A DNA stretch of 64,000 nucleotides from an uncultured Oscillospiraceae bacterium (GTDB lineage Bacteria; Bacillota; Clostridia; Christensenellales; CAG-138): the NCBI GenBank assembly GCA_964437665.1, contig CAYTHS010000002.1, positions 315 through 64,314 of the forward strand. Reading direction: 5' to 3'. Positions within the stretch are counted from its first letter, which is position 1. Each line of letters starts with the position of its first letter. The notes beneath the pieces are model-generated. The model was not told the DNA's origin. It saw nothing but the letters and a program-made list of their open reading frames with translations, and did no database searches. Shown here piece after piece: positions 1 through 64,000 of the stretch. The translations under genes were made by a program, and so were the position numbers.

Positions 1-747
1 TTTGTGGGCGACCCGGCGGGCGCGGAGGAAGCGGCCGTCCGGCTCGCCAAAGCTGCGACGGCAAAAATCGACATGACGAAGCACCGCGGCGAGCACCCGC
101 GCATGGGCGCGGTGGACGTGATCCCCTTTATCCCCATCCGCGAGACGAGCATGGAGGAGTGCGTTGCGCTTTCGCGCCGCGCGGGCGAACGCATCTGGCG
201 CGAGGCGGGTATCCCGGCGTTTTTGTATGAAGCCTCCGCAACCGCGCCGAACCGTGAGAACCTCGCGGCCATCCGAAAAGGGCAGTTTGAGGGCATGCCG
301 GAAAAGGTGCTGCAGCCCGAATGGGAGCCGGACTTCGGTGGACGGAAAATCCATCCGACCGCGGGCGTGGTCGCCGTCGGCGCGCGCGCGCCGCTGATTG
401 CGTTTAACATCAATCTTTCCACGTCCGACGTGACGATTGCGGACAAAATCGCGCGGGTCGTGCGGTATTCCGGCGGCGGGCTGAGCTGCGTTAAGGCCAT
501 CGGCGTGCTGCTTAAGGAGCGGAACACAGCGCAGGTTTCCATCAACATGACAAACTACTGCAACACGCCGCTTTACCGCGTGCTGGAGTTTGTGCGCTTC
601 GAGGCAGCGCGCTACGGCGTGCGCGTAATCGGCACGGAGGTCGTCGGGCTTGTGCCCATGCGCGCGCTGATCGACAGCGCGGAATACTATCTCGGCATTG
701 AAAACTTCGAGCCGGAAAAGCAGGTGCTCGAATACCGGCTGGAATAA
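1..747 (+). CDS. ftcD: glutamate formimidoyltransferase, 5' end cut by window edge
   Basis: Frame-1 ORF is open to base 1. Blocks HRGEHPRMGAVDVIPFIPI and GGGLSCVKAIGV are typical of formiminotransferase. Lies directly upstream of hutI. Confidence 0.8.
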   Translation, partial: FVGDPAGAEEAAVRLAKAATAKIDMTKHRGEHPRMGAVDVIPFIPIRETSMEECVALSRRAGERIWREAGIPAFLYEASATAPNRENLAAIRKGQFEGMPEKVLQPEWEPDFGGRKIHPTAGVVAVGARAPLIAFNINLSTSDVTIADKIARVVRYSGGGLSCVKAIGVLLKERNTAQVSINMTNYCNTPLYRVLEFVRFEAARYGVRVIGTEVVGLVPMRALIDSAEYYLGIENFEPEKQVLEYRLE

Positions 748-767
748 CGTTTGTTTCGGGAGAAAAC

Positions 768-2003
768 ATGCTGCTGATTCGCAATATCGGCCTTTTGCAG
801 ACCCCGCTCGGCAAGGTGAGCCGAAGGGGACGCGCACAGGGGGAAAACCGCAAATACAGAAACGCCTGCGTGCTGCTCGACGGTGGACGCATTGCCGCCG
901 TGACCGAAAACGGCGCGGCGCCGGACTGCCCCGCGGGCACGGAGGAGCTGGACGCGGGCGGACGGTTCGCCACCCCCGGCTGGATCGACGCGCATACCCA
1001 CCTCGTGTTCGGCGGCTGGCGGCAGCATGAAGTGCCGCTTAAACTCAAAGGCGCGAGCTATCTGGAAATCCTGCAGTCCGGCGGCGGTATTCTGGACACC
1101 GTCCAAAAGACGCGCGCGGCAAGCGAGGACGCGCTTTTCGAGCGTGCGTCCGGTTTTCTGGACGAACAGCTTTCGCTTGGTGTAACGGTCACGGAGATCA
1201 AGAGCGGATACGGACTCGACCTGGAGAACGAACTGAAGCAGCTACGCGTGATTGGAAGACTTGGCCAAACGCATCCGGTCGGCGTGGTGCCGACGTTTCT
1301 CGGCGCGCACGCCGTCCCGCCGGAATTTGCGGGCGACGCGAACGGATATGTCGATTTTGTGTGCGGGGAGGTCCTGCCGCGCGTGGCGGCGGAAAAACTG
1401 GCGAAATACTGCGACGTTTTCTGCGAAACCGGCGTGTTTTCGGCGGAGCAGAGCCGCCGGATTCTCGAAACGGCGCGCTCTCTCGGGCTGGGGTTGAAAA
1501 TCCACGCGGACGAGATCGATTCCCTCGGCGGAACGCGGCTTGCGGGCGAGCTTGGCGCGGTTTCCGCCGAACACCTGATCGCGACCACCGACGCGGACAT
1601 CGGCGCGCTGGCAGCGAGCGGCGTGACCGCCTGCCTGCTGCCGCAGACGTCTCTTTATCTGAATAAGCCGTTTGCACGCGCGCGGGAAATGATCGAACGC
1701 GGCGTGGCGGTCGCGGTGGCTTCGGACTTCAACCCCGGATCGTGCCCTTCGCTGAATCTGCAGTTTTGCGCGAACCTTGCGTATTTAAAATACCGCATGA
1801 CGCCGGAGGAAATTCTTACGGCGCTTACGCTCAACGCGGCCTGCGCCATCGGCCTTGGCGGCACGCAGGGCAGTGTCGAGCCGGGTAAGAGCGCCGACCT
1901 TGTGCTCTGGGATGCGGACGGCATGGAATACCTCTGCTACCGCATGGGGAGCAACCTTGCGAAAACGGTAATCAGGGACGGGAAAGTCGCGGTTGCCCGC
2001 TGA
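768..2003 (+). CDS. hutI: imidazolonepropionase
   Basis: 411 aa. Amidohydrolase metal motif DAHTHLVFGG, then SGYGLD and KIHADE blocks. Follows the formiminotransferase gene by 20 nt. Confidence 0.9.
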   Translation: MLLIRNIGLLQTPLGKVSRRGRAQGENRKYRNACVLLDGGRIAAVTENGAAPDCPAGTEELDAGGRFATPGWIDAHTHLVFGGWRQHEVPLKLKGASYLEILQSGGGILDTVQKTRAASEDALFERASGFLDEQLSLGVTVTEIKSGYGLDLENELKQLRVIGRLGQTHPVGVVPTFLGAHAVPPEFAGDANGYVDFVCGEVLPRVAAEKLAKYCDVFCETGVFSAEQSRRILETARSLGLGLKIHADEIDSLGGTRLAGELGAVSAEHLIATTDADIGALAASGVTACLLPQTSLYLNKPFARAREMIERGVAVAVASDFNPGSCPSLNLQFCANLAYLKYRMTPEEILTALTLNAACAIGLGGTQGSVEPGKSADLVLWDADGMEYLCYRMGSNLAKTVIRDGKVAVAR

Positions 2004-2208
2004 CGTTTTCGTTTGGCCCGCAAGAGCGCTTTGCAGGGAATCCGCCCTGCACCGCACCCAAGGGACAAGTACACTGGGAATTCCGGATTGTTTTCAAAAA
2101 AAGGCGTGTTTTTTAGTCGTTTTGGCCCTAAACGGTGGTTTGGAACCGGATCGTCCAGCATCGATTCTTTATCGACAGACAAAGGCGGGAAGCAAATTTG
2201 CTTCCCGT

Positions 2209-2401
2209 GAGACCGTCAAAAAACTTGTTTATTGACGGGATAACCGCTCTTTGCCTCTCGTCCTTCGGACTCCCGGGCGGCAAAGAGCACAGAGAAACCG
2301 CCCGTTCCGGGCGATCCGTTCCGCCGGATGAACCGGCGCAGCCGGAAAAGCGGGTTAAGGGCTGTGGCCCTTAACAATCCCAAGGACTTTTTTGACAGGC
2401 T
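2209..2401 (+). repeat. copy A of a ~160-190-nt structured intergenic repeat with short terminal inverted repeats, flanked by a perfect 25-bp direct repeat (2184-2208 and 2402-2426)
   Basis: Long shared blocks with 16256-16415 and with the reverse complement of 50810-50986. Ends are CCGTCAAAAAA ... TTTTTTGACAGG. The flanking GGCGGGAAGCAAATTTGCTTCCCGT is duplicated exactly. Confidence 0.85.
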
Positions 2402-2453
2402 GGCGGGAAGCAAATTTGCTTCCCGTCTTCGTTATCTCACCGCGTGAAATTTG

Positions 2454-3959
2454 TCAGATCGTTTTAAGCTTGCTCGTGTCCAGCTTGTCGAACGCCATGA
2501 GGAACGCATAGAGTTTTTGCGCAATGACATGCACGCCCCCGACGCTGTTGCTCTCGATGTTGAGCGGCATGAGCGGGTCGTGCAGGGACATCCGCAGCAG
2601 GAACCACCCGTCGCCGTCGTCCGCGCCGAACGAAACGCGCAGGCCTTCGTGGTTTTCTTTGGCCACGCCCCAGCCCTGCTCTTTGGCATATTCGCCGAGG
2701 TCGCGCAGCAGGCCGTTGCCGTATGCCTGACAGTCCGCGCAGGAGAGGTTCATGCGCACCTCGGTGCTTTCTGTGGGTTCGGCGAGCGAGTCGATGAGCG
2801 AAAACAGCGTGCGTCCTTCCTTTTTGAGCTGTGCCATTTTGATGAGCAGCTTGGTGATGAGGAACGCTCCGTCGTCGAGAAAATAGTTTTCCTTGAGCGC
2901 GCCGTGGCCGGATGTCTCGATGGCGAGCTGGCAGTCGCGGCCTTCGTTATTGATGCGGATGGCTTCGTCGATGACGTTTTTATAACCGCGCTTAAAGCGA
3001 TGGTGCACGCCGCCTTTTGCGGCGATGAACGCAGCGAGTCCGCTGGACGTGATGGAGTCCGTCACGATGGTCGTGCCAGGGTGCTCTTCAAGAAGCACGG
3101 CGGAGATCAGCGCAATCAGGCGGTTGCGGTTGATTTCGCGGCCGTCCGCGGCGACCGCGCCCGCGCGGTCCACGTCCGTATCGAAAATGACGCCCATATC
3201 GGCGTGATTTTCCAGCACGCAGGCGGTGACCGCTTTCATGGCCTCTTCGTTTTCCGGGTTCGGCGCGTGGTTCGGGAACATGCCGTCCGGATCCAGAAAC
3301 TGACTGCCGCTCGTGTCCGCGCCGAGCGGAACAAGCACTTTGTCCACAAAGAAGCCGCCCGCGCCGTTGCCCGCGTCCACTATGACGTGGAATCCCTTGA
3401 GTGGATGGTCGTAGTCCGGCGCATTCACGCTCTTTCGGATGCGCTCGACCAGACCGGCGGCATACACGGAAAGGAAATCGACCTGGGCGAGGCTGCCGCG
3501 TTCCATCGCCGGAATATATGCGTTTTCCTGCGCGCGTGCCAGAATGGAGGCAATCTCAACTTTTTCCAGTCCGCCGTCGCGCGTGAAAAACTTGATGCCG
3601 TTGCGGTTCCAGGGCAGGTGGCTTGCGGTGAGCATGATCGCTCCGTCGAACGCGTATCCCGGCGTGACGGTACTCATAAACATGCTCGGCGTGCTGGCCA
3701 TTCCGAAATCGGCGAGGTCCGCGCCCATGGATAAAACGCCTTCTGCAGCGGCGGAAAGCAGCCGTTCCCCGGAAAGCCGGGAATCGCGTCCGATCGAAAG
3801 CCGAAGGTCGCTTTTATTGAACTTCTCCTGCAGAAACAGGACGAACGCTTTTGCGATGTTCGTGACGGCCTCGTCCGTCAGATTCACAGGCTGCCCCTCG
3901 ACGCCTTCCATTGCGACGCCGCGGATATCGCTGCCGTTTTGCAGTTTCCGATATTCCAT
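2454..3959 (-). CDS. alpha-D-phosphohexomutase family (phosphoglucomutase/phosphomannomutase)
   Basis: 501 aa. Active-site serine loop TASHLPWNRNGIKF and Mg-binding loop FDTDVDRAG. Confidence 0.85.
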   Translation of the reverse strand: MEYRKLQNGSDIRGVAMEGVEGQPVNLTDEAVTNIAKAFVLFLQEKFNKSDLRLSIGRDSRLSGERLLSAAAEGVLSMGADLADFGMASTPSMFMSTVTPGYAFDGAIMLTASHLPWNRNGIKFFTRDGGLEKVEIASILARAQENAYIPAMERGSLAQVDFLSVYAAGLVERIRKSVNAPDYDHPLKGFHVIVDAGNGAGGFFVDKVLVPLGADTSGSQFLDPDGMFPNHAPNPENEEAMKAVTACVLENHADMGVIFDTDVDRAGAVAADGREINRNRLIALISAVLLEEHPGTTIVTDSITSSGLAAFIAAKGGVHHRFKRGYKNVIDEAIRINNEGRDCQLAIETSGHGALKENYFLDDGAFLITKLLIKMAQLKKEGRTLFSLIDSLAEPTESTEVRMNLSCADCQAYGNGLLRDLGEYAKEQGWGVAKENHEGLRVSFGADDGDGWFLLRMSLHDPLMPLNIESNSVGGVHVIAQKLYAFLMAFDKLDTSKLKTI

Positions 3960-4167
3960 TTGTCAAATCTCCCCGCTTTCTCGTGGATTTGCCCGCCCGG
4001 GACACAGTGCCGGAAACGGGCGAAATAGCCGAATTTTTCTCAAATATATTGTCGCATCAGCCGAAGGGTTTGTCAATCGAGCCGGACGGCGCGTCGCGAC
4101 GGAACAACTGGAACGAGAACGCAAAACATGGTATTCTATAATCAGGAAAAAAAGGAGTCATTTTAGC

Positions 4168-5337
4168 ATGCGCATCGGCATCCTGGGAGGCACGTTCAAC
4201 CCCGTTCACAGCGCGCACGTGCAGATGGCGCGTATTGCGCGGGACGAAGCGGCGCTGGATTTGGTGCTTCTTATGGTCGCGGCGGACCCGCCGCATAAGC
4301 GCGTTGAAGGCGAAGTGCCCGCAGCAAAGCGCCTTGAAATGGTGCGGCTTGCCGTTGCGAACAAGACAGATATTGAACCAAGCGACCTTGAAATCAAGCG
4401 CGGCGGCAAGAGCTATACCCTCGATACGCTCGATGAACTCAAAGCGCTCTACCCGCAGGCGGAGCTGAGCCTGATCGTCGGCAGCGACATGCTTGCCGAC
4501 CTGCCGAACTGGCACCGCCCGCAGGACGTACTCGACCGCGCGGACGTGCTTTGCGTACCGCGCGTGGGACTGCACCTCGACGAGCGCAAAATTGCCGGAG
4601 AACTCGCGCTGCGCTATGGCGCGCGTGTGCGGGCGCTAAAAGGAAAGGCGGAACAAATTTCATCCACGCAGGTGCGCGACCTGCTGGAAGCCGGACGCAG
4701 CGTTTCCGGCCTGCTGCCGGAAACGGTGGAGCAGGCCTGCTATGAAAGCGGCGTATATTTCCCGGCGGACGTGCGCGCGCTGCAGGATAAACTCCGCGCG
4801 GCGCTTACGCCCAAGCGGTACCGGCATGTCTGCGGTACGATGCGCGCGGCGGCGATGCTGTCCGGTCTTTGGGGGCAGGACCCGGAGAAACTGCGCATTG
4901 CCGCGCTGCTGCACGACTGCGCAAAGTGCCTGGACCCGCTGGAGCAGGAGGTGCTCTCCGGCGACGACACGGGGATCGAGGCGGTCTATCATGCGTTTGC
5001 GGGCGCGGTGCTGGCCAAAACAGAGTATGGTATCACGGACGAAACCATCCTTCGCGCAATCCGCCTGCACACCACCGGGGAAGCGGGAATGGCGGACTTC
5101 GACGCGGCGGTTTACGCGGCGGACCTGATCGAGCCGACGCGCGCGTTTCCCGGCGTTGAAGGATACCGAAAGCGCATTTCGCTGGGGATCGATGAATTCA
5201 TGGTGTATGCGCTCAAACGTGTTGCGCGGTTCATCGGCACTTCGGACAAGACGTTCCATCCCGCCACGCGGCGTGCGTTGGATTATTACAAAAAGAAACG
5301 ATCTGCAAATAAAAAGAAAGTGGAGGGAAGCCATTGA
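4168..5337 (+). CDS. nadD: nicotinate-nucleotide adenylyltransferase fused to a YqeK-like HD-domain phosphohydrolase
   Basis: ATG at 4168 follows the RBS AAAGGAG. N-terminal GGTFNPVHSAHV nucleotidyltransferase motif. The C-terminal half has HD-domain signatures (LLHDCAK, HTTG). The upstream part of the 632-aa track ORF overlaps the antisense phosphohexomutase gene and is rejected. Confidence 0.85.
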   Translation: MRIGILGGTFNPVHSAHVQMARIARDEAALDLVLLMVAADPPHKRVEGEVPAAKRLEMVRLAVANKTDIEPSDLEIKRGGKSYTLDTLDELKALYPQAELSLIVGSDMLADLPNWHRPQDVLDRADVLCVPRVGLHLDERKIAGELALRYGARVRALKGKAEQISSTQVRDLLEAGRSVSGLLPETVEQACYESGVYFPADVRALQDKLRAALTPKRYRHVCGTMRAAAMLSGLWGQDPEKLRIAALLHDCAKCLDPLEQEVLSGDDTGIEAVYHAFAGAVLAKTEYGITDETILRAIRLHTTGEAGMADFDAAVYAADLIEPTRAFPGVEGYRKRISLGIDEFMVYALKRVARFIGTSDKTFHPATRRALDYYKKKRSANKKKVEGSH

Positions 5338-5705
5338 GCGAAACCATTCGGCGGCAGGTTGAAGGGATTTGCGAGATCCTTTATAACAAGAAGGCGCAGG
5401 ACATCGTGGCCATCCATGTGGCGGACAAGACGATCGTTGCGGACTGGTTCGTCATCTGCAGCGGTCGTGCCGTGTCCCAGGTGAAGGCGTTGAGCGACGA
5501 AATCGATGAAAAGGCGGAAACGCTCGGACTGGCGCTGCGCAGGAGCGAAGGATATTCCGAGGGCAAATGGATTGTGCTGGACTACGCGGACATACTCGTG
5601 CATATTTTTTACCCGGAGGAGCGCAAATATTATAATATGGAGCGCCTCTGGGACGAGGACGAGAGCGCGATTTACTATTCCAGACAGATGGAAGAAAAGG
5701 CATAA
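5334..5705 (+). CDS. rsfS: ribosome silencing factor RsfS
   Basis: 123 aa with ADWFVICSG...WIVLDYADILVHIF, characteristic of RsfS. Overlaps the nadD-yqeK stop by 4 nt (classical operon order). Confidence 0.9.
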   Translation: MSETIRRQVEGICEILYNKKAQDIVAIHVADKTIVADWFVICSGRAVSQVKALSDEIDEKAETLGLALRRSEGYSEGKWIVLDYADILVHIFYPEERKYYNMERLWDEDESAIYYSRQMEEKA

Positions 5706-5736
5706 GCTCCAGAATAAGGAAACGGAGGGCTGCCGC

Positions 5737-5949
5737 ATGAAGTCGGAAGAACTTATCGGCATCGTCAGGCGGTTTGCGGAATCCGGCTGGGATCTGATCT
5801 CCATCCCGGCGCAGCGGTATCTGAACGGAGAGGACTGCAATGATACGCTCGTGGCGGCCGTCCGCGCGGCAGATGCGGCGTGCGGCGGCTGTGGGTGCGA
5901 TTACGACGCGCTCTACAAGCGCTTTCTTGAATTGCAAGACGCGCTGTGA
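5737..5949 (+). CDS. small hypothetical protein (70 aa, CGGCGCD motif)
   Basis: ATG preceded by AGGAAACGGAGGG. No family recognised. Coding status uncertain. Confidence 0.35.
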   Translation: MKSEELIGIVRRFAESGWDLISIPAQRYLNGEDCNDTLVAAVRAADAACGGCGCDYDALYKRFLELQDAL

Positions 5950-6116
5950 AATCGTGTGCCGGCAGACCCAAAAACATAGTGCATGAGAAACCTGCGGGTT
6001 CCGTGGGTTTTTCTTTCTTATGCTGCGTTTTTTGACGACGCTATAAACAAAATGGAAATTAAATGCAACGATTTACCGTTTTATGGAGTGTTCCTTATGA
6101 GGGCGGACAAAGGCGT

Positions 6117-6145
6117 TTGCAATGGAAAATCGATTGTGGCATACT
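6117..6145 (+). promoter_or_regulatory. sigma-70-type promoter candidate for the surface-protein gene
   Basis: TTGCAA, 17-nt spacer, CATACT. Confidence 0.45.
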
Positions 6146-6266
6146 GTGTCTATCAACCCGGTCCATCGCCGGACGGACTTGATTTTCAAAAATATTTCCG
6201 TACCCGCTACGCGCGGCGGAGCACTCGAATGCCCGTTTTCCGCACGCGGAAAGGAGCGCATAAACT

Positions 6267-9200
6267 ATGAAGTTTTTAAAATGGAATTTTCTGAAAGTGC
6301 TGGCGGCCTGTGCTGCCGCGCTGCTTCTCATCGGCCCTGCCGCCGCGCTGGCGGAAGGGGACAAGACGGCGGTGACGATCACCGGCGTGAGCGTGGAAAG
6401 CAAAACCTATGATGGCGCGCCCGTTTCGCCAAGCGGCGAGCCCGTTATCAAGGATGCGAGCGAAAACACAGTGACGATTGCTTCCGACGGGCTGGTGTAC
6501 GCCTACGCGAGCACGGACGGCGGGACTTACCTGGACACAACGCCGCCCACGAACGCCGGCGCGTATACGCTTACGATCTCCGTTTCCGGCGGCAACGCGA
6601 CCTATGAAGGGTCGAGCGAGCCGATTCCGTTTACGATCTCCAGGGCGGCGCTGAGCGTCAACCCGGACGGCGGCAAAACGCGCTATGCCGGGCTGAGCGA
6701 TCCCGCGTTTACGTTTTCCAGCGCCGGTCAGATTGCGGAAGAAACGCCCGCGTTCAGCGGCAGCCTGAGCGGCGAAGCGACGGCTTCCTCTGCGGAAGGC
6801 GTATATGACATTACGATCGGCACGCTTGCGCTTTCAGACAGCGGCGCGTTTCTCGCGGACAACTACACGCTTTCGCTTGCGCCCGACGCGGCTTACCGGG
6901 TGGTGAACTATCCGTCCGACGCGGCTGCGACGCTCGCGTCAACGAACCGCGCAACGAATGGAACCTATACCGGCGACGTCACGCTTAATGCACCGGACGG
7001 ATATGAAATCTCGTTCTCGTCCGCGGGCGAATGGGCGGCTTCCGCCACCAAGACGGACTGCGTGACCGGCGACAACGCCATCTATTATTATCTGCGTGTT
7101 TCCGGCGGGAGTTATGTCGGTGCAATCACCGAACGCAAAATGCTTTCGGCGCGATACGACGCGTCGGGCCCTGTCGTTTCGCTGTATTCTCCCACGACGG
7201 ACGCGGCGGTCTCCGGCAATCAGAAGATCATCCTTTCGCTTGACGAATATGCCGCAGCCGGTTCCGGCGCGAGCATAAATGTATCCGCGGGCGGTACGAC
7301 CTATACCGCCGAGGTGACGAACGCATCCGCCCTGGGCGGCGCGTCCGGCGGGCCCTGGTATTTCGTGTTCGATTTAAGCGATTTTTCACCGGCGCTTTCG
7401 CTGACGGCGGGTACGGTATATACGGTTACCGTCCCGGCGGGCACTTTTACCGATGCGACGGGCAACGGCAACGCGGAATTGAGCGCTGCGTTTACCACGT
7501 CCGCTTCCGGTGGGCATGCGGTCGTGTTTACGCAGGCCAACGGCCTTTTGAGCGTGCGGACGGGGACGGACGACGCCGTTGTGAGCGGACAGGCCGTAGC
7601 CGACGGTACGCAGTTGATCTTTGACGCGCCGGCGGAGGGTGGATATTCGCTGAACCGAACTATTTTGGAAGATGGGACGGAAAACGGGAGCGCCGAGTTA
7701 AGCGCCTATACGCTTTCGGGCGATCTGGAGGTGTATTATACCCGCGTGCTGTCGGATTTCAGCGGCACGGCGACAATTTCCGGAACCGTTAAGGCGGGAG
7801 AAACGCTGACGGGCGGGGTTGACGGAGCGAACCAGAGCGATTCGTCCGGGTGGACGTTTACCTGGGTGCGGCGTGACGGCGGCGTTGATACGCCGCTTGC
7901 CTCGGGCGGCAGCGGCACAAGCTATACGCTCACCGCGGCGGACGTTGGCAAGACGATCCGCCTGGCGGTAACGGACTCGGTCTGCGTTAACGGAGTTCTT
8001 TATAAAGAAACGGTGACCGTTGCAAAAGCGGACTACCAGGGCAGCGTGGTGGCGGCGCCGGCGATTGTGTCCCTTGGCGAAACCGACGTTACGCTTGCCT
8101 CTACCGACGGCTATGAGTATTCCCTTGGCGGCACAGCCTGGCAGGACAGTCCGTCGTTTTCCGGACTTGTAAGCGGCCAGAGATACGACTTTTATCAGCG
8201 CGTTAAAGCAACGGACACGGTGAATGCGTCTCCCGCAAGTGAAAAGACGAGTATCGGCACCGTTTCCGCACTGTCGGGCACGGTTTCCATCAGCGGAACG
8301 GCGCAGTCCGGCAGCCTTCTGACCGGAGCGATCGCGGATAGCAACAACACCGGCACGCTCACATATACCTGGAAGCGCGGAACCGCCACCGTCGGCACGG
8401 GCGCGACGTATACGCCCGCCGCCGCGGATATTGGCCAGACCCTCACGCTCGAGGTGACCAGCAGCGTGCAGACGGGGACGCGTTCTGCAACGAGCGCGGC
8501 GGTGCTCAAAGCGGTTTGTTCGCAGCCTGCACCCGCTGCGCCGGCGCTGGCAAGCGCAACCGCGACGAGCATTACGCTTACGGCGACGCCGGGGTATCAG
8601 TACTCGCTCGGCGGCACGGCCTGGCAGGATACGACGACGTTCCATAACCTTTCGATCGGCACGAGCTATACGTTTTATCAGCGCGTGAAGGAGACGGATA
8701 CCGAACTGAGTTCGGCGAGCAGCCCCGGCGCGACGTTTTCCACGCTGCCTGCGCTCAGCGGCGTGATCATGATTTCCGGCGAAGCACGTTACGGCATGAC
8801 GATTGTAGCGAGCCTTACCGATACCAACAACACCGGCACGCTGAGCTATACCTGGAAGCGCGGCACGCTTACGGTCGGCACCGGCGCGGCATATGCCGTC
8901 GGTGCGGTCGATATAGGCAATCAGCTTTCTCTTGAAGTGACGAGTTCCGAGCAGGGCGGCAGCATCACCCGTTCGTTCGGCACGGTGCAAAAAGCGTACT
9001 ATTTCGGAAACACGCCGGGCGCGCCAACGCGCGCCAGCCGCACCACGAGCAAAATTGTTCTCAAGAGCGTCGACGACTGCGAGTATTCCAGAAACGGCAC
9101 GACCTGGCAGGACAGCACGACGTTCTCCGGTTTGAGGTCCGGCACGACCTATACGTTTTACCAGCGCTATAAAGCGACCACCACAATGGAAGCATCCCCG

Positions 9201-9968
9201 GCAAGCGATTCTCTGAGAACGGCAACGCTCTCTTCAAGCAGTTCGGACGACGATTCTTCGACCTCTGCTACGCCGACGCCCGCGTCGGATTCCTCCGGCT
9301 CCGATACGGCGCTCTACAGCTATACGCTCACAAGCGACAACACGCGGATCCTCTACAGCGTCATGAAAAACCTTGCCGCTGGCAACAAAACGAAGGACGT
9401 GACCATCAAGCAAAGCAACGTGGAAATTACGTTCCTCAAGGGGACGATGACCGACAGTTACACCAAGCTTTGGTACGATTTCGGCACGACCATCAATAAT
9501 TCCATCGCTGAACAGACGGCAAAAAGCATTGCCGGGGACGCGTATGTGGCGACTATCCATTTTAATTACGAAGGCGCGCTACCCGGGACGGCGAGCATTC
9601 GATTCTGGCTCGGTGCGGCGAACGCGGGAAAAACGCTGTATTACTATAAGCTTGAAGACGACGAAACGCTCACGTTCATGCAGACCGCTGTGGCCGACAG
9701 CACCGGCTGGGTGACGGTCAAGCAGACAAGCTGTTCGGACTACGTGTTCCTTGACCGGGACATTGCGGCCGCTTCGGCAACCCCCGCGCCGTCCTCGACT
9801 GCAAGCGCCGGCGTTTCCCCGACGCCTACGTCGCTGATCGCGGCTGACGATACGCCGTTTTCCGGTCTCACGGCGGAGGGCTGGTTCATCGCGGTGCTCG
9901 TATTGCTGGCAATTGCGCTGATTGTCGGCGGCATCTGGCTCTATACGAAGAATCGGGACGAATATTAA
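6267..9968 (+). CDS. large cell-surface protein: signal peptide, N-terminal MBG-type domains, three internal repeat modules, Ser/Thr/Asp-rich linker, C-terminal TM anchor
   Basis: 1233 aa. N-terminal hydrophobic signal LLLIGPAAALA. KTYDG...NAGAYTLTIS...FTISRAAL pattern of MBG domains. Three repeats of GGTAWQDS..F.GL..G..Y.FYQR.K.TDT followed by a SG....SG block. C-terminal WFIAVLVLLAIALIVGGIWLY. Confidence 0.85.
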   Translation: MKFLKWNFLKVLAACAAALLLIGPAAALAEGDKTAVTITGVSVESKTYDGAPVSPSGEPVIKDASENTVTIASDGLVYAYASTDGGTYLDTTPPTNAGAYTLTISVSGGNATYEGSSEPIPFTISRAALSVNPDGGKTRYAGLSDPAFTFSSAGQIAEETPAFSGSLSGEATASSAEGVYDITIGTLALSDSGAFLADNYTLSLAPDAAYRVVNYPSDAAATLASTNRATNGTYTGDVTLNAPDGYEISFSSAGEWAASATKTDCVTGDNAIYYYLRVSGGSYVGAITERKMLSARYDASGPVVSLYSPTTDAAVSGNQKIILSLDEYAAAGSGASINVSAGGTTYTAEVTNASALGGASGGPWYFVFDLSDFSPALSLTAGTVYTVTVPAGTFTDATGNGNAELSAAFTTSASGGHAVVFTQANGLLSVRTGTDDAVVSGQAVADGTQLIFDAPAEGGYSLNRTILEDGTENGSAELSAYTLSGDLEVYYTRVLSDFSGTATISGTVKAGETLTGGVDGANQSDSSGWTFTWVRRDGGVDTPLASGGSGTSYTLTAADVGKTIRLAVTDSVCVNGVLYKETVTVAKADYQGSVVAAPAIVSLGETDVTLASTDGYEYSLGGTAWQDSPSFSGLVSGQRYDFYQRVKATDTVNASPASEKTSIGTVSALSGTVSISGTAQSGSLLTGAIADSNNTGTLTYTWKRGTATVGTGATYTPAAADIGQTLTLEVTSSVQTGTRSATSAAVLKAVCSQPAPAAPALASATATSITLTATPGYQYSLGGTAWQDTTTFHNLSIGTSYTFYQRVKETDTELSSASSPGATFSTLPALSGVIMISGEARYGMTIVASLTDTNNTGTLSYTWKRGTLTVGTGAAYAVGAVDIGNQLSLEVTSSEQGGSITRSFGTVQKAYYFGNTPGAPTRASRTTSKIVLKSVDDCEYSRNGTTWQDSTTFSGLRSGTTYTFYQRYKATTTMEASPASDSLRTATLSSSSSDDDSSTSATPTPASDSSGSDTALYSYTLTSDNTRILYSVMKNLAAGNKTKDVTIKQSNVEITFLKGTMTDSYTKLWYDFGTTINNSIAEQTAKSIAGDAYVATIHFNYEGALPGTASIRFWLGAANAGKTLYYYKLEDDETLTFMQTAVADSTGWVTVKQTSCSDYVFLDRDIAAASATPAPSSTASAGVSPTPTSLIAADDTPFSGLTAEGWFIAVLVLLAIALIVGGIWLYTKNRDEY

Positions 9969-9975
9969 GGCGAAC

Positions 9976-10000
9976 GGCTCCGCAGTTTGACTGCGGAGCC
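9976..10000 (+). terminator. stem-loop downstream of the surface-protein gene (no U-tract)
   Basis: GGCTCCGCAG-TTTGA-CTGCGGAGCC, 8 nt after the stop. Confidence 0.45.
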
Positions 10001-10057
10001 GGAACCATACGCGGCAGGCTGGACAAAACGGATAACAAGCGGACGGGAGGGGCCGGG

Positions 10058-10477
10058 ATGAAAACAAAGGATCTGGAAGATCAGGTGCGGAACGCTTCCG
10101 ATTTTGAGCGTGTTGTGGAGCGCTGCAAGTACGAGTTTATAGACGACGGCTGCGCGGCGTATCTCGAACAGCTTATGCAGGCGCACGGGATATCAAAGAA
10201 GAATCTTATTATCCGCGCGAACATCGAGCGCGGTTATGCCTACCAGATATTCCGCGGTGAGCGGGCGCCTTCGCGCGATAAGCTGCTGCAGCTTTCCATC
10301 GGGCTTTCCGCCACGCTGGAGGAAACGCAGACGCTGCTCAAGCTCGGCGGCAAAAGCGAACTTTATTCGCGCGTGCGGCGCGATGCGGCGATTCTGTTCT
10401 GCCTCGAAAAAGGATATTCTATTATCGATACGCAGATTTTTCTTTCGGACCGCGATCTGCCGCTGCTCAAGGAGTAG
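10058..10477 (+). CDS. XRE-like helix-turn-helix domain protein
   Basis: 139 aa. RBS GGGAGGGG. Central ...GYAYQIFRGERAPSRDKLLQLSIGL... resembles an HTH_XRE segment. Confidence 0.6.
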   Translation: MKTKDLEDQVRNASDFERVVERCKYEFIDDGCAAYLEQLMQAHGISKKNLIIRANIERGYAYQIFRGERAPSRDKLLQLSIGLSATLEETQTLLKLGGKSELYSRVRRDAAILFCLEKGYSIIDTQIFLSDRDLPLLKE

Positions 10478-10497
10478 TATAAAGCGCACGGTGCAGC

Positions 10498-10529
10498 GCC
10501 GCCCGCACAGAGAGCAGGGCGGCTTTTTA
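10498..10529 (+). terminator. rho-independent terminator
   Basis: GCCGCCC-loop-GGGCGGC followed by TTTTTA. Confidence 0.7.
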
Positions 10530-10594
10530 TATGCCGTGCGAAACACGATACATTATAATAAAAACAGAATTGGTGAAGACGGAGGGATAACGCG

Positions 10595-11476
10595 ATGGAA
10601 CGGGAGATCAGCCCGGAAACGATGGATCGGATCATTCGATTCCAGAAGGATGAACGTACGGGCAGCATATTGTATGAAAAAATAGCCGCGAGGCAAAAGC
10701 AGGAAGGCAACAGACATGCGTTTCTGGAGATTGCCAAAGCGGAACGCAGTCACTACGAAGTGTGGAAAAACTACACCGGGCGCGACGTAGCGCCGAACCG
10801 CGCGCGCATATTCGGGTTTCTTTTGATGAGCCGGATTCTCGGCGTGACGTTTACGCTTAAGTTTTTTGAGCGAACGGAAGAGCTAGGCATCCGCGGGATG
10901 GAGGCCGTCGAGCGCGATCTGCCGGAGGTGCGGTCGATCATCGCCGAAGAGGAAGCGCACGAAGAGCAGCTGACGGCGATGGTGGACGAGGAACGGCTCC
11001 ACTATGTGGGGGCGATCGTACTCGGCCTCAACGACGCGCTTGTCGAATTGACCGGTACCATCGCGGGGCTGACGTTCGCACTGGCGAACAATCGCCTCGT
11101 TGCGCTCTCCGGGATCATTACGGGCGTTTCCGCGACGCTCTCCATGGCGGCATCCAATTATCTCGCGCAGCGCGCGGAAAACAATCCAAAGGCGCTCAAA
11201 TCCAGCGCGTATACGGGCATTGCATACCTGATAACGGTGGTATTAATCGTACTGCCGTATCTGCTGCTGCCGAACGAATGGTATATCGAAGCGTTTGCGA
11301 TCATGATTACGGCGGTCGTGCTGGTGATTCTTTTCTTTAATTATTATATTTCCGTGGCGCAGGGGCTGCCGTTCTGGAAGCGCTTTGGCGAAATGGTCGC
11401 CATCAGTCTCGGTGTGGCGGCGCTTTCGTTCGCGATTGGCCTTGCGGCAAAAGCGCTGCTTGGCGTCGACGTCTGA
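10595..11476 (+). CDS. VIT1/CCC1-family Fe/Mn transporter with N-terminal ferritin-like domain
   Basis: 293 aa. N-terminal EGNRHAF...ERSHYEVW...EEEAHEEQL (rubrerythrin/ferritin-like). C-terminal LGLNDALVELTGTIAGL plus TM helices typical of the VIT family. Confidence 0.85.
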   Translation: MEREISPETMDRIIRFQKDERTGSILYEKIAARQKQEGNRHAFLEIAKAERSHYEVWKNYTGRDVAPNRARIFGFLLMSRILGVTFTLKFFERTEELGIRGMEAVERDLPEVRSIIAEEEAHEEQLTAMVDEERLHYVGAIVLGLNDALVELTGTIAGLTFALANNRLVALSGIITGVSATLSMAASNYLAQRAENNPKALKSSAYTGIAYLITVVLIVLPYLLLPNEWYIEAFAIMITAVVLVILFFNYYISVAQGLPFWKRFGEMVAISLGVAALSFAIGLAAKALLGVDV

Positions 11477-11555
11477 GCAGGCTTTGCCAAAGCGCTGAAA
11501 AATGAAAACAAGCAAACCCGATTCGCAATAAGGGATAACCGCGGACGGATACGGG

Positions 11556-11595
11556 CGCCGCCGCGCAAAACACTGCGCGGCGGCGTTTGCTGTTT
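11556..11595. terminator. bidirectional terminator between convergent genes
   Basis: GCCGCCGCGC-AAAACACT-GCGCGGCGGC with a T-rich tract on the + side. Confidence 0.65.
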
Positions 11596-11623
11596 CTGAA
11601 TATAGACAAAAGAAACGGTTTTC

Positions 11624-13072
11624 TTACAGGCTGTCGCCGAAGTCCCCGCGGAATTTTGCTGTAAGCCGCTGCTGCCAGTCCCCGATGGGTTCGAGACGGC
11701 CGAAGAAGAAGCGCAGCGTTGCGGGCTCTTCCACAAAGTTCAGCCCGCCGACGAGCCTGCGGTTTTCATACAGCCAACCGATGCGGTCCACTGCGTAGAG
11801 AACCTGGCTCATCGTGAATACACGTCTTGGCAGCGCAAGCCGCAGCAGTTCCATGGAGGCGATCGGCTCGGTACCGTCCGGCTCGCGCTGCTCGGAGAGA
11901 GTGCCGCGCTCCATGCCGCGAACGCCGCCTGCGATGAATACCGCCGAAGCGAGCGCTGCGGCGGGGTAAGCGTGCGCGTCCACGTGATCCAGAAACTCGC
12001 GCGCGTTGATGTGGCAGCCGAGCCCGCCGGCGGGCGTGACGACCGGGACGCCGCGCTTCTTCAGTTCGGCGGCCATGAACTCGATGAACTGCGGTCCCTG
12101 GGAAATGACGTCCATGTCCATCGTTTCTTCCAGCCCGACCGTCATGGCCTCCATCTCGCGCACGCTCATGCCGCCATAGGTTAAGAAGCCCTCGAACAGC
12201 GGGATGAAGTCCTTCATGCGCTCGTAATAGGTGCGGTTGAACATGGCGAGGCCGCCGCCGCGCGCGAACCCTAGCTTGCGGGCCGAGAAATATATGATGT
12301 CCGCCTGTGCGCACATTTCGCGTGTGATGGCGCGGATGCTCATGTCTCTGCAGGCGGCCTCGCGTTTTTTTATGAAGTAGAGGTTGTCCTGCAATAAGCT
12401 CGCGTCAAGAACGACCGGAATACCCGCGGCATGCGCGATGGCGGACGAGTCGCGGAGGTTTTCAAGTGAAAACGGCTGCCCGCCGATCAGGTTGGTGCCC
12501 GCCTCCAGCCGGATGAAGGGGATATGGTCCGCGCCGACGCGTGCAATACATTCGCGAAGCTGATCAAGATCGATATTGCCCTTGAAGGGGAAATCGCTTT
12601 CCGGTTTGCGCCCTTCGTCGATCACCAGTTCTTCCACTGAGCCGCCGACGCGCGTGATATGCGCCTTTGTGGTGGTAAAATGGTAGTTCATGGGGACCAC
12701 GTCGCCGGGCTTGACGAACGCTTCGGCGAGGATGCTTTCGCACGCGCGGCCCTGATGCGCGGGAAGGAAGAATTTCGTGCCGAAAAGCTCGTGAATCTTG
12801 TCCTCCAGCCGGTAGAAGGTTTCGCTGCCGGCGTAGCTGTCGTCCGCGATCATCATGCTGGCGGTCTGCCGGTCGCTCATGGCGTTGACGCCGCTGTCGG
12901 TGAGCATGTCCAGGAATACGTCCCGATTGCGCAGCAGGAAGGTGTTGTTGCCCGCCTCGGCGATCGCTTTACCGCGCGCTTCTACTGGCAACAGCGTCAG
13001 TTTTTGCACCACGCGCACTTTGTGCATTTCAAGCGGGATCTGCTCGCCGGAAAACATCTTTACTTCACGCAT
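11624..13072 (-). CDS. PLP-dependent beta-eliminating lyase (tryptophanase / tyrosine phenol-lyase family)
   Basis: 482 aa. N-terminal ...NTFLLRNRDVFLDMLTDSGVNAMSD... and ...FSARK... (PLP-lysine context) align with my memory of TnaA/TPL. RBS GGAGGAAA lies 8 nt before the ATG at 13072. Confidence 0.85.
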   Translation of the reverse strand: MREVKMFSGEQIPLEMHKVRVVQKLTLLPVEARGKAIAEAGNNTFLLRNRDVFLDMLTDSGVNAMSDRQTASMMIADDSYAGSETFYRLEDKIHELFGTKFFLPAHQGRACESILAEAFVKPGDVVPMNYHFTTTKAHITRVGGSVEELVIDEGRKPESDFPFKGNIDLDQLRECIARVGADHIPFIRLEAGTNLIGGQPFSLENLRDSSAIAHAAGIPVVLDASLLQDNLYFIKKREAACRDMSIRAITREMCAQADIIYFSARKLGFARGGGLAMFNRTYYERMKDFIPLFEGFLTYGGMSVREMEAMTVGLEETMDMDVISQGPQFIEFMAAELKKRGVPVVTPAGGLGCHINAREFLDHVDAHAYPAAALASAVFIAGGVRGMERGTLSEQREPDGTEPIASMELLRLALPRRVFTMSQVLYAVDRIGWLYENRRLVGGLNFVEEPATLRFFFGRLEPIGDWQQRLTAKFRGDFGDSL

Positions 13073-13108
13073 TGTTTCTGTTTCCTCCGTATATTTCTTT
13101 CTTTTTAT

Positions 13109-13140
13109 AAAAAAACGGTCCTTCCGCCGACCGGCGAAAG
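13109..13140 (-). terminator. second terminator-like hairpin between the T-box terminator and the lyase RBS
   Basis: Minus strand TTCGCC-GGTC-GGCGGA(AGGACC) followed by U7. An alternative pairing GGTCTTCC...GGAAGGACC is possible. Confidence 0.5.
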
Positions 13141-13171
13141 AACTTTTTTATATCAAGGAAGACCGGATAAT

Positions 13172-13445
13172 AAAAAAACCTCCCGCCTGTTCGGCAAGAG
13201 GACGAATTTTTTCGCGGTACCACCTCGGTTTGCCGTTTCCTCGCGGAAAGCGGCCTCAACGGGTACGGACGGAAAGTTGGTCGATACCCTGTCTTTGTTA
13301 ACGGGGAGAACCCCGTCCGTCCCTACTCGGCAAAGGCGTTTCAGGCGGCGGCTGGTTGCGCGTATTCGCGGGGCGGTCCCATCTGCCTTGCACCGACCGG
13401 CAGCTCTCTTGCGGGACGCGGGAAACGATGATTTCACCCGTTACT
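13172..13445 (-). promoter_or_regulatory. T-box riboswitch leader (candidate specifier UAC, Tyr)
   Basis: Minus-strand elements: AGAGAG bulge (13404-13409); distal hairpin CTGCC-GGTCGGTGCAA-GGCAG; CCGTTA F-box; T-box sequence AAACCGAGGTGGTACCGCG (13213-13224 core); terminator CCTCTTGCC-GAAC-AGGCGGGAGG plus U7 (13172-13201). Confidence 0.8.
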
Positions 13446-13700
13446 ATTTCGCAGTCAAAGCCTTTTTACTGTTTCAAATTATCAAATAGTATACTGGGGG
13501 AAACGGCGCTTGTCAAGGAAAACAAAGGGGTGCGTTTTTCGGACGGCTTCCGGCGGGAAAGCTGCAATGGGAATTCAATGTGGCAAAAAGTTCACGAAAT
13601 GTTCTTTGCACGTACTCCGCTCGGGTTGTATAATGATTGCGTTATATTTGGTATACCTATATTCGATCAATACTCGCTTCAGATTGGAGGAAGTGAATAG

Positions 13701-15923
13701 ATGATATGTAAGGAATGCGGCGCTTTCAACGCTGAAAACCTGACAAACTGCAAAGCCTGCGGAGCGAAGCTCAATGGTGAAGACGTGGGTGCAGCTGCGG
13801 AAACGCCCGTGGAGCATCAGGACGACGGGAAGCCTTCGCGCGAGTTCGTGAAGGCGCCGGCATGGCCGACGCGCGCTTTTTCCGGCGCGCCGGAAAACCA
13901 GCCGATTCCTCCTTCCGCACCCGAAGCGGCCAGTGCGCCGTCCGGTTCGTTCCGTCCTACGATTCCGCCGCGCGCGGCCGCGGCTCTTCCGGTAGGCGAA
14001 CCGTGCGAATCCTGCGGGAAACCTACGGTTGCAGACGCGCAGTTCTGCCCCTATTGCGGGTATAATCTGCATGCTCCGGCAGACGCGCAGCGCGAACAGT
14101 TCAGCGCGGGCGCGGCGCATGCCGCCGCCGCACAGAGCGCGCTGGATGATTTTGACGATGATTATGAAGATGAAGAATTCGACGACGAGGAATTCGGCCT
14201 GAAGAAATCGAAACGGCGCGGATCGGGCAAAATCGCACGGCGCGACGAGGAATTCGACGACGATTATCCCGCGGAATACGACGAGGAATTCGAAGACGAA
14301 GATTATGACGATATGCCCAAAAAACGCAGCAAAGGCACGACGATCCTATTTTGGAGCCTTATTGTTCTGCTGCTTGCGCTGATTGCCGTATTTGGCATGT
14401 ATATCGCTAAAAAGAACTTCGACGGAGATATCGGCAAGATGTTTGCCTCGATCGGAAGCGTATTCAATACGAACGGAAGCCAGGACGTGGATGCATCCGA
14501 CCCGACCACGATAGACGCTTCCGGCCAGAGCAATATGTATACCGCGTCGATCAGTGAATATACGGACCCGTCTACAAACGAAGTATACTTCGATATCGAT
14601 ATATTTGCGCCCACGGGCAGTACGGTACGTATCATTACGGACGCGACCCTGAAGGACAATACCGCGACGGTACCGTCCAACGACCATGTAATCCTCCGCA
14701 TTGCGCGGGACGTGTTCATGCCGAATGCGCCCGTCGAGAGTGAAGTGCTGACGATTACTCCGAACATACAGGTCATTTCGACGGACGGCCAGACAACGCA
14801 GCTTACCGTTCCGGATATAACGGTAACGGTGCCGGTGCTGAGCATGACGGTTACGGAACCCGCAGGGGATACGGTCAGCGCGACGTATGACAGCAGCCCG
14901 ATTGCAATCATTGGACAGGTTAACGATTACGACGGGGAAATCGCCGTGTTTGTTAACGATCAGCAGGTCTATGTGGACAGCACGGGTATGTTTACATCAA
15001 GCTATACGCCTGCGGCGGCGAGCACGACCGCAGCACAGGCGCCCGCGGCCGACGAAACGGCTACGACCGGCGAGACGGCAACGACCGACGAGACGGCAAC
15101 GACCGACGAGACGGCAACGACCGACGAGACGGCGACGACCGACGAGACGGCAACGACCGACGAGACTGCGACGACCGACGAGACTGCTACGACCGACGAG
15201 ACTGCGACGACCGACGAGACTGCGACGACCGGCGAAACGACGACGACCGGCGCGCAGACGATCGTTATCGAAGCGCGGAAGAATAACTGCGTGACTGCGC
15301 GTAAGGTAATCACCGTCGAACCGTATGTGATGCAGAACCTCTCGTTTATGGTTACGAATGAAACGGACACGCTTTCCTCCGACGCGGGAAGCGTTACGGT
15401 GACCGGTACGGCTACGCCGGGCACTAAAATTACGGCGACGTGCCCCTCGACCGACGTAACGTTCGGCGAGGCGACGGTCAGCGATACCGGAACGTTCTCC
15501 ATGGCGGTTTCCATCGCGAAAGTCGGCGCTTACGATATTACGCTGACCGGACAGCTCGAAGGCTACTATGACGGAACCACGATTGCGACCGTGGAACGCC
15601 CGCCGTCGGACTCCAGCAGCGTATTTAAGAAGGCGGCCGCCGACCTGACCAAGAGTTATGAAAAGATCGTCGACGGCAGCGTTACAGACGGCGACTTCGT
15701 TTGCACCGGCAGGATTACGGAAATCATTGCTTCCGAGCCGTACACGATCTTCCGCGTGGAGCTCAGCGACGGCAAAGAGGTCATCTGCGTCAACCGCAGC
15801 ACCAAATCGACGATCAACTCGTCCGACCTCAAGGAAAAGAAACAGCTTGCCGGTACGCTCAAGGGGCTGTATACCGACGGAACGACGCCTTACCTCTGGA
15901 CTTGGTTTATCTGGAATAAATAA
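13701..15923 (+). CDS. zinc-ribbon membrane protein with acidic cytoplasmic linker, one TM helix and a large extracytoplasmic domain
   Basis: 740 aa. Two CxxC...CxxC zinc ribbons (CKECG..CKACG; CESCG..CPYCG). D/E-rich tract. TM helix ILFWSLIVLLLALIAVFGMYI. DETATT repeat tract. RBS GGAGG. Confidence 0.8.
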   Translation: MICKECGAFNAENLTNCKACGAKLNGEDVGAAAETPVEHQDDGKPSREFVKAPAWPTRAFSGAPENQPIPPSAPEAASAPSGSFRPTIPPRAAAALPVGEPCESCGKPTVADAQFCPYCGYNLHAPADAQREQFSAGAAHAAAAQSALDDFDDDYEDEEFDDEEFGLKKSKRRGSGKIARRDEEFDDDYPAEYDEEFEDEDYDDMPKKRSKGTTILFWSLIVLLLALIAVFGMYIAKKNFDGDIGKMFASIGSVFNTNGSQDVDASDPTTIDASGQSNMYTASISEYTDPSTNEVYFDIDIFAPTGSTVRIITDATLKDNTATVPSNDHVILRIARDVFMPNAPVESEVLTITPNIQVISTDGQTTQLTVPDITVTVPVLSMTVTEPAGDTVSATYDSSPIAIIGQVNDYDGEIAVFVNDQQVYVDSTGMFTSSYTPAAASTTAAQAPAADETATTGETATTDETATTDETATTDETATTDETATTDETATTDETATTDETATTDETATTGETTTTGAQTIVIEARKNNCVTARKVITVEPYVMQNLSFMVTNETDTLSSDAGSVTVTGTATPGTKITATCPSTDVTFGEATVSDTGTFSMAVSIAKVGAYDITLTGQLEGYYDGTTIATVERPPSDSSSVFKKAAADLTKSYEKIVDGSVTDGDFVCTGRITEIIASEPYTIFRVELSDGKEVICVNRSTKSTINSSDLKEKKQLAGTLKGLYTDGTTPYLWTWFIWNK
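15051..15248 (+). repeat. in-frame tandem repeat, 11 x 18 bp (GACGAGACGGCAACGACC, encoding DETATT)
   Basis: Read directly. Units differ only at a few synonymous or near-synonymous positions. Confidence 0.95.
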
Positions 15924-15927
15924 CGGC

Positions 15928-16233
15928 GTGAAAATCTGGGCGAAAGTGATCAAGAATCATAAGATTACCGAAGAAGCCGTGCGGGAGTTTGCTCCCGCAC
16001 GGCCTTTGGACGCGGAGGGCTGGCGGCCGGTCGTCGTGACGCTTTGCAAACCGTTCGACCTTTCGTGTCCGGTCATCCTGGATAAACATGTAACCGAACT
16101 GAAACGATTTTCGCGAACGGTATTTTCACCGGCGGATTTTATGGAAGGCATATCGTTCGACCGGTTCGAACTGGAGATTTTTCCGGAAAAGAAGAAAGAA
16201 ACGCGTCTGGAATACATCTACGGCGACAACTGA
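15928..16233 (+). CDS. hypothetical protein (101 aa, GTG start)
   Basis: In-frame GTG 5 nt after the upstream stop. Protein-like composition (VKIWAKVIKNHKITEEAVREF...). No family recognised and the RBS is weak. Confidence 0.4.
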   Translation: MKIWAKVIKNHKITEEAVREFAPARPLDAEGWRPVVVTLCKPFDLSCPVILDKHVTELKRFSRTVFSPADFMEGISFDRFELEIFPEKKKETRLEYIYGDN

Positions 16234-16255
16234 CGGTAATCTAGATCGTGGGGTA

Positions 16256-16415
16256 TTGGCTTTGACGTAATAACCGTTTTTTGACTCTTGCCCTTCGGAC
16301 TCCCAGGCGGCAACGCGCACAAAAAACCTCCCGAAACGGGCGATGGTGCTGTGCCGGATAAACGGATTAAGGGCTGCGGCTCTTAACAACCCCGAAGATT
16401 TATTTAGCAGGCTGA
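16256..16415 (+). repeat. copy B of the structured intergenic repeat (left end diverged or truncated)
   Basis: Aligns with 2230-2401 over TTGACG.AATAACCG...CCTTCGGACTCCC.GGCGGCAA...GGGCGATGG...GCCGGATAAACGGATTAAGGGCTGCGGCTCTTAAC...CAGGCTGA. Confidence 0.8.
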
Positions 16416-16440
16416 GCGGCTCCGTCGGGGCCGCTTTTTC
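16416..16440 (+). terminator. rho-independent terminator abutting repeat copy B
   Basis: GCGGCTCC-GTC-GGGGCCGC plus TTTTT. Confidence 0.75.
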
Positions 16441-16599
16441 GATTAGGCGATCCGACGCTTTCCGGACGGGAAACGGCTCAGGAACCTCCCCCGGAACGAA
16501 AGCCCGCTCGCGGGACGCTGGACGGCGCTCCCGCGCGTCCTTTCGGATACTGTTGCTGCGGGAAGGCGCTGTACAATTTGCACAAAGACAGCGGGCCGC

Positions 16600-16628
16600 T
16601 TGCAATCTGCGCCGATTGTTTTTATACT
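16600..16628 (+). promoter_or_regulatory. sigma-70-type promoter candidate
   Basis: TTGCAA, 17-nt spacer, TATACT, about 80 nt upstream of the flavin reductase start. Confidence 0.5.
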
Positions 16629-16710
16629 GGTTTCAAAGAAGCGATTCTGCGGCGCAGGGCAGCGCGGCGTGGTTCGTTGGACAGAACATCTGCACAGGAG
16701 GATTCGGCAA

Positions 16711-17226
16711 ATGGAATTACACGAGATTTTCGAACTTGTACCGCAGGCGGCGGAGCAGCTTCCGCGGGGCGTGTTTTTAACGGCGGGCGGGGACGTTTGG
16801 AACCCCATGACGATCGGCTGGGCGCAGTTCGGCGTGATCTGGGGCAAGCCGGTCGTCACGGTGCTCGTGCGCAAAAGCCGTTTTTCTTACGGACTCATGG
16901 AAAAGACGAATGTTTTCACCGTTAGCGTTCCGCGTTCCGGCGAACTGAAAGCGGAACTTGCGTTCTGTGGGTCCAAATCCGGCAGGGACGTCGATAAAGA
17001 AAAGGAATCCGGGTTGACGAGGCTGTCCGCGCGTTACGGCGGTGCGGACGGCGTCGCGGAATGCGGCGCGTTCTTTGAATGCCGCATCGTACAGAAGCTC
17101 TTCGGGGATCTGGGCGAACTCGACCCGGCGCTCCGCGCAAAGTTCTACGGGGCAAATCAGGCGCTGGCGGACGGAGATCCGCACGAGGTTTATTTCGGCG
17201 AAGTGCTTGCCGCCTACCGCGCATAA
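16711..17226 (+). CDS. flavin reductase-like (FMN-binding split-barrel) protein
   Basis: ATG at 16711 lies 8 nt after AGGAGGA. MTIGWAQFGVIWGKPVVTVLVR... is typical of the family. Confidence 0.8.
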   Translation: MELHEIFELVPQAAEQLPRGVFLTAGGDVWNPMTIGWAQFGVIWGKPVVTVLVRKSRFSYGLMEKTNVFTVSVPRSGELKAELAFCGSKSGRDVDKEKESGLTRLSARYGGADGVAECGAFFECRIVQKLFGDLGELDPALRAKFYGANQALADGDPHEVYFGEVLAAYRA

Positions 17227-17924
17227 ATAAGGGACGCGAACAAGTAAGGGATAAGGAAAGTCCTCCTTCCGAAGGGGGACTTCCGGCCGTCGGTCCGCAG
17301 AAGGTCCGGCGGAAATCGCCGCGGTGAAGCCCGGCCGCCGGTATCGTTTCCGGATGCTTGCACTGCTTGCCGGGCTTTTTGATTGAGAACATATTTGCTC
17401 AAGACAAATCCGTCAGAATTGCGCATGGGGGTAGCCGGGAAGCGGAAACCGGCCGTCGTCAGACAGGGCTGCACCCGGATCGGGCGACATAGCCGCACGT
17501 TCCTTTTCCGAGGCAAACACCACCGAACGGCAAACGTATCAAAGAACGGCCCGCATCCGGCGCGAAAAGGGCCGATTTTCACAATATGAAGAAGGCTAAT
17601 AAAAAAAGAGTCCGCCTGATTACTGCGGGCTGGAACCATTGTATAATCCGTTATTAATAGAAGAATTGCTTTCTGCAGGTCGATTTATGGAAGTATCGAT
17701 TGCAGAAAGCAGTTTTGTGAACGGTTGCACTCGGATATCGTATTGTATTGATTGGAGAAAGCCGGGTTCCCCCCGCGCGAGAAACCGCCCGGGGGGGATG
17801 GGCGGTCTCCCGCATCCAAAGGATGGGTTGGGGGATTCGGAAAGCGGTCAGGCTCTCCGATATGTCATCGTCCGTTCGGACGCGATGACCGGTATGGGCG
17901 CCGCTTGGCGGACGCCAGGGCGTA

Positions 17925-19226
17925 TCACTGCGGCGTGTATTCGCCGAAGGTGACGGCGACAGTTTGCTGCTCCCCGTCGCGCTGGATGGTCAGCGTTGCG
18001 GTGTCGCCGGCATTATATCCGCTGATGGCGGCTGAAAGCGCCGTGTTGCTGGAGATTTCGATGTCGTCCACGGCCAGGATCAAGTCGCCTACCTGCAGGC
18101 CTGCGGCCTCTGCCGCGCTGCCGGAGACGATTTGCGCAATCTGAACGCAGCTTGTCCCGCTGGAGCCGAAGTAACTGCCGAACAGTCCGCCGCCCCATTC
18201 GTTCATGCCGGAAGAGAGCGTAACGTCTTGCGTGTATACGCCGAGATAGGCGCGTCCGAGCACGTAACCATGGTCGATGAGATTGGAGATAATCGTTTTG
18301 ACGCTGCTCACCGGAATGGCGAACCCAAGGCCCTCGGCGTTGTCGCTGCTGGCCTTTGCGTTAACGATGCCGATCAGCGAACCGCTGGAGTTGAACAGCC
18401 CGCCACCGGAATTGCCCGGGCTGATGGCGGCGTCGGTCTGAATCAGCGACATCGTTACGTCTTCAACGGTCACTTCGCGGCTCAGCGCGCTGACCATGCC
18501 GCTGGTTGCGGTGCCGCGCAGTTCGCCGAGCGGATTGCCGATTGCGATGACGTCCTCGCCGACGGTCAGCATGTCGGAATCGCCGAGGGTGGCGGGCGTT
18601 AACCCGGTCGCATCGATTTTCAGTACGGCAAGGTCGCTGCGCGAATCCGTTCCGACCAGAGTTGCGTCATATTCCGTGTCGTCGTTAAGGATGACCTTAA
18701 TGGTATTCGTTCCTTCGACGACGTGCCGGCAGGTAACGATATAACCGTCGCTGGTGAGGATGATGCCGCTTCCGCTGCCGTACTGGACTTCCGTTTCGGA
18801 GGACTCGTTATTATTGCCGTAGAAAAACCCGTATGTACTCGATGCGCTCACGTAGGTATCGATCCCGACGACCGAAGGCGCGCACATCTCGATGATCTGC
18901 GTCTTGGAATAGGTCGATGTCGAAAAGCTGTTCGCCGAGGCGTTGGTCAGCGTGTCGGATGCGTTCTCCTGCGTGTCTGAATCACCGGACTCGTTTTCCG
19001 TCGCACTGGCGAGCGCCGTCTGCGCCTGCAGCGAGGCGATTTGCTCGCCGACATACTGGCGCGTATACAGTCCGCCAAGAAGGCCGCCGAGCAGGATTGC
19101 GATCAGCATGCAGATAACCAGCGTCGATCCGCGTATGCCGTTTCTCACACGCCGCGGCGTGCGGGATGCGGAGCCATCCGTCCGGACGGAAGAATAGCGT
19201 TCATACCAATCATTATTCTGATCCAT
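17925..19226 (-). CDS. htrA: HtrA/DegP-family serine protease with N-terminal TM helix and C-terminal PDZ domain
   Basis: 433 aa. Catalytic blocks TCRHVV, DLAVLK, GNSGG. PDZ-like C-terminus GLQVGDLILAVDD. RBS AAAGGAG. Confidence 0.9.
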   Translation of the reverse strand: MDQNNDWYERYSSVRTDGSASRTPRRVRNGIRGSTLVICMLIAILLGGLLGGLYTRQYVGEQIASLQAQTALASATENESGDSDTQENASDTLTNASANSFSTSTYSKTQIIEMCAPSVVGIDTYVSASSTYGFFYGNNNESSETEVQYGSGSGIILTSDGYIVTCRHVVEGTNTIKVILNDDTEYDATLVGTDSRSDLAVLKIDATGLTPATLGDSDMLTVGEDVIAIGNPLGELRGTATSGMVSALSREVTVEDVTMSLIQTDAAISPGNSGGGLFNSSGSLIGIVNAKASSDNAEGLGFAIPVSSVKTIISNLIDHGYVLGRAYLGVYTQDVTLSSGMNEWGGGLFGSYFGSSGTSCVQIAQIVSGSAAEAAGLQVGDLILAVDDIEISSNTALSAAISGYNAGDTATLTIQRDGEQQTVAVTFGEYTPQ

Positions 19227-19438
19227 ATTTACACGCTCCTTTGTTTCATCTGTGTTCAGTATAAAAAATCAATTTGAACTTTCAGTAGGCCGTATTTGAT
19301 GATTCTGTGTTAAATATCGGCAGGATTATGTCACTGGGGGAACCGGGGCGCAATAAAGCATCGTATTTTGGAAGAATCGGTGTTGTCGCAAGAAGCGAAA
19401 CGCTGGTATAATTTTATCAATATTTGAAAGAAGAAAAA

Positions 19439-20386
19439 ATGAAACGGATCGTTACGGCTGTATTTGTGGTGCTGACGGTTTTATGCACGGTACTTGGTTG
19501 CTCCGGAGAGCGGCGGGCTGAAAGGGACTCCGGATTAGCATCGGTCCTCCGGTCGGCTGTTTCGCCAAACCCGGTAAAAACTGCCGCGTTGTGGCAGCGC
19601 CCGGTTGCGACGCCTGAGCCGACGCAGATGCCACGGGTCAATGCGGACTGGTATGTAAGAAGAAACACAGAACTGAAAGGGATGCTGCGGCGCAACGGTT
19701 CGTTTTCCGGACGCAGGGAAATCGAAGACGCGGTCGATAAAATGTTAATCGACCCTAATAAGCCCATGGTGGCGCTTACGTTTGACGACGGGCCTATGCC
19801 GGGGGTGACCGACAAAATATTGGATACGCTCGAACGTTACAACGTCCGCGCAACGTTCTTTATTATTGGTGCCCGGATGAAGAAACCCGAAGTGGTGGAC
19901 ATCGTCAGACGGGCGATTTCGCTTGGCTGCGAGATCGGCAATCATACCTGGGAGCACGAAAAACTGACCGAGTTCACCCGCGGGCGTCAGTTTTATACCA
20001 TCGAAAGGACCAATGAAAAGATCTGCGAGGAGACGGGGTATGTCGTGCGCGACTTACGGCCGCCCGGCGGATACTGCGATATATATGTATGCCGCGTGGC
20101 GGAGGAACTGGGGATGGCAGTGGTTAAGTGGGCGCAGAGCGGCGATGTAATGGAACGCGATCCCGAGAAGATTGCGGAAAATGTTGAAAAGCAGATTGTC
20201 AACGGCAAGGAGTTACAGGCGGGCGATATTATCCTGCTGCATGACACGAAGTCCTGGATGGTGGACGCGGTTGAGATCATTGTACCGCGGTTGCTTGAGC
20301 AAGGATATCAGTTAGTTACGGCATGGGAACTGATCAACTGCTCGGAGCAGGGGTTTGTTCCGGGAATGGTGTATCATCATAGTTAA
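19439..20386 (+). CDS. polysaccharide deacetylase (NodB-homology) lipoprotein
   Basis: Lipobox VLGC. ALTFDDGP and HTWEH motifs. ATG at 19439 preferred over the TTG at 19424. Confidence 0.85.
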   Translation: MKRIVTAVFVVLTVLCTVLGCSGERRAERDSGLASVLRSAVSPNPVKTAALWQRPVATPEPTQMPRVNADWYVRRNTELKGMLRRNGSFSGRREIEDAVDKMLIDPNKPMVALTFDDGPMPGVTDKILDTLERYNVRATFFIIGARMKKPEVVDIVRRAISLGCEIGNHTWEHEKLTEFTRGRQFYTIERTNEKICEETGYVVRDLRPPGGYCDIYVCRVAEELGMAVVKWAQSGDVMERDPEKIAENVEKQIVNGKELQAGDIILLHDTKSWMVDAVEIIVPRLLEQGYQLVTAWELINCSEQGFVPGMVYHHS

Positions 20387-20442
20387 GCGCGAAATCGGCA
20401 AGGCCGGCGCGGCAGATTCAATATGGAAGGGACTTGTAAAAA

Positions 20443-21303
20443 ATGAAGCTATTGGTGTTTATGTCGGACTTCGGACAGGCCGACGGCGCGGTCAGCGCCA
20501 TGTACGGCGTTGCGTATTCGGTCAGCGGAACGCTCAAAATATCCGATATTACGCATGAAATCCCGCAGTATAACGTTTGGGAAGCGTCATACCGACTGAT
20601 CCAGACGGTGGGATACTGGCCGCGCGGGACGGTGTTCGTTTCCGTCGTCGATCCCGGCGTTGGATCGACCCGCCGCAGCATCGGCGTGGAAACCGCCGCC
20701 GGACAGTATATCATCTCCCCGGACAACGGGACGCTCACGCACGCGAAGCGTCTCGGCGGCATCGTCGCTGCGCGCGAGATCGACGAGCAGATCAATCGTC
20801 TGCCCGGTTCCGGAGAGAGTTATACGTTCCACGGGCGCGATATTTACGCTTACACCGGCGCGCGGCTGGCGGCGGGGGTAATCGACTTTGCGGGCGTTGG
20901 ACCGGAGGTACCGGTCGAAAGCGTCGTGGAACTGCCGCTTCCGGAGCCGGATTATAACGGAGAAAGCATTTCCGGCGATATCGACGTGCTGGACGTACGC
21001 TTCGGCAGCCTGTGGACCAACATCCCGCGCGAATTATTCCTGCAGCTCGGCGCGAAACATGGCGATTTTATCGAAATCCTAATCGAAAACGGAACGCGGC
21101 TGGTTTACCGCAATTCCCTGATCTACGCGCGCGCGTTTACGGATGCGTTTATCGGAGAACCGCTTCTTTATGTCAACAGTCTCGACCGCATGGCGGTAGC
21201 GATCAATCAGGGCGATTTTTCCCGCGCGTACAATATCGGCACCGGCGCGCCCTGGCGGATTACCATGCGCAGGACCTGCAAAAAGGAGCCGCGCGGCGAA
21301 TAA
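20443..21303 (+). CDS. SAM hydrolase / SAM-dependent halogenase family protein (DUF62)
   Basis: 286 aa. N-terminal SDFGQADGAVSAMYGV and later VVDPGVGS blocks are characteristic. Confidence 0.85.
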   Translation: MKLLVFMSDFGQADGAVSAMYGVAYSVSGTLKISDITHEIPQYNVWEASYRLIQTVGYWPRGTVFVSVVDPGVGSTRRSIGVETAAGQYIISPDNGTLTHAKRLGGIVAAREIDEQINRLPGSGESYTFHGRDIYAYTGARLAAGVIDFAGVGPEVPVESVVELPLPEPDYNGESISGDIDVLDVRFGSLWTNIPRELFLQLGAKHGDFIEILIENGTRLVYRNSLIYARAFTDAFIGEPLLYVNSLDRMAVAINQGDFSRAYNIGTGAPWRITMRRTCKKEPRGE

Positions 21304-21850
21304 TAAAGCGAAATTCCGTATGCAGAAGCGGCGGATTCCGGCGGCCGGGATCGCGGCGGGCTCCGTCTTTCGACAAATGACACAGGGCCGGAGATGTGCT
21401 TGATATCGGCGCCGGACGGTGCGTGCACGGCCGCGGCGGACATACCCGCACGTCGCCGTGCGTGCCGGATTACGTGTTGTGCATGTAACCGGAAAACCAG
21501 CCGGGAAGCATCACGCGGGGAATCATTCGTTCGTGCCGGCATGTTTAAAAGCATGCAGGCTTACCGGATACGTTCCGGCGAAATATGAATTATCCGAACG
21601 GAAATCCGTTAAAACATACGTATAATAAGTCGAAAAACCCGGAAAATAGAAAAAATAGTGCAGCCGGCTGCGCGCAATACTGCAAAAAAAATTCCGCGTC
21701 GGCGGGAAACATCGGAAAGCCGGCGTTTTATTTCGGAGAAGCCCCAACGCGCCCGCGGGGGCTTTCTTACGTGCCAAACCATTTTTGGGCAATCCTGCAG
21801 CACGCATAAAATATATAATTTTACACGGCCATGAAAAAGTTTTCGTCGAG

Positions 21851-21879
21851 TTGACTTTCTTTGCGGTTCTATGTAAACT
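21851..21879 (+). promoter_or_regulatory. sigma-70-type promoter candidate for the nucleoside-uptake operon
   Basis: TTGACT, 17-nt spacer, TAAACT. Followed by hairpin AACCGCAT...ATGCGGTT in the 5' leader. Confidence 0.5.
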
Positions 21880-21955
21880 GTATCTGTGACAACCGCATCC
21901 GGGCTAGCCCATGCGGTTAATCGCAGCTTATTTTTTAGAAGAGAGGAAAATCATA

Positions 21956-23074
21956 ATGAAAAAACTGGTAGCGATCCTGTTGACCGTCTTGCTGGCGTTA
22001 TCGATGTTTGCCTGCAAGGCAACGACGCCCGCTGCGGAAGAAACAGCGGAAGAAAGCGGCGCTTACAATGTTGTCAGCCTCGTTAACGGAAACCTTGGAG
22101 ATAAGTCGTTCTTCGACTCCGCAGAATCCGGCCTGAAAGCCCTTGCAGACGCCGGACGCATCACCTACAAGACCATCGAAATGGGCGGCACGGACGAAGA
22201 TCAGCCGAAATGGCTGGAAACGCTCTATGAAGTCGCCGAATCCGGAGAGTACGATCTGATCATCTGCGGAACGTACCAGATGCCCGACTACCTCAAAGAA
22301 GTCGCCACTGAGTATCCGGACCAGAAGTTTCTCATCTATGACGACACCACTTATGTCGGCGAAAACGAAAACGTCGTCAACCTCAGCTACAAGCAGAACG
22401 ACATGGGTTATCTCATCGGCGTGTTCGCCGCGGCGATGACGAGCGAAACCTCCGTTGCCAACATGAACGCCGAGAAAGTTGTCGGCTTTGTAGGCGGCGT
22501 GGACAGCCCCGTTATCAACGACTTCCTTTACGGCTTCCTGGAAGGCGTTCAGGCGACCGACGCGGAAGTTAAGGTCGATACCCGTTATGTCAACAGCTAT
22601 GTCGATACCGCGACGGCTAAGGAAATGGGCCTTTCCATGATTAACGACAACAACTGCGACATCATCTGGGGCGTTGCGGGCCTGTCCGGCAACGGCGCGG
22701 CTGAAGCCGCGCTCGAATCCGGGAAAGCCTGGTTCATCGGCGTTGATTCCGACCAGGAACTGACTCTTTCGAGCGAACTTGCCGCCATCACGCTGACCTC
22801 CGGACTCAAGAACGTCGGCAATTCCATCGTCTGGATCTTTGACGAATGGGATGCGGGCCGCACCTATTGGGGCCAGCAGGTTAACCTTGGCCTGACCGAA
22901 GGCGGCGTCGGCATTGTGACCGACAAGAACTTTGCCGCGATCGCTCCGCAGGAAGTCCAGGACAAAGTCGTGGCTGCGGAAGAAGCGATCAAGAACGGTG
23001 AAATCGTTGTTTCGAGCGCTATCGGCGACGATACCAACGGCGTCGTGACGCTGCGCGATTCCATGCAGCCGTAA
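21956..23074 (+). CDS. BMP-family (PnrA/Med-like) ABC-transporter substrate-binding lipoprotein
   Basis: MKKLVAILLTVLLALSMFAC lipobox. BMP-family blocks GFVGG, DIIWGVAG. RBS GAGAGGA. Confidence 0.9.
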   Translation: MKKLVAILLTVLLALSMFACKATTPAAEETAEESGAYNVVSLVNGNLGDKSFFDSAESGLKALADAGRITYKTIEMGGTDEDQPKWLETLYEVAESGEYDLIICGTYQMPDYLKEVATEYPDQKFLIYDDTTYVGENENVVNLSYKQNDMGYLIGVFAAAMTSETSVANMNAEKVVGFVGGVDSPVINDFLYGFLEGVQATDAEVKVDTRYVNSYVDTATAKEMGLSMINDNNCDIIWGVAGLSGNGAAEAALESGKAWFIGVDSDQELTLSSELAAITLTSGLKNVGNSIVWIFDEWDAGRTYWGQQVNLGLTEGGVGIVTDKNFAAIAPQEVQDKVVAAEEAIKNGEIVVSSAIGDDTNGVVTLRDSMQP

Positions 23075-23123
23075 CGGACGGCTATCATCTGCGTAAAAAC
23101 AGACAGTTAGCTTATACACACAT

Positions 23124-23153
23124 GGGGGGAGCTATAAGCGGCTCCCCCCGTTT
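23124..23153 (+). terminator. rho-independent terminator or attenuator after the binding-protein gene
   Basis: GGGGGGAGC-TATAAGCG-GCTCCCCCC plus GTTT. Confidence 0.7.
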
Positions 23154-23343
23154 GGCACTTTCGGGAAGCGGGAACAGGGAAAATACGCCGCACGCCGGGC
23201 GGGCGCCTCATGAAAAGCCTGCGTGTTATTGCAATTATTGTGCGGTTTTATTAATATTGAAACAAGAAAATCTTTTACCGGTGTAACTGCGCCGGCGGGA
23301 CGGGCAAAATCACATATAATTCTGAATCGGGGGAACCCAGTCT

Positions 23344-24909
23344 ATGGAACATAACCAAACCATCGTTCAGATGAAGGGTATTACGAAGGTGTATCCCAAT
23401 GGCATTGCCGCAAATCAGGGGGTGGATTTTTTCGTGCGCCGTGGTGAAATCCACGCGCTGATGGGAGAAAACGGCGCGGGGAAATCGACCTTGATGAAGA
23501 TGCTCTTCGGCATGGAACAGCCGACCGAAGGCGAGATCATCGTAAACGATGAGAAGGTCCTGCTGACCTCGCCGACGGCTGCGATTGCGCACGGCATCGG
23601 CATGGTGCATCAGCACTTTATGCTGGTGCCAAGCCTCACGGTCGCGGAGAACATCGTGCTCGGGATGGTGCCGAAAAAATCCGGCGTGCTGATCGACTAT
23701 AAGAAAGCGCTGGAGATCACGAAAGAATATTCCGAACGGTTTAATCTGGCGGTCAATCCGGACGCGAAGGTGATGGACATCCCCGTTGGGATGAAGCAAA
23801 AGGTAGAGATCCTTAAAGCGTTGATCCGCGGCGCAAAAATTCTCATCCTTGACGAACCGACGGCGGTTCTGACTACGCAGGAAACGGCGGAACTCTTCAA
23901 GGAACTGATTCATCTCAAAGAACAGGGATACACAATCATCTTTATTTCTCACAAACTCAAAGAAATCAAACAGATTACAGACCGGCTTACGATCATGCGC
24001 GGCGGTAAAACCATGGGCGTTTTTGAGACGGCTTCCATTACCGAGCAGGAGATTTCGCGCCTGATGGTCGGGCGCGACGTTGTGCTGGACGTGGAAAAAG
24101 ACGCGCCGCATCCTACGGACGTGGTGCTTCGCGTAGAAGGACTGCGTTACACCAACGAATGGAACAAGCGTATGCTTGACGGCGTCTCGTTTGCGGTGCG
24201 CAAGGGCGAAATCCTGGGCGTAGCCGGCGTTGAAGGCAACGGACAGCGCGAGCTGGTGGACATGCTTTTCGGCCTCAACACGCCGGACGACGGGGAGGCG
24301 AGCGTTGACGGCGAGGATATCATCGGAAAACCGCAGTATCGCATCCGCAGGCTCGGCGTTTCGCTGGTGCCGGAGGACCGCATGACCTACGGCATCGCCG
24401 AGAGCGCTTCCATCGAGGAAAACGTCATCTCGGATCGGTTTACGGAAAAACGCTTCAACCATGGTCCGCTGTTTGACATGAAAGCGATCCATGCGGAAAG
24501 CGACCGGCTGATCGAGGATTACACGGTGCTTTGCAAATCCCGCCGGCAGAAGGTTAAGATGCTTTCCGGCGGCAATATCCAAAAGGTGGTTGTGGCGCGC
24601 GAATTTTCGAGCGATCCAACGCTGATCATCGCCGACCAGCCGACGCGAGGCATCGACGTGGGCGCGACGGAGTTTATCCGTAAGAAGCTGGTCGATCTGT
24701 CCCGCGCGGGCGCGGCCGTACTGCTGGTCTCCGCCGACCTCAACGAGGTAATGGAGCTTTCCGACAGTCTGATCGTGCTTTACGGCGGAAAGATCGCCGC
24801 CTATTTCGAGGACACGTCCGATCTGGACGACGTCGTGATGGGTGAATATATGCTCGGGCTGAAGCGCCAGAGCGACGAGGAGATCGGGAGGGTATGTCAT
24901 GAAGGGTAA
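23344..24909 (+). CDS. ABC transporter ATP-binding protein (duplicated ABC domains)
   Basis: 521 aa. Walker A GENGAGKST, LSGG signature, and a second degenerate ABC domain. Confidence 0.9.
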   Translation: MEHNQTIVQMKGITKVYPNGIAANQGVDFFVRRGEIHALMGENGAGKSTLMKMLFGMEQPTEGEIIVNDEKVLLTSPTAAIAHGIGMVHQHFMLVPSLTVAENIVLGMVPKKSGVLIDYKKALEITKEYSERFNLAVNPDAKVMDIPVGMKQKVEILKALIRGAKILILDEPTAVLTTQETAELFKELIHLKEQGYTIIFISHKLKEIKQITDRLTIMRGGKTMGVFETASITEQEISRLMVGRDVVLDVEKDAPHPTDVVLRVEGLRYTNEWNKRMLDGVSFAVRKGEILGVAGVEGNGQRELVDMLFGLNTPDDGEASVDGEDIIGKPQYRIRRLGVSLVPEDRMTYGIAESASIEENVISDRFTEKRFNHGPLFDMKAIHAESDRLIEDYTVLCKSRRQKVKMLSGGNIQKVVVAREFSSDPTLIIADQPTRGIDVGATEFIRKKLVDLSRAGAAVLLVSADLNEVMELSDSLIVLYGGKIAAYFEDTSDLDDVVMGEYMLGLKRQSDEEIGRVCHEG

Positions 24910-26023
24910 ACGGATGCTGCTGTTCGAGCTGGTCCGCGGCGCGGCGGCGATTGCGCTGGCGCTCGCGGTCGGTACGATCTTCATTTTTCTCAGTTCGGAC
25001 GAGCCGCTGACGGCGCTGCGGTATTTACTGATCGGGCCGCTGGTTTCGATGAAGGGCGGGCTGGCCTCGTTTAATACGCAGGGGCTCTACACGATCCTCG
25101 CGGCCATGATTCCGACGATCTTTACGGGCCTAGCTGTCTGCGTGATGTTCTCAAGCAACCAGTTCAACCTTGGCGGCGAGGGCATCGTGATGGTCGGCGG
25201 GTTTGTCGCCGCGCTGTGCGGAATTTACATCCATATGAACACCGGCTTGCATGCGGTGCTCTGCATCGCCGTTGCCGCTGTCGTCGGCGGCATCATCATG
25301 CTGGTGCCCGCACTGCTCAAGGTCAAGCTCGGTGCAAGCGAAATGGTTACGAGCCTCATGCTGAATTATGTCTGCATGTTTGTCGTGCTTCATTTTCTGA
25401 ACTATAATTTTGCCGACCGCAGCAAGGGGTCCACGCAGACGTTTCCGTTTGCGGAAACCGCAAAGATCCAGTCGTTGGTATCCGGCGGCAGCAAGCTGAC
25501 ATGGGGATTCATCATCGCACTGGTATTCGTCGCGATTGTCGCGCTGTTTATGTACCGCACGCGTTGGGGGTATGCCATCCGCATGATCGGCGTCAACCAG
25601 GCGTTTTCCAAGTATTCCGGCATGAAAGTCGGCGGAACGATCGTGCTTGCGCAGGTTGTCGGCGGCATGCTCTCCGGTATGGGCGGCAGCATCGAAGTGC
25701 TGGGGCGGTACTCGACGTTCCTGTGGAAAGAACTCCCGGGTTACGGCTGGACCGGCATCACGATTGCGATCTTGGCGAAGAACAACCCGTTGTTTGTTCC
25801 GCTGGCCGCGTTCTTCATAGCCTATCTGAACAAGGGGTGCCAGCTTATGGCGACCTATTGCGACGTGCCGAGCGAGATGATCGATATCATCCAGGCGGCC
25901 ATCTTCCTCTTCTTTGCAGCGGAGCAGTTCCTCTCCGGATACCGTCAGAAAATTGTGGTTCGCAACACAAGGGCCGATCTTGCGAAAGCGGCGTCGGCGG
26001 AGGGAGGAACCGAGAATGTTTAG
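24899..26023 (+). CDS. ABC transporter permease
   Basis: 374 aa polytopic membrane protein overlapping the ATPase stop. Confidence 0.85.
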   Translation: MKGKRMLLFELVRGAAAIALALAVGTIFIFLSSDEPLTALRYLLIGPLVSMKGGLASFNTQGLYTILAAMIPTIFTGLAVCVMFSSNQFNLGGEGIVMVGGFVAALCGIYIHMNTGLHAVLCIAVAAVVGGIIMLVPALLKVKLGASEMVTSLMLNYVCMFVVLHFLNYNFADRSKGSTQTFPFAETAKIQSLVSGGSKLTWGFIIALVFVAIVALFMYRTRWGYAIRMIGVNQAFSKYSGMKVGGTIVLAQVVGGMLSGMGGSIEVLGRYSTFLWKELPGYGWTGITIAILAKNNPLFVPLAAFFIAYLNKGCQLMATYCDVPSEMIDIIQAAIFLFFAAEQFLSGYRQKIVVRNTRADLAKAASAEGGTENV

Positions 26024-26978
26024 TCAGCTTCTGCAAACTATCTTCAAGGCGGAATTCTTGTTTTCGGTGATCCGCATCACCGCACCGATCCTGTTTGCGG
26101 CGCTCGGTGCGGTGATCGCCGATAAAGCGGGCGTGATCAACATCGGCCTCGAAGGTATCATGATGATTTCGGCGCTGTTCGGGGTGCTTTTCAGCTACTG
26201 GACGCAAAGCTGGCTCGTTGGCGTGATCGGCGCGATGCTCGTCGGCATCCTGCTGGGGCTGATGATGGGTTTCTTTGCGCTCAAACTTAAAACGGACATC
26301 ATCCTAGCCGGTATAGCGGTCAATATGATGGGGGCCGGCGGGACGATCTTCCTGCTGTATATGTTCACCGGCATGCGCGGCAACACCGGCGCTCTGGTCA
26401 GCCCGAACATTCTGATTCCGACGGTTAACATCCCGCTGATCAAGGATATACCGGTACTGGGGGAAGTGCTTTCCGGGCATTCGGTGCTTACGTATGTTGC
26501 GTTTCTCGCGGTTTTGCTCATCTGGCTGCTGCTCTATAAAACGCCGCTCGGGCTCAATATCCGCGCAGTTGGCGAGAATCCCAACGCGGCTTCGAGCGTC
26601 GGCGTGAGCGTGCTGAAGATGAAATATATCGCCATCGCCATTTCCGGCGCGCTTGCGGGTTTCGGCGGGGCGTTTATGTCCATGTATTATTCGCAGGGCT
26701 GGAATTCCGGCATGGTCGCTGGACGCGGGTTTATTGCGCTTGCGGCGCAGGCAATGGGCCGCGGCGAGCCGGTCGGCGCGATGCTCAGTTCGCTCCTGTT
26801 CGGCCTTGCGCAGGCGCTGCGGACAAAAGTCAGCGGACTGCAGGGCGTTTCGAGTTATCTTGTGTCGCTGATTCCGTACGTTGTGACAATTCTCGGACTG
26901 GTGCTTTATGCCGCCAGCACGCTCAAAAAGGTGAAAAAGCACAGAGCGAAAAAAGCGCAGCTTGAGGTACAGGAATGA
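26016..26978 (+). CDS. ABC transporter permease
   Basis: ATG at 26016 (MFSQLLQ...) after GGAGGGAGG. 320 aa, polytopic. Confidence 0.85.
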   Translation: MFSQLLQTIFKAEFLFSVIRITAPILFAALGAVIADKAGVINIGLEGIMMISALFGVLFSYWTQSWLVGVIGAMLVGILLGLMMGFFALKLKTDIILAGIAVNMMGAGGTIFLLYMFTGMRGNTGALVSPNILIPTVNIPLIKDIPVLGEVLSGHSVLTYVAFLAVLLIWLLLYKTPLGLNIRAVGENPNAASSVGVSVLKMKYIAIAISGALAGFGGAFMSMYYSQGWNSGMVAGRGFIALAAQAMGRGEPVGAMLSSLLFGLAQALRTKVSGLQGVSSYLVSLIPYVVTILGLVLYAASTLKKVKKHRAKKAQLEVQE

Positions 26979-27928
26979 TGCAGAGGATACCGGTGATTCT
27001 GGACGGCGACCCGGGCCATGACGACGCGATTGCATGGGTGCTGGCAAATGCCAGCCCTATGCTGGAAATCAAGGCGGTGACCTCGGTCTGCGGAAACCAG
27101 ACAATCGAAAAAACAACCTATAACGCGGGGCGGATTATGACGCTGATCGGGCTCGACGTCCCGCTTGCCGCGGGTCGTGTCAAACCGCTTGTGGCCGACC
27201 CGATCATCGCGCCTACGGTACACGGGCAGTCCGGCCTGGATGGTCCGGCACTGCCGGAACCGAAGCAGGAACCGGCCGATATCGACGCATGCGCGCTGAT
27301 GGCGCGAGTGATCGAGGAAAGCGGCGAGCCCGTCGTACTCATCCCGACCGGGCCGCTGACCAATGTTGCGGCGCTTGTGTTGCTGTATCCGCATCTGAAA
27401 AGCAAGATACGGCATATCTACATGATGGGCGGCGGAATCGCCTACGGCAACTGGACGTGCGCGGCGGAATTTAATATACTGGTAGACCCGGAAGCCGCGG
27501 ATATTGTTTTTTGCAGCGGACTGCCGATCACCATGGCCGGACTGGACGTGACGGAGAAGGCGCTGGTGTTTCCGGAGGATTTCGAACGGATCCGCGCGCT
27601 GGGAAACCCCGTGGCAAAGGTCGTCGCCGAGTGGCTGGACTTCTTCTACGGGTTTCACCGCAGTATCGGCTATCCCGGCGCGCCTGTGCACGACGCGGTC
27701 GCCGTCGCGGCACTGATCAGGCCGGAGATTATGACGTTCCAGGATATGTATGTGGCGATAGAAACAACAGGCGACTATTGCCGCGGCGCGACCGTCGGAG
27801 ACCCGCTGGGTCTGTTGAAAAAACCTGCAAACGTCCGGTGCATCATGGATATCGACCGAAAAAGATTTGTTGATTTGCTTGCGGAGGCTGCGGAAGCATA
27901 TTCGGGAAGGGGGCTGGAGCATGCGTAA
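26975..27928 (+). CDS. nucleoside hydrolase (IUNH family)
   Basis: N-terminal DGDPGHDDAIA Ca/ribose-binding motif. 317 aa. Confidence 0.9.
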   Translation: MMQRIPVILDGDPGHDDAIAWVLANASPMLEIKAVTSVCGNQTIEKTTYNAGRIMTLIGLDVPLAAGRVKPLVADPIIAPTVHGQSGLDGPALPEPKQEPADIDACALMARVIEESGEPVVLIPTGPLTNVAALVLLYPHLKSKIRHIYMMGGGIAYGNWTCAAEFNILVDPEAADIVFCSGLPITMAGLDVTEKALVFPEDFERIRALGNPVAKVVAEWLDFFYGFHRSIGYPGAPVHDAVAVAALIRPEIMTFQDMYVAIETTGDYCRGATVGDPLGLLKKPANVRCIMDIDRKRFVDLLAEAAEAYSGRGLEHA

Positions 27929-28856
27929 ACTGCCGATGCTGCTGGACTGCGATACAGGCGTGGACGACGCGATTGCAATCCTGCTTTCCAGGTACCTAAC
28001 AACTCTGGAACTCGTTGCCGTGACGAGCGTTGCGGGTAATGTGGAAATCGAAAAAACCACCAGAAACGCGCTGAGCGTACTCGAACTGGCCGGCATGGAG
28101 GATATCCCCGTTTACCGCGGCGCTGCGAAGCCGATGATGTGTGAGCCTGTCACGGCATATTACGTGCACGGACAGAACGGGCTGGGCGGCCTCGCGGTCC
28201 CGAAACCCAAACGTGAAGCGGAGCGCCTGCCCGCATGGGATGCGATCTATGAAACGGCCAAGCGTTATGCCGGCGAACTGACAATTGTTGCGATCGGCCC
28301 GCTGACAAATCTCGGGCTTGCGCTTGCAAAATATAAGGAACTGCCGAAGCTGATCAAGCGCATCGTGCTTATGGGCGGTGCGGCCGTCGGCGGAAACGTA
28401 ACGCCGAGCGCGGAGTTTAACATTTATGTCGATCCGGAGGCGGCGGACATGGTGTTTACCTGCGGCGCGGACATTGCCATGTGCGGACTGGATATGACGG
28501 TGCCGGCTTATCTTACGCCGGAGGAGCTTGACGAACTGGGGGCTTTTGGTTCGCCGCAGGCGAAATTCGCGAGGGATGTGGTGCAGGGCGTGCTGGCGTT
28601 TTCCAGGGGGTACCGGCTGCCGGGCATGTGTATGCACGACCCCGCGACGCTGCTGTATGCCGACGACGATTCCTGCTTTAAAGCCAAACGTGCGGGCGTG
28701 CGCGTGGAGACAAAGGGGAGTCTGACGCGCGGAAAAACCGTGACCGATCTTTACAGCGACAAGCAGATGGAAAAAAACGCCTCCATCGTAACGCAGATCG
28801 ACAGGGAAGCGTTCAAACGAAGGCTGTTTGAGTTGATGGCACAATACGGAAAATAG
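27921..28856 (+). CDS. nucleoside hydrolase (IUNH family), second paralogue
   Basis: ATG at 27921. LLDCDTGVDDAIAI motif. 311 aa. Confidence 0.9.
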   Translation: MRKLPMLLDCDTGVDDAIAILLSRYLTTLELVAVTSVAGNVEIEKTTRNALSVLELAGMEDIPVYRGAAKPMMCEPVTAYYVHGQNGLGGLAVPKPKREAERLPAWDAIYETAKRYAGELTIVAIGPLTNLGLALAKYKELPKLIKRIVLMGGAAVGGNVTPSAEFNIYVDPEAADMVFTCGADIAMCGLDMTVPAYLTPEELDELGAFGSPQAKFARDVVQGVLAFSRGYRLPGMCMHDPATLLYADDDSCFKAKRAGVRVETKGSLTRGKTVTDLYSDKQMEKNASIVTQIDREAFKRRLFELMAQYGK

Positions 28857-28861
28857 AAACG

Positions 28862-28898
28862 ACAACGGCTTTTGCAGTAAGCAAAAGCCGTTGTTTCG
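28862..28898. terminator. bidirectional terminator
   Basis: ACAACGGCTTTTGC-AGTA-GCAAAAGCCGTTGT between convergent genes. Confidence 0.75.
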
Positions 28899-28921
28899 GA
28901 GATCGTTTATCAAAAAAAGCG

Positions 28922-29659
28922 TTAGCCGGAAATCTGTGCGAATGCTTCCAATGCCGTGAGGATCTCATGTTTCTCGCCCTCCATGGCGGCCGTTTCCCCG
29001 TCCGCGTAGGAGCCGATTGCATCCAGCGTGTCCTGCCGGTAAGCGACGACATTGTTGAGGATGCTCATGCAGCGGATTTTCCGCAGGCGTCCGATCACAT
29101 AAAGCGCGGCGGTCTCCATATCGCACCCCAGCACGCCCTGCTTCGACCAGTACGCGTCGATTTCATCCTCACGGTCGGTATAGAAGCTGTCGTGACTGCG
29201 CGCAATTCCTGTGTGGAAGGCGAAGTCAAGCTTTATCGCGGCCTGCTGACAGGCAAAGAGCAGTGTTTCGTCTGCAACTGCTGGATAGACGGGGTCAAGA
29301 TACGTTTTGCTTGTTCCGTCGTCGCGTACCGCGCCGGAGACGAGAATCAGATCGCCTAGGCCAACCTCCGGCTGCAGCGCGCCGCAGCTGCCGATGCGGA
29401 TCATGTTCGTTACACCGAGATTATGCAGTTCCTCCACGGCAATTCCGGCGGACGCGCCGCCGATGCCGGTGGAGACGGCAAGCATGCGCGTCCCCTTATA
29501 ATCGCCGGCAAGGCTTCTGAACTCGCGATTGAACGCGAGGTCCTGTACGCCGGAGAGAAACGGCCGGATGCGCTCAAGCCGCGCAGGGTCGCCTGGCAAA
29601 AGTGCGCAGCATGCGCCGTGGCTGCTGTCCAAACGGATATGTGGCTGTAATTGCGGCAT
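28922..29659 (-). CDS. udp: uridine phosphorylase-like nucleoside phosphorylase (PNP/UDP family)
   Basis: 245 aa. LLPGDPARLERI ... STGIGGASAGIAVEEL ... IRIGSCGAL aligns with my memory of E. coli Udp. Confidence 0.8.
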   Translation of the reverse strand: MPQLQPHIRLDSSHGACCALLPGDPARLERIRPFLSGVQDLAFNREFRSLAGDYKGTRMLAVSTGIGGASAGIAVEELHNLGVTNMIRIGSCGALQPEVGLGDLILVSGAVRDDGTSKTYLDPVYPAVADETLLFACQQAAIKLDFAFHTGIARSHDSFYTDREDEIDAYWSKQGVLGCDMETAALYVIGRLRKIRCMSILNNVVAYRQDTLDAIGSYADGETAAMEGEKHEILTALEAFAQISG

Positions 29660-29783
29660 AAATGGTTCGCTCCTTATGGTACAATCTAGTTGCGATGAAT
29701 GTTTTTAAAAATACACTCCGGTGCACTCATCATACCACGGCACGGACGGGAATTGATATAAAAAGAAACGGGGGTATCCCAAA

Positions 29784-30713
29784 TTGGCGCAGATATTAAA
29801 TTTCGGGTCCTTGAACATCGATCATGTGTACTGCGTGGACGCGTTTGTGCAGCCCGGGGAAACGAAGTCCAGCTTGTCTATGGAAGATCACTGCGGCGGG
29901 AAAGGCCTTAACCAGTCCATCGCTGCGGCGCGGGCGGGAGCGCAGGTCAAACATGCCGGCGTAATCGGACGCGACGGCGGCGCACTGCTTGAAAAGCTTA
30001 CCGGGTGCGGCGTGGACTGTTCGCTCGCGAAACGGTCGGACGGCGTTTCAGGCCATGCGATCATTCAGGTGGACGCAGAAGGGCAGAACTGCATCCTGCT
30101 CTATGGCGGGACCAATCAGGCGCTTACCGAAGCGTATATCGAAGAAGCGCTCGGCGCGTTCGGAACGCGCGGGCTTGTATTAGTGCAGAACGAAACCAAC
30201 CTCGTCGGCAGCATCATCCGCCGCGCCAGGCAAAAGGGCCTGATGGTTGCGCTCAACGCCGCGCCGATGAACGACAAGGTGTTTTCCTATCCAATCGAGC
30301 TGCTGGACTGGCTCGTCGTCAACGAAGTGGAAGGCGCGGCGATCGCAAAATGCGAGAGAGAGGATGAAATCCTCCCGGCGCTGCAAAGGCGCTGCCCGCG
30401 TACGAACGTGCTTCTGACGCTTGGCGGGCGCGGTTCGGTCTGCCTCAAGGACGGGGCCGTTACCCGGTTCGGCGCATATCATGTGAAGGCGGTGGACACC
30501 ACGGCGGCGGGCGACACGTTCTCCGGATATTTTCTCAACGAAATTCTGGATGGTGCGGACGCGCCCGATGCGCTGGCTCTGGCTACCGCGGCGGCGGCGC
30601 TTTGTGTACAGACGATGGGAGCGGCTGATTCCGTGCCGCCGCGTGCGCGCACGCTTGAAGCGGTTCGCTCCGGCGAGCTCGGCATGCTTTCCGAGTGGGG
30701 TGGCTGGCGATGA
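29784..30713 (+). CDS. rbsK: ribokinase
   Basis: 309 aa. GGKGLNQ and DTTAAGDTF PfkB-family motifs. Nucleoside-catabolism context. Confidence 0.9.
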   Translation: MAQILNFGSLNIDHVYCVDAFVQPGETKSSLSMEDHCGGKGLNQSIAAARAGAQVKHAGVIGRDGGALLEKLTGCGVDCSLAKRSDGVSGHAIIQVDAEGQNCILLYGGTNQALTEAYIEEALGAFGTRGLVLVQNETNLVGSIIRRARQKGLMVALNAAPMNDKVFSYPIELLDWLVVNEVEGAAIAKCEREDEILPALQRRCPRTNVLLTLGGRGSVCLKDGAVTRFGAYHVKAVDTTAAGDTFSGYFLNEILDGADAPDALALATAAAALCVQTMGAADSVPPRARTLEAVRSGELGMLSEWGGWR

Positions 30714-31303
30714 CGGACGTATTGTTTATCGACTGCTGCATTCGCGGCGAGGAATCGCGCACGCGAAAACTTGCAGGGGCGTTTCTGAACGAACTGGAAC
30801 GCTCGGGCGGCTATGAAACCGAACGGCTGGTCCTTATGGACGAACCGCTTATCCCGCTCACGGGCGGTTTTTTCCTGCAGCGCGAGCGATTGCTGGGGGA
30901 GGGAGGGCTTGGCCATCCGCGGTTTCGATATGCACACCGCTTCCAAAGGGCGGAACGGATTGTAATCGCCGCCCCGTTCTGGGATTTGAGTTTCCCGGCG
31001 CTGCTGAAAATCTATATTGAAAATCTCTGTGTACAGGGCATTACCTTCGATTGCGACGAGCAGAACGGCTGTTTCGGCGTATGCAGGGCGAGCCGCATGC
31101 TGTTTCTGACCACGCGAGGCGGCGCGCTCGAGGGATCGCCGGTGGACAACGGGACGAAATACCTGCGCGACATGACGAGCTTTTTCGGGATACCGCGTTT
31201 CGATTATGTGGCTGCGGACGCGATGGACCTGGGGCTGGAGCCGCCGGAATCGATTTTGAACCGCGCGATCGTTTGTGCAAAGGAGATTGCGCAGGGGTTT
31301 TAG
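30710..31303 (+). CDS. flavodoxin-like-fold NAD(P)H-dependent oxidoreductase (azoreductase/ACP-phosphodiesterase-like)
   Basis: ATG overlaps the rbsK stop (ATGA). IVIAAPFWDLSFPALLKIYIE block. Confidence 0.75.
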   Translation: MTDVLFIDCCIRGEESRTRKLAGAFLNELERSGGYETERLVLMDEPLIPLTGGFFLQRERLLGEGGLGHPRFRYAHRFQRAERIVIAAPFWDLSFPALLKIYIENLCVQGITFDCDEQNGCFGVCRASRMLFLTTRGGALEGSPVDNGTKYLRDMTSFFGIPRFDYVAADAMDLGLEPPESILNRAIVCAKEIAQGF

Positions 31304-31353
31304 CGATAGTCCACCGCGTCGGCGGAGGACAAACGGAAAGGAAGTAAGCAATT

Positions 31354-32424
31354 ATGAAAGCGGTTGTATATGAAAAACCGGGATGCGTACGCCTGACGGA
31401 CGTGCCCGTGCCGAAACTGATGGAGCCGAGGGACGCGATCGTGAAAGTGACGCGCGCTTCGATCTGTTCGAGCGACCTGCATATCCGAAACGGCGCGGTG
31501 CCGCGCGCAAAACAGGGGGTTGTGCTCGGGCACGAGTTTGTGGGCGAAATTGTCGAAATCGGTGCGGCGGTGAAAAAACTGGCTCCCGGAGACCGGGTTG
31601 CGGTCAACGTCGAGAGCTTTTGCGGGGAATGTTACTATTGCCGCAGAGGGTATGTGAACAACTGCGTTGAAGGAGGTTGGGAACTGGGCTGCCGGATCGA
31701 CGGCGGACAGGCGGAATACTGCCGCGTTCCAACGGCGGACATGAGCTGCACGCGTATTCCGGACGGTATTACCGACGAGCGGGCGCTCTTTGTCGGCGAC
31801 GTGCTTTCGACCGGCTACTGGGCGGCGGGGATCGGAGAGATTCGGCCTGCGGACGTGGCGCTGGTGCTCGGCGCCGGGCCGACGGGGCTGACGACTATGA
31901 TGTCCGCGCGCCTTTATGGCCCGGCGTGCATCGTTGCCGCGGACGTAAATGAAAAGCGGCTCGCGCTTGCTCGTGAAAACGGCCTGTGCGACGTGACGCT
32001 GAATCCGGCGGCGGAAAATGTGACGGAGCGTGTGCGCGCGCTCACCGACGGACGGGGCGCGGACGTGGTTTTTGAAGTGGCGGGCGCCGCGGGCACGTTT
32101 GAACAGGCCTGGCGCGCGGCGCGGCCAAACGCAGTGATCGTTGTGGTTGCGCTGTACGAAAACGCGCAGACGCTGCCGCTGCACGAGATGTACGGTAAGA
32201 ACCTCACCTTTAAAACCGGCGGCGTGGACGCCAACAGCTGCGGCGATATCCTTCGCCTGATCGAGGCGGGCCGGCTGGACACGGACCTGATGATCACGCA
32301 CCGTGCGCCGCTCAACGACGTAATCCGTGGCTATGATATCTTTGCCGGACAGAAGGAAGACTGCATCAAGTGGGTGATTACGCCCTACGACGCGGCCCAG
32401 CAGGACGGGCCGGAATGCTATTGA
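31354..32424 (+). CDS. zinc-dependent alcohol dehydrogenase family protein
   Basis: 356 aa. GHEFVGEIVEIG and CGECYYC structural-zinc motifs. GAGPTG Rossmann motif. Confidence 0.85.
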   Translation: MKAVVYEKPGCVRLTDVPVPKLMEPRDAIVKVTRASICSSDLHIRNGAVPRAKQGVVLGHEFVGEIVEIGAAVKKLAPGDRVAVNVESFCGECYYCRRGYVNNCVEGGWELGCRIDGGQAEYCRVPTADMSCTRIPDGITDERALFVGDVLSTGYWAAGIGEIRPADVALVLGAGPTGLTTMMSARLYGPACIVAADVNEKRLALARENGLCDVTLNPAAENVTERVRALTDGRGADVVFEVAGAAGTFEQAWRAARPNAVIVVVALYENAQTLPLHEMYGKNLTFKTGGVDANSCGDILRLIEAGRLDTDLMITHRAPLNDVIRGYDIFAGQKEDCIKWVITPYDAAQQDGPECY

Positions 32425-32438
32425 CGGAGGTAAACGGT

Positions 32439-33644
32439 ATGCATCTGGAGCGGGAGGTTGCCGCACTGGAACCGAAGCTGATCGAATGGCGGCGGCATTT
32501 GCACGCGCACCCGGAAGTTTCGTTTAAGGAATATAAGACGACGGCGTTCATCGCGCAGGCGCTGGAAGAAATGGACATTGTGTTCGAGCGCCCGGCAAAG
32601 ACGGGACTGGTTGCGCATATCTTCGGAACGAAACCGGGCAGGCAGGGCGTGCTGGGGTTCCGCGCGGATATCGACGCGCTGCCGATGCCGGAGGAAAACG
32701 ATCTTCCGTACCGTTCGCAGACGGCTAACGTTATGCACGCCTGCGGACACGACGGCCATACGGCCATGCTGCTGGGACTTGCGGCGCTGCTTTCTCAGAA
32801 CAGGAGCGCTTTCTGCGGCGAGGCGCGGCTTTTTTTCCAGCATGCGGAAGAACTGCCGCCCGGCGGAGCGATCGAGATGGTGAAAGCCGGCGCGGCGGAC
32901 GGTGTGGACGCGATGATAGGCGTGCATCTTTCCAGCGCTTTTCCCACGGGCGTGTTCGGGATCAAAGGAGGCGTACTGACCGCGAACGTCGACCGCGCGG
33001 AAATACGAATTACGGGCAAGGGCGGACACTGCGCTTTCCCGCAGCTTTGCGTCGATCCGATCGTCGCGGCCTCCGAGATTGTCACCGCCGCGCAGAGCAT
33101 CGTTTCGCGCCGCGTCGCACCCAAAGACCCCGCAGTCGTTTCCATCTGCGAAATCCATGGCGGAACGGCGTATAATATCATCCCCGACGACGTATGCCTG
33201 AGCGCCTCGATCCGGTCGTTCGGCGAGGAAGCGCGCAGCCTGATCCGAGACGAACTGACCGCCGTCTGCGAGGGCGTCGCCGCGGCGCATCGCTGCAAAG
33301 CGGGCGTGGAGTGGGTGGAAGGTTATCCGAGCGTGGTGAACGACGAAACGCTGGCGCAAGCCGCGCTGGAGCGGATTGCGGCCCGTTTCGGACCGGAGAA
33401 GGCCGAGCGCATCGGCGTAATTATGCCCGGCGAAGATTTTTCCTATTTTCTCGACGGCAGGCCGGGCTTTTTTGCGGAACTGGGGACAAGAAACGCGGCT
33501 ATTGCGGCGGACCGGCCGCATCATAATCCGCAATACCGCATGGATGAAGCCGCGCTCGTTTTGGGGACGCAATTCGAGTTCGACATGGCACGCTCCCTGC
33601 TGGACGGGACGGAAAAACTGAACCGCGGAGGACGAAAGCAATGA
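32439..33644 (+). CDS. M20-family amidohydrolase (N-acyl-amino-acid / hippurate hydrolase-like)
   Basis: ATG at 32439 after GGAGG. WRRHLHAHPEVSFKE and HACGHDGH motifs. Confidence 0.85.
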   Translation: MHLEREVAALEPKLIEWRRHLHAHPEVSFKEYKTTAFIAQALEEMDIVFERPAKTGLVAHIFGTKPGRQGVLGFRADIDALPMPEENDLPYRSQTANVMHACGHDGHTAMLLGLAALLSQNRSAFCGEARLFFQHAEELPPGGAIEMVKAGAADGVDAMIGVHLSSAFPTGVFGIKGGVLTANVDRAEIRITGKGGHCAFPQLCVDPIVAASEIVTAAQSIVSRRVAPKDPAVVSICEIHGGTAYNIIPDDVCLSASIRSFGEEARSLIRDELTAVCEGVAAAHRCKAGVEWVEGYPSVVNDETLAQAALERIAARFGPEKAERIGVIMPGEDFSYFLDGRPGFFAELGTRNAAIAADRPHHNPQYRMDEAALVLGTQFEFDMARSLLDGTEKLNRGGRKQ

Positions 33645-34450
33645 AACTGACGGTCCTGATGGACAACAACACCTATATCGACCGCTACTATCTCGGAGAA
33701 CCTGCGGTGAGCTATCTGATCGAAGACGGCGCGCGTACCATCCTGTTCGACGCGGGTTATTCCGAAGCGTTCATCGAAAACGCAGAGCGTCTGAAACTCG
33801 ATCTGTCGCGCGTGACGGATATCGTTCTTTCGCACGGGCATATCGATCATACCGGCGGACTCCCCGCTTATTTCGAGCGGTTTTCGCAGCCCGTCCGGCT
33901 GATTGCACACCCGAACGCCTTTTGGCGGAAACGCTACGAAGGGTTGGATGCAGGCAGCCCCGTTACGCTGGAAACACTGCCGCGGCGGGTGGACGCGGTG
34001 CTGACGGCGGATGAAATGCAGGTTTCGGAAAACGTGTGCTATCTTGGCGAGATTCCGCGCGTGTATCCGTTTGAAGCCGACCGCGCCGTCGGCGAAACAT
34101 GCGCCTGCGACGGGAGCGTTTGGATCTGCGATATCCTGCTGGACGATACGGCGCTTGCCCTGCGCGTCCCGGACGGGATTTTCGTGGTGAGCGGATGCGC
34201 GCATGCGGGCGTTTGCAATACCGTCGCCGCGGCGAAGCGCCTCTGTGCCGAACCGCGTGTTGCGGGCCTTCTGGGAGGGTTTCATCTGTTTGAGACCGGG
34301 ACGGCGCTTGAACAAACGCTGCGTATGCTCAAAGAACTGGGCGTTTCGCTCGTTTACCCCTGTCACTGTACGTCGCTTGCGGTTAAGGCCGCGTTTGTCG
34401 GCGCGTTCGACGCGCGCGAAGTCGGCGTCGGCCTGACGCTTGAGTGGTGA
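33641..34450 (+). CDS. MBL-fold metallo-hydrolase
   Basis: 269 aa. LSHGHIDHTGG motif. Confidence 0.8.
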   Translation: MKLTVLMDNNTYIDRYYLGEPAVSYLIEDGARTILFDAGYSEAFIENAERLKLDLSRVTDIVLSHGHIDHTGGLPAYFERFSQPVRLIAHPNAFWRKRYEGLDAGSPVTLETLPRRVDAVLTADEMQVSENVCYLGEIPRVYPFEADRAVGETCACDGSVWICDILLDDTALALRVPDGIFVVSGCAHAGVCNTVAAAKRLCAEPRVAGLLGGFHLFETGTALEQTLRMLKELGVSLVYPCHCTSLAVKAAFVGAFDAREVGVGLTLEW

Positions 34451-34497
34451 ACGGAGCCCTGCCCGCCTGACGGTGATTCTGAAACGGAGGATTGGTT

Positions 34498-35040
34498 TTG
34501 TACGAAGGAAAAATAACAATCCGGCCGACAAGGCGGGAGGAGCTGGAAAATGTCCGTGCGCTCTGGAACGACGGCGACGTGATGCAATATGTCGGCTTTC
34601 CGCATGGGCTTGACGCGACGGCGGAATCCATGGAGCGCTGGTATGACCGGATTGCAAGCAAAAGACCGCTTCTGGAGCACTACAGCGTGTTTGCCGAAGG
34701 CATAGGCTATTGCGGCGAGAGTTATTATCGCATTGACACGGCACACGAAAACGCCGCAGTGCTCGACATTAAGTTGTTTTCAAAAGCGCGCGGCAGGGAA
34801 ATTGCGTCCGCGGCGCTGCAATATGCGATCGAGCAAGCGTTTGTAAACGGCGCGGCCTGCGTATGGGTCGATCCGAACCCGGAAAACAGAAAGGCGCTTG
34901 CGCTCTACCGCCGTCTGGGATTCTCAGAACGGGAAACGTCAGCATATCTAAAGCGGAGCGCGGTGCACGGCGGGGTTCCGTCGCGCTACTTTGAAATCTG
35001 CAGTGGGGAAGTTCCCACCGCCGGGTTCGCGGGAAAATAA
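34498..35040 (+). CDS. GNAT-family N-acetyltransferase
   Basis: TTG at 34498 lies 7 nt after GGAGG (the track start at 34492 is too close to the RBS). ...ALALYRRLGF... C-terminal GNAT block. Confidence 0.8.
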   Translation: MYEGKITIRPTRREELENVRALWNDGDVMQYVGFPHGLDATAESMERWYDRIASKRPLLEHYSVFAEGIGYCGESYYRIDTAHENAAVLDIKLFSKARGREIASAALQYAIEQAFVNGAACVWVDPNPENRKALALYRRLGFSERETSAYLKRSAVHGGVPSRYFEICSGEVPTAGFAGK

Positions 35041-35059
35041 AAAACCGGTCAAAAATGGC

Positions 35060-35440
35060 CGGGTGTCGCCGATCAAAACCACATGATTACTGGATTCGTA
35101 TCCGACGGTATATCTGAAAGCGACTGAATTGCTTTTTGATCCTGTTATCAAAATCTGTCAAACGCCGTATGTCCGGCTCCGGCAGATTTTTTTTACGCTG
35201 CATGGGTTCCGCCGGGGGTAAGCGGCCGGGATGAACTGCTGGCTGGGAATGTCCGTTTTATCGCCGGGCTGCCGGCACGACGCCTGCCAGCGATGAGCCG
35301 CGGAAGGCGCAAAGAGCACGAAGAGAATTTCGGTACGCTTTCTTAAGCAGTTCGGGCTGTTTTGTATCGTTCGTCCAACCTGCTTCCCGGTAGAGCGCGA
35401 GTACCTCCGGGGACAGAGCGTTGCTGCATTCGGCGATGCC
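35060..35440 (-). pseudogene. decayed GNAT acetyltransferase (at least two frameshifts)
   Basis: GNAT-like pieces in three frames: LALYREAGW...NSLRALCAF, then ...FIPAAYPRRN..., then ...AFRYTVGYES... No single intact ORF. Confidence 0.35.
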
Positions 35441-35472
35441 GGCCCCGGCGGAATTTACAGGATGTGGTGCTC

Positions 35473-35925
35473 TCATAGCTTCGGCAGTCCGTCCGGTATG
35501 GTTTGCAGCATGGAGAGCAGATACGCATACTGCCATGCGCGTTCAGACAAGGGGTCGGGCGCAGCTTTTGCGGCGCAGTCGGCAGCGGCCGCCGCGCTGC
35601 CTGCCGTGTTTGCGGTATCCGCGGCATACCAGGCGCTGCGGCATGCGAATTGTTCGGAGGGCACGGAAGCTTCCCGGGAAGCTTCGCGCGCGGCCAATGC
35701 CGCGGCGTGTACGTCCCCGGCGTCGGATAATCCGTCCGACCAGCTTCGCGCGGCGAGAATTGCGGCATAGCAGCGCCGGTCTGCGCTGTTGCGCCGGCAG
35801 GCGCGTTCGGCGCACGCGCAGGCAAAGCGCGTCGCAGAGCGATGGTTAATCAGAGAGAACTCCGTTTTCAGCAGCTCGACATCCGCTGCGGACCAGCTTT
35901 TGCTGACATAGATTTCACGATTCAC
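35473..35925 (-). CDS. Ala-rich helical protein, possibly Imm5-like putative immunity-protein family
   Basis: 150 aa. The pattern FACACAERA...AILAARSW...AALAAREA... resembles what I recall of Imm-5-like proteins. Assignment is from memory only. Confidence 0.45.
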   Translation of the reverse strand: MNREIYVSKSWSAADVELLKTEFSLINHRSATRFACACAERACRRNSADRRCYAAILAARSWSDGLSDAGDVHAAALAAREASREASVPSEQFACRSAWYAADTANTAGSAAAAADCAAKAAPDPLSERAWQYAYLLSMLQTIPDGLPKL

Positions 35926-36066
35926 GATAGCGCCGCCCTTCCCTGAAAGTATATATAATTATAGCATGCGCAATCTGTGCACGCCATGCTGGGACGGCGC
36001 AATCCGCGCCGTGGACTTTAGAAACGCCGGAAAATTTGCTATACTGTATCAAAGGGGGGAGAAGAC

Positions 36067-36657
36067 ATGCCGGAATCCATGATTACCAAGCATGCCCTTG
36101 CCAATGCGCTCAAGGGGCTGATGGCCGAGCGTCCTCTTGAAAAGATCACCGTCGGCGATATCTGTGAGGCGTGCGGCATGAGCCGCAAAGGGTTTTATTA
36201 CCATTTTCGGGACAAGTATGATCTTGTCAATTGGATTTTTTATACGGAATTTGTCCTTCGCATCTATGAGCAGGACTATGAAAACGAATGGACGTTTTAC
36301 GAAGATATCTGCTCGTATTTTTACGAGAACCGCGCGTTCTACATCAACGCATTCGCGGTGCAGGGGCAAAATTCGTTTTCCGACTATTTCAGTGAGATCA
36401 TCCACCCGATTGCACGGGAGCGGTTTGAAGTAACGTTCGGCAACAATGCGGACCACGATTTTTACGCAACTTTTTATACGGATGCGTTTCGCGTTGCGCT
36501 GATACGTTGGCTCCGTGAACAGCCCGAAACGAGCCCGCAGGAATTCGTTTCGCTGATTAAGCGCGCCGTTCTTGCCATTGCGCGCGAATATCAGAAGGAA
36601 ATGCCGAGGGAAGCGCCTGCGGAGCAGAATTGCTGCTGCGGAGAGTCCGAACAGTAA
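36067..36657 (+). CDS. TetR/AcrR-family transcriptional regulator (DhaS-like)
   Basis: 196 aa. N-terminal HTH ITVGDICEACGMSRKGFYYHFRDKYDLV. Confidence 0.85.
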   Translation: MPESMITKHALANALKGLMAERPLEKITVGDICEACGMSRKGFYYHFRDKYDLVNWIFYTEFVLRIYEQDYENEWTFYEDICSYFYENRAFYINAFAVQGQNSFSDYFSEIIHPIARERFEVTFGNNADHDFYATFYTDAFRVALIRWLREQPETSPQEFVSLIKRAVLAIAREYQKEMPREAPAEQNCCCGESEQ

Positions 36658-36683
36658 AACCGACAGACGCAGGGAGGGTATGT

Positions 36684-36926
36684 ATGGGTCTTGTAACCGA
36701 TTCGCGGGCGCTCATGATGGTCAGGCAGCCGCTCGACAATACGTCCGCTACGCGCGCGGTTTTCGAGCAGGCTCCGCAGGAACCCAGGTTCGTTCCGCCT
36801 GTAATACAGCATCCCTTTGAGCGCGTTGCGCCGGAATCGCAGGGAATTGCATCTTCGCATGTTGCGGCGTTTCTGAACAAGAGCCGCATTTCCCAACGGG
36901 GAACAACCCGCTGGAAAATTACATAA
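36684..36926 (+). pseudogene. N-terminal remnant of a beta-lactamase-type serine hydrolase
   Basis: 80-aa ORF after the RBS AGGGAGGG. APESQGIASSHVAAFL resembles the N-terminus of class-C-like serine hydrolases. The ORF stops before any SxxK motif and runs into an AT-rich promoter region. Confidence 0.4.
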
Positions 36927-36982
36927 AAGTGAACACTTTTTAAAAAGGTTGAAACGCTTTGTTAAAATTATAAAGAAAACGC

Positions 36983-37010
36983 TTGAAATATGCTCGAAAA
37001 ATAATATACT
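36983..37010 (+). promoter_or_regulatory. sigma-70-type promoter candidate
   Basis: TTGAAA, 16-nt spacer, TATACT, upstream of the SH3-domain gene. Confidence 0.45.
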
Positions 37011-37082
37011 GTGCATCATAGGCATTCGGCAGCATAATAGACGTGCAGATGACACGCCTTTTCAAGCATCTGGGGGAAAACA

Positions 37083-37883
37083 ATGAGAAGAAGATCCATT
37101 CGCATTACGCCGCTGGGGTACATTGTGCTGAGCATCATCATATTGGTGATGCTGGTCGGCATCTACTTCATCGTTTGGTCGATGAGAAACTCCAAAGACG
37201 ACCCGCCCGCCGACAACACCGGCGATATCTCGGCGTCCATTACGCCGACGCCCTCTCTCGCGCCGGTCGATGCGCAGGCAACGGATTATGTTGAGCCGGA
37301 GAAAACACCGCAGATTACTGCGGAACCCGAGGAGACGGCCACCATGACGCCCAAACAGGACGATACGCCGGCGCCTGCGGTGAAGACGCCTAGTCCTGAG
37401 CAGGTGCAGTCCGCGCTGGACGGCACGCTCAATGCCAGCGGCGTCGTGCTCAGGGGCGGGCCCAGCCAGTCTTACGATATTCTGGGCAAATACTCATCCG
37501 GCACACAGCTTAAGGTTTATGAGGCGGACGGAGACTATTATTTCGTCAAGGTCGTCAAGGAGAACCTTTACGGTTATTTTGCGATCAAATTCGTCGATAA
37601 GGCGGGGCTGCTGCCCGGCGAATCCGCCACTCCGACGCCAAAAGCGATCGCCGGGACCATTCCGGGTACGGTTTCAGCCAGCAAGCTTGCGCTGAGGACG
37701 GTCCCAACCACGGAGGATAATACGCCGATCGGCGAAATTGTGAAGGGAGACGCTGTTTTGATCTACTTTAAAACCGGCGACTTCTATTATATACAGGTGG
37801 TCGACAGCGGCGTGAAGTGTTATGTAGCCGCAATATATGTTACGCCAAGCACTACGGTGCCGACGGGAACACCGGTACCGTAA
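37083..37883 (+). CDS. membrane-anchored protein with two bacterial SH3 domains
   Basis: 266 aa. N-terminal TM helix. Two GVVLRGGPS..Y.ILGKY..G..L.V...DGDYYFVKV-type SH3b segments. Confidence 0.8.
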   Translation: MRRRSIRITPLGYIVLSIIILVMLVGIYFIVWSMRNSKDDPPADNTGDISASITPTPSLAPVDAQATDYVEPEKTPQITAEPEETATMTPKQDDTPAPAVKTPSPEQVQSALDGTLNASGVVLRGGPSQSYDILGKYSSGTQLKVYEADGDYYFVKVVKENLYGYFAIKFVDKAGLLPGESATPTPKAIAGTIPGTVSASKLALRTVPTTEDNTPIGEIVKGDAVLIYFKTGDFYYIQVVDSGVKCYVAAIYVTPSTTVPTGTPVP

Positions 37884-37902
37884 CGAGAACGCAACGAACA
37901 AA

Positions 37903-37940
37903 CAGTCCCCGCGGACGTCTATTCCGCGGGGACTGTCTTT
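37903..37940 (+). terminator. rho-independent terminator
   Basis: CAGTCCCCGCGG-ACGTCTATT-CCGCGGGGACTG plus TCTTT. Confidence 0.8.
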
Positions 37941-38057
37941 GATTGCATGCAGGGGAATCGTAATACTCGATATCGATAACGGGCAGGGTATTGCGCATCC
38001 TGTGTACGCTGTTTTGGAGGGGTAAAGCAATGCGCCGAGCGCGATTTCCGCAGCGCT

Positions 38058-39593
38058 TTAATCGTTTCCGTTTCGTTTTCCTGCCGCAAGCAGGCCGATG
38101 ATTACAAAAACCAGCGGCGTGGACGCAGGCTGTGCGATGCTTACCACGGCCTGGGCTGCGTAGGCGGCGAGAGCGGCCGTGAATCCGCGTGCCACCGGAT
38201 CGGCGGCCTTGCGTATACCGGAACGCAGGGACGCTGTCAGCACGGTCAGATAAGCGATTAAGCCGGCCGCGCCGATGCTCAGCAGATAGTGCAGATATTC
38301 GTTATGTGCGGAATCGAGGGCGGCGTCCGTGAACAACTGGTTCTGCGCGTCCATATAGTATACGACGCCCGGACCGCCGCCGATAAGCTTCTGAACGGGA
38401 GAAAAAGAGGCGTACAGGCGCGCACACCAACTCCAGATTTTGCCGCGGTCGGTACCCCATGTGTCGCTCCAGCGCAGATATCGCTCCGCACCGCCGAGCG
38501 GCAGGTCCTTGAACGCCGTATTGATCAGAATGAGACCGAGTATAACGGCGAGGGCGGCGAGCAGCAGCATGATGATATAGGGCCTTTGAAAGCGTTGCAG
38601 CCGCTGCGTGGGCATGCGCCGGAGCGGAAGCGCCGCAGCGAAGCATACGAGCGTAAAAGCACCGGCAAAACCCGGCTGAACAAACGTAAAAGTGAACGAA
38701 GAGAGGTAGGTCGCGGAGGGCAGGCGCCTCCCGGCTAGGCCAAAGGCCAGTGCGTAGAGGGAGAACGCCGCCCAACCGAGGAAGAACCGGTGCATCCCGC
38801 GCGGATTGGCAAAAAGCGTGAGCGGGAGAAAAAGGGCGGCGGCAATCAGTCCCAGCGTGGCCGCATCGCTGCCCGCGACCAGTACGCCGAAAGAAACGGC
38901 GGCAAGCGCGGCGGCGGACAGCGCCTGCGCGCGTTTCGATCCCGCGCGGACAAAGCTGTTCAGCGCAACGGGAAACGCAATGCAGAAAAAACTGCCGTAG
39001 AAGTCGAGATTGCCGATCGTGGAAAGAAAACGTCCTTTATCGGAACTGGAAAGGTTGGCGGTAAATCCGAGCGGATCGACCCCGAAGTGGTTCAGCAGCC
39101 CGAGGATCCCGGTCAGGGCGCCTCCAAGAAGCAGTCCGGATTCCGCAGCGCGAAGGTCGGGCTTCTGTGTTGAAAGAACGAGGACGATTGCGGCGTACGT
39201 AAACGCGGTCAGAATACCCTGATAACGATTCTGTCCGCCAAAAAACGACGTTTCGGGGTGCGCGCTCAGCAAGCCTGCCGTCAGCATGCACAGGAAAAAA
39301 CACGCCGTTCCCCAAACGGCGGCGGGAATGCGCGGCTTTACGGCGGGAACGCCGCAGCCCCGGGGGAAAAGAATACGCGCAATCAGCAGCGCAAGCATAT
39401 ATGCAAAGCTTGCGATCAGGAAAAACGCCTGCTTGGTTTCCGTAATGTCGAAATACAGATGGTGGAAAACGAGCGGCAGTCCCAAAAACACAAGCCCCAG
39501 ATAGGCGTCTGTTAGTATCCGCGAAATCCGCGTATAGGAAGTTTTTCTTAGTATCGTTATCATAAAATGTGACCCTTTTATGAATTTTACCAT
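38058..39593 (-). CDS. O-antigen ligase/polymerase (Wzy_C) family membrane protein
   Basis: 511 aa, more than 10 predicted TM helices. Loop ...DSAHNEYLHYLLSIG... typical of the family. Exact start uncertain. Confidence 0.8.
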   Translation of the reverse strand: MVKFIKGSHFMITILRKTSYTRISRILTDAYLGLVFLGLPLVFHHLYFDITETKQAFFLIASFAYMLALLIARILFPRGCGVPAVKPRIPAAVWGTACFFLCMLTAGLLSAHPETSFFGGQNRYQGILTAFTYAAIVLVLSTQKPDLRAAESGLLLGGALTGILGLLNHFGVDPLGFTANLSSSDKGRFLSTIGNLDFYGSFFCIAFPVALNSFVRAGSKRAQALSAAALAAVSFGVLVAGSDAATLGLIAAALFLPLTLFANPRGMHRFFLGWAAFSLYALAFGLAGRRLPSATYLSSFTFTFVQPGFAGAFTLVCFAAALPLRRMPTQRLQRFQRPYIIMLLLAALAVILGLILINTAFKDLPLGGAERYLRWSDTWGTDRGKIWSWCARLYASFSPVQKLIGGGPGVVYYMDAQNQLFTDAALDSAHNEYLHYLLSIGAAGLIAYLTVLTASLRSGIRKAADPVARGFTAALAAYAAQAVVSIAQPASTPLVFVIIGLLAAGKRNGND

Positions 39594-39708
39594 AAATCAC
39601 ATGCTTTCGTTTGACAATTCCCATCGCAGGAGCTATCATTCATGTGTACTAACACATATAGTACACATAGTTCGATAGAATTGCAACAATAAATTTGGAG
39701 GTACTCAT

Positions 39709-39891
39709 ATGAAGAAATCGATCATCCTGCTGGCAATGGCGTTGCTCAGCGTTTTTGCGCTGACAGCCTGCAATCCCACAAAAGCGGCCTCCGACGGCAA
39801 CGCGCTTGCGTCGGGGGGCAATGCCTATGTATCCGGCGGCAACGCGGCATCCTATGTTATGCCGTTCGTTTCTTCCGGAAACGGAAACTAA
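39709..39891 (+). CDS. small lipoprotein (60 aa) with SGGNA repeats
   Basis: RBS GGAGG. Signal peptide plus lipobox LTAC. Followed by a terminator. Confidence 0.6.
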   Translation: MKKSIILLAMALLSVFALTACNPTKAASDGNALASGGNAYVSGGNAASYVMPFVSSGNGN

Positions 39892-39953
39892 GCGACTTTA
39901 CGCAATGGATCATAAAGGAGCGCGAATCGGAACGTTGGCTCCGGATGGAAAAA

Positions 39954-39973
39954 GCGGCGAAGGCCGCTTTTTC
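39954..39973 (+). terminator. rho-independent terminator
   Basis: GCGGC-GAAG-GCCGC plus TTTTTCT. Confidence 0.7.
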
Positions 39974-40057
39974 TGTTTGCCCAATATTCCGGTCGTTTGT
40001 ATGGCATATCCGTTCCGGCCGTTTTTTTGCATGAACATGCTGAACCGGAGACACGGA

Positions 40058-40984
40058 CTATTCCAGCAACATTTTATCCGGATATATTCCGCTGCGCGTC
40101 ATTTCGTTCAGCGCGCGCTCGATATCCGGCTTATCTTCGCGATAGGTCACGCCGTACCAGCGGTCCGGGGAAGAGAGCACGCGCACGTTTGCCCTGCCCG
40201 AGCGGAGCATATGCCCGACTTCCTGCGGAATGAGGAATTCGCCCTTGAGCGGGTTGCTTTCCATCGCTTCGGCAAGGAACTGCGGGAAACGCGCTTCCAA
40301 TTCACCGAATAGTCCCGGGGTGAAGCCGAAGAAGTTCATGGAAACGAGGTTGTCCGCCGGGAAGTGGACGAAGGTTTTGCCCTCGTCTTCCGTATAAGCG
40401 GGACCCTCGGGCGTTTTATAAATACGAAGACGCTCGACGATGTTGACCAACTCGCCCTTGCTGTTGACCTCGCAGACGCCCCGTGCAACATGACCGTTTT
40501 CGGTGAGCGTGTTTTTTGCAAGATAGCCGACCATCGAATAATCGTATTTTTCGCCGTCCTTTGCGGTCCGCAGATAGTCGTACAGGACGGAAAAGGCGTG
40601 CCGGCCATAAAAATCGTCCGCATTGATCGCGGCGAACGGCTCGTGGACAACGTCCCTGCAGCAATAGATGGCATGCGCCGTCCCCCAGGGCTTGACGCGT
40701 TCTTCCGGAACGGAGAATCCATCCGGCAGCATAGTATCGAGCTGCTGGAAGACATAGTGCACTTCCATGTGCTTTTCCGCGCGGCGGCCGATCACTTCGT
40801 AGAAATCCCGTTCGATCTTATGGTTGATGATGAATACGACCTTCTCAAAGCCCGCCTGCATCGCGTCGAACAGCGAATAATCCATGATGATTTCGCCGTG
40901 CCGCCCGACCGGGTCGATTTGCTTGAGTCCGCCGTAGCGGCTGCCCATACCGGCGGCCATGACGACAAGAGATGGTTTCTGCAT
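40058..40984 (-). CDS. sugar-1-phosphate nucleotidylyltransferase (NTP_transferase family, likely UDP-hexose forming)
   Basis: ATG at 40984 after AAAGGAG. VVMAAGMGSRYGGLKQ N-terminal motif. Adjacent to galE. The upstream 64 codons of the track ORF are rejected. Confidence 0.8.
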   Translation of the reverse strand: MQKPSLVVMAAGMGSRYGGLKQIDPVGRHGEIIMDYSLFDAMQAGFEKVVFIINHKIERDFYEVIGRRAEKHMEVHYVFQQLDTMLPDGFSVPEERVKPWGTAHAIYCCRDVVHEPFAAINADDFYGRHAFSVLYDYLRTAKDGEKYDYSMVGYLAKNTLTENGHVARGVCEVNSKGELVNIVERLRIYKTPEGPAYTEDEGKTFVHFPADNLVSMNFFGFTPGLFGELEARFPQFLAEAMESNPLKGEFLIPQEVGHMLRSGRANVRVLSSPDRWYGVTYREDKPDIERALNEMTRSGIYPDKMLLE

Positions 40985-41052
40985 CAAAAAAACTCCTTTT
41001 AATATTATTGCAGGATGCACCGGCGGTTTGCCGGCAGTGCCGGGGAATGCGG

Positions 41053-42066
41053 TCAATCCTCGTAGCCGTTCGGGTTGAGCGACTGCCAGCGCCAGGCGTC
41101 CTCGCACATCCGCGCAATGCCGAATTCCGCGCGCCAACTTAGTTCTTTTTCGGCTTTGGACGGGTCGGCATAGCACTCGGCAATGTCGCCGGGCCGACGG
41201 GCCGTGATTTCGTAAGGAAGCGTTTTGTTGCAGGCGGCGTTAAACGCGCGCAGCACCTCCAGCACCGAATAACCAACGCCGGTGCCGAGATTGTAAACAA
41301 AAACGCCTTTGCCGCTCTCCATTTTTTTCAGCGCGCAAACATGTCCCTTTGCCAGATCGACGACATGAATATAATCCCGCACGCCCGTTCCGTCGCGCGT
41401 GGGGTAGTCCCCGCCGAATACGTGCAGCGCGGGCAGCTTTCCGACGGCAACCTGTGTGATATATGGCATGAGGTTGTTTGGGATACCGCTGGGATCCTCG
41501 CCGATTTTCCCGGACGGATGCGCGCCCACAGGGTTGAAATAACGAAGCAGCGCAACGCTGAGATTGGGGTCGGCGGCGGCAGCGTCCCTCAGGATTTGTT
41601 CGATCATGAGCTTGGTGTGCCCGTAGGGGTTTGTAGGCTTGAGCGGCGCTTCTTCGCGGATCGGAACGATTTCCGGGTCGCCGTAGACCGTGGCGCTGGA
41701 GGAGAAAACGAAGCGTTTTACGCCGTGTCTGCGCATGGCAAACAGCAGGTTCAGCGTGGAGGACAGATTGTTATGATAATATGCCAGCGGCTCCTTAACG
41801 CTTTGACCGACGGCCTTGAGGCCGGCAAAATGAATCACGGCGTCGATGCGATTTTCGGCGAACAGGTCCGTTACGGCCTGTGCGTCGGTTAGTTCGCATT
41901 CCGCGAAAGTAAACGGCTTTGGCGCGAGCTCCTGCAGCCGCCGGATTACGGCAGGTTTGGAATTGCAGAAATTATCGGCGGCGAGTACGTCGTACCCCGC
42001 GTCGAGCAACTCCAAAACGGTGTGGCTGCCGATGTAGCCTGCGCCGCCGGTGACAAGAATCCGCAT
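41053..42066 (-). CDS. galE: UDP-glucose 4-epimerase
   Basis: MRILVTGGAGYIGSH start at 42066 after GGAAGGAAA. YGHTK catalytic motif. 337 aa. Confidence 0.9.
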   Translation of the reverse strand: MRILVTGGAGYIGSHTVLELLDAGYDVLAADNFCNSKPAVIRRLQELAPKPFTFAECELTDAQAVTDLFAENRIDAVIHFAGLKAVGQSVKEPLAYYHNNLSSTLNLLFAMRRHGVKRFVFSSSATVYGDPEIVPIREEAPLKPTNPYGHTKLMIEQILRDAAAADPNLSVALLRYFNPVGAHPSGKIGEDPSGIPNNLMPYITQVAVGKLPALHVFGGDYPTRDGTGVRDYIHVVDLAKGHVCALKKMESGKGVFVYNLGTGVGYSVLEVLRAFNAACNKTLPYEITARRPGDIAECYADPSKAEKELSWRAEFGIARMCEDAWRWQSLNPNGYED

Positions 42067-42354
42067 AATAAATTTTCCTTCCCATCTATTCAGCATAACT
42101 GGGGCCCGACCTCCGGCCGACGCGACCGCGAACCCAGTGCGGCAGGCCGTACGGTTTCGCACCTCTATTATAGGCGTGCGGCCGCTCGACTGTCAAAGAC
42201 GTTATTAAATATATGAAAATCGATAAAAATATACGGATTTACACCGTTTTGGTGCATTTTTAGCTTTCCTAAATATTCTTGCTATGTTATAATTTTACGT
42301 GGTCTGAAATGACATACCATGAGGGTTCCAGAACCCAAACCGAGGAGGAAGAAT

Positions 42355-42849
42355 ATGGCAAAGCAGAAGACTGTGGTACCGTTCCACGGGACACAGGAAC
42401 AGGAAAAACAGCTCAGGAAAATAATCGCGGAAAACAAGGATATGCCGGGCGCACTGATGCCGATTCTGCAGCAGGCGCAGGAGCTTTACGGCTATCTGCC
42501 CATCGAGGTGCAGACCATTATCGCCGAAGGCCTAAATATCTCTCTTGAGGAAGTGTATCAGGTCGTTACGTTCTACGCGCAGTTTTCGCTGAATCCGACC
42601 GGCAAGCACCGCATAGCGGTTTGTCTCGGTACGGCTTGCTATGTCAAGGGATCCCAGAATATATTGGAAGAGTTGGAAAAACAGCTTGGCGTCAAGGCCG
42701 GAAGCACCACGCCCGACGGCGTGTTCACGCTGGAAGCGACCCGCTGCCTCGGCTGCTGCGGCCTCGCGCCGGTCATCGTTGTGGACGACGAAGTCTACGG
42801 CCGCCTCGTGCCCGCGGACATCAAGGGTATCTTAGCAAAATATAACTGA
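42355..42849 (+). CDS. hydC: NuoE-like [2Fe-2S] subunit of NAD(P)H-dependent [FeFe] hydrogenase (HydC/HndA type)
   Basis: ATG at 42355 after GAGGAGGA. ...CLGTACYVKG...CLGCCGLAP thioredoxin-like 2Fe-2S motif. Confidence 0.85.
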   Translation: MAKQKTVVPFHGTQEQEKQLRKIIAENKDMPGALMPILQQAQELYGYLPIEVQTIIAEGLNISLEEVYQVVTFYAQFSLNPTGKHRIAVCLGTACYVKGSQNILEELEKQLGVKAGSTTPDGVFTLEATRCLGCCGLAPVIVVDDEVYGRLVPADIKGILAKYN

Positions 42850-42887
42850 ACCGACCGCCCAAGTTTGTTGCGAAGGGACGGAGACCG

Positions 42888-43232
42888 ATGAAAATACGCC
42901 AGATCGCGAACCTGCTGGACGCCGAAGTGCTTTACGGCGGAACGCTGCTTGACGAAGAGGTACACAGCGCCTGCGGAAGCGACATGATGAGCGACGTGCT
43001 CGCCTATGTGAAGGACCAGGCGGTCCTGATTACGGGGCTTGTCAATCCGCAGGTCGTGCGCACGGCCATGATGATGGATATGCGCTGTATCGTGTTTGTG
43101 CGGGGGAAACGCCCGTCGCCGGAGATTGTCGCGCTGGCAGGCGAGAACCATATCGCCGTGCTGGTAAGCTGCTACCGTATGTATGAAGCCTGCGGGAAGC
43201 TTTTTGCAAACGGCCTTGGGAACGAGGCCTGA
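42888..43232 (+). CDS. DRTGG domain protein
   Basis: 114 aa. ...SDMMSDVLAY...VLITGL...IVFVRGK... pattern as I recall for DRTGG proteins. Confidence 0.7.
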   Translation: MKIRQIANLLDAEVLYGGTLLDEEVHSACGSDMMSDVLAYVKDQAVLITGLVNPQVVRTAMMMDMRCIVFVRGKRPSPEIVALAGENHIAVLVSCYRMYEACGKLFANGLGNEA

Positions 43233-43237
43233 GCGCG

Positions 43238-43663
43238 ATGGCGGAAACACTGCAGTTCCATTACGACGTGGACGGCGATAATTTTACTTCCGCCGGCGCC
43301 GCGTCTGTTGAAGTCAAACACAAGCTGCGTCAGCTCGGCTTTCCGGCGGAAACGATCCGCCGCGTATCTATTGCAATGTACGAAGGCGAAATCAATATGG
43401 TCGTACATGCGCGCGGCGGTGCTGCGGACGTACGCGTGGAGCCGAATTGTATCACGATTATCCTGGCCGACCGCGGGCCGGGCATCGCGGACGTTGATCT
43501 TGCCATGCAGGAAGGGTATTCCACAGCGCCGGACAACATCCGTGCGCTGGGATTCGGAGCGGGGATGGGCCTGCCGAACATGAAGCGCTATACGGACGAA
43601 ATGAAGATCGACACAGAAATCGGCAAAGGCACGACGGTCACAATGAAGGTTCACGTTTCTTAA
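43238..43663 (+). CDS. RsbW/SpoIIAB-like GHKL ATP-binding protein (anti-sigma-type Ser kinase fold)
   Basis: 141 aa. DRGPGI and GFGAGMGLPNM G-boxes. Confidence 0.75.
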   Translation: MAETLQFHYDVDGDNFTSAGAASVEVKHKLRQLGFPAETIRRVSIAMYEGEINMVVHARGGAADVRVEPNCITIILADRGPGIADVDLAMQEGYSTAPDNIRALGFGAGMGLPNMKRYTDEMKIDTEIGKGTTVTMKVHVS

Positions 43664-43781
43664 GAAAAGGCCGCGCAAAGCGCGGGGCAACGCCGTTTAC
43701 CGGCGCGCCGGACATAAGCGCCCCGAAAAACGCCTGGAATACAGACGCAAAGGGGAGCGCGGAAAGGCGAATCTACCGGTT

Positions 43782-45125
43782 ATGGATCAATACAAGCATT
43801 CGGTCTCGCTGGACATCGATAAATGCAAAGGCTGCACCAACTGCCTGAAACGGTGCCCGACGGAGGCGATCCGCATCCGGGACGGTCATGCTGTCATCAA
43901 TTCTGACGTGTGTATCGACTGCGGCGAATGCATCCGGCGCTGCCCGTATCAGGCAAAAAAGGCGAACTTTGATAAATTTGAAGAGATCGACCCGAAGAAA
44001 TACCGCATCGCGCTGCCTGCGCCTTCATTTTACGGGCAGTTTGGCGAACTCGACGATGTGGACTACGTGCTGCAAGGGCTGCTCGACGTTGGTTTCGACG
44101 ATGTGTTCGAAGTGGCGCGCGCTGCGGAAATCGTAACGGAATACACGCGCCGGTATCTCAAGCGTGCGGACGTGCGCTATCCGGTGATCAATTCCGCCTG
44201 CCCCGTCGTGGTGCGCCTTATCACGCTGCGCTTTCCCTATTTGTGCGACCACGTGATTCCCATGATGCCGCCGATCGAGGTCGCCGGACGGCTGGCACGC
44301 GAAGAAGCGCTGAAAAAGCATCCGGAACTCAAGCCGGAGGATCTGGCCGTCGTGTTCATATCGCCCTGCCCGGCAAAGGCGAGCTATGTGAAAAACGGTT
44401 TTATGGGGCAGAAGAGCTATGTGGACTATGTGGTCTCCATCAGCGATATGTATTTTAAGCTCATCGGCGTGATGAAAAAGGGCGAAACGCCGAAAGCGTA
44501 TTCTCAGAGCGGTATGATCGGTATGAGCTGGGCGAGTACCGGAGGAGAGGCAAGCGCCCTGTTCAACGACCGCTATCTTGCCGCGGACGGCATCGAAAAC
44601 GTCATTAAGGTACTCGACGAAATCGAAACGGGGCATTTTCCGCTGCTTCGGTTCGTGGAGCTTAACGCCTGTCCCGGCGGTTGCGTGGGCGGGGTTGCAA
44701 CCGTGGAAAACCCCTATATCGCGCGGGTTCGGATGCAGGCGCTGCGCCGGTATCTGCCGGTGTCGCAGAACCGTCTGCCGAAGAAGAACCCGGACGATCT
44801 GCCGAAGGAAATGCTCTTTTCGCATGAGTTGGAATATCTTCCCGTCGGCAAGCTGGCCGAGGACCGTACGACGGCCATGCAGAAGATGAGCGAGATCGAC
44901 GAACTGACGGAGTCGCTGCCCGCGCTGGACTGCGGGTCCTGCGGTGCGCCGACCTGCCGTGCGTTTGCCGAGGACGTCGTGCTCGGCGGACGGAGCGTGG
45001 ACGAGTGCATCGTTTACATGCGCGAACGCATCCACGAACTGGCGGACCAGCCGCCGGACGGACAGGACCCGACGGAGCAGCCGGAAACGGAAGCGAAAGA
45101 AGGACCGGAGGAGAAGCCCAAATGA
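43782..45125 (+). CDS. [FeFe]-hydrogenase-like protein, putative sensory type (2x[4Fe-4S] ferredoxin domain, H-domain, C-terminal Cys-rich Fe-S domain)
   Basis: 447 aa. CKGCTNCLKRCP and CIDCGECIRRCP. H-domain motifs read NSACPVV, SPCPAK and NACPGGCVGG. C-terminal CGSCGAPTC. Confidence 0.8.
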   Translation: MDQYKHSVSLDIDKCKGCTNCLKRCPTEAIRIRDGHAVINSDVCIDCGECIRRCPYQAKKANFDKFEEIDPKKYRIALPAPSFYGQFGELDDVDYVLQGLLDVGFDDVFEVARAAEIVTEYTRRYLKRADVRYPVINSACPVVVRLITLRFPYLCDHVIPMMPPIEVAGRLAREEALKKHPELKPEDLAVVFISPCPAKASYVKNGFMGQKSYVDYVVSISDMYFKLIGVMKKGETPKAYSQSGMIGMSWASTGGEASALFNDRYLAADGIENVIKVLDEIETGHFPLLRFVELNACPGGCVGGVATVENPYIARVRMQALRRYLPVSQNRLPKKNPDDLPKEMLFSHELEYLPVGKLAEDRTTAMQKMSEIDELTESLPALDCGSCGAPTCRAFAEDVVLGGRSVDECIVYMRERIHELADQPPDGQDPTEQPETEAKEGPEEKPK

Positions 45126-45448
45126 TCGTGAGCGAACTGACCGGCGCGCTGAAGCTGACGCCTTTCTCTGTACCAAACGGGGAACGGACGGTCGGCGGCG
45201 GCTATACGGGCGACCTGCTCAGCTGGGTCATGGGACGCGCGAATACGGGCGACGCATGGGTGACGATCATGAGCAACGCCAATATTGTTGCGGTGGCGTC
45301 GCTTGCCGACGTAAGCTGTATTGTTTTAGCGGAAGGCGTCAAGCCCGACGCGGGCGTTGCCGAACTGGCCGAGCAGAAAGGTGTAAACATTCTCGGCGGC
45401 GAGGAATCCGCCTTTACGCTCTGCGCCGGAATTGCGCGGCTGTTATGA
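45122..45448 (+). CDS. DRTGG domain protein (second copy)
   Basis: 108 aa. ATG overlaps the previous stop. Confidence 0.7.
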   Translation: MIVSELTGALKLTPFSVPNGERTVGGGYTGDLLSWVMGRANTGDAWVTIMSNANIVAVASLADVSCIVLAEGVKPDAGVAELAEQKGVNILGGEESAFTLCAGIARLL

Positions 45449-46182
45449 GCCGGTTTTCCTGCGATCTGCATATCCATTCGTGCCTGTCGCCCTGCGGGGA
45501 CGACGACATGACCCCGCATTCGATCGCGGGAATGGCCAAGCTCAACGCGCTGCAGATTACGGCGCTGACCGATCATAACGCATGCGGCAACTGTGCGGTA
45601 TTTTTCCGGGCTTGCAGGAAGTATGGCATTGTCCCGGTACCCGGTATGGAGCTTACAACGAGCGAGGACGTGCATTTGCTTTGTTTGTTCCGTTCGCTGG
45701 AGGACGCGCTTGGCTTTGCCGCGGAAGTGGAGGAAAAGCGCGTGCGTTTTCCGAACCGGGCGAGCGTTTTCGGCAGACAGATGCTGATTGGCGACGAAGA
45801 CGAAGTTCTGGGCGAGGAAGCGGATTTGCTGATCAACGCGACAAAGCTTTCCATCGGGCAGGCGGCGGCGCTTGTCAGGACGTTTCAGGGCGCGCCCGTT
45901 CCGGCGCATGTTGACCGCGAAAGCAACGGCATAATTGCCGTGCTGGGCGATTTGCCGGAACAGCCGGCGTTCGCGGCGGTGGAGTATCGTGAGAAAGCCA
46001 ACATCTCGGCGTTCGGAGCCCGTTATCCGCGGCTTAGGAAGAAGCGAAAGATCGTTTCCTCGGACGCACACCGCCTCTGGGAGATTGCCGATCCGGGATG
46101 CGAGATCGAGCTGGCCTGTGAAAAAAACGCGGGCGAGGAGACGGTCCGCGGAGCGCTGATTGATTATTTAACGGGGATGTGA
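45445..46182 (+). CDS. PHP-domain metal-dependent phosphoesterase
   Basis: 245 aa. N-terminal CDLHIHSCLSPCGD and TDHN motifs. Confidence 0.75.
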   Translation: MSRFSCDLHIHSCLSPCGDDDMTPHSIAGMAKLNALQITALTDHNACGNCAVFFRACRKYGIVPVPGMELTTSEDVHLLCLFRSLEDALGFAAEVEEKRVRFPNRASVFGRQMLIGDEDEVLGEEADLLINATKLSIGQAAALVRTFQGAPVPAHVDRESNGIIAVLGDLPEQPAFAAVEYREKANISAFGARYPRLRKKRKIVSSDAHRLWEIADPGCEIELACEKNAGEETVRGALIDYLTGM

Positions 46183-46202
46183 GGCGGAGGGCAGGCGCTA
46201 TT

Positions 46203-46760
46203 ATGAAGGAACTTTCGCTCAACATTTTGGATATTGCGCAGAATTCCGTGAAAGCGGGCGCGAAGCACCTTGAAATCTTACTGGAACAGACGGGAGCGGT
46301 CCTGCGTATCACCATTACGGACGACGGTACGGGTATGAGCCCGGCTTTTGCCGCGGCGGCGGCCGACCCCTTTACCACGACAAGAACTACGCGAAAGGTC
46401 GGCATGGGCCTGCCGCTATTCAGACTGGCTGCGGAGCAAACCGGCGGGACATTTTCGATCGAATCCCGTCAGGCCGGGGAATCCGGTGGGGCGCACGGGA
46501 CGTGCGTCTGCGCGGCGTTTCACACCGAACACGTGGACTGTGCGCCGCTTGGCGACGTGGCGTCCACGCTGGTTACGCTGATACAGGGCAGCCCCGAATT
46601 GGACCTGACGTATCTTTACCGATCGGAATCGGGAGAAAAGCGCCTTTCCACCACGGAGATGCGCGAAATACTCGGCGGCGTGCCGTTGAATTCCCCGGAG
46701 GTTCTCTCCTGGGTAAACGAGTTTATCGGCGACGGGAAACCGGAGCAGGACAGGAAATAA
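46203..46760 (+). CDS. GHKL-type ATP-binding protein (histidine-kinase-like ATPase domain only)
   Basis: 185 aa. NILDIAQNS N-box, DDGTGM G1 box, GMGLPL G2 box. No HisKA or sensor domain. Confidence 0.75.
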   Translation: MKELSLNILDIAQNSVKAGAKHLEILLEQTGAVLRITITDDGTGMSPAFAAAAADPFTTTRTTRKVGMGLPLFRLAAEQTGGTFSIESRQAGESGGAHGTCVCAAFHTEHVDCAPLGDVASTLVTLIQGSPELDLTYLYRSESGEKRLSTTEMREILGGVPLNSPEVLSWVNEFIGDGKPEQDRK

Positions 46761-46835
46761 AACAAGATATGACATCTGTATCGCATTATGGCAGTTTAGA
46801 ATACACACTCTTACAATGAGGAAAGGACGAGGAAC

Positions 46836-47201
46836 ATGAAATCACTGCAGGAACTGGCGGAGATCCGCGAAAGAATGAAAGGGAAAGTTGCGCTGCGCGA
46901 AGGGCAGAACGACATTCGTATCGTTGTCGGCATGGCGACTTGTGGCATCGCAGCCGGCGCGCGTCCCGTGCTGAATACGCTTGTGGAAGAAGTGGAGAAG
47001 CAGGGCTTAACCGAAAAAGCGACCGTTACGCAGACCGGCTGTATCGGGATTTGCCGTCTCGAACCCATCGTCGAGGTATATGAACCCGGCAAGGAAAAGG
47101 TAACCTATGTGAAGATGACCCCCGAAAAAGCCAAGCGGGTGGTGTCCGAACACATCAAGGGCGGCACGCCCGTTTACGAATACACGATCGGCGAGAAATA
47201 A
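46836..47201 (+). CDS. thioredoxin-like [2Fe-2S] ferredoxin (HndB-like)
   Basis: 121 aa. ...VGMATCGIAAG...TGCIGICRLEP... Confidence 0.8.
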   Translation: MKSLQELAEIRERMKGKVALREGQNDIRIVVGMATCGIAAGARPVLNTLVEEVEKQGLTEKATVTQTGCIGICRLEPIVEVYEPGKEKVTYVKMTPEKAKRVVSEHIKGGTPVYEYTIGEK

Positions 47202-47215
47202 CGGGAGGGAAAACC

Positions 47216-49009
47216 ATGATTCGTTCACATGTATTAATCTGCGGCGGCACAGGCTGCACGTCCAGCGGCAGTCCGGCAATCCGTCAGCATTTGGAGAAAG
47301 AACTCAAAAAGCTCGGACTCGACGAGGAAATCAAGGTCGTGCAGACCGGCTGCTTCGGGCTTTGTGCACTCGGCCCGATTATGATCGTTTATCCCGAAGG
47401 CACGTTTTACAGCCGTGTGACGGAGGACGATGTTTCCGAAATCGTCAGCGAGCATCTGCTCAAAGGCCGTCCGGTGGAGCGGCTGATCTATAACCCCAAG
47501 GACGCGGACATGCCGCACGGCGTGACCTCGCTCTCCGACACGCCGTTTTACAAGACGCAGAAACGCGTTGCGCTGCGCAACTGCGGCGTGATCAACCCGG
47601 AGAATATCGACGAGTATATCGCCGTCGAGGGTTATGTTGCGCTCGGCAAGGCGCTTTCCGAGATGACGCCGCAGCAGGTCATCGATTTGATGAAAGCTTC
47701 CGGTCTTCGCGGACGCGGCGGCGCGGGTTTCCCGACAGGGACAAAATGGCAGTTCGCAGCGAATAACAAATGCGATGTGAAGTACGTGGTCTGCAACGCC
47801 GACGAAGGCGACCCCGGCGCGTTCATGGACCGCTCCGTTTTGGAAGGCGACCCGCACGCTGTGCTCGAAGCGATGGAGATCGCGGGTTATGCCATCGGCG
47901 CGACGCACGGATACATCTACGTCCGCGCGGAATACCCGATTGCTGTCAAACGTCTGCAGATCGCGATCGATCAGGCGCGCGAATATGGACTGCTCGGCAA
48001 GAACATCTTCGGAACGGACTTCAGTTTCGATATCGATATCCGCCTCGGCGCCGGCGCGTTCGTCTGCGGCGAGGAAACGGCGTTGCTGACCAGCATCGAA
48101 GGCAACCGCGGCGAACCGCGCAACAAGCCGCCGTTCCCGGCGAACAAGGGTCTGTTTGCACAGCCGACCATCATCAATAACGTCGAAACGCTGGCCAATA
48201 TTCCGCAGATCATCGTCAAGGGACCGGAATGGTTTGCCGCTATGGGCACCGATTGCTCCAAGGGCACCAAGGTGTTTGCCCTCGGCGGCAAGATCAACAA
48301 TACCGGCCTTGTGGAAATCCCGATGGGTACGACGCTTCGGCATATCCTCTTCGATATCGGCGGCGGCATCCCCAACGGTAAAAAGTTCAAGGCTGCGCAG
48401 ACCGGCGGTCCTTCGGGCGGCTGCATCCCGGAGGAGCATCTCGACACGCCGATCGACTATGAAAGTCTCAAGGCTATCGGCTCTATGATGGGCAGCGGCG
48501 GGTTGATCGTTATGGACGAGGACAACTGCATGGTGGACGTCGCGCGCTTCTTCCTTGAATTCACCGTTGACGAGAGCTGCGGCAAGTGTACGCCGTGCCG
48601 CATCGGCACGCGACGCCTGCTCGAAATGCTCAATAAAATCACCGAAGGGAAAGGTACGCTCGAAGATCTGGACAAAATGGAGGAACTCTGCCATTATATC
48701 CAGAACAACGCGCTTTGCGCGCTGGGACAGACGGCCCCGAATCCCGTACTTTCCACGATGCGGTATTTCCGCGACGAATACGAAGCGCACGTGGTCGACA
48801 AGCGCTGCCCGGCGGGCGTGTGCAAGAACCTGCTGCATTACGAAATCGACCCCGAGAAGTGCAAGGGCTGCACGCTCTGCGCGAGGAAGTGCCCGGTCAG
48901 CGCGATCTCCGGCAAGGTCAAGGAGCCGCATGTGATCGATCAAAGCAAGTGCATTAAGTGTGGCGCCTGTATGGAAGGCTGCAAATTCGGCGCCATTTCA
49001 AAGAAGTAA
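47216..49009 (+). CDS. hydB: NuoF-like FMN/NAD(P)H-binding subunit of [FeFe] hydrogenase
   Basis: 597 aa. GRGGAGFPTG.KW, ESCGKCTPCR, and C-terminal 2x[4Fe-4S] CKGCTLCARKCP / CIKCGACMEGC. Confidence 0.9.
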   Translation: MIRSHVLICGGTGCTSSGSPAIRQHLEKELKKLGLDEEIKVVQTGCFGLCALGPIMIVYPEGTFYSRVTEDDVSEIVSEHLLKGRPVERLIYNPKDADMPHGVTSLSDTPFYKTQKRVALRNCGVINPENIDEYIAVEGYVALGKALSEMTPQQVIDLMKASGLRGRGGAGFPTGTKWQFAANNKCDVKYVVCNADEGDPGAFMDRSVLEGDPHAVLEAMEIAGYAIGATHGYIYVRAEYPIAVKRLQIAIDQAREYGLLGKNIFGTDFSFDIDIRLGAGAFVCGEETALLTSIEGNRGEPRNKPPFPANKGLFAQPTIINNVETLANIPQIIVKGPEWFAAMGTDCSKGTKVFALGGKINNTGLVEIPMGTTLRHILFDIGGGIPNGKKFKAAQTGGPSGGCIPEEHLDTPIDYESLKAIGSMMGSGGLIVMDEDNCMVDVARFFLEFTVDESCGKCTPCRIGTRRLLEMLNKITEGKGTLEDLDKMEELCHYIQNNALCALGQTAPNPVLSTMRYFRDEYEAHVVDKRCPAGVCKNLLHYEIDPEKCKGCTLCARKCPVSAISGKVKEPHVIDQSKCIKCGACMEGCKFGAISKK

Positions 49010-49021
49010 GGAGGCAGGAAC

Positions 49022-50764
49022 ATGGATAAAGTAACTGTTAAGATCAACGGGATCGAAGTAAAGGTTCCCGCCAACGCTACAATATTGGAAGCAGCGCGCG
49101 AAGCGGGCGTCCGCATCCCGACGCTGTGCTACCTCAAGGACATCAACGAAATTGCGGCGTGCCGTATCTGCCTCGTCCAGGCGACGGGCGTACGCGGCCA
49201 TGCGGCGGCGTGCGTGACCAAGGTCGCTGACGGAATGGAAGTCGTCACCAACACGCCCGAACTTCGCAATGCGCGTAAAACCACGCTCGAACTCATCCTC
49301 AGCAATCACCGTATGGACTGCCTCTCCTGCTCGCGCAACGGCAACTGTGAACTGCAGGCGCTTGCCAAGGAATATGACGTAGACCAGTATAAATTCTGCG
49401 GCAGCGAGGACCTGAAACCCCAGTATGAGCGCAGCGCGCCGCATCTGGTGCGCGACAACAGCAAGTGTATCTTGTGCCGCCGCTGCGTTGCGGTCTGCAA
49501 GCATAACCAGCATGTTGCGGTTATCGGCACCAACGAGCGCGGGTTTGACACGCATGTCGGCTGTGCGTTTGACCTGCCGCTGGCGGAGACCACCTGCGTC
49601 AATTGCGGTCAGTGCATCACCGTTTGCCCGACCGGTGCGCTCATGGAACGCGACGACACCGCCGCCGTCTGGGAAGCGCTGGCGGACCCCAAGAAGCATG
49701 TGGTCGTAGCGCCCGCGCCGTCCGTGCGTGCGCAGCTCGGAGAGTGCTTCGATATGCCGATCGGCACGAACGTTCAGGGCAAAATGGTCGCGGCGCTGTG
49801 TCGTCTCGGGTTCGACAAGGTATTCGACGTAGACTTTGCCGCCGACGTGACGATCATGGAGGAAGGCACCGAGCTGCTTGAACGTCTGAACAACGGCGGG
49901 AAACTGCCGCTGATCACCTCCTGCTCGCCCGGGTGGATCAAATTCTGCGAGCATTACTATCCGGACATGATCGAGAACCTCTCGAGCTGCAAAAGCCCGC
50001 AGCAGATGTTCGGCGCGCTGACCAAGACCTATTATGCCGAGAAGGAAGGGCTCGATCCGAAGGATATCTTCGTCGTGTCCATCATGCCCTGCACGGCTAA
50101 GAAATTCGAGTGCACGCGCGACGACGAAAACGCGGCGGGTGTGCCCGATGTGGATATTTCGCTCACTACGCGCGAGCTTGGCAGCATGATCAAGCGCGCG
50201 GGCATCATGTTTACCGATCTCAAGGACGAAGAGTTCGACCCCATCATGGGCGTTGCATCCGGCGCGGGCCACATCTTTGGCGCGACGGGCGGCGTGATGG
50301 AAGCGGCGCTGCGTACCGTTGCGGAAATCGTGACCGGAAAGCCGCTCGACAACGTGGAGTTCAAGGACGTCCGCGGCGTTGAAAGCTGCAAGGAGGCAGA
50401 GTATGACCTTGCGGGCACCAAGGTGCGCGTTGCGGTCACGAGCGGCCTCGAAAACGCGCATAAACTGCTGGATATGGTGCGTTCCGGTGAAGCGGAGTAT
50501 CACTTCATCGAAGTCATGGCCTGCCCCGGCGGCTGCGTCAACGGCGGCGGCCAGCCGCATCAGCCCGGCTACGTGCGTAACTTCACAGATCTGCGCGCCG
50601 AGCGCGCCAAAGCGCTTTACAGCGAGGATAAGAACATGGCGCTGCGCAAGAGCCACGAGAATCCCTTTGTCAAGGAGCTTTACGACAGCTATCTGGAAAA
50701 GCCCGGCTCGCACAAGGCGCATGAGATCCTGCACACGACCTACGTTAAACGCAAGGTGTATTGA
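49022..50764 (+). CDS. hydA: [FeFe] hydrogenase catalytic subunit (multi-cluster group-A type)
   Basis: 580 aa. N-terminal 2Fe-2S and 4Fe-4S domains. H-cluster motifs ITSCSPGW, IMPCTAKKFE and EVMACPGGCVNGGGQP. Confidence 0.9.
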   Translation: MDKVTVKINGIEVKVPANATILEAAREAGVRIPTLCYLKDINEIAACRICLVQATGVRGHAAACVTKVADGMEVVTNTPELRNARKTTLELILSNHRMDCLSCSRNGNCELQALAKEYDVDQYKFCGSEDLKPQYERSAPHLVRDNSKCILCRRCVAVCKHNQHVAVIGTNERGFDTHVGCAFDLPLAETTCVNCGQCITVCPTGALMERDDTAAVWEALADPKKHVVVAPAPSVRAQLGECFDMPIGTNVQGKMVAALCRLGFDKVFDVDFAADVTIMEEGTELLERLNNGGKLPLITSCSPGWIKFCEHYYPDMIENLSSCKSPQQMFGALTKTYYAEKEGLDPKDIFVVSIMPCTAKKFECTRDDENAAGVPDVDISLTTRELGSMIKRAGIMFTDLKDEEFDPIMGVASGAGHIFGATGGVMEAALRTVAEIVTGKPLDNVEFKDVRGVESCKEAEYDLAGTKVRVAVTSGLENAHKLLDMVRSGEAEYHFIEVMACPGGCVNGGGQPHQPGYVRNFTDLRAERAKALYSEDKNMALRKSHENPFVKELYDSYLEKPGSHKAHEILHTTYVKRKVY

Positions 50765-50809
50765 TCAAAGCAAACCGGCAAGCGAAGTCCCCGCAGTACT
50801 GCGGGGACT

Positions 50810-50986
50810 TCAGTTTGCCAAAAAGCCTTCGGAATTGTTAAGAGCCGCAGCCCGTAATCCGTTTTTCCGGCACAACACCATCGCCCTTTTCAGGTGGGTT
50901 GTTTGTGCGCTTTGGCGCCCGGGAACGCGAAGGACGAGAGGCAAAGAGCGGTTATACCATCAAATAATCGGTTTTTTGACGGGCAC
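50810..50986 (-). repeat. copy C of the structured intergenic repeat (inverted orientation), flanked by a 24-bp direct repeat (50786-50809 and 50987-51010, 22/24 identical)
   Basis: The reverse complement aligns with 2209-2401, including both terminal inverted repeats. Flanks are AGTCCCCGCAGTACTGCGGGGACT and AGTCCCCGCAGTATTGCGGGGGCT. Confidence 0.85.
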
Positions 50987-51016
50987 AGTCCCCGCAGTAT
51001 TGCGGGGGCTTTTCTG
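50987..51016 (+). terminator. rho-independent terminator (distal copy of the duplicated hydA terminator)
   Basis: AGTCCCCGCA-GTAT-TGCGGGGGCT plus TTTCTG. Confidence 0.75.
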
Positions 51017-51325
51017 TGGAATCCTGCCGAGAAAAATCCTGCAGGACTGCGTGGAGTGCCAAATAGTGGAAGGAGAACAAAGACATACGCACGAGAGAGC
51101 GCCAAAACAGGAAACGTGTTTTGACGGGAACGGCTTTGACAAATGCAGGCTTCTTTTAGGTGCAATGCTTGCATTCTCGTGAAAAATCAATCTCCGCAGG
51201 TTTTTACGTACCGGCCGGAAAACACAATATGCGTTGACTGCGGCGCGCAGCGCTTGTTCGCGTTTCATTTACTTCTGTGGTATAATCAAGCGCAAGTATG
51301 ATATAAACGGGAGAGGAAATCAAAT

Positions 51326-51598
51326 ATGACCGGAGCAGAACGTGCGGTATTCCGAAAGGCCGCCAATACGCTGAAGCCGATCTTTCAGGTCGGCAAAGAA
51401 GATATCGGTGAAAACCTGGTGCAGAGCGTAGACGCGGCGCTGGCAAAACGCGAGCTTATCAAGCTGGCGGTTCTCGAAACCAGCACGCTCACGGCAAAGC
51501 AGGCGGCGGAACTGCTTGCCGAACGCACAGGCGCAGACGTGATACAATGCATCGGCAGGAAGTTTGTGCTGTACCGAGAGAAGCCGGAGGAAGAGTAA
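51326..51598 (+). CDS. yhbY: YhbY-family (CRM-domain) RNA-binding protein
   Basis: 90 aa. ...LKPIFQVGKEDI...LAKRELIKL... typical. Extended -10 TGGTATAAT about 40 nt upstream. Confidence 0.85.
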   Translation: MTGAERAVFRKAANTLKPIFQVGKEDIGENLVQSVDAALAKRELIKLAVLETSTLTAKQAAELLAERTGADVIQCIGRKFVLYREKPEEE

Positions 51599-51636
51599 GC
51601 GGCTTTTATCAGGACATTGCAATAGGCGTAAAAGAC

Positions 51637-51668
51637 GGAGAACTCCCGTGCCGGGAGTTCTCTTTTCG
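51637..51668 (+). terminator. rho-independent terminator
   Basis: GGAGAACTCCCG-TGC-CGGGAGTTCTC plus TTTTCG. Confidence 0.8.
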
Positions 51669-51802
51669 TGTTTTACGTATTCCGCGATTACCGAAGGGCA
51701 TAATCAAAACTTGGTTTTGCTTATGCCGTCGATGCAACAAGGAAATGCTTATTGATGCGAGGGTATGCGCTTATTTTCCGGGTGCCGGGGCGGGCGCGCG
51801 GC

Positions 51803-52054
51803 TTATCCCTGCAGACCGTTTGACTGCCGCTCCATGTTTTCAACAACGATATCATAGATTTCACCGAGCGTTGCGCAGTACTCCAAAAGTTCCCAGGGAG
51901 AATTGGTATGAAAATGGAGCTTGATCAGCTGTTCGTCCCCGACGGCGAGCAGACTGTCCCCTTCGAGGTTCTCGGTAATGAATGCGTTGATTTCGTCTTC
52001 CGAGAGGTCTTCGCCTTCCAGCAGAAGCTGCGTGTCAAACTTATATTCCAGCAT
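51803..52054 (-). CDS. stand-alone FakA/YloV-like middle-domain protein (83 aa)
   Basis: Strong RBS AAAGGAGAAA. ...GDSLLAVGDEQLIKLHFHTNSPWELLEY...IVVENMERQ resembles the central domain of DAK2-family YloV/FakA proteins. Confidence 0.55.
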   Translation of the reverse strand: MLEYKFDTQLLLEGEDLSEDEINAFITENLEGDSLLAVGDEQLIKLHFHTNSPWELLEYCATLGEIYDIVVENMERQSNGLQG

Positions 52055-52157
52055 GTTGTTTCTCCTTTTTATTTTGCCGCCGATAAAACCGGCAGCGTTC
52101 TTTTAGACAGGATAGCATGCGGGCGTTCCGCTGTGCAAGTGGAATGCTGTTTCGCAT

Positions 52158-52721
52158 TCAGCCCGTCCAGTTCTGCGTCAGCAAGAACGAAAACCCGCGT
52201 CCGGTTTCTTTTTTCTTAAGATTCCCGTCGAATTGCAGCATGCCGCGTGTGAAGAGTCTCTTAACGCAGGAAGACGAAAGCCCAAGTTTTCGGGCGATGA
52301 CCTTTATCGCCGGCAGAGGCAGGTCGTTTTCCGAAGATACGGTCACGCGTGCCGCCTCACCGTATGGTACGTTTTCTCCGCACACGCGCCATACAAGCGA
52401 TGCGACGTCGATTTGTACGTGATTTTGTGCAAGCAGCGTACGTTCAAACGCGGTTTGCATTGAAAGCGGCGCGTCGTTTCGCAGAAGTGAGACATACGTT
52501 GTTTCGCCGAGGGTTTTTTGGCCGATGCGCTCGTATACGCTGAGGTTCCAGGTAGATTTACATTCCGTACAGCGGCATACAAGCCAGACGTCAAGCTGTT
52601 TTCCGTTTGCGTTGACACGGAATGTTCCGCTGTTTTCAAACCGTTCGCCGCCGCAGCGCGTGCATTTTTTATAGTAGCAAGGAAGGGCGTCAACGAAGAC
52701 AGCCCAGTGAATCTGCAACAT
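52158..52721 (-). CDS. Cys4 zinc-finger protein, probably DUF1062 family
   Basis: ATG at 52721 after GAAAGGA. CTRCGG...CRCTEC motif. 187 aa. Family name is from memory. Confidence 0.55.
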   Translation of the reverse strand: MLQIHWAVFVDALPCYYKKCTRCGGERFENSGTFRVNANGKQLDVWLVCRCTECKSTWNLSVYERIGQKTLGETTYVSLLRNDAPLSMQTAFERTLLAQNHVQIDVASLVWRVCGENVPYGEAARVTVSSENDLPLPAIKVIARKLGLSSSCVKRLFTRGMLQFDGNLKKKETGRGFSFLLTQNWTG

Positions 52722-53045
52722 ATCGATTCCTTTCGGTGTCCTTTGCCGCGAGAGGAATCGGGGCGCCGCGTATAACGGCGTGCTGCCGAACGGAAAAAGC
52801 CCGCAGAAGATACCTTCTGCGGGCATAAAACAAACCCGTATCGATACCGACCGATTCCAAATCGCGATTACCAAACAGGCCGGAATAAACTCCGGCTTGC
52901 CGCCGCGTACTCAATTGGAATCAGTTGCTTTCCGGCATACGGGATATCCTTTCGTAACGAATAAAAACATTATAATGCGCCCTGCCTGCAAGTTCAAGAA
53001 AAACTTCGGCGGTTCAAATAAAGCAGCAACGGACGATGGAACATT

Positions 53046-53798
53046 TTGTCGTTGTTTTTACAGGCAGAGTCGGTTATGATAAAGAAAAGTGATAGTGTCT
53101 TTTGTGGGTGCTGTATTGAAGCGGGAGGGGTCGCTTTGAATGAGATTACGCTGAGCGCAATCGTGTTTATTTGTGTTGCGGCATTTGTTGCAGGCGTGTT
53201 CTTCGTGGACGCTGCTCGGAAAAAACGGCTTAAGGATTCGATGCGGCAATACTGTGCGCAAAATGGGTTTCAACTGCGTTTCTGGGATAATGGGAACGAA
53301 AAGGGACACACGGTACAATCGGAGGACTGGATCCTGCGTATTTGCATGCCCGTGCAGAGCGGTAATGCCGAAACAGGCAATCCCGGTACAGTGCGTGAAA
53401 CAGAGTGGCTGTGCGATAAAAAAGATGAGCGGCGCCCCGCGTTTGCGCTCTATTGTTCTATGGCGCAGTGCGGTTTTGAAACGTTGCCCGAATGGGTGCG
53501 CACAACCGCAATCACACAGATGAAGCGTGCATTTCCGGGCGCGGCGGAGTTTTCAAGCGTACGAACCGCCTTCTGCGAGCGCGAAATGACTTGTCTTGCG
53601 TTTGAAAACAAGGCGCACAGCGCACAGCCGCTTGTTGAACGGATCCGGCCGGTGATTGGGGCCTGGAACGGCAGAGTGCCGATCTGTATTGAATGCACGC
53701 CGGAACGCGTCCGGATAATCGTTCGGGATTGTTTCCTTGAAGAACCGGAAAAGATTGACGCCATCATACGGCTCGGGAAAACGCTGACGACGTTTTAA
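53046..53798 (+). CDS. hypothetical single-pass membrane protein
   Basis: Only long ORF here with protein-like composition. TM helix LSAIVFICVAAFVAGVFFV. More likely start is the TTG at 53136, 5 nt after GGGAGGGG. Confidence 0.5.
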   Translation: MSLFLQAESVMIKKSDSVFCGCCIEAGGVALNEITLSAIVFICVAAFVAGVFFVDAARKKRLKDSMRQYCAQNGFQLRFWDNGNEKGHTVQSEDWILRICMPVQSGNAETGNPGTVRETEWLCDKKDERRPAFALYCSMAQCGFETLPEWVRTTAITQMKRAFPGAAEFSSVRTAFCEREMTCLAFENKAHSAQPLVERIRPVIGAWNGRVPICIECTPERVRIIVRDCFLEEPEKIDAIIRLGKTLTTF

Positions 53799-54357
53799 GC
53801 GGGCTGAATACGCAAATCCTTTGCGCAAGGGACGATACGAACTCTGCCGCTGGAGGCGGTATGCAACGACGCATTCATCATGGGGCTTGATTGACACAGA
53901 CGACTGCCCATCGTACTGACACACAAATAAATCCGAAGGCTTTTCGGTCCGGTCCGTCCCCGCCAATGCAGCCCGCGAGCCCGCCGAAAGACGACAGCAT
54001 TTCGGCGTACGCTGATTTGCACGGCAAAAAACCACCCGAAACGGGAGGTTTTGCCGGCTAAATAGTGTTTGAAACTCTTCAGGTTAGGGAGTGTTTCTAA
54101 AATCACAAAAGCACATTTCCGCTGCTTCGACATGCATATTTTCGTTGAAAAGCCTCGGCGCAGTACCACTGCGCCTGTGTTTTTCGTCTCAAGCTGCAAA
54201 CCGATCCGGCAATACTGCATCTTTCAGACTTGAGAAACATACCCTAGCGCCTCCCGACAGTCTTAAACTTTTTTGCGGTTGTTTATAAACGAGCGGATTC
54301 GCATTGGACAACAGAATCCGGCGCCGACCGATATCGGTTCGGTTTCGGGGGAGCGCT

Positions 54358-55158
54358 TTATTCCGCCTTTTCGGAGGGCGGGGTCAACAACTGAATACCA
54401 AGCCGATGGATCACGCTCATATAAGAGTTCGGCAGCGGCTGATCGGTCACAACCGCTGTAAGGTCCTCGAAGCTGCAGAAGGTCAGGAGCGCGTCGTGAC
54501 CAAATTTTGTATGGTCGGCCATGAGAACAAGGTTTTTATTTTGCTTGGCGACGGACTGCTTTACTTCAACCTCGAAGTAGGTTGTGTTGGTCAGGCCGCG
54601 CTCAAGAGTGACGCCGGTGGAGGCGAGAAAGACGAGATTGATCGCCATTTTGGAAAGCTCGTCAAGCGTATTTGCGCCTACGAACGACGAGGTGACGTAA
54701 TTATACATGCCGCCGAGCGCAATCACATGCAACGAAGTGTATTTGGCCGCCTCGTAGAGCGCCATCAGGCTGTGTGTGATGACGGTGACGTTTCGTTTTT
54801 CCGCAAGATATGGCAGGATGCGCATCGTCGTTGACCCTGAGTCCAGAAAGATGCTCATGTTGTCCTGCACGAGCGTTGCGGCCAGCTTGCCGATGGCCTG
54901 TTTGCCGTCGTCGTTGCGCAGAGAACGCTCGGAAATCGGAATGACGGCCGGCGGTCTGGTACCTGCGGAAACACCGCCGTAGACTTTTTTCAGATGACCG
55001 CGCTGAACCAGATCGGCTATATCGCGGCGCACGGTATTCATGGAGACATTAAACTGCTGACAGAGCTCCTCCAGAGACGAAGAGCCATGATCCAGTATAT
55101 ATTGTTCCATATCGTTGAGTCGATCCAGTCTCACAGGGTAATCCTTTCTTCTTGTCAT
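54358..55158 (-). CDS. DeoR/GlpR-family transcriptional regulator (IolR-like by context)
   Basis: 266 aa. N-terminal HTH ...LCQQFNVSMNTVRRDIADL... C-terminal DeoR sugar-binding domain. Confidence 0.85.
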   Translation of the reverse strand: MTRRKDYPVRLDRLNDMEQYILDHGSSSLEELCQQFNVSMNTVRRDIADLVQRGHLKKVYGGVSAGTRPPAVIPISERSLRNDDGKQAIGKLAATLVQDNMSIFLDSGSTTMRILPYLAEKRNVTVITHSLMALYEAAKYTSLHVIALGGMYNYVTSSFVGANTLDELSKMAINLVFLASTGVTLERGLTNTTYFEVEVKQSVAKQNKNLVLMADHTKFGHDALLTFCSFEDLTAVVTDQPLPNSYMSVIHRLGIQLLTPPSEKAE

Positions 55159-55277
55159 TCGCTGTTGCGGCAGACTGCCGTGTTGACAGCAATAGGGATA
55201 TTATAGCAGCGTTCTGATCAAATTGCACTCACTTTCTTGATAACTGATGGGGGAAATAGTATTTTCGGATACGGTAC

Positions 55278-56114
55278 TCAGCCGATCGGGAAGAAGGATC
55301 GAATTGCTTCGCATGTTTTTTGGTAACTGATGCGGATGTTCTTATCGTCCGGCCAATCCCAGTATTCCGGACGGAACAGCTCGATGGATACCATGCTGTC
55401 GTAGCCGAGCGCTTTAAGCGTTGTAAGAATACGCTTCAGATCGATCGCCCCTTCACCCGGCATCAAGCGGTTATCATCCCTTGCCGCGCCGACGGGCAAA
55501 TCTTCCGAATCGTCCAGGTGGAGGATAAAGATTTTGCGTGCGTCCGCTTTCTCTAGGCTCTCAAACCGGGAACCCATAGCATGGAAGTGGAAACAGTCGA
55601 GAACAACGCCAATGTTGTCGCGGTCTGCGGCTTTCACAATATCGTATGCCTGCGCGAATGTGTTGACCGAACAATTCGGATAACCCACAAATTCAAATGC
55701 AAGCTGCATGCCGAAGGGCGCGGCATAGTCGGCCATGATGTGAAGGACACGGACGGTTTCTTCGCGGATTTCGCCGATCGTTTTGTTGCCAACGTCGAAC
55801 GTCGGCACGACGACGACGCGGCTGCAGCCGATGACCCGCCCCGCCTCGCAGCAGAACTTCAAACCGCTCATGATTTGCTCAAACCCCTTTTTATCGCGGA
55901 AACTGATAAACTCCAGCGCGTTGAAGGCGAAAGGCTTGATATGATGGGAGTCGAAAAACGCCTTGAGGTCGCCCAGCGTATGGCGGGTTAGGTAATCATG
56001 CAGCTTGTCCAGCCGGATTTCAATAAAGTCGTATCCATATTTTTCGCAGGAAACCAAATCGGTTTCCAACGTCGAGTTTTTCATTGTCGTAGCTTGGTTA
56101 AAACAGATTTTCAC
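55278..56114 (-). CDS. sugar phosphate isomerase/epimerase (xylose-isomerase-like TIM barrel, IolI-like)
   Basis: GTG at 56114 lies 7 nt after GGAGG (VKICFNQATT...). 278 aa. Inositol-locus context. Confidence 0.75.
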   Translation of the reverse strand: MKICFNQATTMKNSTLETDLVSCEKYGYDFIEIRLDKLHDYLTRHTLGDLKAFFDSHHIKPFAFNALEFISFRDKKGFEQIMSGLKFCCEAGRVIGCSRVVVVPTFDVGNKTIGEIREETVRVLHIMADYAAPFGMQLAFEFVGYPNCSVNTFAQAYDIVKAADRDNIGVVLDCFHFHAMGSRFESLEKADARKIFILHLDDSEDLPVGAARDDNRLMPGEGAIDLKRILTTLKALGYDSMVSIELFRPEYWDWPDDKNIRISYQKTCEAIRSFFPIG

Positions 56115-56370
56115 GAAATTGCCTCCATAATTGAACAAATTAGCATTGGAAGAAATGCAGAACATTCAGAAGTTGCGAATCGGGCGGAAAGGGGAAGTGG
56201 TACGCAAGGAAGGTACCGTTTGCAGCCGTGCTGTCCGTACGGCTGCAAACGGTTCAGGAGGAGTATGTGCTTCATTCCCGAAGGAGAAACGGGACGGAAG
56301 CGCCGGCACTGGCCGCGTTCCTGACGCGCCCCGTCCGTTGAGCGCGCACGCGGCCATATGTATATACAGA

Positions 56371-57384
56371 TTATTTTTTGCGTGCAACTTTGCGCATGTC
56401 GAAGACAACGGCGATGACGATGATTGCACCTTTGATGATCTTCTGCAGATAAGGCGAAACGCCGAGAATCAACAGCCCGTTGTTGATGACGCCGAGCACC
56501 AGAATGCCGCCGATACAGCCGACAATGGAACCCACGCCGCCGGTCTGAGAAACGCCGCCGACCGTGGCCGCCGCGATACCGTCCAGTTCGTAGCCTTCGC
56601 CGAGAGACGCGATGCCGGAGGCACTGCGGGCGGTCACCATTACGCCGGCGAGCGCTGCGCAGAACGAGGACCATGTGTATGCAAGAACGAGCGTCCGCTC
56701 GACATTGATGCCGGAGGCGCGCGCCGCGTCAACGTTGCCGCCGACAGCGAACATGTTTTTACCGAATCGCGTATGGTTGAGCAGGACGTTGGCGACGATG
56801 GCCATAAGAAGGAAGATGCAAACGATATTCGGTAAAAACCCGAACAGAGATCCCTGGCCGATGATGGTGAAATCCTCGCGCAGCATCGGCACCGGATATG
56901 CGTTGGTGAACAAAAGCGCAAGCCCGCGGGCAATGGTCATCGAACCCAGCGTAGCGATGAACGGATGGATTTTCGTATACGCAACAAGCGAACCGTTCAG
57001 TACACCGAAGGACGTGCCGACCGCCAGACCGACGAGCACGGCGGCCCATGCGGGGATCGGCGGGATATTCACAAGGCCGGGGATAATCAGCGTGGAATAG
57101 GTCAGCTTCTGCACCAGCGCAGCGGAGAAGACCGAAGAAACGGCCATGACCGAACCAAGAGAAAGGTCGATGCCGCGCGTGATGATGCAAAACGCGACGC
57201 CAAGAGCCAAAAGCCCGCGGCTGGACTCGGAAGTCAGGATATTTACGAAGTTCCTGCCGGTAAAGAACGCAGGCTCGGCAAACCCGAAGATCGCAATCAG
57301 AACGACCAGAATTACGTACATCGCGTACTTGCTGACGAAACCCTTGGCGTCAAACCGCCTTCTCGAGACAGCATTGGATTCCAT
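56371..57384 (-). CDS. sugar ABC transporter permease (ribose/inositol type)
   Basis: ATG at 57384 after GGAGGT. 337 aa polytopic. Confidence 0.85.
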   Translation of the reverse strand: MESNAVSRRRFDAKGFVSKYAMYVILVVLIAIFGFAEPAFFTGRNFVNILTSESSRGLLALGVAFCIITRGIDLSLGSVMAVSSVFSAALVQKLTYSTLIIPGLVNIPPIPAWAAVLVGLAVGTSFGVLNGSLVAYTKIHPFIATLGSMTIARGLALLFTNAYPVPMLREDFTIIGQGSLFGFLPNIVCIFLLMAIVANVLLNHTRFGKNMFAVGGNVDAARASGINVERTLVLAYTWSSFCAALAGVMVTARSASGIASLGEGYELDGIAAATVGGVSQTGGVGSIVGCIGGILVLGVINNGLLILGVSPYLQKIIKGAIIVIAVVFDMRKVARKK

Positions 57385-57403
57385 AATATTACCTCCTAAT
57401 TTG

Positions 57404-58930
57404 TCAAATCGCCTTGAATTCGAGTTCGTCCTGGTCGTCGTCGGTGCGGGTGGCAAACTCCATAATGCGCTCCTGCGTGGCGTCGCAGCGGTCGATGATG
57501 CCCGTTTGCCTGCCTTCGTGCATCACGAGGACCCGGTCGCACATGCCGAGGATTTCCGGCATCTCCGAAGAAACCATGATGATGGCCTTGCCTTCGCCGG
57601 CCATTTTGGTAACCAGAGAGTGGATTTCCGCTTTAGCGCCGACGTCGATTCCGCGGGTCGGTTCATCTACGAACAGGATGTCCGGCCCGGTCAGTAACCA
57701 GCGCGCTACAAGCACCTTCTGCTGGTTGCCGCCGGACAGGTCCTGAATCAGCGTATCCTTGGAAGGCGTTTTGATTTCTATGCGTTTGATGAATTCTCTT
57801 GCGTCGGATGAAATTCTGCGGTGATTGATCAGGCCGCTTTTGCGGACGTACCGCTTGAGGTTGGCTACCACGATATTGCTCGCGACGCTTGAAACCGGAA
57901 TGATGCCGGTGCCGCGCCGGTCCTCGGTAAGCATTGCCATACCGTGCTTGAGCGCGTCGGCAGGGCGCTTGATTTCGACAACTTTTCCCTTGATGGTGAT
58001 GGTGCCTGCGGTCCTCGTGCGCAGACCGAAGAGGGTTTCGAGCACCTCGGTGCGCCCCGCGCCGACAAGACCGGCAAACCCGAGGATTTCACCCCGCCGC
58101 AAATCGAAGCTGATGCCGGAGAAACGGTCGCCGGAGGCAAGATCGCGCACCTCCATGACCACGTCCGTGATCGGGCAGTCTATTTTGGGGAACATAGCGT
58201 CCAGATCGCGTCCCACCATCAAGTGGATCAGTTTGGTGACGTTCATGTTGCTCACGAGGTCCGAGCCGACCATATGCCCGTCGCGGAACACGGTGACGTC
58301 GTCGCAGATTTTAAAAATTTCTTCCATTTTGTGGGAAATATAAATGATGGAAACGCCTTTCTCGCGAAGATTGCGTATCATGCCGAAAAGCTGCGCCACT
58401 TCGATGCTGGTCAGCGACGAGGTCGGTTCGTCCATGACGATGATCGATGCGTCCTGCGAAATCGCTTTCGCTATCTCCACCATCTGCATTTTTGCGACGG
58501 TAAGGTTTCCCATTTTTTCGTAGGGATCGATTTCGATACCGAGTCCGTGCAGCGTTTCACGTGCAAGGCGGTAGAGTTTTTTATGGTCAACGAACACCTT
58601 GGCTTTCATAGGCGGTCTGCCTAAAAACAGGTTTTCCGCAACCGAACGCTCCGTTACCGGAGAAAGTTCCTGATGTATCATGGAAATCCCGTGTTTGGAA
58701 GCCTCCAGGGGGTTCGCGATATGCACTTCCTGGCCGTTGATGAGCACTTTGCCGCTGTTCATCTGATACAGGCCGATCAGGCATTTCATCAACGTCGATT
58801 TCCCGGCTCCATTTTCTCCCATGAGCGCGTGCACCGTGCCGGGGCGTAACCGGAACGACACGTTTTTCAACGCCTGAACGCCGGGGAAGCTCTTGGATAC
58901 GTCTGTCATTTCGAGCACATAATCGCTCAC
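57404..58930 (-). CDS. sugar ABC transporter ATP-binding protein (duplicated ABC domains)
   Basis: Walker A GENGAGKST. Probable GTG start at 58930 downstream of GGAGG. The track start at 59023 lacks an RBS. Confidence 0.85.
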   Translation of the reverse strand: MSDYVLEMTDVSKSFPGVQALKNVSFRLRPGTVHALMGENGAGKSTLMKCLIGLYQMNSGKVLINGQEVHIANPLEASKHGISMIHQELSPVTERSVAENLFLGRPPMKAKVFVDHKKLYRLARETLHGLGIEIDPYEKMGNLTVAKMQMVEIAKAISQDASIIVMDEPTSSLTSIEVAQLFGMIRNLREKGVSIIYISHKMEEIFKICDDVTVFRDGHMVGSDLVSNMNVTKLIHLMVGRDLDAMFPKIDCPITDVVMEVRDLASGDRFSGISFDLRRGEILGFAGLVGAGRTEVLETLFGLRTRTAGTITIKGKVVEIKRPADALKHGMAMLTEDRRGTGIIPVSSVASNIVVANLKRYVRKSGLINHRRISSDAREFIKRIEIKTPSKDTLIQDLSGGNQQKVLVARWLLTGPDILFVDEPTRGIDVGAKAEIHSLVTKMAGEGKAIIMVSSEMPEILGMCDRVLVMHEGRQTGIIDRCDATQERIMEFATRTDDDQDELEFKAI

Positions 58931-59093
58931 TTCACGCGCACCTCCGTTGTCCTGTACTTTTGAATAAACCGATTTTGATTGTCGTACGAATGCAGGGTTT
59001 TGCATCGGGTGATGATTTGGCAATCCGGCGCCACGGAAACGGGCGCCGGATTGCCGTGGTTTACAAATGCGATTTCAGTTTCCGGCGAATTCG

Positions 59094-60110
59094 TCAGCTC
59101 ATGAAATCGTCTACGTTGTCGATGGTCACCGGCTGGAACGGAACCCATCCGAACAGCTCGGTCAGCTCGCCCATGGCGGCTTTGGTTGCGAATTCTACGC
59201 AGGCGGAACCCTGCCCGGCCGCATCCTGGAAGACGGTCATGGCCATTTCGCCGTTCTTGACGGATTCGCAGGCCATGTCGGTCGCGTCGATGCCGACGAC
59301 CGGCAGCGTGCTCAGGTCATAGCTCGCGGCCTTCAGCGCTTCGACGACGCCAAGCGCCATTTCATCGTTGTTGCAGATGACGCAGTCAAACGATTTGCCG
59401 GTGCCGATGAACGTCTGCATCATGTCCATCGCGGTCGCGCGGTCCCATTTGGCCGTGTCCTCAAACACGGTGTTGAGCGTAAAGCCGGCGTTTTCAAGCT
59501 CTGTCTTTACGGACTCGGTGCGCTGCTGCGTGTTTTCAAGGCCCAGCTGGCCCATGAAGAGCACGTAGTTGATGGGATCGGTGCGTCCCGCAAAGTATTC
59601 GGCGAGGAATTCAGCCTGCATCTTGCCGGCGTCCCATTCCTGCGAACCAACATAGGCGTATTTGCCTTCGACGAGGATGGAGTCGTCCGGACGGCGGTTA
59701 ACGAAGATGATCGGGATGTCGCCGGCTTCCGCAATGATGGTTTCCGCGGTGGACGTGTCGACCAGGTTGACGATCATCACGTCATAGCCCTTGGTAGCGA
59801 ACGTGCGGACCTGTTCCTGCTGTTTTTGGGTATCGTTGTTGGCCTCCTGGGAGTCCACGGTGACGCCCGCGATTTCAGCGGCAGCCAGGATGCCTTGTTC
59901 CAGCGTGCTGATGAACTGGTCGCGTGCATACAGAGATACGCCGATGGTGATCGGTTCTTCCGCTGCGGTTTCTTCCGCCGCGGGTTCTTCGACCGTCGCC
60001 GCTTCTTCCTGTGCGGGTTCGGCAGCAGTCGTGTCTTCCGCCGGCGCGGCGCAGGCTACGATGACGAGGACACTGGCTAGCACCATCAAGAGAGCTAACA
60101 ATTTCTTCAT
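59094..60110 (-). CDS. sugar ABC transporter substrate-binding lipoprotein
   Basis: ATG at 60110 after GGAGGT. MKKLLALLMVLASVLVIVAC lipobox. Periplasmic-binding-protein type-I fold blocks. Confidence 0.85.
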   Translation of the reverse strand: MKKLLALLMVLASVLVIVACAAPAEDTTAAEPAQEEAATVEEPAAEETAAEEPITIGVSLYARDQFISTLEQGILAAAEIAGVTVDSQEANNDTQKQQEQVRTFATKGYDVMIVNLVDTSTAETIIAEAGDIPIIFVNRRPDDSILVEGKYAYVGSQEWDAGKMQAEFLAEYFAGRTDPINYVLFMGQLGLENTQQRTESVKTELENAGFTLNTVFEDTAKWDRATAMDMMQTFIGTGKSFDCVICNNDEMALGVVEALKAASYDLSTLPVVGIDATDMACESVKNGEMAMTVFQDAAGQGSACVEFATKAAMGELTELFGWVPFQPVTIDNVDDFMS

Positions 60111-60633
60111 AGTTCCTAATAACCTCCTTTTATTTTTTGAGCGCTGGCCGCTCAAATAAGAATCGTTTGAAAAAGTGCTGCCGACCGGTCATCCGGCCGA
60201 CATACGAAGAGCGTTGTCCTGAACGAATGCCATGCCGGACGTCTCCGACGGCAGATGGGCGTATAAAAACGGAAACATTAAGAAGGTTCACGATTGCCGT
60301 GAGCAAAGAACCGGATTATGGACGGAATACGAACGTGTCCTATCCTATGCGGACGCGCAGGTTGTTTCAGCGTCGGGAGTAAAAAACGGTGAATCGAGGT
60401 TGCCGGACTGAAAACTACCGAAGGGCGGTTTGCCGGGGCTGATGGTTTTGAATATCGTTGGTGGCAACAGTGATGCGAATTAATTGATTTAACGCTGACA
60501 GTCTATCATAAATACCAGACAAAGTCAATAAATAAACAAATATTATTCACTTATACGCCATAACGTACTATAAAATTGCATATGTCATGAGTATGTTTGT
60601 ATAAAATACAATAATCTGCTGCACATGCCGCGC

Positions 60634-61530
60634 CTAAAGGCCCGTATGCTTCCCGATATAGGCGCGCGCTTTGCGGGCGTACTCGAAAGGATTCGCTTTT
60701 GCGGGGTCCTGTTCGGCTTCCACAAGCAGCCAGCCGGTATAATCCGCCTGTGCGAGCAAATCGAACACGGGGGTAAAATCGAAATCGCCGTCACCCGGCA
60801 CGGTAAACGCGCCTTCGCGTACGGCAGTGAGGAAACTGAGGTTTTCCTTATGCGTACGTTTGAGCACCGGCAGGCGGACGTCTTTAAGATGCACGTGCCC
60901 GACGCGGTTGACGTATTTTTTCAGCATCGCAACGGGGTCCGCGCCCGTGAAAACGAAATGGCCGGTATCGTAGCAGAGGTGGACGTATTTCGCGTCCGTT
61001 TCGTCCAGAAGACGCGCCGTTTCTTCAGCAGTCTGCACGACGGTGCCCATATGGTGGTGAAAGCAAAGGCGGAAACCTTGCCTAGCGGCGATTTCTCCCA
61101 ATATGTTGAGACCTTCGGTCAGTTTCGTCCATTCCTCTTCGTTCATTATATACTTGTGCCCGAAGATCGGCGTGGACTCCATGCCCTGGACGCTGTGGCT
61201 CTGCTCGGACACGTTGATCGCTCCCGTGCCGACTGCCTTGAGGAACTTCAGTTCCGCTTCAAACGCTTTTATGTTTTCTTCCAGCGGCTTGGTGATCAGG
61301 AATGAACTGAACCAGCGGGACGCCACGCGCAAACCGCGCACGTTCAGCATATGTTTAAGCGTTGCCGCGTCGGCGGGGTATTTGTTGCCGATTTCAGTGC
61401 CGGAGAAGCCTGCCAGCGCTATTTCACTGACGCATTGCTGAAACGTGTTTTCTGCGCCCAATTCCGGCATGTCGTCATTTGTCCAGCCGATCGGGGCGAT
61501 TCCAAGGAATACTTTTTTGGGATCGAGCAT
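60634..61530 (-). CDS. iolE: myo-inosose-2 dehydratase
   Basis: 298 aa. GIAPIGWTNDDMPELG ... HHHMGT ... VPGDGDFDF ... VEAEQDP closely matches my memory of B. subtilis IolE. Confidence 0.9.
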   Translation of the reverse strand: MLDPKKVFLGIAPIGWTNDDMPELGAENTFQQCVSEIALAGFSGTEIGNKYPADAATLKHMLNVRGLRVASRWFSSFLITKPLEENIKAFEAELKFLKAVGTGAINVSEQSHSVQGMESTPIFGHKYIMNEEEWTKLTEGLNILGEIAARQGFRLCFHHHMGTVVQTAEETARLLDETDAKYVHLCYDTGHFVFTGADPVAMLKKYVNRVGHVHLKDVRLPVLKRTHKENLSFLTAVREGAFTVPGDGDFDFTPVFDLLAQADYTGWLLVEAEQDPAKANPFEYARKARAYIGKHTGL

Positions 61531-61561
61531 AAGATTGTTCTTCCTTTCGCTTGTTTTATCA

Positions 61562-61591
61562 TTGACGGATGGGGCGAAATGTGTGTATAAT
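61562..61591 (+). promoter_or_regulatory. sigma-70-type promoter candidate for iolB-iolD
   Basis: TTGACG, 18-nt spacer, TATAAT, with TG at the extended -10 position. Confidence 0.5.
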
Positions 61592-61706
61592 ACGGTAAAA
61601 GATAGTCATTTAATTGTTGACTTTTGAGTAAATCTGTTCTTTCTGGTTATTATATCATTGCAGTTTCGGTAATTCAATCCCTGGTTTTCAATAAGGAGCG
61701 AAAAAG

Positions 61707-62504
61707 ATGTATATACAAAAAGAAGCGCTTTCGGGCGGGCAAAACCCGTATCTTGCCTTAGAACAGGGCATAGGGAAAGAAGTCGGCATGGACGTAATCC
61801 TGCTTGTGCTCGAAGCGGGGGAAAAGGCTTCGTTTTGCGAACCGGAAAAGGAGACGGCGCTGCTGCTTTTTTGCGGGGAGGCCGTTTGGGCGGCGAGCGG
61901 GACGGAAAAGCGCGTATCGCGCGATAGCGAGTTCACGCAGGAGGCGAGCTGCCTGCACGCGCCGGCGGGCGCAGAGATTTCGGTCCGGGCCGTGCGGCAC
62001 AGTGAAATCTATATCCAGCGGGTAAAAAACGAACGCGGGTTTACGCCGGTATTCTATATGCCGGAGGACATACAGGTGCAGCGCGCGGGCGAAGACGACC
62101 TGCAGGGGACTATGCGCAGGAACATCAAGACCGTGTTCGATTATGAAAACGCGCCGTATTCCAACATGGTGCTCGGCGAGGTGCTCAATTTCCCTGGGAA
62201 GTGGTCGAGCTATCCGCCGCATTTCCATCCGCAGCCGGAAGTGTATTTTTACCGGTTTGATAAGCCGCAGGGATTCGGCGCCGGGTTTGCCAACGGCGAG
62301 GTCCACAAGACCACGCATAACGGCCTTCTGGTCATACAGAGTGGGTTTCACAGCCAGGCGGCCGCGCCTGGATACGGTTTGTGCTATGTATGGGGGATTC
62401 GCCACCTGCAGAATGATCCCTGGAAAAAGACGCGCATCGACGAAAAGGAGCATACTTGGATGCTGCAGCCCGGCGCGGTGTTCTTAAGCGACGCAGAGAA
62501 CTGA
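61707..62504 (+). CDS. iolB: 5-deoxy-glucuronate isomerase
   Basis: 265 aa. ...GKWSSYPPHFHPQPEVYFY... cupin motif typical of IolB. Confidence 0.85.
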   Translation: MYIQKEALSGGQNPYLALEQGIGKEVGMDVILLVLEAGEKASFCEPEKETALLLFCGEAVWAASGTEKRVSRDSEFTQEASCLHAPAGAEISVRAVRHSEIYIQRVKNERGFTPVFYMPEDIQVQRAGEDDLQGTMRRNIKTVFDYENAPYSNMVLGEVLNFPGKWSSYPPHFHPQPEVYFYRFDKPQGFGAGFANGEVHKTTHNGLLVIQSGFHSQAAAPGYGLCYVWGIRHLQNDPWKKTRIDEKEHTWMLQPGAVFLSDAEN

Positions 62505-62579
62505 CCTTCCGGCTACGGCTATCATATCACAGAACTCATATTACATTTGGGAATGCGAATTTCGCGACAGGAGGGAAAA

Positions 62580-64000
62580 ATGGAAACCGTACGTTTGACC
62601 ATGGCGCAGGCACTGGTGCGTTTCCTGGAAAATCAGTACGTTCGTTACGACGACACGGAGCATCGGTTCGTGCGCGGCGTCTTCATGCTGCCGGGACATG
62701 GCAACGTGGTCGGACTGGGACAGGCAATCCAGCAGGAAGCGCATGCGCTGGAAATCTACCACGGCAAAAACGAGCAGGGGCAAGCGCAGGCGGCTATGGC
62801 GTTTGCCAAGCAGATGCGCCGGAAACAGATTTTCGCCTGCACGTCGTCGGTCGGCCCCGGCGCTGCCAATATGGTTACAGCCGCGGCCAATGCGACCGCG
62901 AACAACATTCCGCTTCTTCTTTTTCCCGGCGATATCTATGTTTCCCGCCAGCCGGACCCGGTGCTCCAGCAGATCGAGCAGCCCTGCGAACTGACGCTTT
63001 CCACCAACGACGCGTTTCGCCCGGTCTGCCGCTACTGGGACCGCATCGTCCGGCCCGAACAGATCATGACCGCCATGATCAGCGCCATGCGCGTGCTCAC
63101 CGACCCGGCTGATACCGGCGCGGTCTGCATCGCGCTGCCGCAGGACACGCAGGGCGAGGCGTACGACTACCCCGTGCGTTTCTTTGAAAAGCGAGTCCAC
63201 CGCATCGAGCGCCGCCCGCCGGCGGATTACGCGATACACGACGCGGCAGAACTGATTCGGGCCGCGAAACGGCCGATTATGATCTGCGGCGGCGGCGTGC
63301 GCTACAGCGAGGCGCATGCGGAGTTCCGTGCGTTCGCCGAGGCACACAACATCCCCTTTGGCGAAACACAGGCGGGCAAAAGCGCGATCGAATGGTTGCA
63401 CCCGCTCAACCTTGGCGGCATCGGCGTGACCGGCTGCCTCATGGCGAACGAAATTGCCAAAGAGGCGGACGCAGTGATCGGCGTCGGCACGCGGTACACG
63501 GACTTTACGACCGCGTCCAAATGGCTTTTCCCGGAAAACGCGCGTTTTGTCAACATTAACGTCAGCGAATTTCAGGCGTACAAGATGGACGGCGTGCGGG
63601 TAATCGCGGACGCGAAGCTGGCGCTTGACGCGCTCAGCCGTGCGCTCGGCGGCTATCGCGCCGCCTATAAGGGCGAAATCGAAGCGGTCAAGGCGCGCTG
63701 GCAGGAAGAACTCGACCGGCTTGACCAAAAGGAGATCGGCGAAGGGTATGCATCCGAGGTGAAAGATCCCAACAGCGAAAGCTGGCGGCGCTTTAAAAAG
63801 GACGTCGGCTGTGAACTGACGCAGACGCTCGCGCTGGGGATGGTTAACCGCCTCACCGCGCCGGACGCCGTCGTGATCGGCGCAAGCGGCAGCCTGCCGG
63901 GCTGCATGCAGCGTATGTGGCGGCCGCGCGTACCCAACACCTACAACATGGAATACGGCTATTCCTGCATGGGATATGAGGTCAGCGGCGCGTTCGGCGT
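62580..64000 (+). CDS. iolD: 3D-(3,5/4)-trihydroxycyclohexane-1,2-dione acylhydrolase (ThDP-dependent), 3' end beyond window
   Basis: Not in the ORF track because no stop lies within the window. My translation from the ATG at 62580 (RBS AGGAGGG) gives [21 protein letters not shown]...[11 protein letters not shown]...[16 protein letters not shown]..., a ThDP-enzyme N-terminal domain as in IolD. Confidence 0.85.

Follow-up and report, generated by a model that had tools for sequence, protein, structure and literature searches.

The Locus and Three Copies of the Element

Between an imidazolonepropionase-like (HutI-like) gene and a leftward PGM/PMM gene, the 64-kb stretch of DNA analysed here (hereafter the window) carries a non-coding repeat, copy A, bounded on both sides by a palindromic terminator hairpin (Table 1). 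An nhmmer search of the window with a profile of the repeat family detects exactly three copies (A, B, and C). An earlier note on this DNA had described 25-bp repeats flanking copy A, short inverted repeats at its ends (CCGTCAAAAAA...TTTTTTGACAGG), and related copies elsewhere in the window. The flanks are indeed identical at every position, and a repeat finder returns the same arrangement; the inverted repeats are present; and both of the other copies are real, although their limits have been revised to those of Table 1. The G at 2402 can be assigned either to the CTG end of copy A or to the duplication. Copy A is 98% identical to the element at L012:5972–6164, and all metagenome contigs that encode the identical HutI-like protein carry copy A.

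The left hairpin of copy A, with a T-rich tail on the minus strand, scores as a terminator for the leftward PGM/PMM gene (site 2207–2186), and the right hairpin, with its own T-rich tail, scores as a plus-strand terminator for the imidazolonepropionase-like gene (site 2402–2427); on each strand, the T-tailed terminator is the distal hairpin copy. Copy B lacks both the left inverted repeat and the left hairpin; it starts 28 nt past the stop codon of the ORF at 15658–16233 and is followed by a terminator hairpin (16415–16440). Copy C lies between an Fe-hydrogenase gene (49022–50764, +) and a YhbY-like gene (51326–51598, +). The hairpin duplication reported around copy A stands, but that of copy C, in which two positions differ, had been missed.

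Table 1. Features of the element copies and of an unoccupied target in the window.
Feature	Position	Strand	Evidence or remark
Left copy of duplicated target hairpin, copy A (GGCGGGAAGCAAATTTGCTTCCCGT)	2184..2208	.	25/25 identical to 2402-2426
Element copy A, full length, 193 nt	2209..2401	+	nhmmer E = 9e-65
Left terminal inverted repeat, GAGACCGTCAAAAAAC	2209..2224	+	Conserved sequence, no covariation with right repeat
Internal second copy of right-end motif (TTTATTGACGG)	2228..2238	+	Helix 1, 96.7% paired
Core hairpin domain 1	2246..2288	+	Outer helix 2246-2255/2279-2288, inner helices 2257-2263/2267-2277
Core hairpin 2 (CGCCCG-TTC-CGGGCG)	2299..2313	+	Helix 4, 96.2% paired
Core hairpin domain 3	2316..2353	+	Outer helix 2316-2320/2349-2353, inner 2321-2327/2333-2339
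Core hairpin 4 (GTTAAGGGC-TGTG-GCCCTTAAC)	2354..2375	+	Helix 7, 95.5% paired
Right terminal inverted repeat, TTTTTTGACAGGCT(G)	2388..2401	+	Repeat finder and conservation among copies
Right copy of duplicated target hairpin, copy A	2402..2426	.	25/25 identical to 2184-2208
Element copy B, short subfamily	16261..16414	+	nhmmer 16261-16413, profile positions 23-194, E = 4e-35
Unoccupied target, single 29-bp terminator palindrome (AACGGCTTTTGCAGTAAGCAAAAGCCGTT)	28864..28892	.	Orthologous to filled L067:7266-7459
Duplicated target hairpin of copy C, right-end side (AGTCCCCGCAGTACTGCGGGGACTT)	50786..50810	.	23/25 identical to 50987-51011
Element copy C, short subfamily, full ends	50811..50986	-	nhmmer 50813-50984, E = 4e-40
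Duplicated target hairpin of copy C, left-end side (AGTCCCCGCAGTATTGCGGGGGCTT), then T-run	50987..51011	.	23/25 identical to 50786-50810

Anatomy and Occurrence of the Element Family

The element is 175–195 bp long across copies and ends in imperfect terminal inverted repeats of ~15 bp (5'-NAGNCNGTCAAAAAA...TTTTTTGACNGNCTN-3'), of which GAGRCCGTCAAAAAAC and GTTTTTTGACAGRCTG are found in nearly all of 77 copies. In these copies, the end repeats are complementary in ~90% of cells, and they are conserved in sequence with no covariation, the pattern that would be expected of protein-binding sites. Pairing of the two element ends with each other and a closing GGGAU/AUCCC stem were both considered as structural elements and rejected: each is complementary, yet neither covaries. 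The end motif occurs a third time inside the element, where the left repeat and the internal copy of the right-end motif make up a 26-bp palindrome (CCGTCAAAAAAC-N3-GTTTTTTGACGG). A short subfamily, which includes copies B and C, is without the inner hairpin of core domain 3. There is no conserved reading frame among the copies, because they differ by indels of 1–2 nt and of ~20 nt. As in MITEs, the element is small and has no coding capacity, and it is dispersed in many copies per genome, including the three in the window.

Full-length copies, 75–98% identical, are carried by six or more named MAG genomes, and the carriers are several MAGs assigned to Christensenellaceae, Oscillospiraceae, and Eubacteriales. 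The MAG AMR_MDS_3085 has at least 41 distinct copies (276 kb sampled), and Christensenella sp. CA_33 has at least 22; the complete Christensenellaceae chromosomes OY762290.1 and OY762278.1 are carriers too. The element is common in Christensenellaceae-like gut and digester bacteria. Many copies sit at contig ends. Core-less copies that consist of just the two ends also exist at hairpin-flanked sites (e.g., L068:3323–3350). Plasmid and phage collections searched for the element gave no match; one IMG/VR contig carries an ordinary copy. The earlier note could not place the element in any RNA or IS family, and no Rfam family, group II introns, HEARO/omega RNA, and other IS-associated RNAs included, matches in the whole window at gathering thresholds. 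Permissive Rfam scans of copies A and C and of one divergent copy gave low-scoring matches only, all far short of the gathering scores. Matches located on the flanking terminator hairpins are chance matches of the hairpin type, and the few over the element body scored equally low.

Duplication of Terminator Hairpins at the Insertion Site

In a survey of the flanks of 78 element copies, 60 are flanked by a duplication of a hairpin specific to their own locus (50 direct, six too palindromic for the orientation to be told, and four with a flipped loop). The flanking hairpins fold at about −5 to −28 kcal/mol. The duplication is ~16–35 bp long, its length tracks that of the hairpin, and the duplicated unit is the whole stem-loop, usually together with 1–4 flanking A/T pairs. 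Target hairpins differ in sequence and length among loci; they are palindromic intrinsic terminators of any sequence. The other 18 copies have no flanking duplication, which is tentatively attributed to recombination between copies or to truncation. Because this arrangement is seen again and again, at dozens of loci and in several genomes, chance is excluded, and the proposal made from the sequence alone, that copy A is an insertion and its 25-bp repeat a target duplication holding a whole terminator hairpin, is borne out.

A before-and-after comparison is provided by an unoccupied target in the window, a single terminator palindrome between convergent genes for a nucleoside hydrolase (27867–28856, +) and a PNP_UDP_1 protein (28922–29659, −). 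At the orthologous site in a related MAG (L067), with flanks 82–83% identical to the window, the 29-bp hairpin is doubled in the order hairpin, element, hairpin. A single-hairpin empty site of the kind that had been sought thus exists, and the target-site duplication, a further feature of MITEs, is confirmed against it: one hairpin becomes two around the element. Exact-match scans of metagenome contigs for an empty allele of copy A or copy C found none.

Both insertion orientations occur, and the same terminators have been struck repeatedly in different lineages. Tandem elements with one shared hairpin are present at L077; an orthologous terminator has been occupied independently, in opposite orientation, at L008 and by copy C, and another at L011 and L040, where the hairpins differ. 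As to gene context, 39 of the 78 copies lie between convergent genes, and convergent pairs make up only 8 of the 47 adjacent gene pairs in the window; tandem contexts comprise 17 sense and 12 antisense insertions. The element favors terminators between convergent genes. Gene orientation was called by codon usage, a version based on the longest open frame being too noisy in GC-rich DNA.

A Covarying Core of Four Hairpin Domains

The core of the element (~150 nt) folds into four hairpin domains. The structure was written by hand and tested by pair counts over 77 copies; RNAalifold on a MAFFT alignment returned a weak, partial consensus only. Across the core helices, 93.9% of cells are paired and 24 pairs change on both sides. 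The cells changed on both sides number 154, compared with 44.8 ± 4.8 in shuffles, and slid registers are merely 33–52% paired. In domain 1, seven pairs of helix 2 and two of helix 3 are changed on both sides, and both helices are present in MFE folds; in domain 3, the same holds for five pairs of helix 6. The two internal hairpins named in the earlier note (core hairpins 2 and 4) are real and show compensatory changes across the 77 copies: the closing pair of hairpin 2 goes from GC to CG in 11 copies, and three pairs of hairpin 4 are changed on both sides. The distal CCTTCGG/CCGAAGG pairing, which had also been suggested, did not hold up, as it is paired in 74.6% of cells versus 75.7% in shuffled columns.

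Search for a Transposase

No transposase with matching ends was found in ~936 kb (the window and the loci), and because this covers ~10–20% of any one genome, the missing transposase is weak evidence. A tblastn search of the ~936 kb with E. coli IS30 InsI, a distant query against partial coverage, gave nothing below E = 1, and the Christensenellales loci contain no multi-copy coding repeats. Pfam searches of the genes between paired copies identified no transposase or integrase (matches were ordinary or lacking), nor did Pfam searches of the 10 long ORFs whose codon use is the most atypical. A scan for core-less end palindromes returned mostly the same elements on the other strand, together with a few solo palindromes. 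Several candidates were rejected: a TnpB element of Fervidicola and Thermovorax is unrelated and matched the search pattern by chance; pairs of end motifs 0.6–4 kb apart, considered as a possible autonomous element, are chance matches; and neither the gene beside a truncated copy in L083 nor the genes between a solo palindrome and an element copy in L068 have transposase-like features.

Comparison With Known Mobile Elements

The length of the duplication around copy A, which the earlier note had singled out as unusual, is rare but has precedents, because IS1630 and IS1272/TnSha1 provide parallels for a long, hairpin-bearing target-site duplication and for hairpin targeting. For IS1630 (IS30 family) of Mycoplasma fermentans, the account cited here describes duplication of targeted inverted repeats, with lengths of 16, 23, 25, and 26 bp (PMC3317919; Calcutt et al., 1999, J Bacteriol 181:7597). 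The outcome is the same, an element between two hairpins, with an inverted repeat of variable length and sequence duplicated. IS1630 differs in being an autonomous IS of ~1.2–1.4 kb that encodes an IS30-type transposase, has inverted repeats of 27 bp, and comes from a low-GC mollicute, whereas the element described here, from Christensenellales, is non-coding, with a length of 193 bp and repeats of ~15 bp. IS1272/TnSha1 (IS1182 family) of staphylococci targets DNA secondary structures irrespective of primary sequence, mostly hairpins that RNA-seq confirmed as terminators, and inserts both ways round and repeatedly at one hairpin (PMC4923244). A cruciform-attack model has come from this work, in which, by one pathway, the ends are joined at the 5' feet and the whole stem-loop is duplicated (PMC5678879). 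Terminator hairpins of any sequence are likewise targeted here, in both orientations; the terminal repeats of IS1272/TnSha1 are 16 bp long, and in one variant the left end is duplicated. However, IS1272 deletes or replaces the hairpin with no target duplication, whereas the present element duplicates it, and IS1272 is 1.9 kb long with a transposase of 548 aa, whereas the present element is gene-less.

Bacterial MITEs (Correia, RUP, BOX, ERIC, and Nezha) are likewise multi-copy, small, and non-coding. They end in terminal inverted repeats, generate target duplications, and are intergenic, often downstream of genes, with stable predicted RNA or DNA structures. They differ in having fixed duplications of 2–10 bp and usually one long hairpin through the ends, in place of a duplicated whole terminator of variable length and a branched, covarying core. 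No MITE with this kind of terminator targeting is mentioned in a 2024 review of the prokaryotic ones (PMC10969869). REP/BIME sequences, including CGTC-tagged REPs, are palindromes of extragenic DNA, with enrichment both downstream of genes and between convergent ones, and CGTC also occurs in the end motif of the element; REPs are 20–40-bp units with an unpaired GTAG or CGTC tag, 8–9-bp stems, and no target duplication (PMC3733652). Identity with a CGTC-tagged REP was rejected: the CGTC here is paired inside an 11-bp stem and belongs to an A/T-rich 26-bp palindrome that is merely the left end of a 193-bp unit with target duplications. A SPRITE was ruled out on anatomy. Elements derived from IS200/IS605 have no terminal inverted repeats or target duplication and insert 3' of a fixed tetra- or pentanucleotide; a palindrome-associated element of this origin is excluded by the terminal inverted repeats, the long duplications, and targets without a fixed sequence. 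The habit of duplicating a hairpin on insertion has previously been reported only for a few full-size insertion sequences; here it is found in a gene-less element.

Proposed Mechanism and Alternative Explanations

The repeat is probably a MITE-like non-autonomous DNA transposon that uses terminator palindromes as its targets and leaves the entire stem-loop duplicated. A transposase acting in trans would bind the conserved ends, and the ends would be joined at the two feet of the target palindrome, which is probably extruded as a cruciform during joining, so that the two attack points are brought close; gap repair would then copy the stem-loop on each side. Once the element is in place, the proximal hairpin copy of each gene would be left without most of its T-tract, the far copy having the full T-tail; transcription from either flank probably continues through the element as far as that distal copy. 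One point against a passive MITE is the conserved, covarying, branched core, because a passive MITE needs none.

That core might have been selected as RNA, the repeat being chiefly a structured non-coding RNA module, carried by a transposon and transcribed in the 3' UTRs of its neighbors (e.g., as a 3'-end stabilizer, protein sponge, or regulator). Consistent with this are the strong compensatory covariation of the core helices and their variable loops, a predicted folding far more stable than that of shuffles (z = −9.4), and the identity of copy A (98%) to a copy in a genome with flanking genes that are ~82–83% identical; read-through of the element is also plausible, because the proximal hairpin loses its T-tract. 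We nevertheless consider an RNA module improbable. There is no strand preference (G-U vs. A-C mismatches are 155 vs. 139 overall and 131 vs. 107 in shared states), the folds are equally good on both strands, and the tandem contexts are without orientation bias (17 vs. 12). A sigma-70 promoter was sought in copy A and none was found; it is because of the missing strand bias and promoter that an RNA role is unproven. Furthermore, no Rfam match was obtained, and a whole hairpin is dispensable in the short subfamily. Singleton mutations amount to 0.47 per column in stems and 0.56 in unpaired columns; with stems hit at nearly the rate of unpaired columns, the decay of individual copies seems to be neutral. 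Equal pairing on both strands and the frequency of singletons in stems also fit a DNA-level process, in which the compensatory changes are unselected and arise by intrastrand template switching (quasi-palindrome correction) in DNA hairpins at replication, the element being otherwise an ordinary MITE. The covarying helices are all local stem-loops (span ≤45 nt), and the four flanking hairpin copies with flipped loops indicate that hairpin-templated rearrangement happens at these loci. Against template switching, the core length and full architecture are kept across genomes at 75–98% identity, shared variation is lower in stems than in unpaired columns (7.1 vs. 11.8 minority cells per column), and in the outer helix of domain 1, which spans a 23-nt insert, 10 pairs are retained and several double changes are independent; we regard this explanation as unlikely. 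We take the covarying core to reflect either a constraint on the element lineage as it propagates or mutation templated by the hairpins, rather than a host-selected RNA gene.

Two other routes of insertion bear on the flanking repeats. Long palindromic repeats are also found as dif or att cores and as CRISPR repeats, and the latter are duplicated at spacer integration; the long, palindromic repeats here could accordingly be attL/attR-type sites left by site-specific recombination (a tyrosine, serine, or Cas1-like integrase) and not a transposition duplication, and the searched sequence yielded no DDE transposase. This is very unlikely: the flanking hairpins vary in sequence and length, and because they are different at every locus, no core site of an element-borne recombinase could match every one; the terminal inverted repeats of the element are conserved; and no integrase gene was seen near the sampled copies. 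A SINE-like retroelement, whose structured RNA would be reverse-transcribed at nicks beside hairpins, with staggered nicks giving rise to the duplications, would account for the structured core, the A- and T-runs at the ends, and target duplications of variable length. It is hardly credible given that the ends are true inverted repeats with the motif present a third time internally, that both orientations occur with no strand signal, that core-less copies comprising the ends only exist at hairpin-flanked sites (L068, above), and that no reverse transcriptase was seen.

Returning to a non-autonomous transposon that duplicates terminators, its core might have a function in transposition. In this conjecture, to which we give little weight, the transposition system reads DNA shape rather than sequence: the enzyme would recognize extruded terminator cruciforms and duplicate them, and the four-hairpin core would be a cis-acting cofactor for the enzyme, as folded ssDNA or as RNA from either strand. 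Such a cofactor would explain why a gene-less parasite keeps a covarying 150-nt structure across genera.

Significance

The element family offers a large natural data set on structure-directed transposition, with more than 80 insertions in several genomes, including an orthologous pair of empty and filled sites, terminators struck repeatedly, and old insertions with hairpin copies that have since diverged; only a few insertions of IS1630 and IS1272 had hitherto documented this behavior. Should mobility depend on the covarying core, the element would be an unusual gene-less transposon that carries a structural cofactor. An enzyme able to attack a cruciform at both feet, if found, would be a useful tool for the study of DNA secondary structure in vivo. 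For gut and digester microbiology, the element affects the annotation of Christensenellaceae-type genomes, and it breaks assemblies, many copies being found where contigs end. Insertion turns one terminator into two and probably extends the 3' UTR of each neighboring gene; where the neighbors are convergent, the extended 3' UTRs would yield complementary transcript ends.

Element Copies in the Window

Copy A represents a miniature transposable element of a new family, which targets and duplicates terminator hairpins; the observation on copy A made in the earlier note is confirmed and extended. A family-profile search of the window returned exactly three copies (Table). The arrangement that the earlier note described for copy A, a 193-nt element between identical 25-bp hairpins, was borne out, and a repeat finder reported a composite 45-nt inverted repeat (I4) around it. 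That account overlooked the bracketing of copy C by a duplicated hairpin (23/25 identical; repeat finder I17), as well as the loss from copy B of the left inverted repeat, with no left-side hairpin. The genes beside the three copies are ordinary: a convergent amidohydrolase (imidazolonepropionase-like, 768–2003, plus strand) and PGM/PMM phosphohexomutase (2454–3959, minus strand) for copy A, and an Fe-hydrogenase gene before copy C, with copy B placed 28 nt past the stop codon of ORF 15658–16233.

Table. Element copies in the window and their associated hairpins
Feature	Position	Strand	Description
Copy A, left hairpin	2184–2208		25-mer GGCGGGAAGCAAATTTGCTTCCCGT
Copy A	2209–2401	+	family-profile match; begins GAGACCGTCAAAAAAC, ends TTTTTTGACAGGCT(G)
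Copy A, right hairpin	2402–2426		25-mer GGCGGGAAGCAAATTTGCTTCCCGT
Composite inverted repeat	2179–2223 / 2388–2432		I4
Copy B	16261–16413	+	family-profile match, profile positions 23–194 only
Copy C, hairpin	50786–50810		AGTCCCCGCAGTACTGCGGGGACTT
Copy C	50813–50984	-	family-profile match
Copy C, hairpin	50987–51011		AGTCCCCGCAGTATTGCGGGGGCTT

The window also holds other repeats. At least 11 tandem 18-nt units (D1/D2; GACGACCGACGAGACGGC-like) at 15001–15288 lie within a long ORF for a zinc-ribbon protein (13701–15923) and would form a six-residue repeat tract if translated; three diverged 483-bp direct repeats (D3–D5; 8089–9184, 64–73% identical) within a 1233-aa ORF (6267–9968) look like repeated protein domains; and a 97-nt inverted match of 72% (I3; 23452–23548 vs. 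58735–58831), between coding regions on opposite strands, is probably a paralogous gene pair.

Distribution in Related Genomes

A degenerate pattern taken from the core's 3′ portion gave 13 matches in one species-representative genome, the MAG “Eubacteriales bacterium AMR_MDS_3085”. A pattern for the left-end palindrome gave at least 95 matches; by BLAST of copy A, nearly all of the places matched carry the element in full, with alignment over its entire length at 75–98% identity. By label, the host MAGs are Christensenella sp. CA_33, UBA7703, Christensenellaceae (complete chromosomes OY762290 and OY762278), Eubacteriales 5C_59, uncultured Oscillospiraceae, and a Bacillota bacterium. At a minimum, AMR_MDS_3085 has 41 distinct copies (in 276 kb sampled) and Christensenella sp. 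CA_33 has 22; several copies are placed at contig ends, as would be expected of a repeat that breaks assemblies. A TnpB/Cas12f-like (OrfB_IS605) multi-copy element of thermophilic Firmicutes (Fervidicola, Thermovorax; loci L018, L026, L029, L041, L074, L099, L109, L127, and L129; also L032 and L111) was a chance match to the degenerate palindrome pattern and is unrelated.

Orthologous flanks of the window genome and AMR_MDS_3085 are 82–83% identical, and the two genomes represent different species. Despite this divergence of the flanks, copy A is 97.9% identical to one AMR_MDS_3085 copy (L012:5972–6164), a similarity that suggests a subfamily either far younger than the species split or exchanged between species. 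All three further contigs with an identical HutI-like protein contain copy A. One of these, the metagenome contig L014 (2537–2760), matches the window in its HutI-like gene, in the left hairpin, and in copy A, but its right flank has another hairpin, GGCCGCCGGGAAACCGGCGGCC, and another gene (AlaDh_PNT_C). Either two copies of the element recombined in a related strain, or the contig is a chimera assembled across the repeat.

Duplication of Target Hairpins

In almost all of 80 copies with inspected flanks, a GC-rich stem-loop directly abuts the left end and is repeated directly beyond the right end, with sequence and length that differ at each locus. By local alignment over 78 copies, the flanks form a direct repeat in 50, match better as reverse complement (a flipped loop) in 4, have a loop too palindromic for an orientation call in 6, and show no duplication in 18. 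Duplicated segments have about 12–35 identical positions (typically 22–30), with folding energies of about −5 to −28 kcal/mol.

An empty/filled pair documents the event directly. The flanks of an element in another MAG (L067:7266–7459) align to window positions 29263–28864 and 28892–28495, with a 29 bp overlap; the empty site in the window reads GAAAC, AACGGCTTTTGCTTACTGCAAAAGCCGTT, GTCG, with one hairpin (28864–28892), and the filled site reads GAAAC, AACGGCTTTTGCTTGCTGCAAAAGCCGTT, the element (GAGACC...GGATG), AACGGCTTTTGCTTGCTGCAAAAGCCGTT, TCCG. The single hairpin at the empty site has become two hairpins around the element, and the comparison sets the element limits as 5′-GAG...CTG-3′ and the duplication as exactly the palindrome. 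Relatives with the two hairpin copies and no insert, which the earlier note had named as a sign that the duplication was unrelated, were never encountered; exact-match searches of metagenome contigs returned no unoccupied allele for the site of copy A or for that of copy C. In the four flipped-loop cases (L023:3012–3205, L027:2656–2848, L039:7384–7579, and L088:5955–6146), the stems are identical between both hairpin copies and the loop is reverse-complemented in one (e.g., CCTCTG vs. CAGAGG), together with part of the stem in L039, which implies small within-hairpin inversions after insertion.

Many targets have an A-run upstream and a T-run downstream of the stem, of which the duplication usually includes 1–4 A/T pairs, and the targets look like intrinsic terminators. 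With flanking genes assigned by a codon-usage-based caller, 39 of 78 copies lie between convergent genes, 17 are tandem sense, 12 tandem antisense, and 4 apparently divergent. Convergent pairs make up 8 of 47 adjacent gene pairs in the window; thus, bidirectional terminators are favored, and the counts give no orientation rule for the element. The same terminators have been occupied more than once. At a site orthologous to that of copy C (L008:1–523; window 50786–51605), the element is inverted relative to copy C and the hairpin is different, and two further orthologous sites (L011 and L040) are both filled, each duplicating its own hairpin; these comparisons indicate independent insertions at one terminator in two species. 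In a tandem pair at L077:6855–7264 (element, hairpin, element, hairpin, with one hairpin in common), the hairpin duplicated by the first element served as the target of the second.

Element Ends and Core

The element ends are conserved in sequence, with left and right about 90% complementary, and lack covariation, the pattern of a candidate protein-binding site. A third occurrence of the right-end motif lies just within the left end, which makes the first 30 nt a palindrome, CCGTCAAAAAAC-N3-GTTTTTTGACGG. Solo palindromes of 26–31 bp, comprising both ends without the core, occur at L068:3290–3375, L092:5870–5930, L116:4429, L128:5844, and L070:3245; that of L068 (3323–3350) sits between two hairpin copies, and that of L092 is at a site orthologous to a full element in L036. 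Each is probably what a deletion from the internal to the terminal right-end motif left behind. Hairpins flanked by short end-like motifs (GTCAAAAG...CTTTTGAC, or TTTTGAC-hairpin-GCCGTCAAAA) at L116:4500–4540 and L128:5875–5925 may be left over from neighbouring elements or from decayed ones.

The 150-nt core comprises four hairpin domains, and its branched fold covaries and is unexpectedly conserved. Across 77 distinct copies and the 55 pairs of a hand-written structure, 93.9% of cells are standard pairs and 24 pairs are changed on both sides; cells changed on both sides number 154, vs. 44.8 ± 4.8 in column shuffles (the observed value was reached in 0 of 500), and slid registers are just 33–52% paired. 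Minimum-free-energy folding of copy A gives the same hairpins. The loops are freely variable, and in a short subfamily (copies B and C, and L002, L043, and L050) domain 3 has no inner hairpin.

Evidence on the functional strand is balanced: paired columns hold 155 G-U cells and 139 A-C cells (equivalent to G-U on the opposite strand), or 131 and 107 for states common to at least three copies, and folding stability is equal on both strands (z = −9.4 and −9.3). Copy A yielded no sigma-70-type promoter. A terminator scan found a T-rich-tailed terminator in its right hairpin copy on the plus strand and in its left copy on the minus strand, such that each flanking gene meets a hairpin without T-tract first and the complete terminator beyond the element; at convergent sites, we infer passive transcription from both sides. 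Singleton substitutions per column are similar in stems (0.47) and unpaired positions (0.56), and stems carry less shared variation than unpaired columns (7.1 vs. 11.8 minority cells per column); thus, individual copies seem to decay neutrally, with constraint at the level of propagating lineages. Two explanations are left: mobility depends on the fold, or the pairing of the arms is maintained by a mutational process, for instance hairpin-templated correction. Loop flips in four flanking hairpins show that hairpin-templated events occur at these loci.

Insertion Mechanism and Known Systems

The element inserts at palindromes of any sequence and duplicates the whole palindrome, with conserved inverted-repeat ends, use of both orientations, and many copies. 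A stagger of 16–35 bp that tracks hairpin length is hard to square with one transpososome on B-form DNA, and is natural for a target palindrome extruded as a cruciform, because extrusion would bring its two feet next to each other; the element ends may be joined at both feet by a trans-acting transposase. This putative pathway is the stem-loop duplication pathway drawn by Wan et al. in their model for IS1272 (PMC5678879). No transposase or integrase was found in the fraction of each genome searched: tblastn with IS30 InsI returned nothing in about 936 kb, the relevant loci hold no multi-copy coding repeats, genes between paired copies are ordinary and include neither enzyme, and the ten most atypical long ORFs lack transposase domains.

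REP and CGTC-REP elements, IS200/IS605-derived elements, and group II introns and all Rfam families were rejected on anatomy. IS1272 and TnSha1 (IS1182 family) target terminator hairpins whatever their sequence, in either orientation and with repeated hits on a single hairpin, but the hairpin is deleted and no target duplication arises (PMC4923244), whereas the element duplicates it. The autonomous IS1630 has the same outcome as the element, although the latter is a gene-less miniature in a different phylum-level setting; it is a MITE whose insertion is structure-directed in the manner of IS1630. No MITE with such terminator-hairpin targeting and duplication is described in a 2024 review of the prokaryotic ones (PMC10969869), and our literature search found no paper linking Christensenellaceae with MITEs. 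A rare, hairpin-duplicating mode of insertion is now richly documented.

Follow-up and report, generated by a model that had tools for sequence, protein, structure and literature searches.

A small repeated element separates two copies of one terminator hairpin downstream of a hydrogenase gene in a 64,000-nt stretch of DNA from an uncultured Oscillospiraceae bacterium (contig CAYTHS010000002.1, positions 315 to 64,314 of the forward strand; hereafter, the window). How did the element come to stand between two copies of the same hairpin, and what kind of enzyme could have placed it there? An initial annotation, made from the sequence alone, had read this arrangement as the outcome of hairpin- or cruciform-directed insertion. 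Here, we examine that reading against the other copies in the window, against related genomes and metagenome contigs, and against annotated insertion sequences.

The element at the hydA terminator

Homologues of the hydrogenase have the Pfam domains Fe_hyd_lg_C and Fe_hyd_SSU and are annotated as NADH-dependent [FeFe] hydrogenase. The repeated element, which we assign to family 1, is referred to at this site as copy C, and its terminal inverted repeats are abbreviated TIRs. In window coordinates, the features of the site are:

49022..50764, + strand: hydA/hndD-type [FeFe] hydrogenase gene, from its ORF and translation; its intrinsic terminator is the insertion target
50786..50810, no strand: duplicated target hairpin, upstream copy; a perfect 12+12 palindrome plus T, with element sequence now in the place of the T-tract
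50811..50986, - strand: element copy C, a short family-1 variant of 176 nt with one internal helix missing (nhmmer E=1.7e-40, and alignments)
50811..50825, - strand: right TIR of copy C, CTTTTTGGCAAACTG in element orientation
50957..50986, - strand: left terminus of copy C, the TIR GTGCCCGTCAAAAAA and an adjacent inverted copy, which form a degenerate terminal hairpin
50987..51011, no strand: duplicated hairpin, downstream copy; two mismatches, T-tract kept (51010-51013), a functional-looking terminator
51326..51598, + strand: yhbY (CRS1_YhbY) gene, downstream of the target site; Pfam PF01985 on orthologues

The flanking hairpins are as they had first been described: positions 50786-50809 read AGTCCCCGCAGTACTGCGGGGACT, a 12+12 palindrome without mismatch, and positions 50987-51010 read AGTCCCCGCAGTATTGCGGGGGCT, which has two mismatches relative to the upstream palindrome and is followed by TTTTCT. 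The bounds initially given for the element (50810-50986, with a 24-bp duplication) are as defensible as those that follow from the family consensus (50811-50986, with a duplication of 25 bp at 50786-50810 and 50987-51011, identical at 23/25 positions), the ambiguity being 1 nt. The nhmmer match extends over 50811-50984 (model positions 3-195), and no ORF is attributable to copy C. The architecture of its left terminus is also present in bona fide ends of insertion sequences that belong to the IS1182 family.

As a control for the similarity of flanks, we aligned left and right flanks that came from different copies (570 pairs) and took the 99th percentile score, 22, as the cut-off. The flank-duplication alignment scores 40 at copy C and 50 at another copy in the window, copy A. 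The duplication at copy C is far beyond chance.

The window contains three copies of the repeat (A, B, and C), the first two with the following features:

2184..2208, no strand: duplication at copy A, left hairpin, GGCGGGAAGCAAATTTGCTTCCCGT; a single hairpin in the empty sites L197 and L196
2209..2402, + strand: element copy A, full-length family 1, 194 nt (nhmmer E=2.9e-65), with the ends GAGACCGTCAAAAAA-CTTG-TTTATTGACGG ... TTTTTTGACAGGCTG
2403..2426, no strand: duplication at copy A, right hairpin, the second copy of GGCGGGAAGCAAATTTGCTTCCCGT
16261..16414, + strand: element copy B, 5'-truncated (model positions 23-195), without the left TIR and without a left hairpin copy
16416..16439, + strand: one terminator hairpin with its T-tract, on the right-hand side of copy B

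Copy B is presumably immobile. The reverse complement of copy C aligns end to end with copy A, as initially reported, except for an internal deletion of ~19 nt in copy C, and the palindromes that flank copies A and C are indeed unrelated to one another. Other repeats in the window lie within ORFs. An array of ~16 tandem units of 18 bp (e.g. ACGACCGACGAGACGGCA) at 15001-15288, within a long ORF (~13701-15923), would encode a hexapeptide repeat, and three diverged 483-bp direct repeats at 8089-9184 (64-73 per cent identical), within a 1234-codon ORF (6264-9968), are probably repeated protein domains.

At hydA, the upstream hairpin copy now precedes TCAGTTTGCC and no longer a T-tract, and TTTT is retained by the downstream copy. 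Judged from these sequences, termination probably shifts to the second hairpin. Because the upstream copy has lost its T-tract, read-through of hydA into the antisense of the element is plausible, and if termination does shift, the hydA transcript would be longer by ~200 nt, with the element antisense included. At positions 51012-51290, from the downstream hairpin to the conserved promoter of yhbY (TATAATCAAGCGCA), the window is also ~230 nt longer than two relatives (L051 and L052).

Element families and their target sites

The family-1 consensus is 5'-GAGaCCGTCAAAAAA-cttg-TTTTTTGACGG ... TTTTTTGACAGGCTG-3', and its members are dispersed, high-copy, non-coding sequences of ~175-197 bp. The TIRs, which are conserved across 40 aligned copies, are 15 bp long and imperfect (GAGACCGTCAAAAAA versus the reverse complement of the right end CAGCCTGTCAAAAAA, 12/15). 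At the left end (CCGTCAAAAAA-N4-TTTTTTGACGG), the TIR is followed by 4 nt and its own inverted copy, so that it makes a terminal hairpin; the right end has no such hairpin. Metagenome contigs that match copy A split into unrelated sequence precisely at 2208/2209 and 2402/2403, and the termini are therefore fixed independently of any alignment. Contig ends that overlap copy A revealed sub-family variants only, and no insertion-sequence interior.

In an exact-pattern scan with one genome per species, we found 50 loci, about 35 of them in a single MAG (Eubacteriales bacterium, DAOTGE01) and the remainder in Christensenella sp. CA_33, two Christensenellaceae chromosomes, and Oscillospiraceae MAGs. 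Metagenome contigs scanned for the left-end palindrome gave at least 120 loci, from anaerobic-digester, sludge, and wastewater samples, and in the sludge and wastewater contigs on copy A the depth of the element is 100-200x that of its flanks. The viral contigs scanned contributed one further copy. The element has TIRs, a duplication that was checked against an empty site (see below), and many small, non-coding, dispersed copies; its best reading is a non-autonomous DNA transposon (MITE) of Christensenellales- and Oscillospiraceae-like anaerobes of digesters and wastewater. At two loci (L038:594-619 and L041:~3387-3431), solo left-end palindromes, CCGTCAAAAAC-caag-TTTTTCGACGG, come directly after a full copy and its right-hand duplication. 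Each is either a minimal element or what is left of a second insertion.

The same termini delimit a second family, found at the metagenome loci L079 (2718-3004), L076, L087, L105, L112, L121, L124, L154, and L163. Its members are ~200 nt long, with a variant of ~340 nt that has an extra internal segment, and have in common with family 1 the left 30 nt and the right-hand ...TTTGACAGGCTGA, the interiors being unrelated. Family 2 is also bracketed by whole-hairpin duplications, among them a perfect 42-bp copy at L079. Since the two families are alike only in their termini, the hairpin duplication belongs to the termini, and hence to the protein that binds them, rather than to the interior.

Comparison with unoccupied sites, which the initial annotation had proposed as a check, shows one hairpin and no element in each case. 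The hydA-yhbY spacer of three relatives (L051, L052, and L054, with HydA 93, 92, and 90 per cent identical) has one orthologous hairpin terminator (AAGTCCCCGCGcttacCGCGtGGGGACTTTTCT in L054) and is 150-210 nt long, compared with 561 nt in the window. For copy A, the empty site is on a metagenome contig with HutI 95 per cent identical (...ACAAAAAGGCGGGAAGCAAATTTGCTTCCCGCCTTCGTT...), where both flanks of the single hairpin are collinear with the window, and a relative at 80 per cent identity has an orthologous single hairpin at this position. Therefore, both insertions are accompanied by real target-site duplications of a complete terminator hairpin. Among metagenome strain variants of the window, no element-free hydA site was found; variants that are ~2 per cent diverged all carry copy C.

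The orthologous hydA-yhbY terminator of the MAG DAOTGE01 (L018:1-245, DAOTGE010000036.1) also holds the element, in the opposite orientation, on a contig that begins within the element and so lacks the left flank. In this other species the terminator was hit independently, and such reuse of one terminator supports the hairpin-directed reading of the initial annotation. An insert downstream of hydA in L056, with a seemingly similar TIR, was rejected as ordinary hairpins and the terminator of a convergent gene. By crude ORF calls for 49 copies, 22 are located between convergent genes, 8 in head-tail and 7 in tail-head arrangements. The position of copies at gene 3' ends, with no orientation preference relative to transcription, speaks for a DNA target that is symmetric, and against a process at the RNA level or one coupled to transcription.

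We then took a census of the duplications in 115 non-redundant full-length copies with both flanks, from genomes and metagenomes. A direct duplication that abuts both termini scores above the mismatched-flank cut-off in 85 of them (74 per cent). The sequence of these duplications differs from site to site, 81 of the 85 fold with a dG at or below -8 kcal/mol, and the median proportion of paired bases is 77 per cent. They are symmetric about the hairpin dyad, with fixed offsets from the termini. In the typical case, a duplication takes in the G+C stem and its loop together with one to three of the A.T pairs formed by the A-tract and T-tract. Their length, 14-40 bp with a median of 25, tracks the hairpin and is therefore not fixed at ~24-25 bp. 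The initial annotation had asked whether duplications are always palindromic and always about 24-25 bp long: they are nearly always hairpins, each specific to its site, but they vary in length, and 30 of the 115 copies have no clear duplication, some of these lying directly 3' of a stop codon with the right-hand hairpin alone. All three copies in the Oscillospiraceae MAG CAYUUB01 (L006, L032, and L047) begin a few bases past the stop codon and have the right-hand terminator alone, an arrangement unlike that of the hairpin-flanked copies.

Palindromes tend to flip their loops via template switching. The loop is reverse-complemented between the two halves of the duplication in L002, L031:163-359, L037, L045, and L154, and the two stems of L011 differ through compensatory changes, which is suggestive of post-insertion template switching or gene conversion in the palindromes. 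The argument from hairpin duplication is unaffected by these inversions.

The interior of family 1 is itself structured. It has five helices, in which 89 per cent of cells pair (40 copies), with 69 double-change cells, compared with 23 in shuffles and 13-22 with the partners slid. We regard this conserved structure as real; it could have a role in transposition or reflect selection on read-through transcripts. The helices have 115 G.T pairs and 81 A.C pairs, which is no clear excess, and therefore no one strand is clearly favoured. We found no match to Rfam 15 in the window at the gathering threshold, and only chance-level hits for copies C, A, and that of L014 at E up to 10.

An orthologous copy is located right after the sigA stop codon of the dnaG-sigA operon in two species (L014:6205-6400 and L034:5641-5837). 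It is ~88 per cent identical between them, which is the level of the adjacent coding sequence, and the spacer beyond is unalignable; its right TIR is degenerate and the left hairpin copy is absent. This copy may be an exapted 3'-UTR module. That it is an ancient conserved RNA was considered and rejected: four other sigA loci, with spacers of 61-122 nt, are without the element, and the sigA copy is therefore a lineage-specific insertion.

Mechanism of insertion and alternative readings

IS1272 and TnSha1, both of the IS1182 family, insert into terminator hairpins (PMC4923244). They do so without sequence specificity, in both orientations, and into the same hairpin repeatedly, and the stem-loop is deleted or replaced without duplication (PMC4923244, PMC5678879). 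Wan et al. (2017) proposed for this family a cruciform-target model, of which pathway b, a whole stem-loop duplication, was hypothetical only and came without examples. The hairpin- or cruciform-directed insertion of the initial annotation is the best fit to the present data and matches that hypothetical pathway (PMC5678879).

Our preferred reading, to which we assign a probability of roughly 0.7, is that the element is a MITE mobilised by a probably IS1182-like transposase, which attacks an extruded cruciform at its 5' feet, with repair that duplicates the entire stem-loop. A transposase supplied in trans would capture a target that has extruded a cruciform or single-strand hairpins, and would attack at the 5' feet of the stem, which are 14-42 bp apart in linear DNA and adjacent at a four-way junction. 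Gap repair would then copy the whole stem-loop onto both sides of the element, so that the target-site duplication would be the hairpin, of any length or sequence; the upstream hairpin copy would lose its T-tract, and the downstream copy would keep it. Hairpins on single-stranded DNA at replication forks are a possible alternative target state. The element would accumulate at gene 3' ends because intrinsic terminators are the commonest stable hairpins of a genome. The enzyme appears to read the shape of DNA and not its sequence, since about a hundred sister copies duplicate other, different hairpins in the same way.

For comparison of the termini, we assembled a reference set of IS1272 and 12 other annotated IS1182-family copies from plasmids (L059-L071). 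The reference termini have in common (A/G)G-N-C(T/C)G(T/G)...CA(A/T)AA, and the end motif [AG]GNC[TC]G[TGA]N1-4A[AT]AA, built solely from 20 ends of these 13 bona fide copies, fits the element at both termini. Because this motif is short and rich in A, the match is suggestive of a link with the IS1182 family rather than conclusive; its background is 1.7e-4 per window position. The reference ends often fold as terminal hairpins, formed by the inverted repeat and an adjacent inverted copy, like the left end of the element (ISClbu1, pTW9, and a Paenibacillus copy). None of the 13 copies has a whole-hairpin direct duplication, and IS1272 deletes or replaces its hairpin; the outcome at the elements described here therefore differs from that of every characterised member. 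The direct repeats of the IS1182 family in ISfinder range from 0 to 60 bp, and some members may already be known to duplicate in this way. Judged by their ends, the elements resemble IS1182-type substrates for which insertion follows the alternative branch of the cruciform model. In several of the reference copies, short inverted A-runs and T-runs or stem remnants abut the inverted repeats (for example, AAGAA|GAGGCTGGG...CCCAGCCTC|TTCTT in L065), as expected from an insertion within the stem of a terminator in which the loop is lost.

No transposase gene, whether of the IS1182 family or of another kind, was found in the window, the 58 genome loci, and the 120 metagenome loci listed (~1.2 Mb; MAGs often lose insertion-sequence contigs), and a duplication-anchored scan of the same sequences found no element longer than ~350 bp with these termini. 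A tblastn search with 11 IS1182-family transposases (IS1272 and 10 others) gave no match in the window or the loci, where absence from the samples is not equivalent to absence from the genomes. No autonomous partner was found by a TIR scan of the window and loci, by a multi-copy ORF search, or in viral contigs. Solo left ends at L029, L155, and L190 were rejected as candidates for an autonomous element, as they adjoin ordinary genes. We also considered whether the right end retains coding sequence for a transposase C-terminus, and dropped the idea: the frame is interrupted by indels between sub-families, and the spacing from the end is unsuitable. That the target is a cruciform, that the chemistry is of DDE type, and that the enzyme belongs to the IS1182 family are inferences; an enzyme of this family and of DDE type, acting in trans, is most likely.

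A different account, which we hold to be unlikely, is an uncharacterised mode of transposition in which the enzyme recognises the four-way junction or hairpin as such and turns single terminators into terminator-element-terminator modules. In that case, the covarying interior would be a functional structure, serving mobility or exapted as a 3'-UTR, and the enzyme may not be a conventional IS1182 transposase. Neither the compensatory changes in the interior nor the conservation of the sigA copy is predicted by a passive MITE interior, and both count against the preferred reading.

It is quite improbable that a Cas1-like (casposase-type) or other non-DDE integrase attacks both borders of the palindromic target, as in CRISPR repeat duplication. 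Duplications of 14-42 bp over a palindrome do resemble CRISPR-repeat and casposon target-site duplications, but the latter have a fixed length, set by a ruler mechanism, and sequence-specific targets, whereas the duplication length here varies with each hairpin and the target sites are unrelated in sequence. The termini, moreover, match the IS1182-family end motif and end architecture.

The covariation of the internal helices raises the question of whether a structured non-coding RNA (a 3'-UTR element or small RNA) could have spread via reverse transcription primed at nicked terminators, with variable duplications of the LINE/SINE kind. We judge this to be very unlikely. The persistence of the sigA copy in two species at the level of coding sequence, next to a spacer that is unalignable, would suit such an RNA, but four other sigA loci are without the element, no Rfam family matches it, and the counts of G.T and A.C pairs single out no strand. 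Several copies do lie directly 3' of stop codons with a single terminator; across the copies, however, there is no orientation bias relative to transcription, the TIRs are defined, and the duplications stop precisely where the hairpin feet are, and not at nicks of variable position. The existence of two families with only their termini in common also speaks against an RNA intermediate.

Transposition of the Y1 type requires no TIRs, leaves the target unduplicated, and is strand-specific, 3' of a short motif. TIRs and target duplications are both present and precise here, and both orientations occur at the same site. We therefore consider a hairpin-dependent, palindrome-associated single-strand element of the HUH/Y1 type (IS200/IS605- or RAYT-like) to be highly improbable, even though the element is rich in hairpins conserved by covariation, its targets are hairpins that readily form on single-stranded DNA, and its TIR includes the CGTC tag of one REP super-family (PMC3733652). 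Finally, the notion that generic terminator duplication or replication slippage makes the hairpin pairs, with the element as a passenger, can point to the palindrome-specific replication errors that the loop inversions (L002, L031, L037, L045, and L154) show at these sites, but it is essentially refuted by the empty sites, which have one hairpin and no element, while the duplication always abuts the same two element termini and the mismatched-flank control ties it to each individual insertion.

Comparison with known systems

Under the preferred reading, insertion by a probably IS1182-like transposase at extruded hairpins, the target-site duplication, which is normally a fixed signature of the transposase, has a length set by the shape of the target. 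Such a structure-directed mechanism has so far been proposed from a handful of IS1272 insertions, in which the hairpin is destroyed rather than kept, and the family provides a large natural data set for it, of about a hundred independent events with clean junctions. The model predicts attack at the 5' feet of the cruciform and a dependence on supercoiling, and the data define the ends of the substrate. The insertions also rewire gene 3' ends: terminators are doubled, the upstream one is stripped of its T-tract, and a structured segment of ~190 nt is added to read-through transcripts. In some uncultured anaerobes, the element is very abundant and breaks assemblies.

We found no description in the literature of whole-hairpin duplication by a MITE or an insertion sequence. 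The systematic copying of entire hairpins, whatever their length, appears to be undescribed, as do the two MITE families that carry it out and the abundance of these families in uncultured Clostridia.

The element resembles bacterial MITEs such as Correia/NEMIS, ERIC, RUP, and MITEAba12 in being small, non-coding, high-copy, and intergenic, with TIRs, target-site duplications, and a structured interior. Known bacterial MITEs, however, make short duplications of fixed length (2-9 bp), whereas the duplication described here is 14-42 bp long, variable, and a complete hairpin. Small palindromes or REP hairpins are the preferred targets of the insertion sequences IS231A (IS4 family) and IS1397/ISKpn1 (IS3 family), which the element resembles in its preference for palindromic targets; their duplications are fixed and set by the enzyme (10-12 bp or 3-4 bp), and those of the element are set by the hairpin. 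CRISPR spacer integration and casposon insertion are alike in that a whole target unit, partly palindromic, is duplicated after staggered attack at its two borders, but those systems are sequence-specific and of fixed length, and the termini and end architecture of the element suggest an insertion-sequence family of DDE type.

Of the known systems, structure-dependent transposition in the IS1182 family comes closest. Like IS1272, TnSha1, and the family at large, the element targets hairpins and terminators without primary-sequence specificity, in both orientations, and with reuse of the same hairpin; its termini fit the family end motif, and its left TIR and inverted copy make a terminal hairpin. 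Unlike the insertion sequences of the IS1182 family, it has no transposase gene, and none of the IS1182 type was found nearby. Where IS1272 replaces the hairpin and leaves no duplication, duplication of the whole hairpin is the rule for the element.
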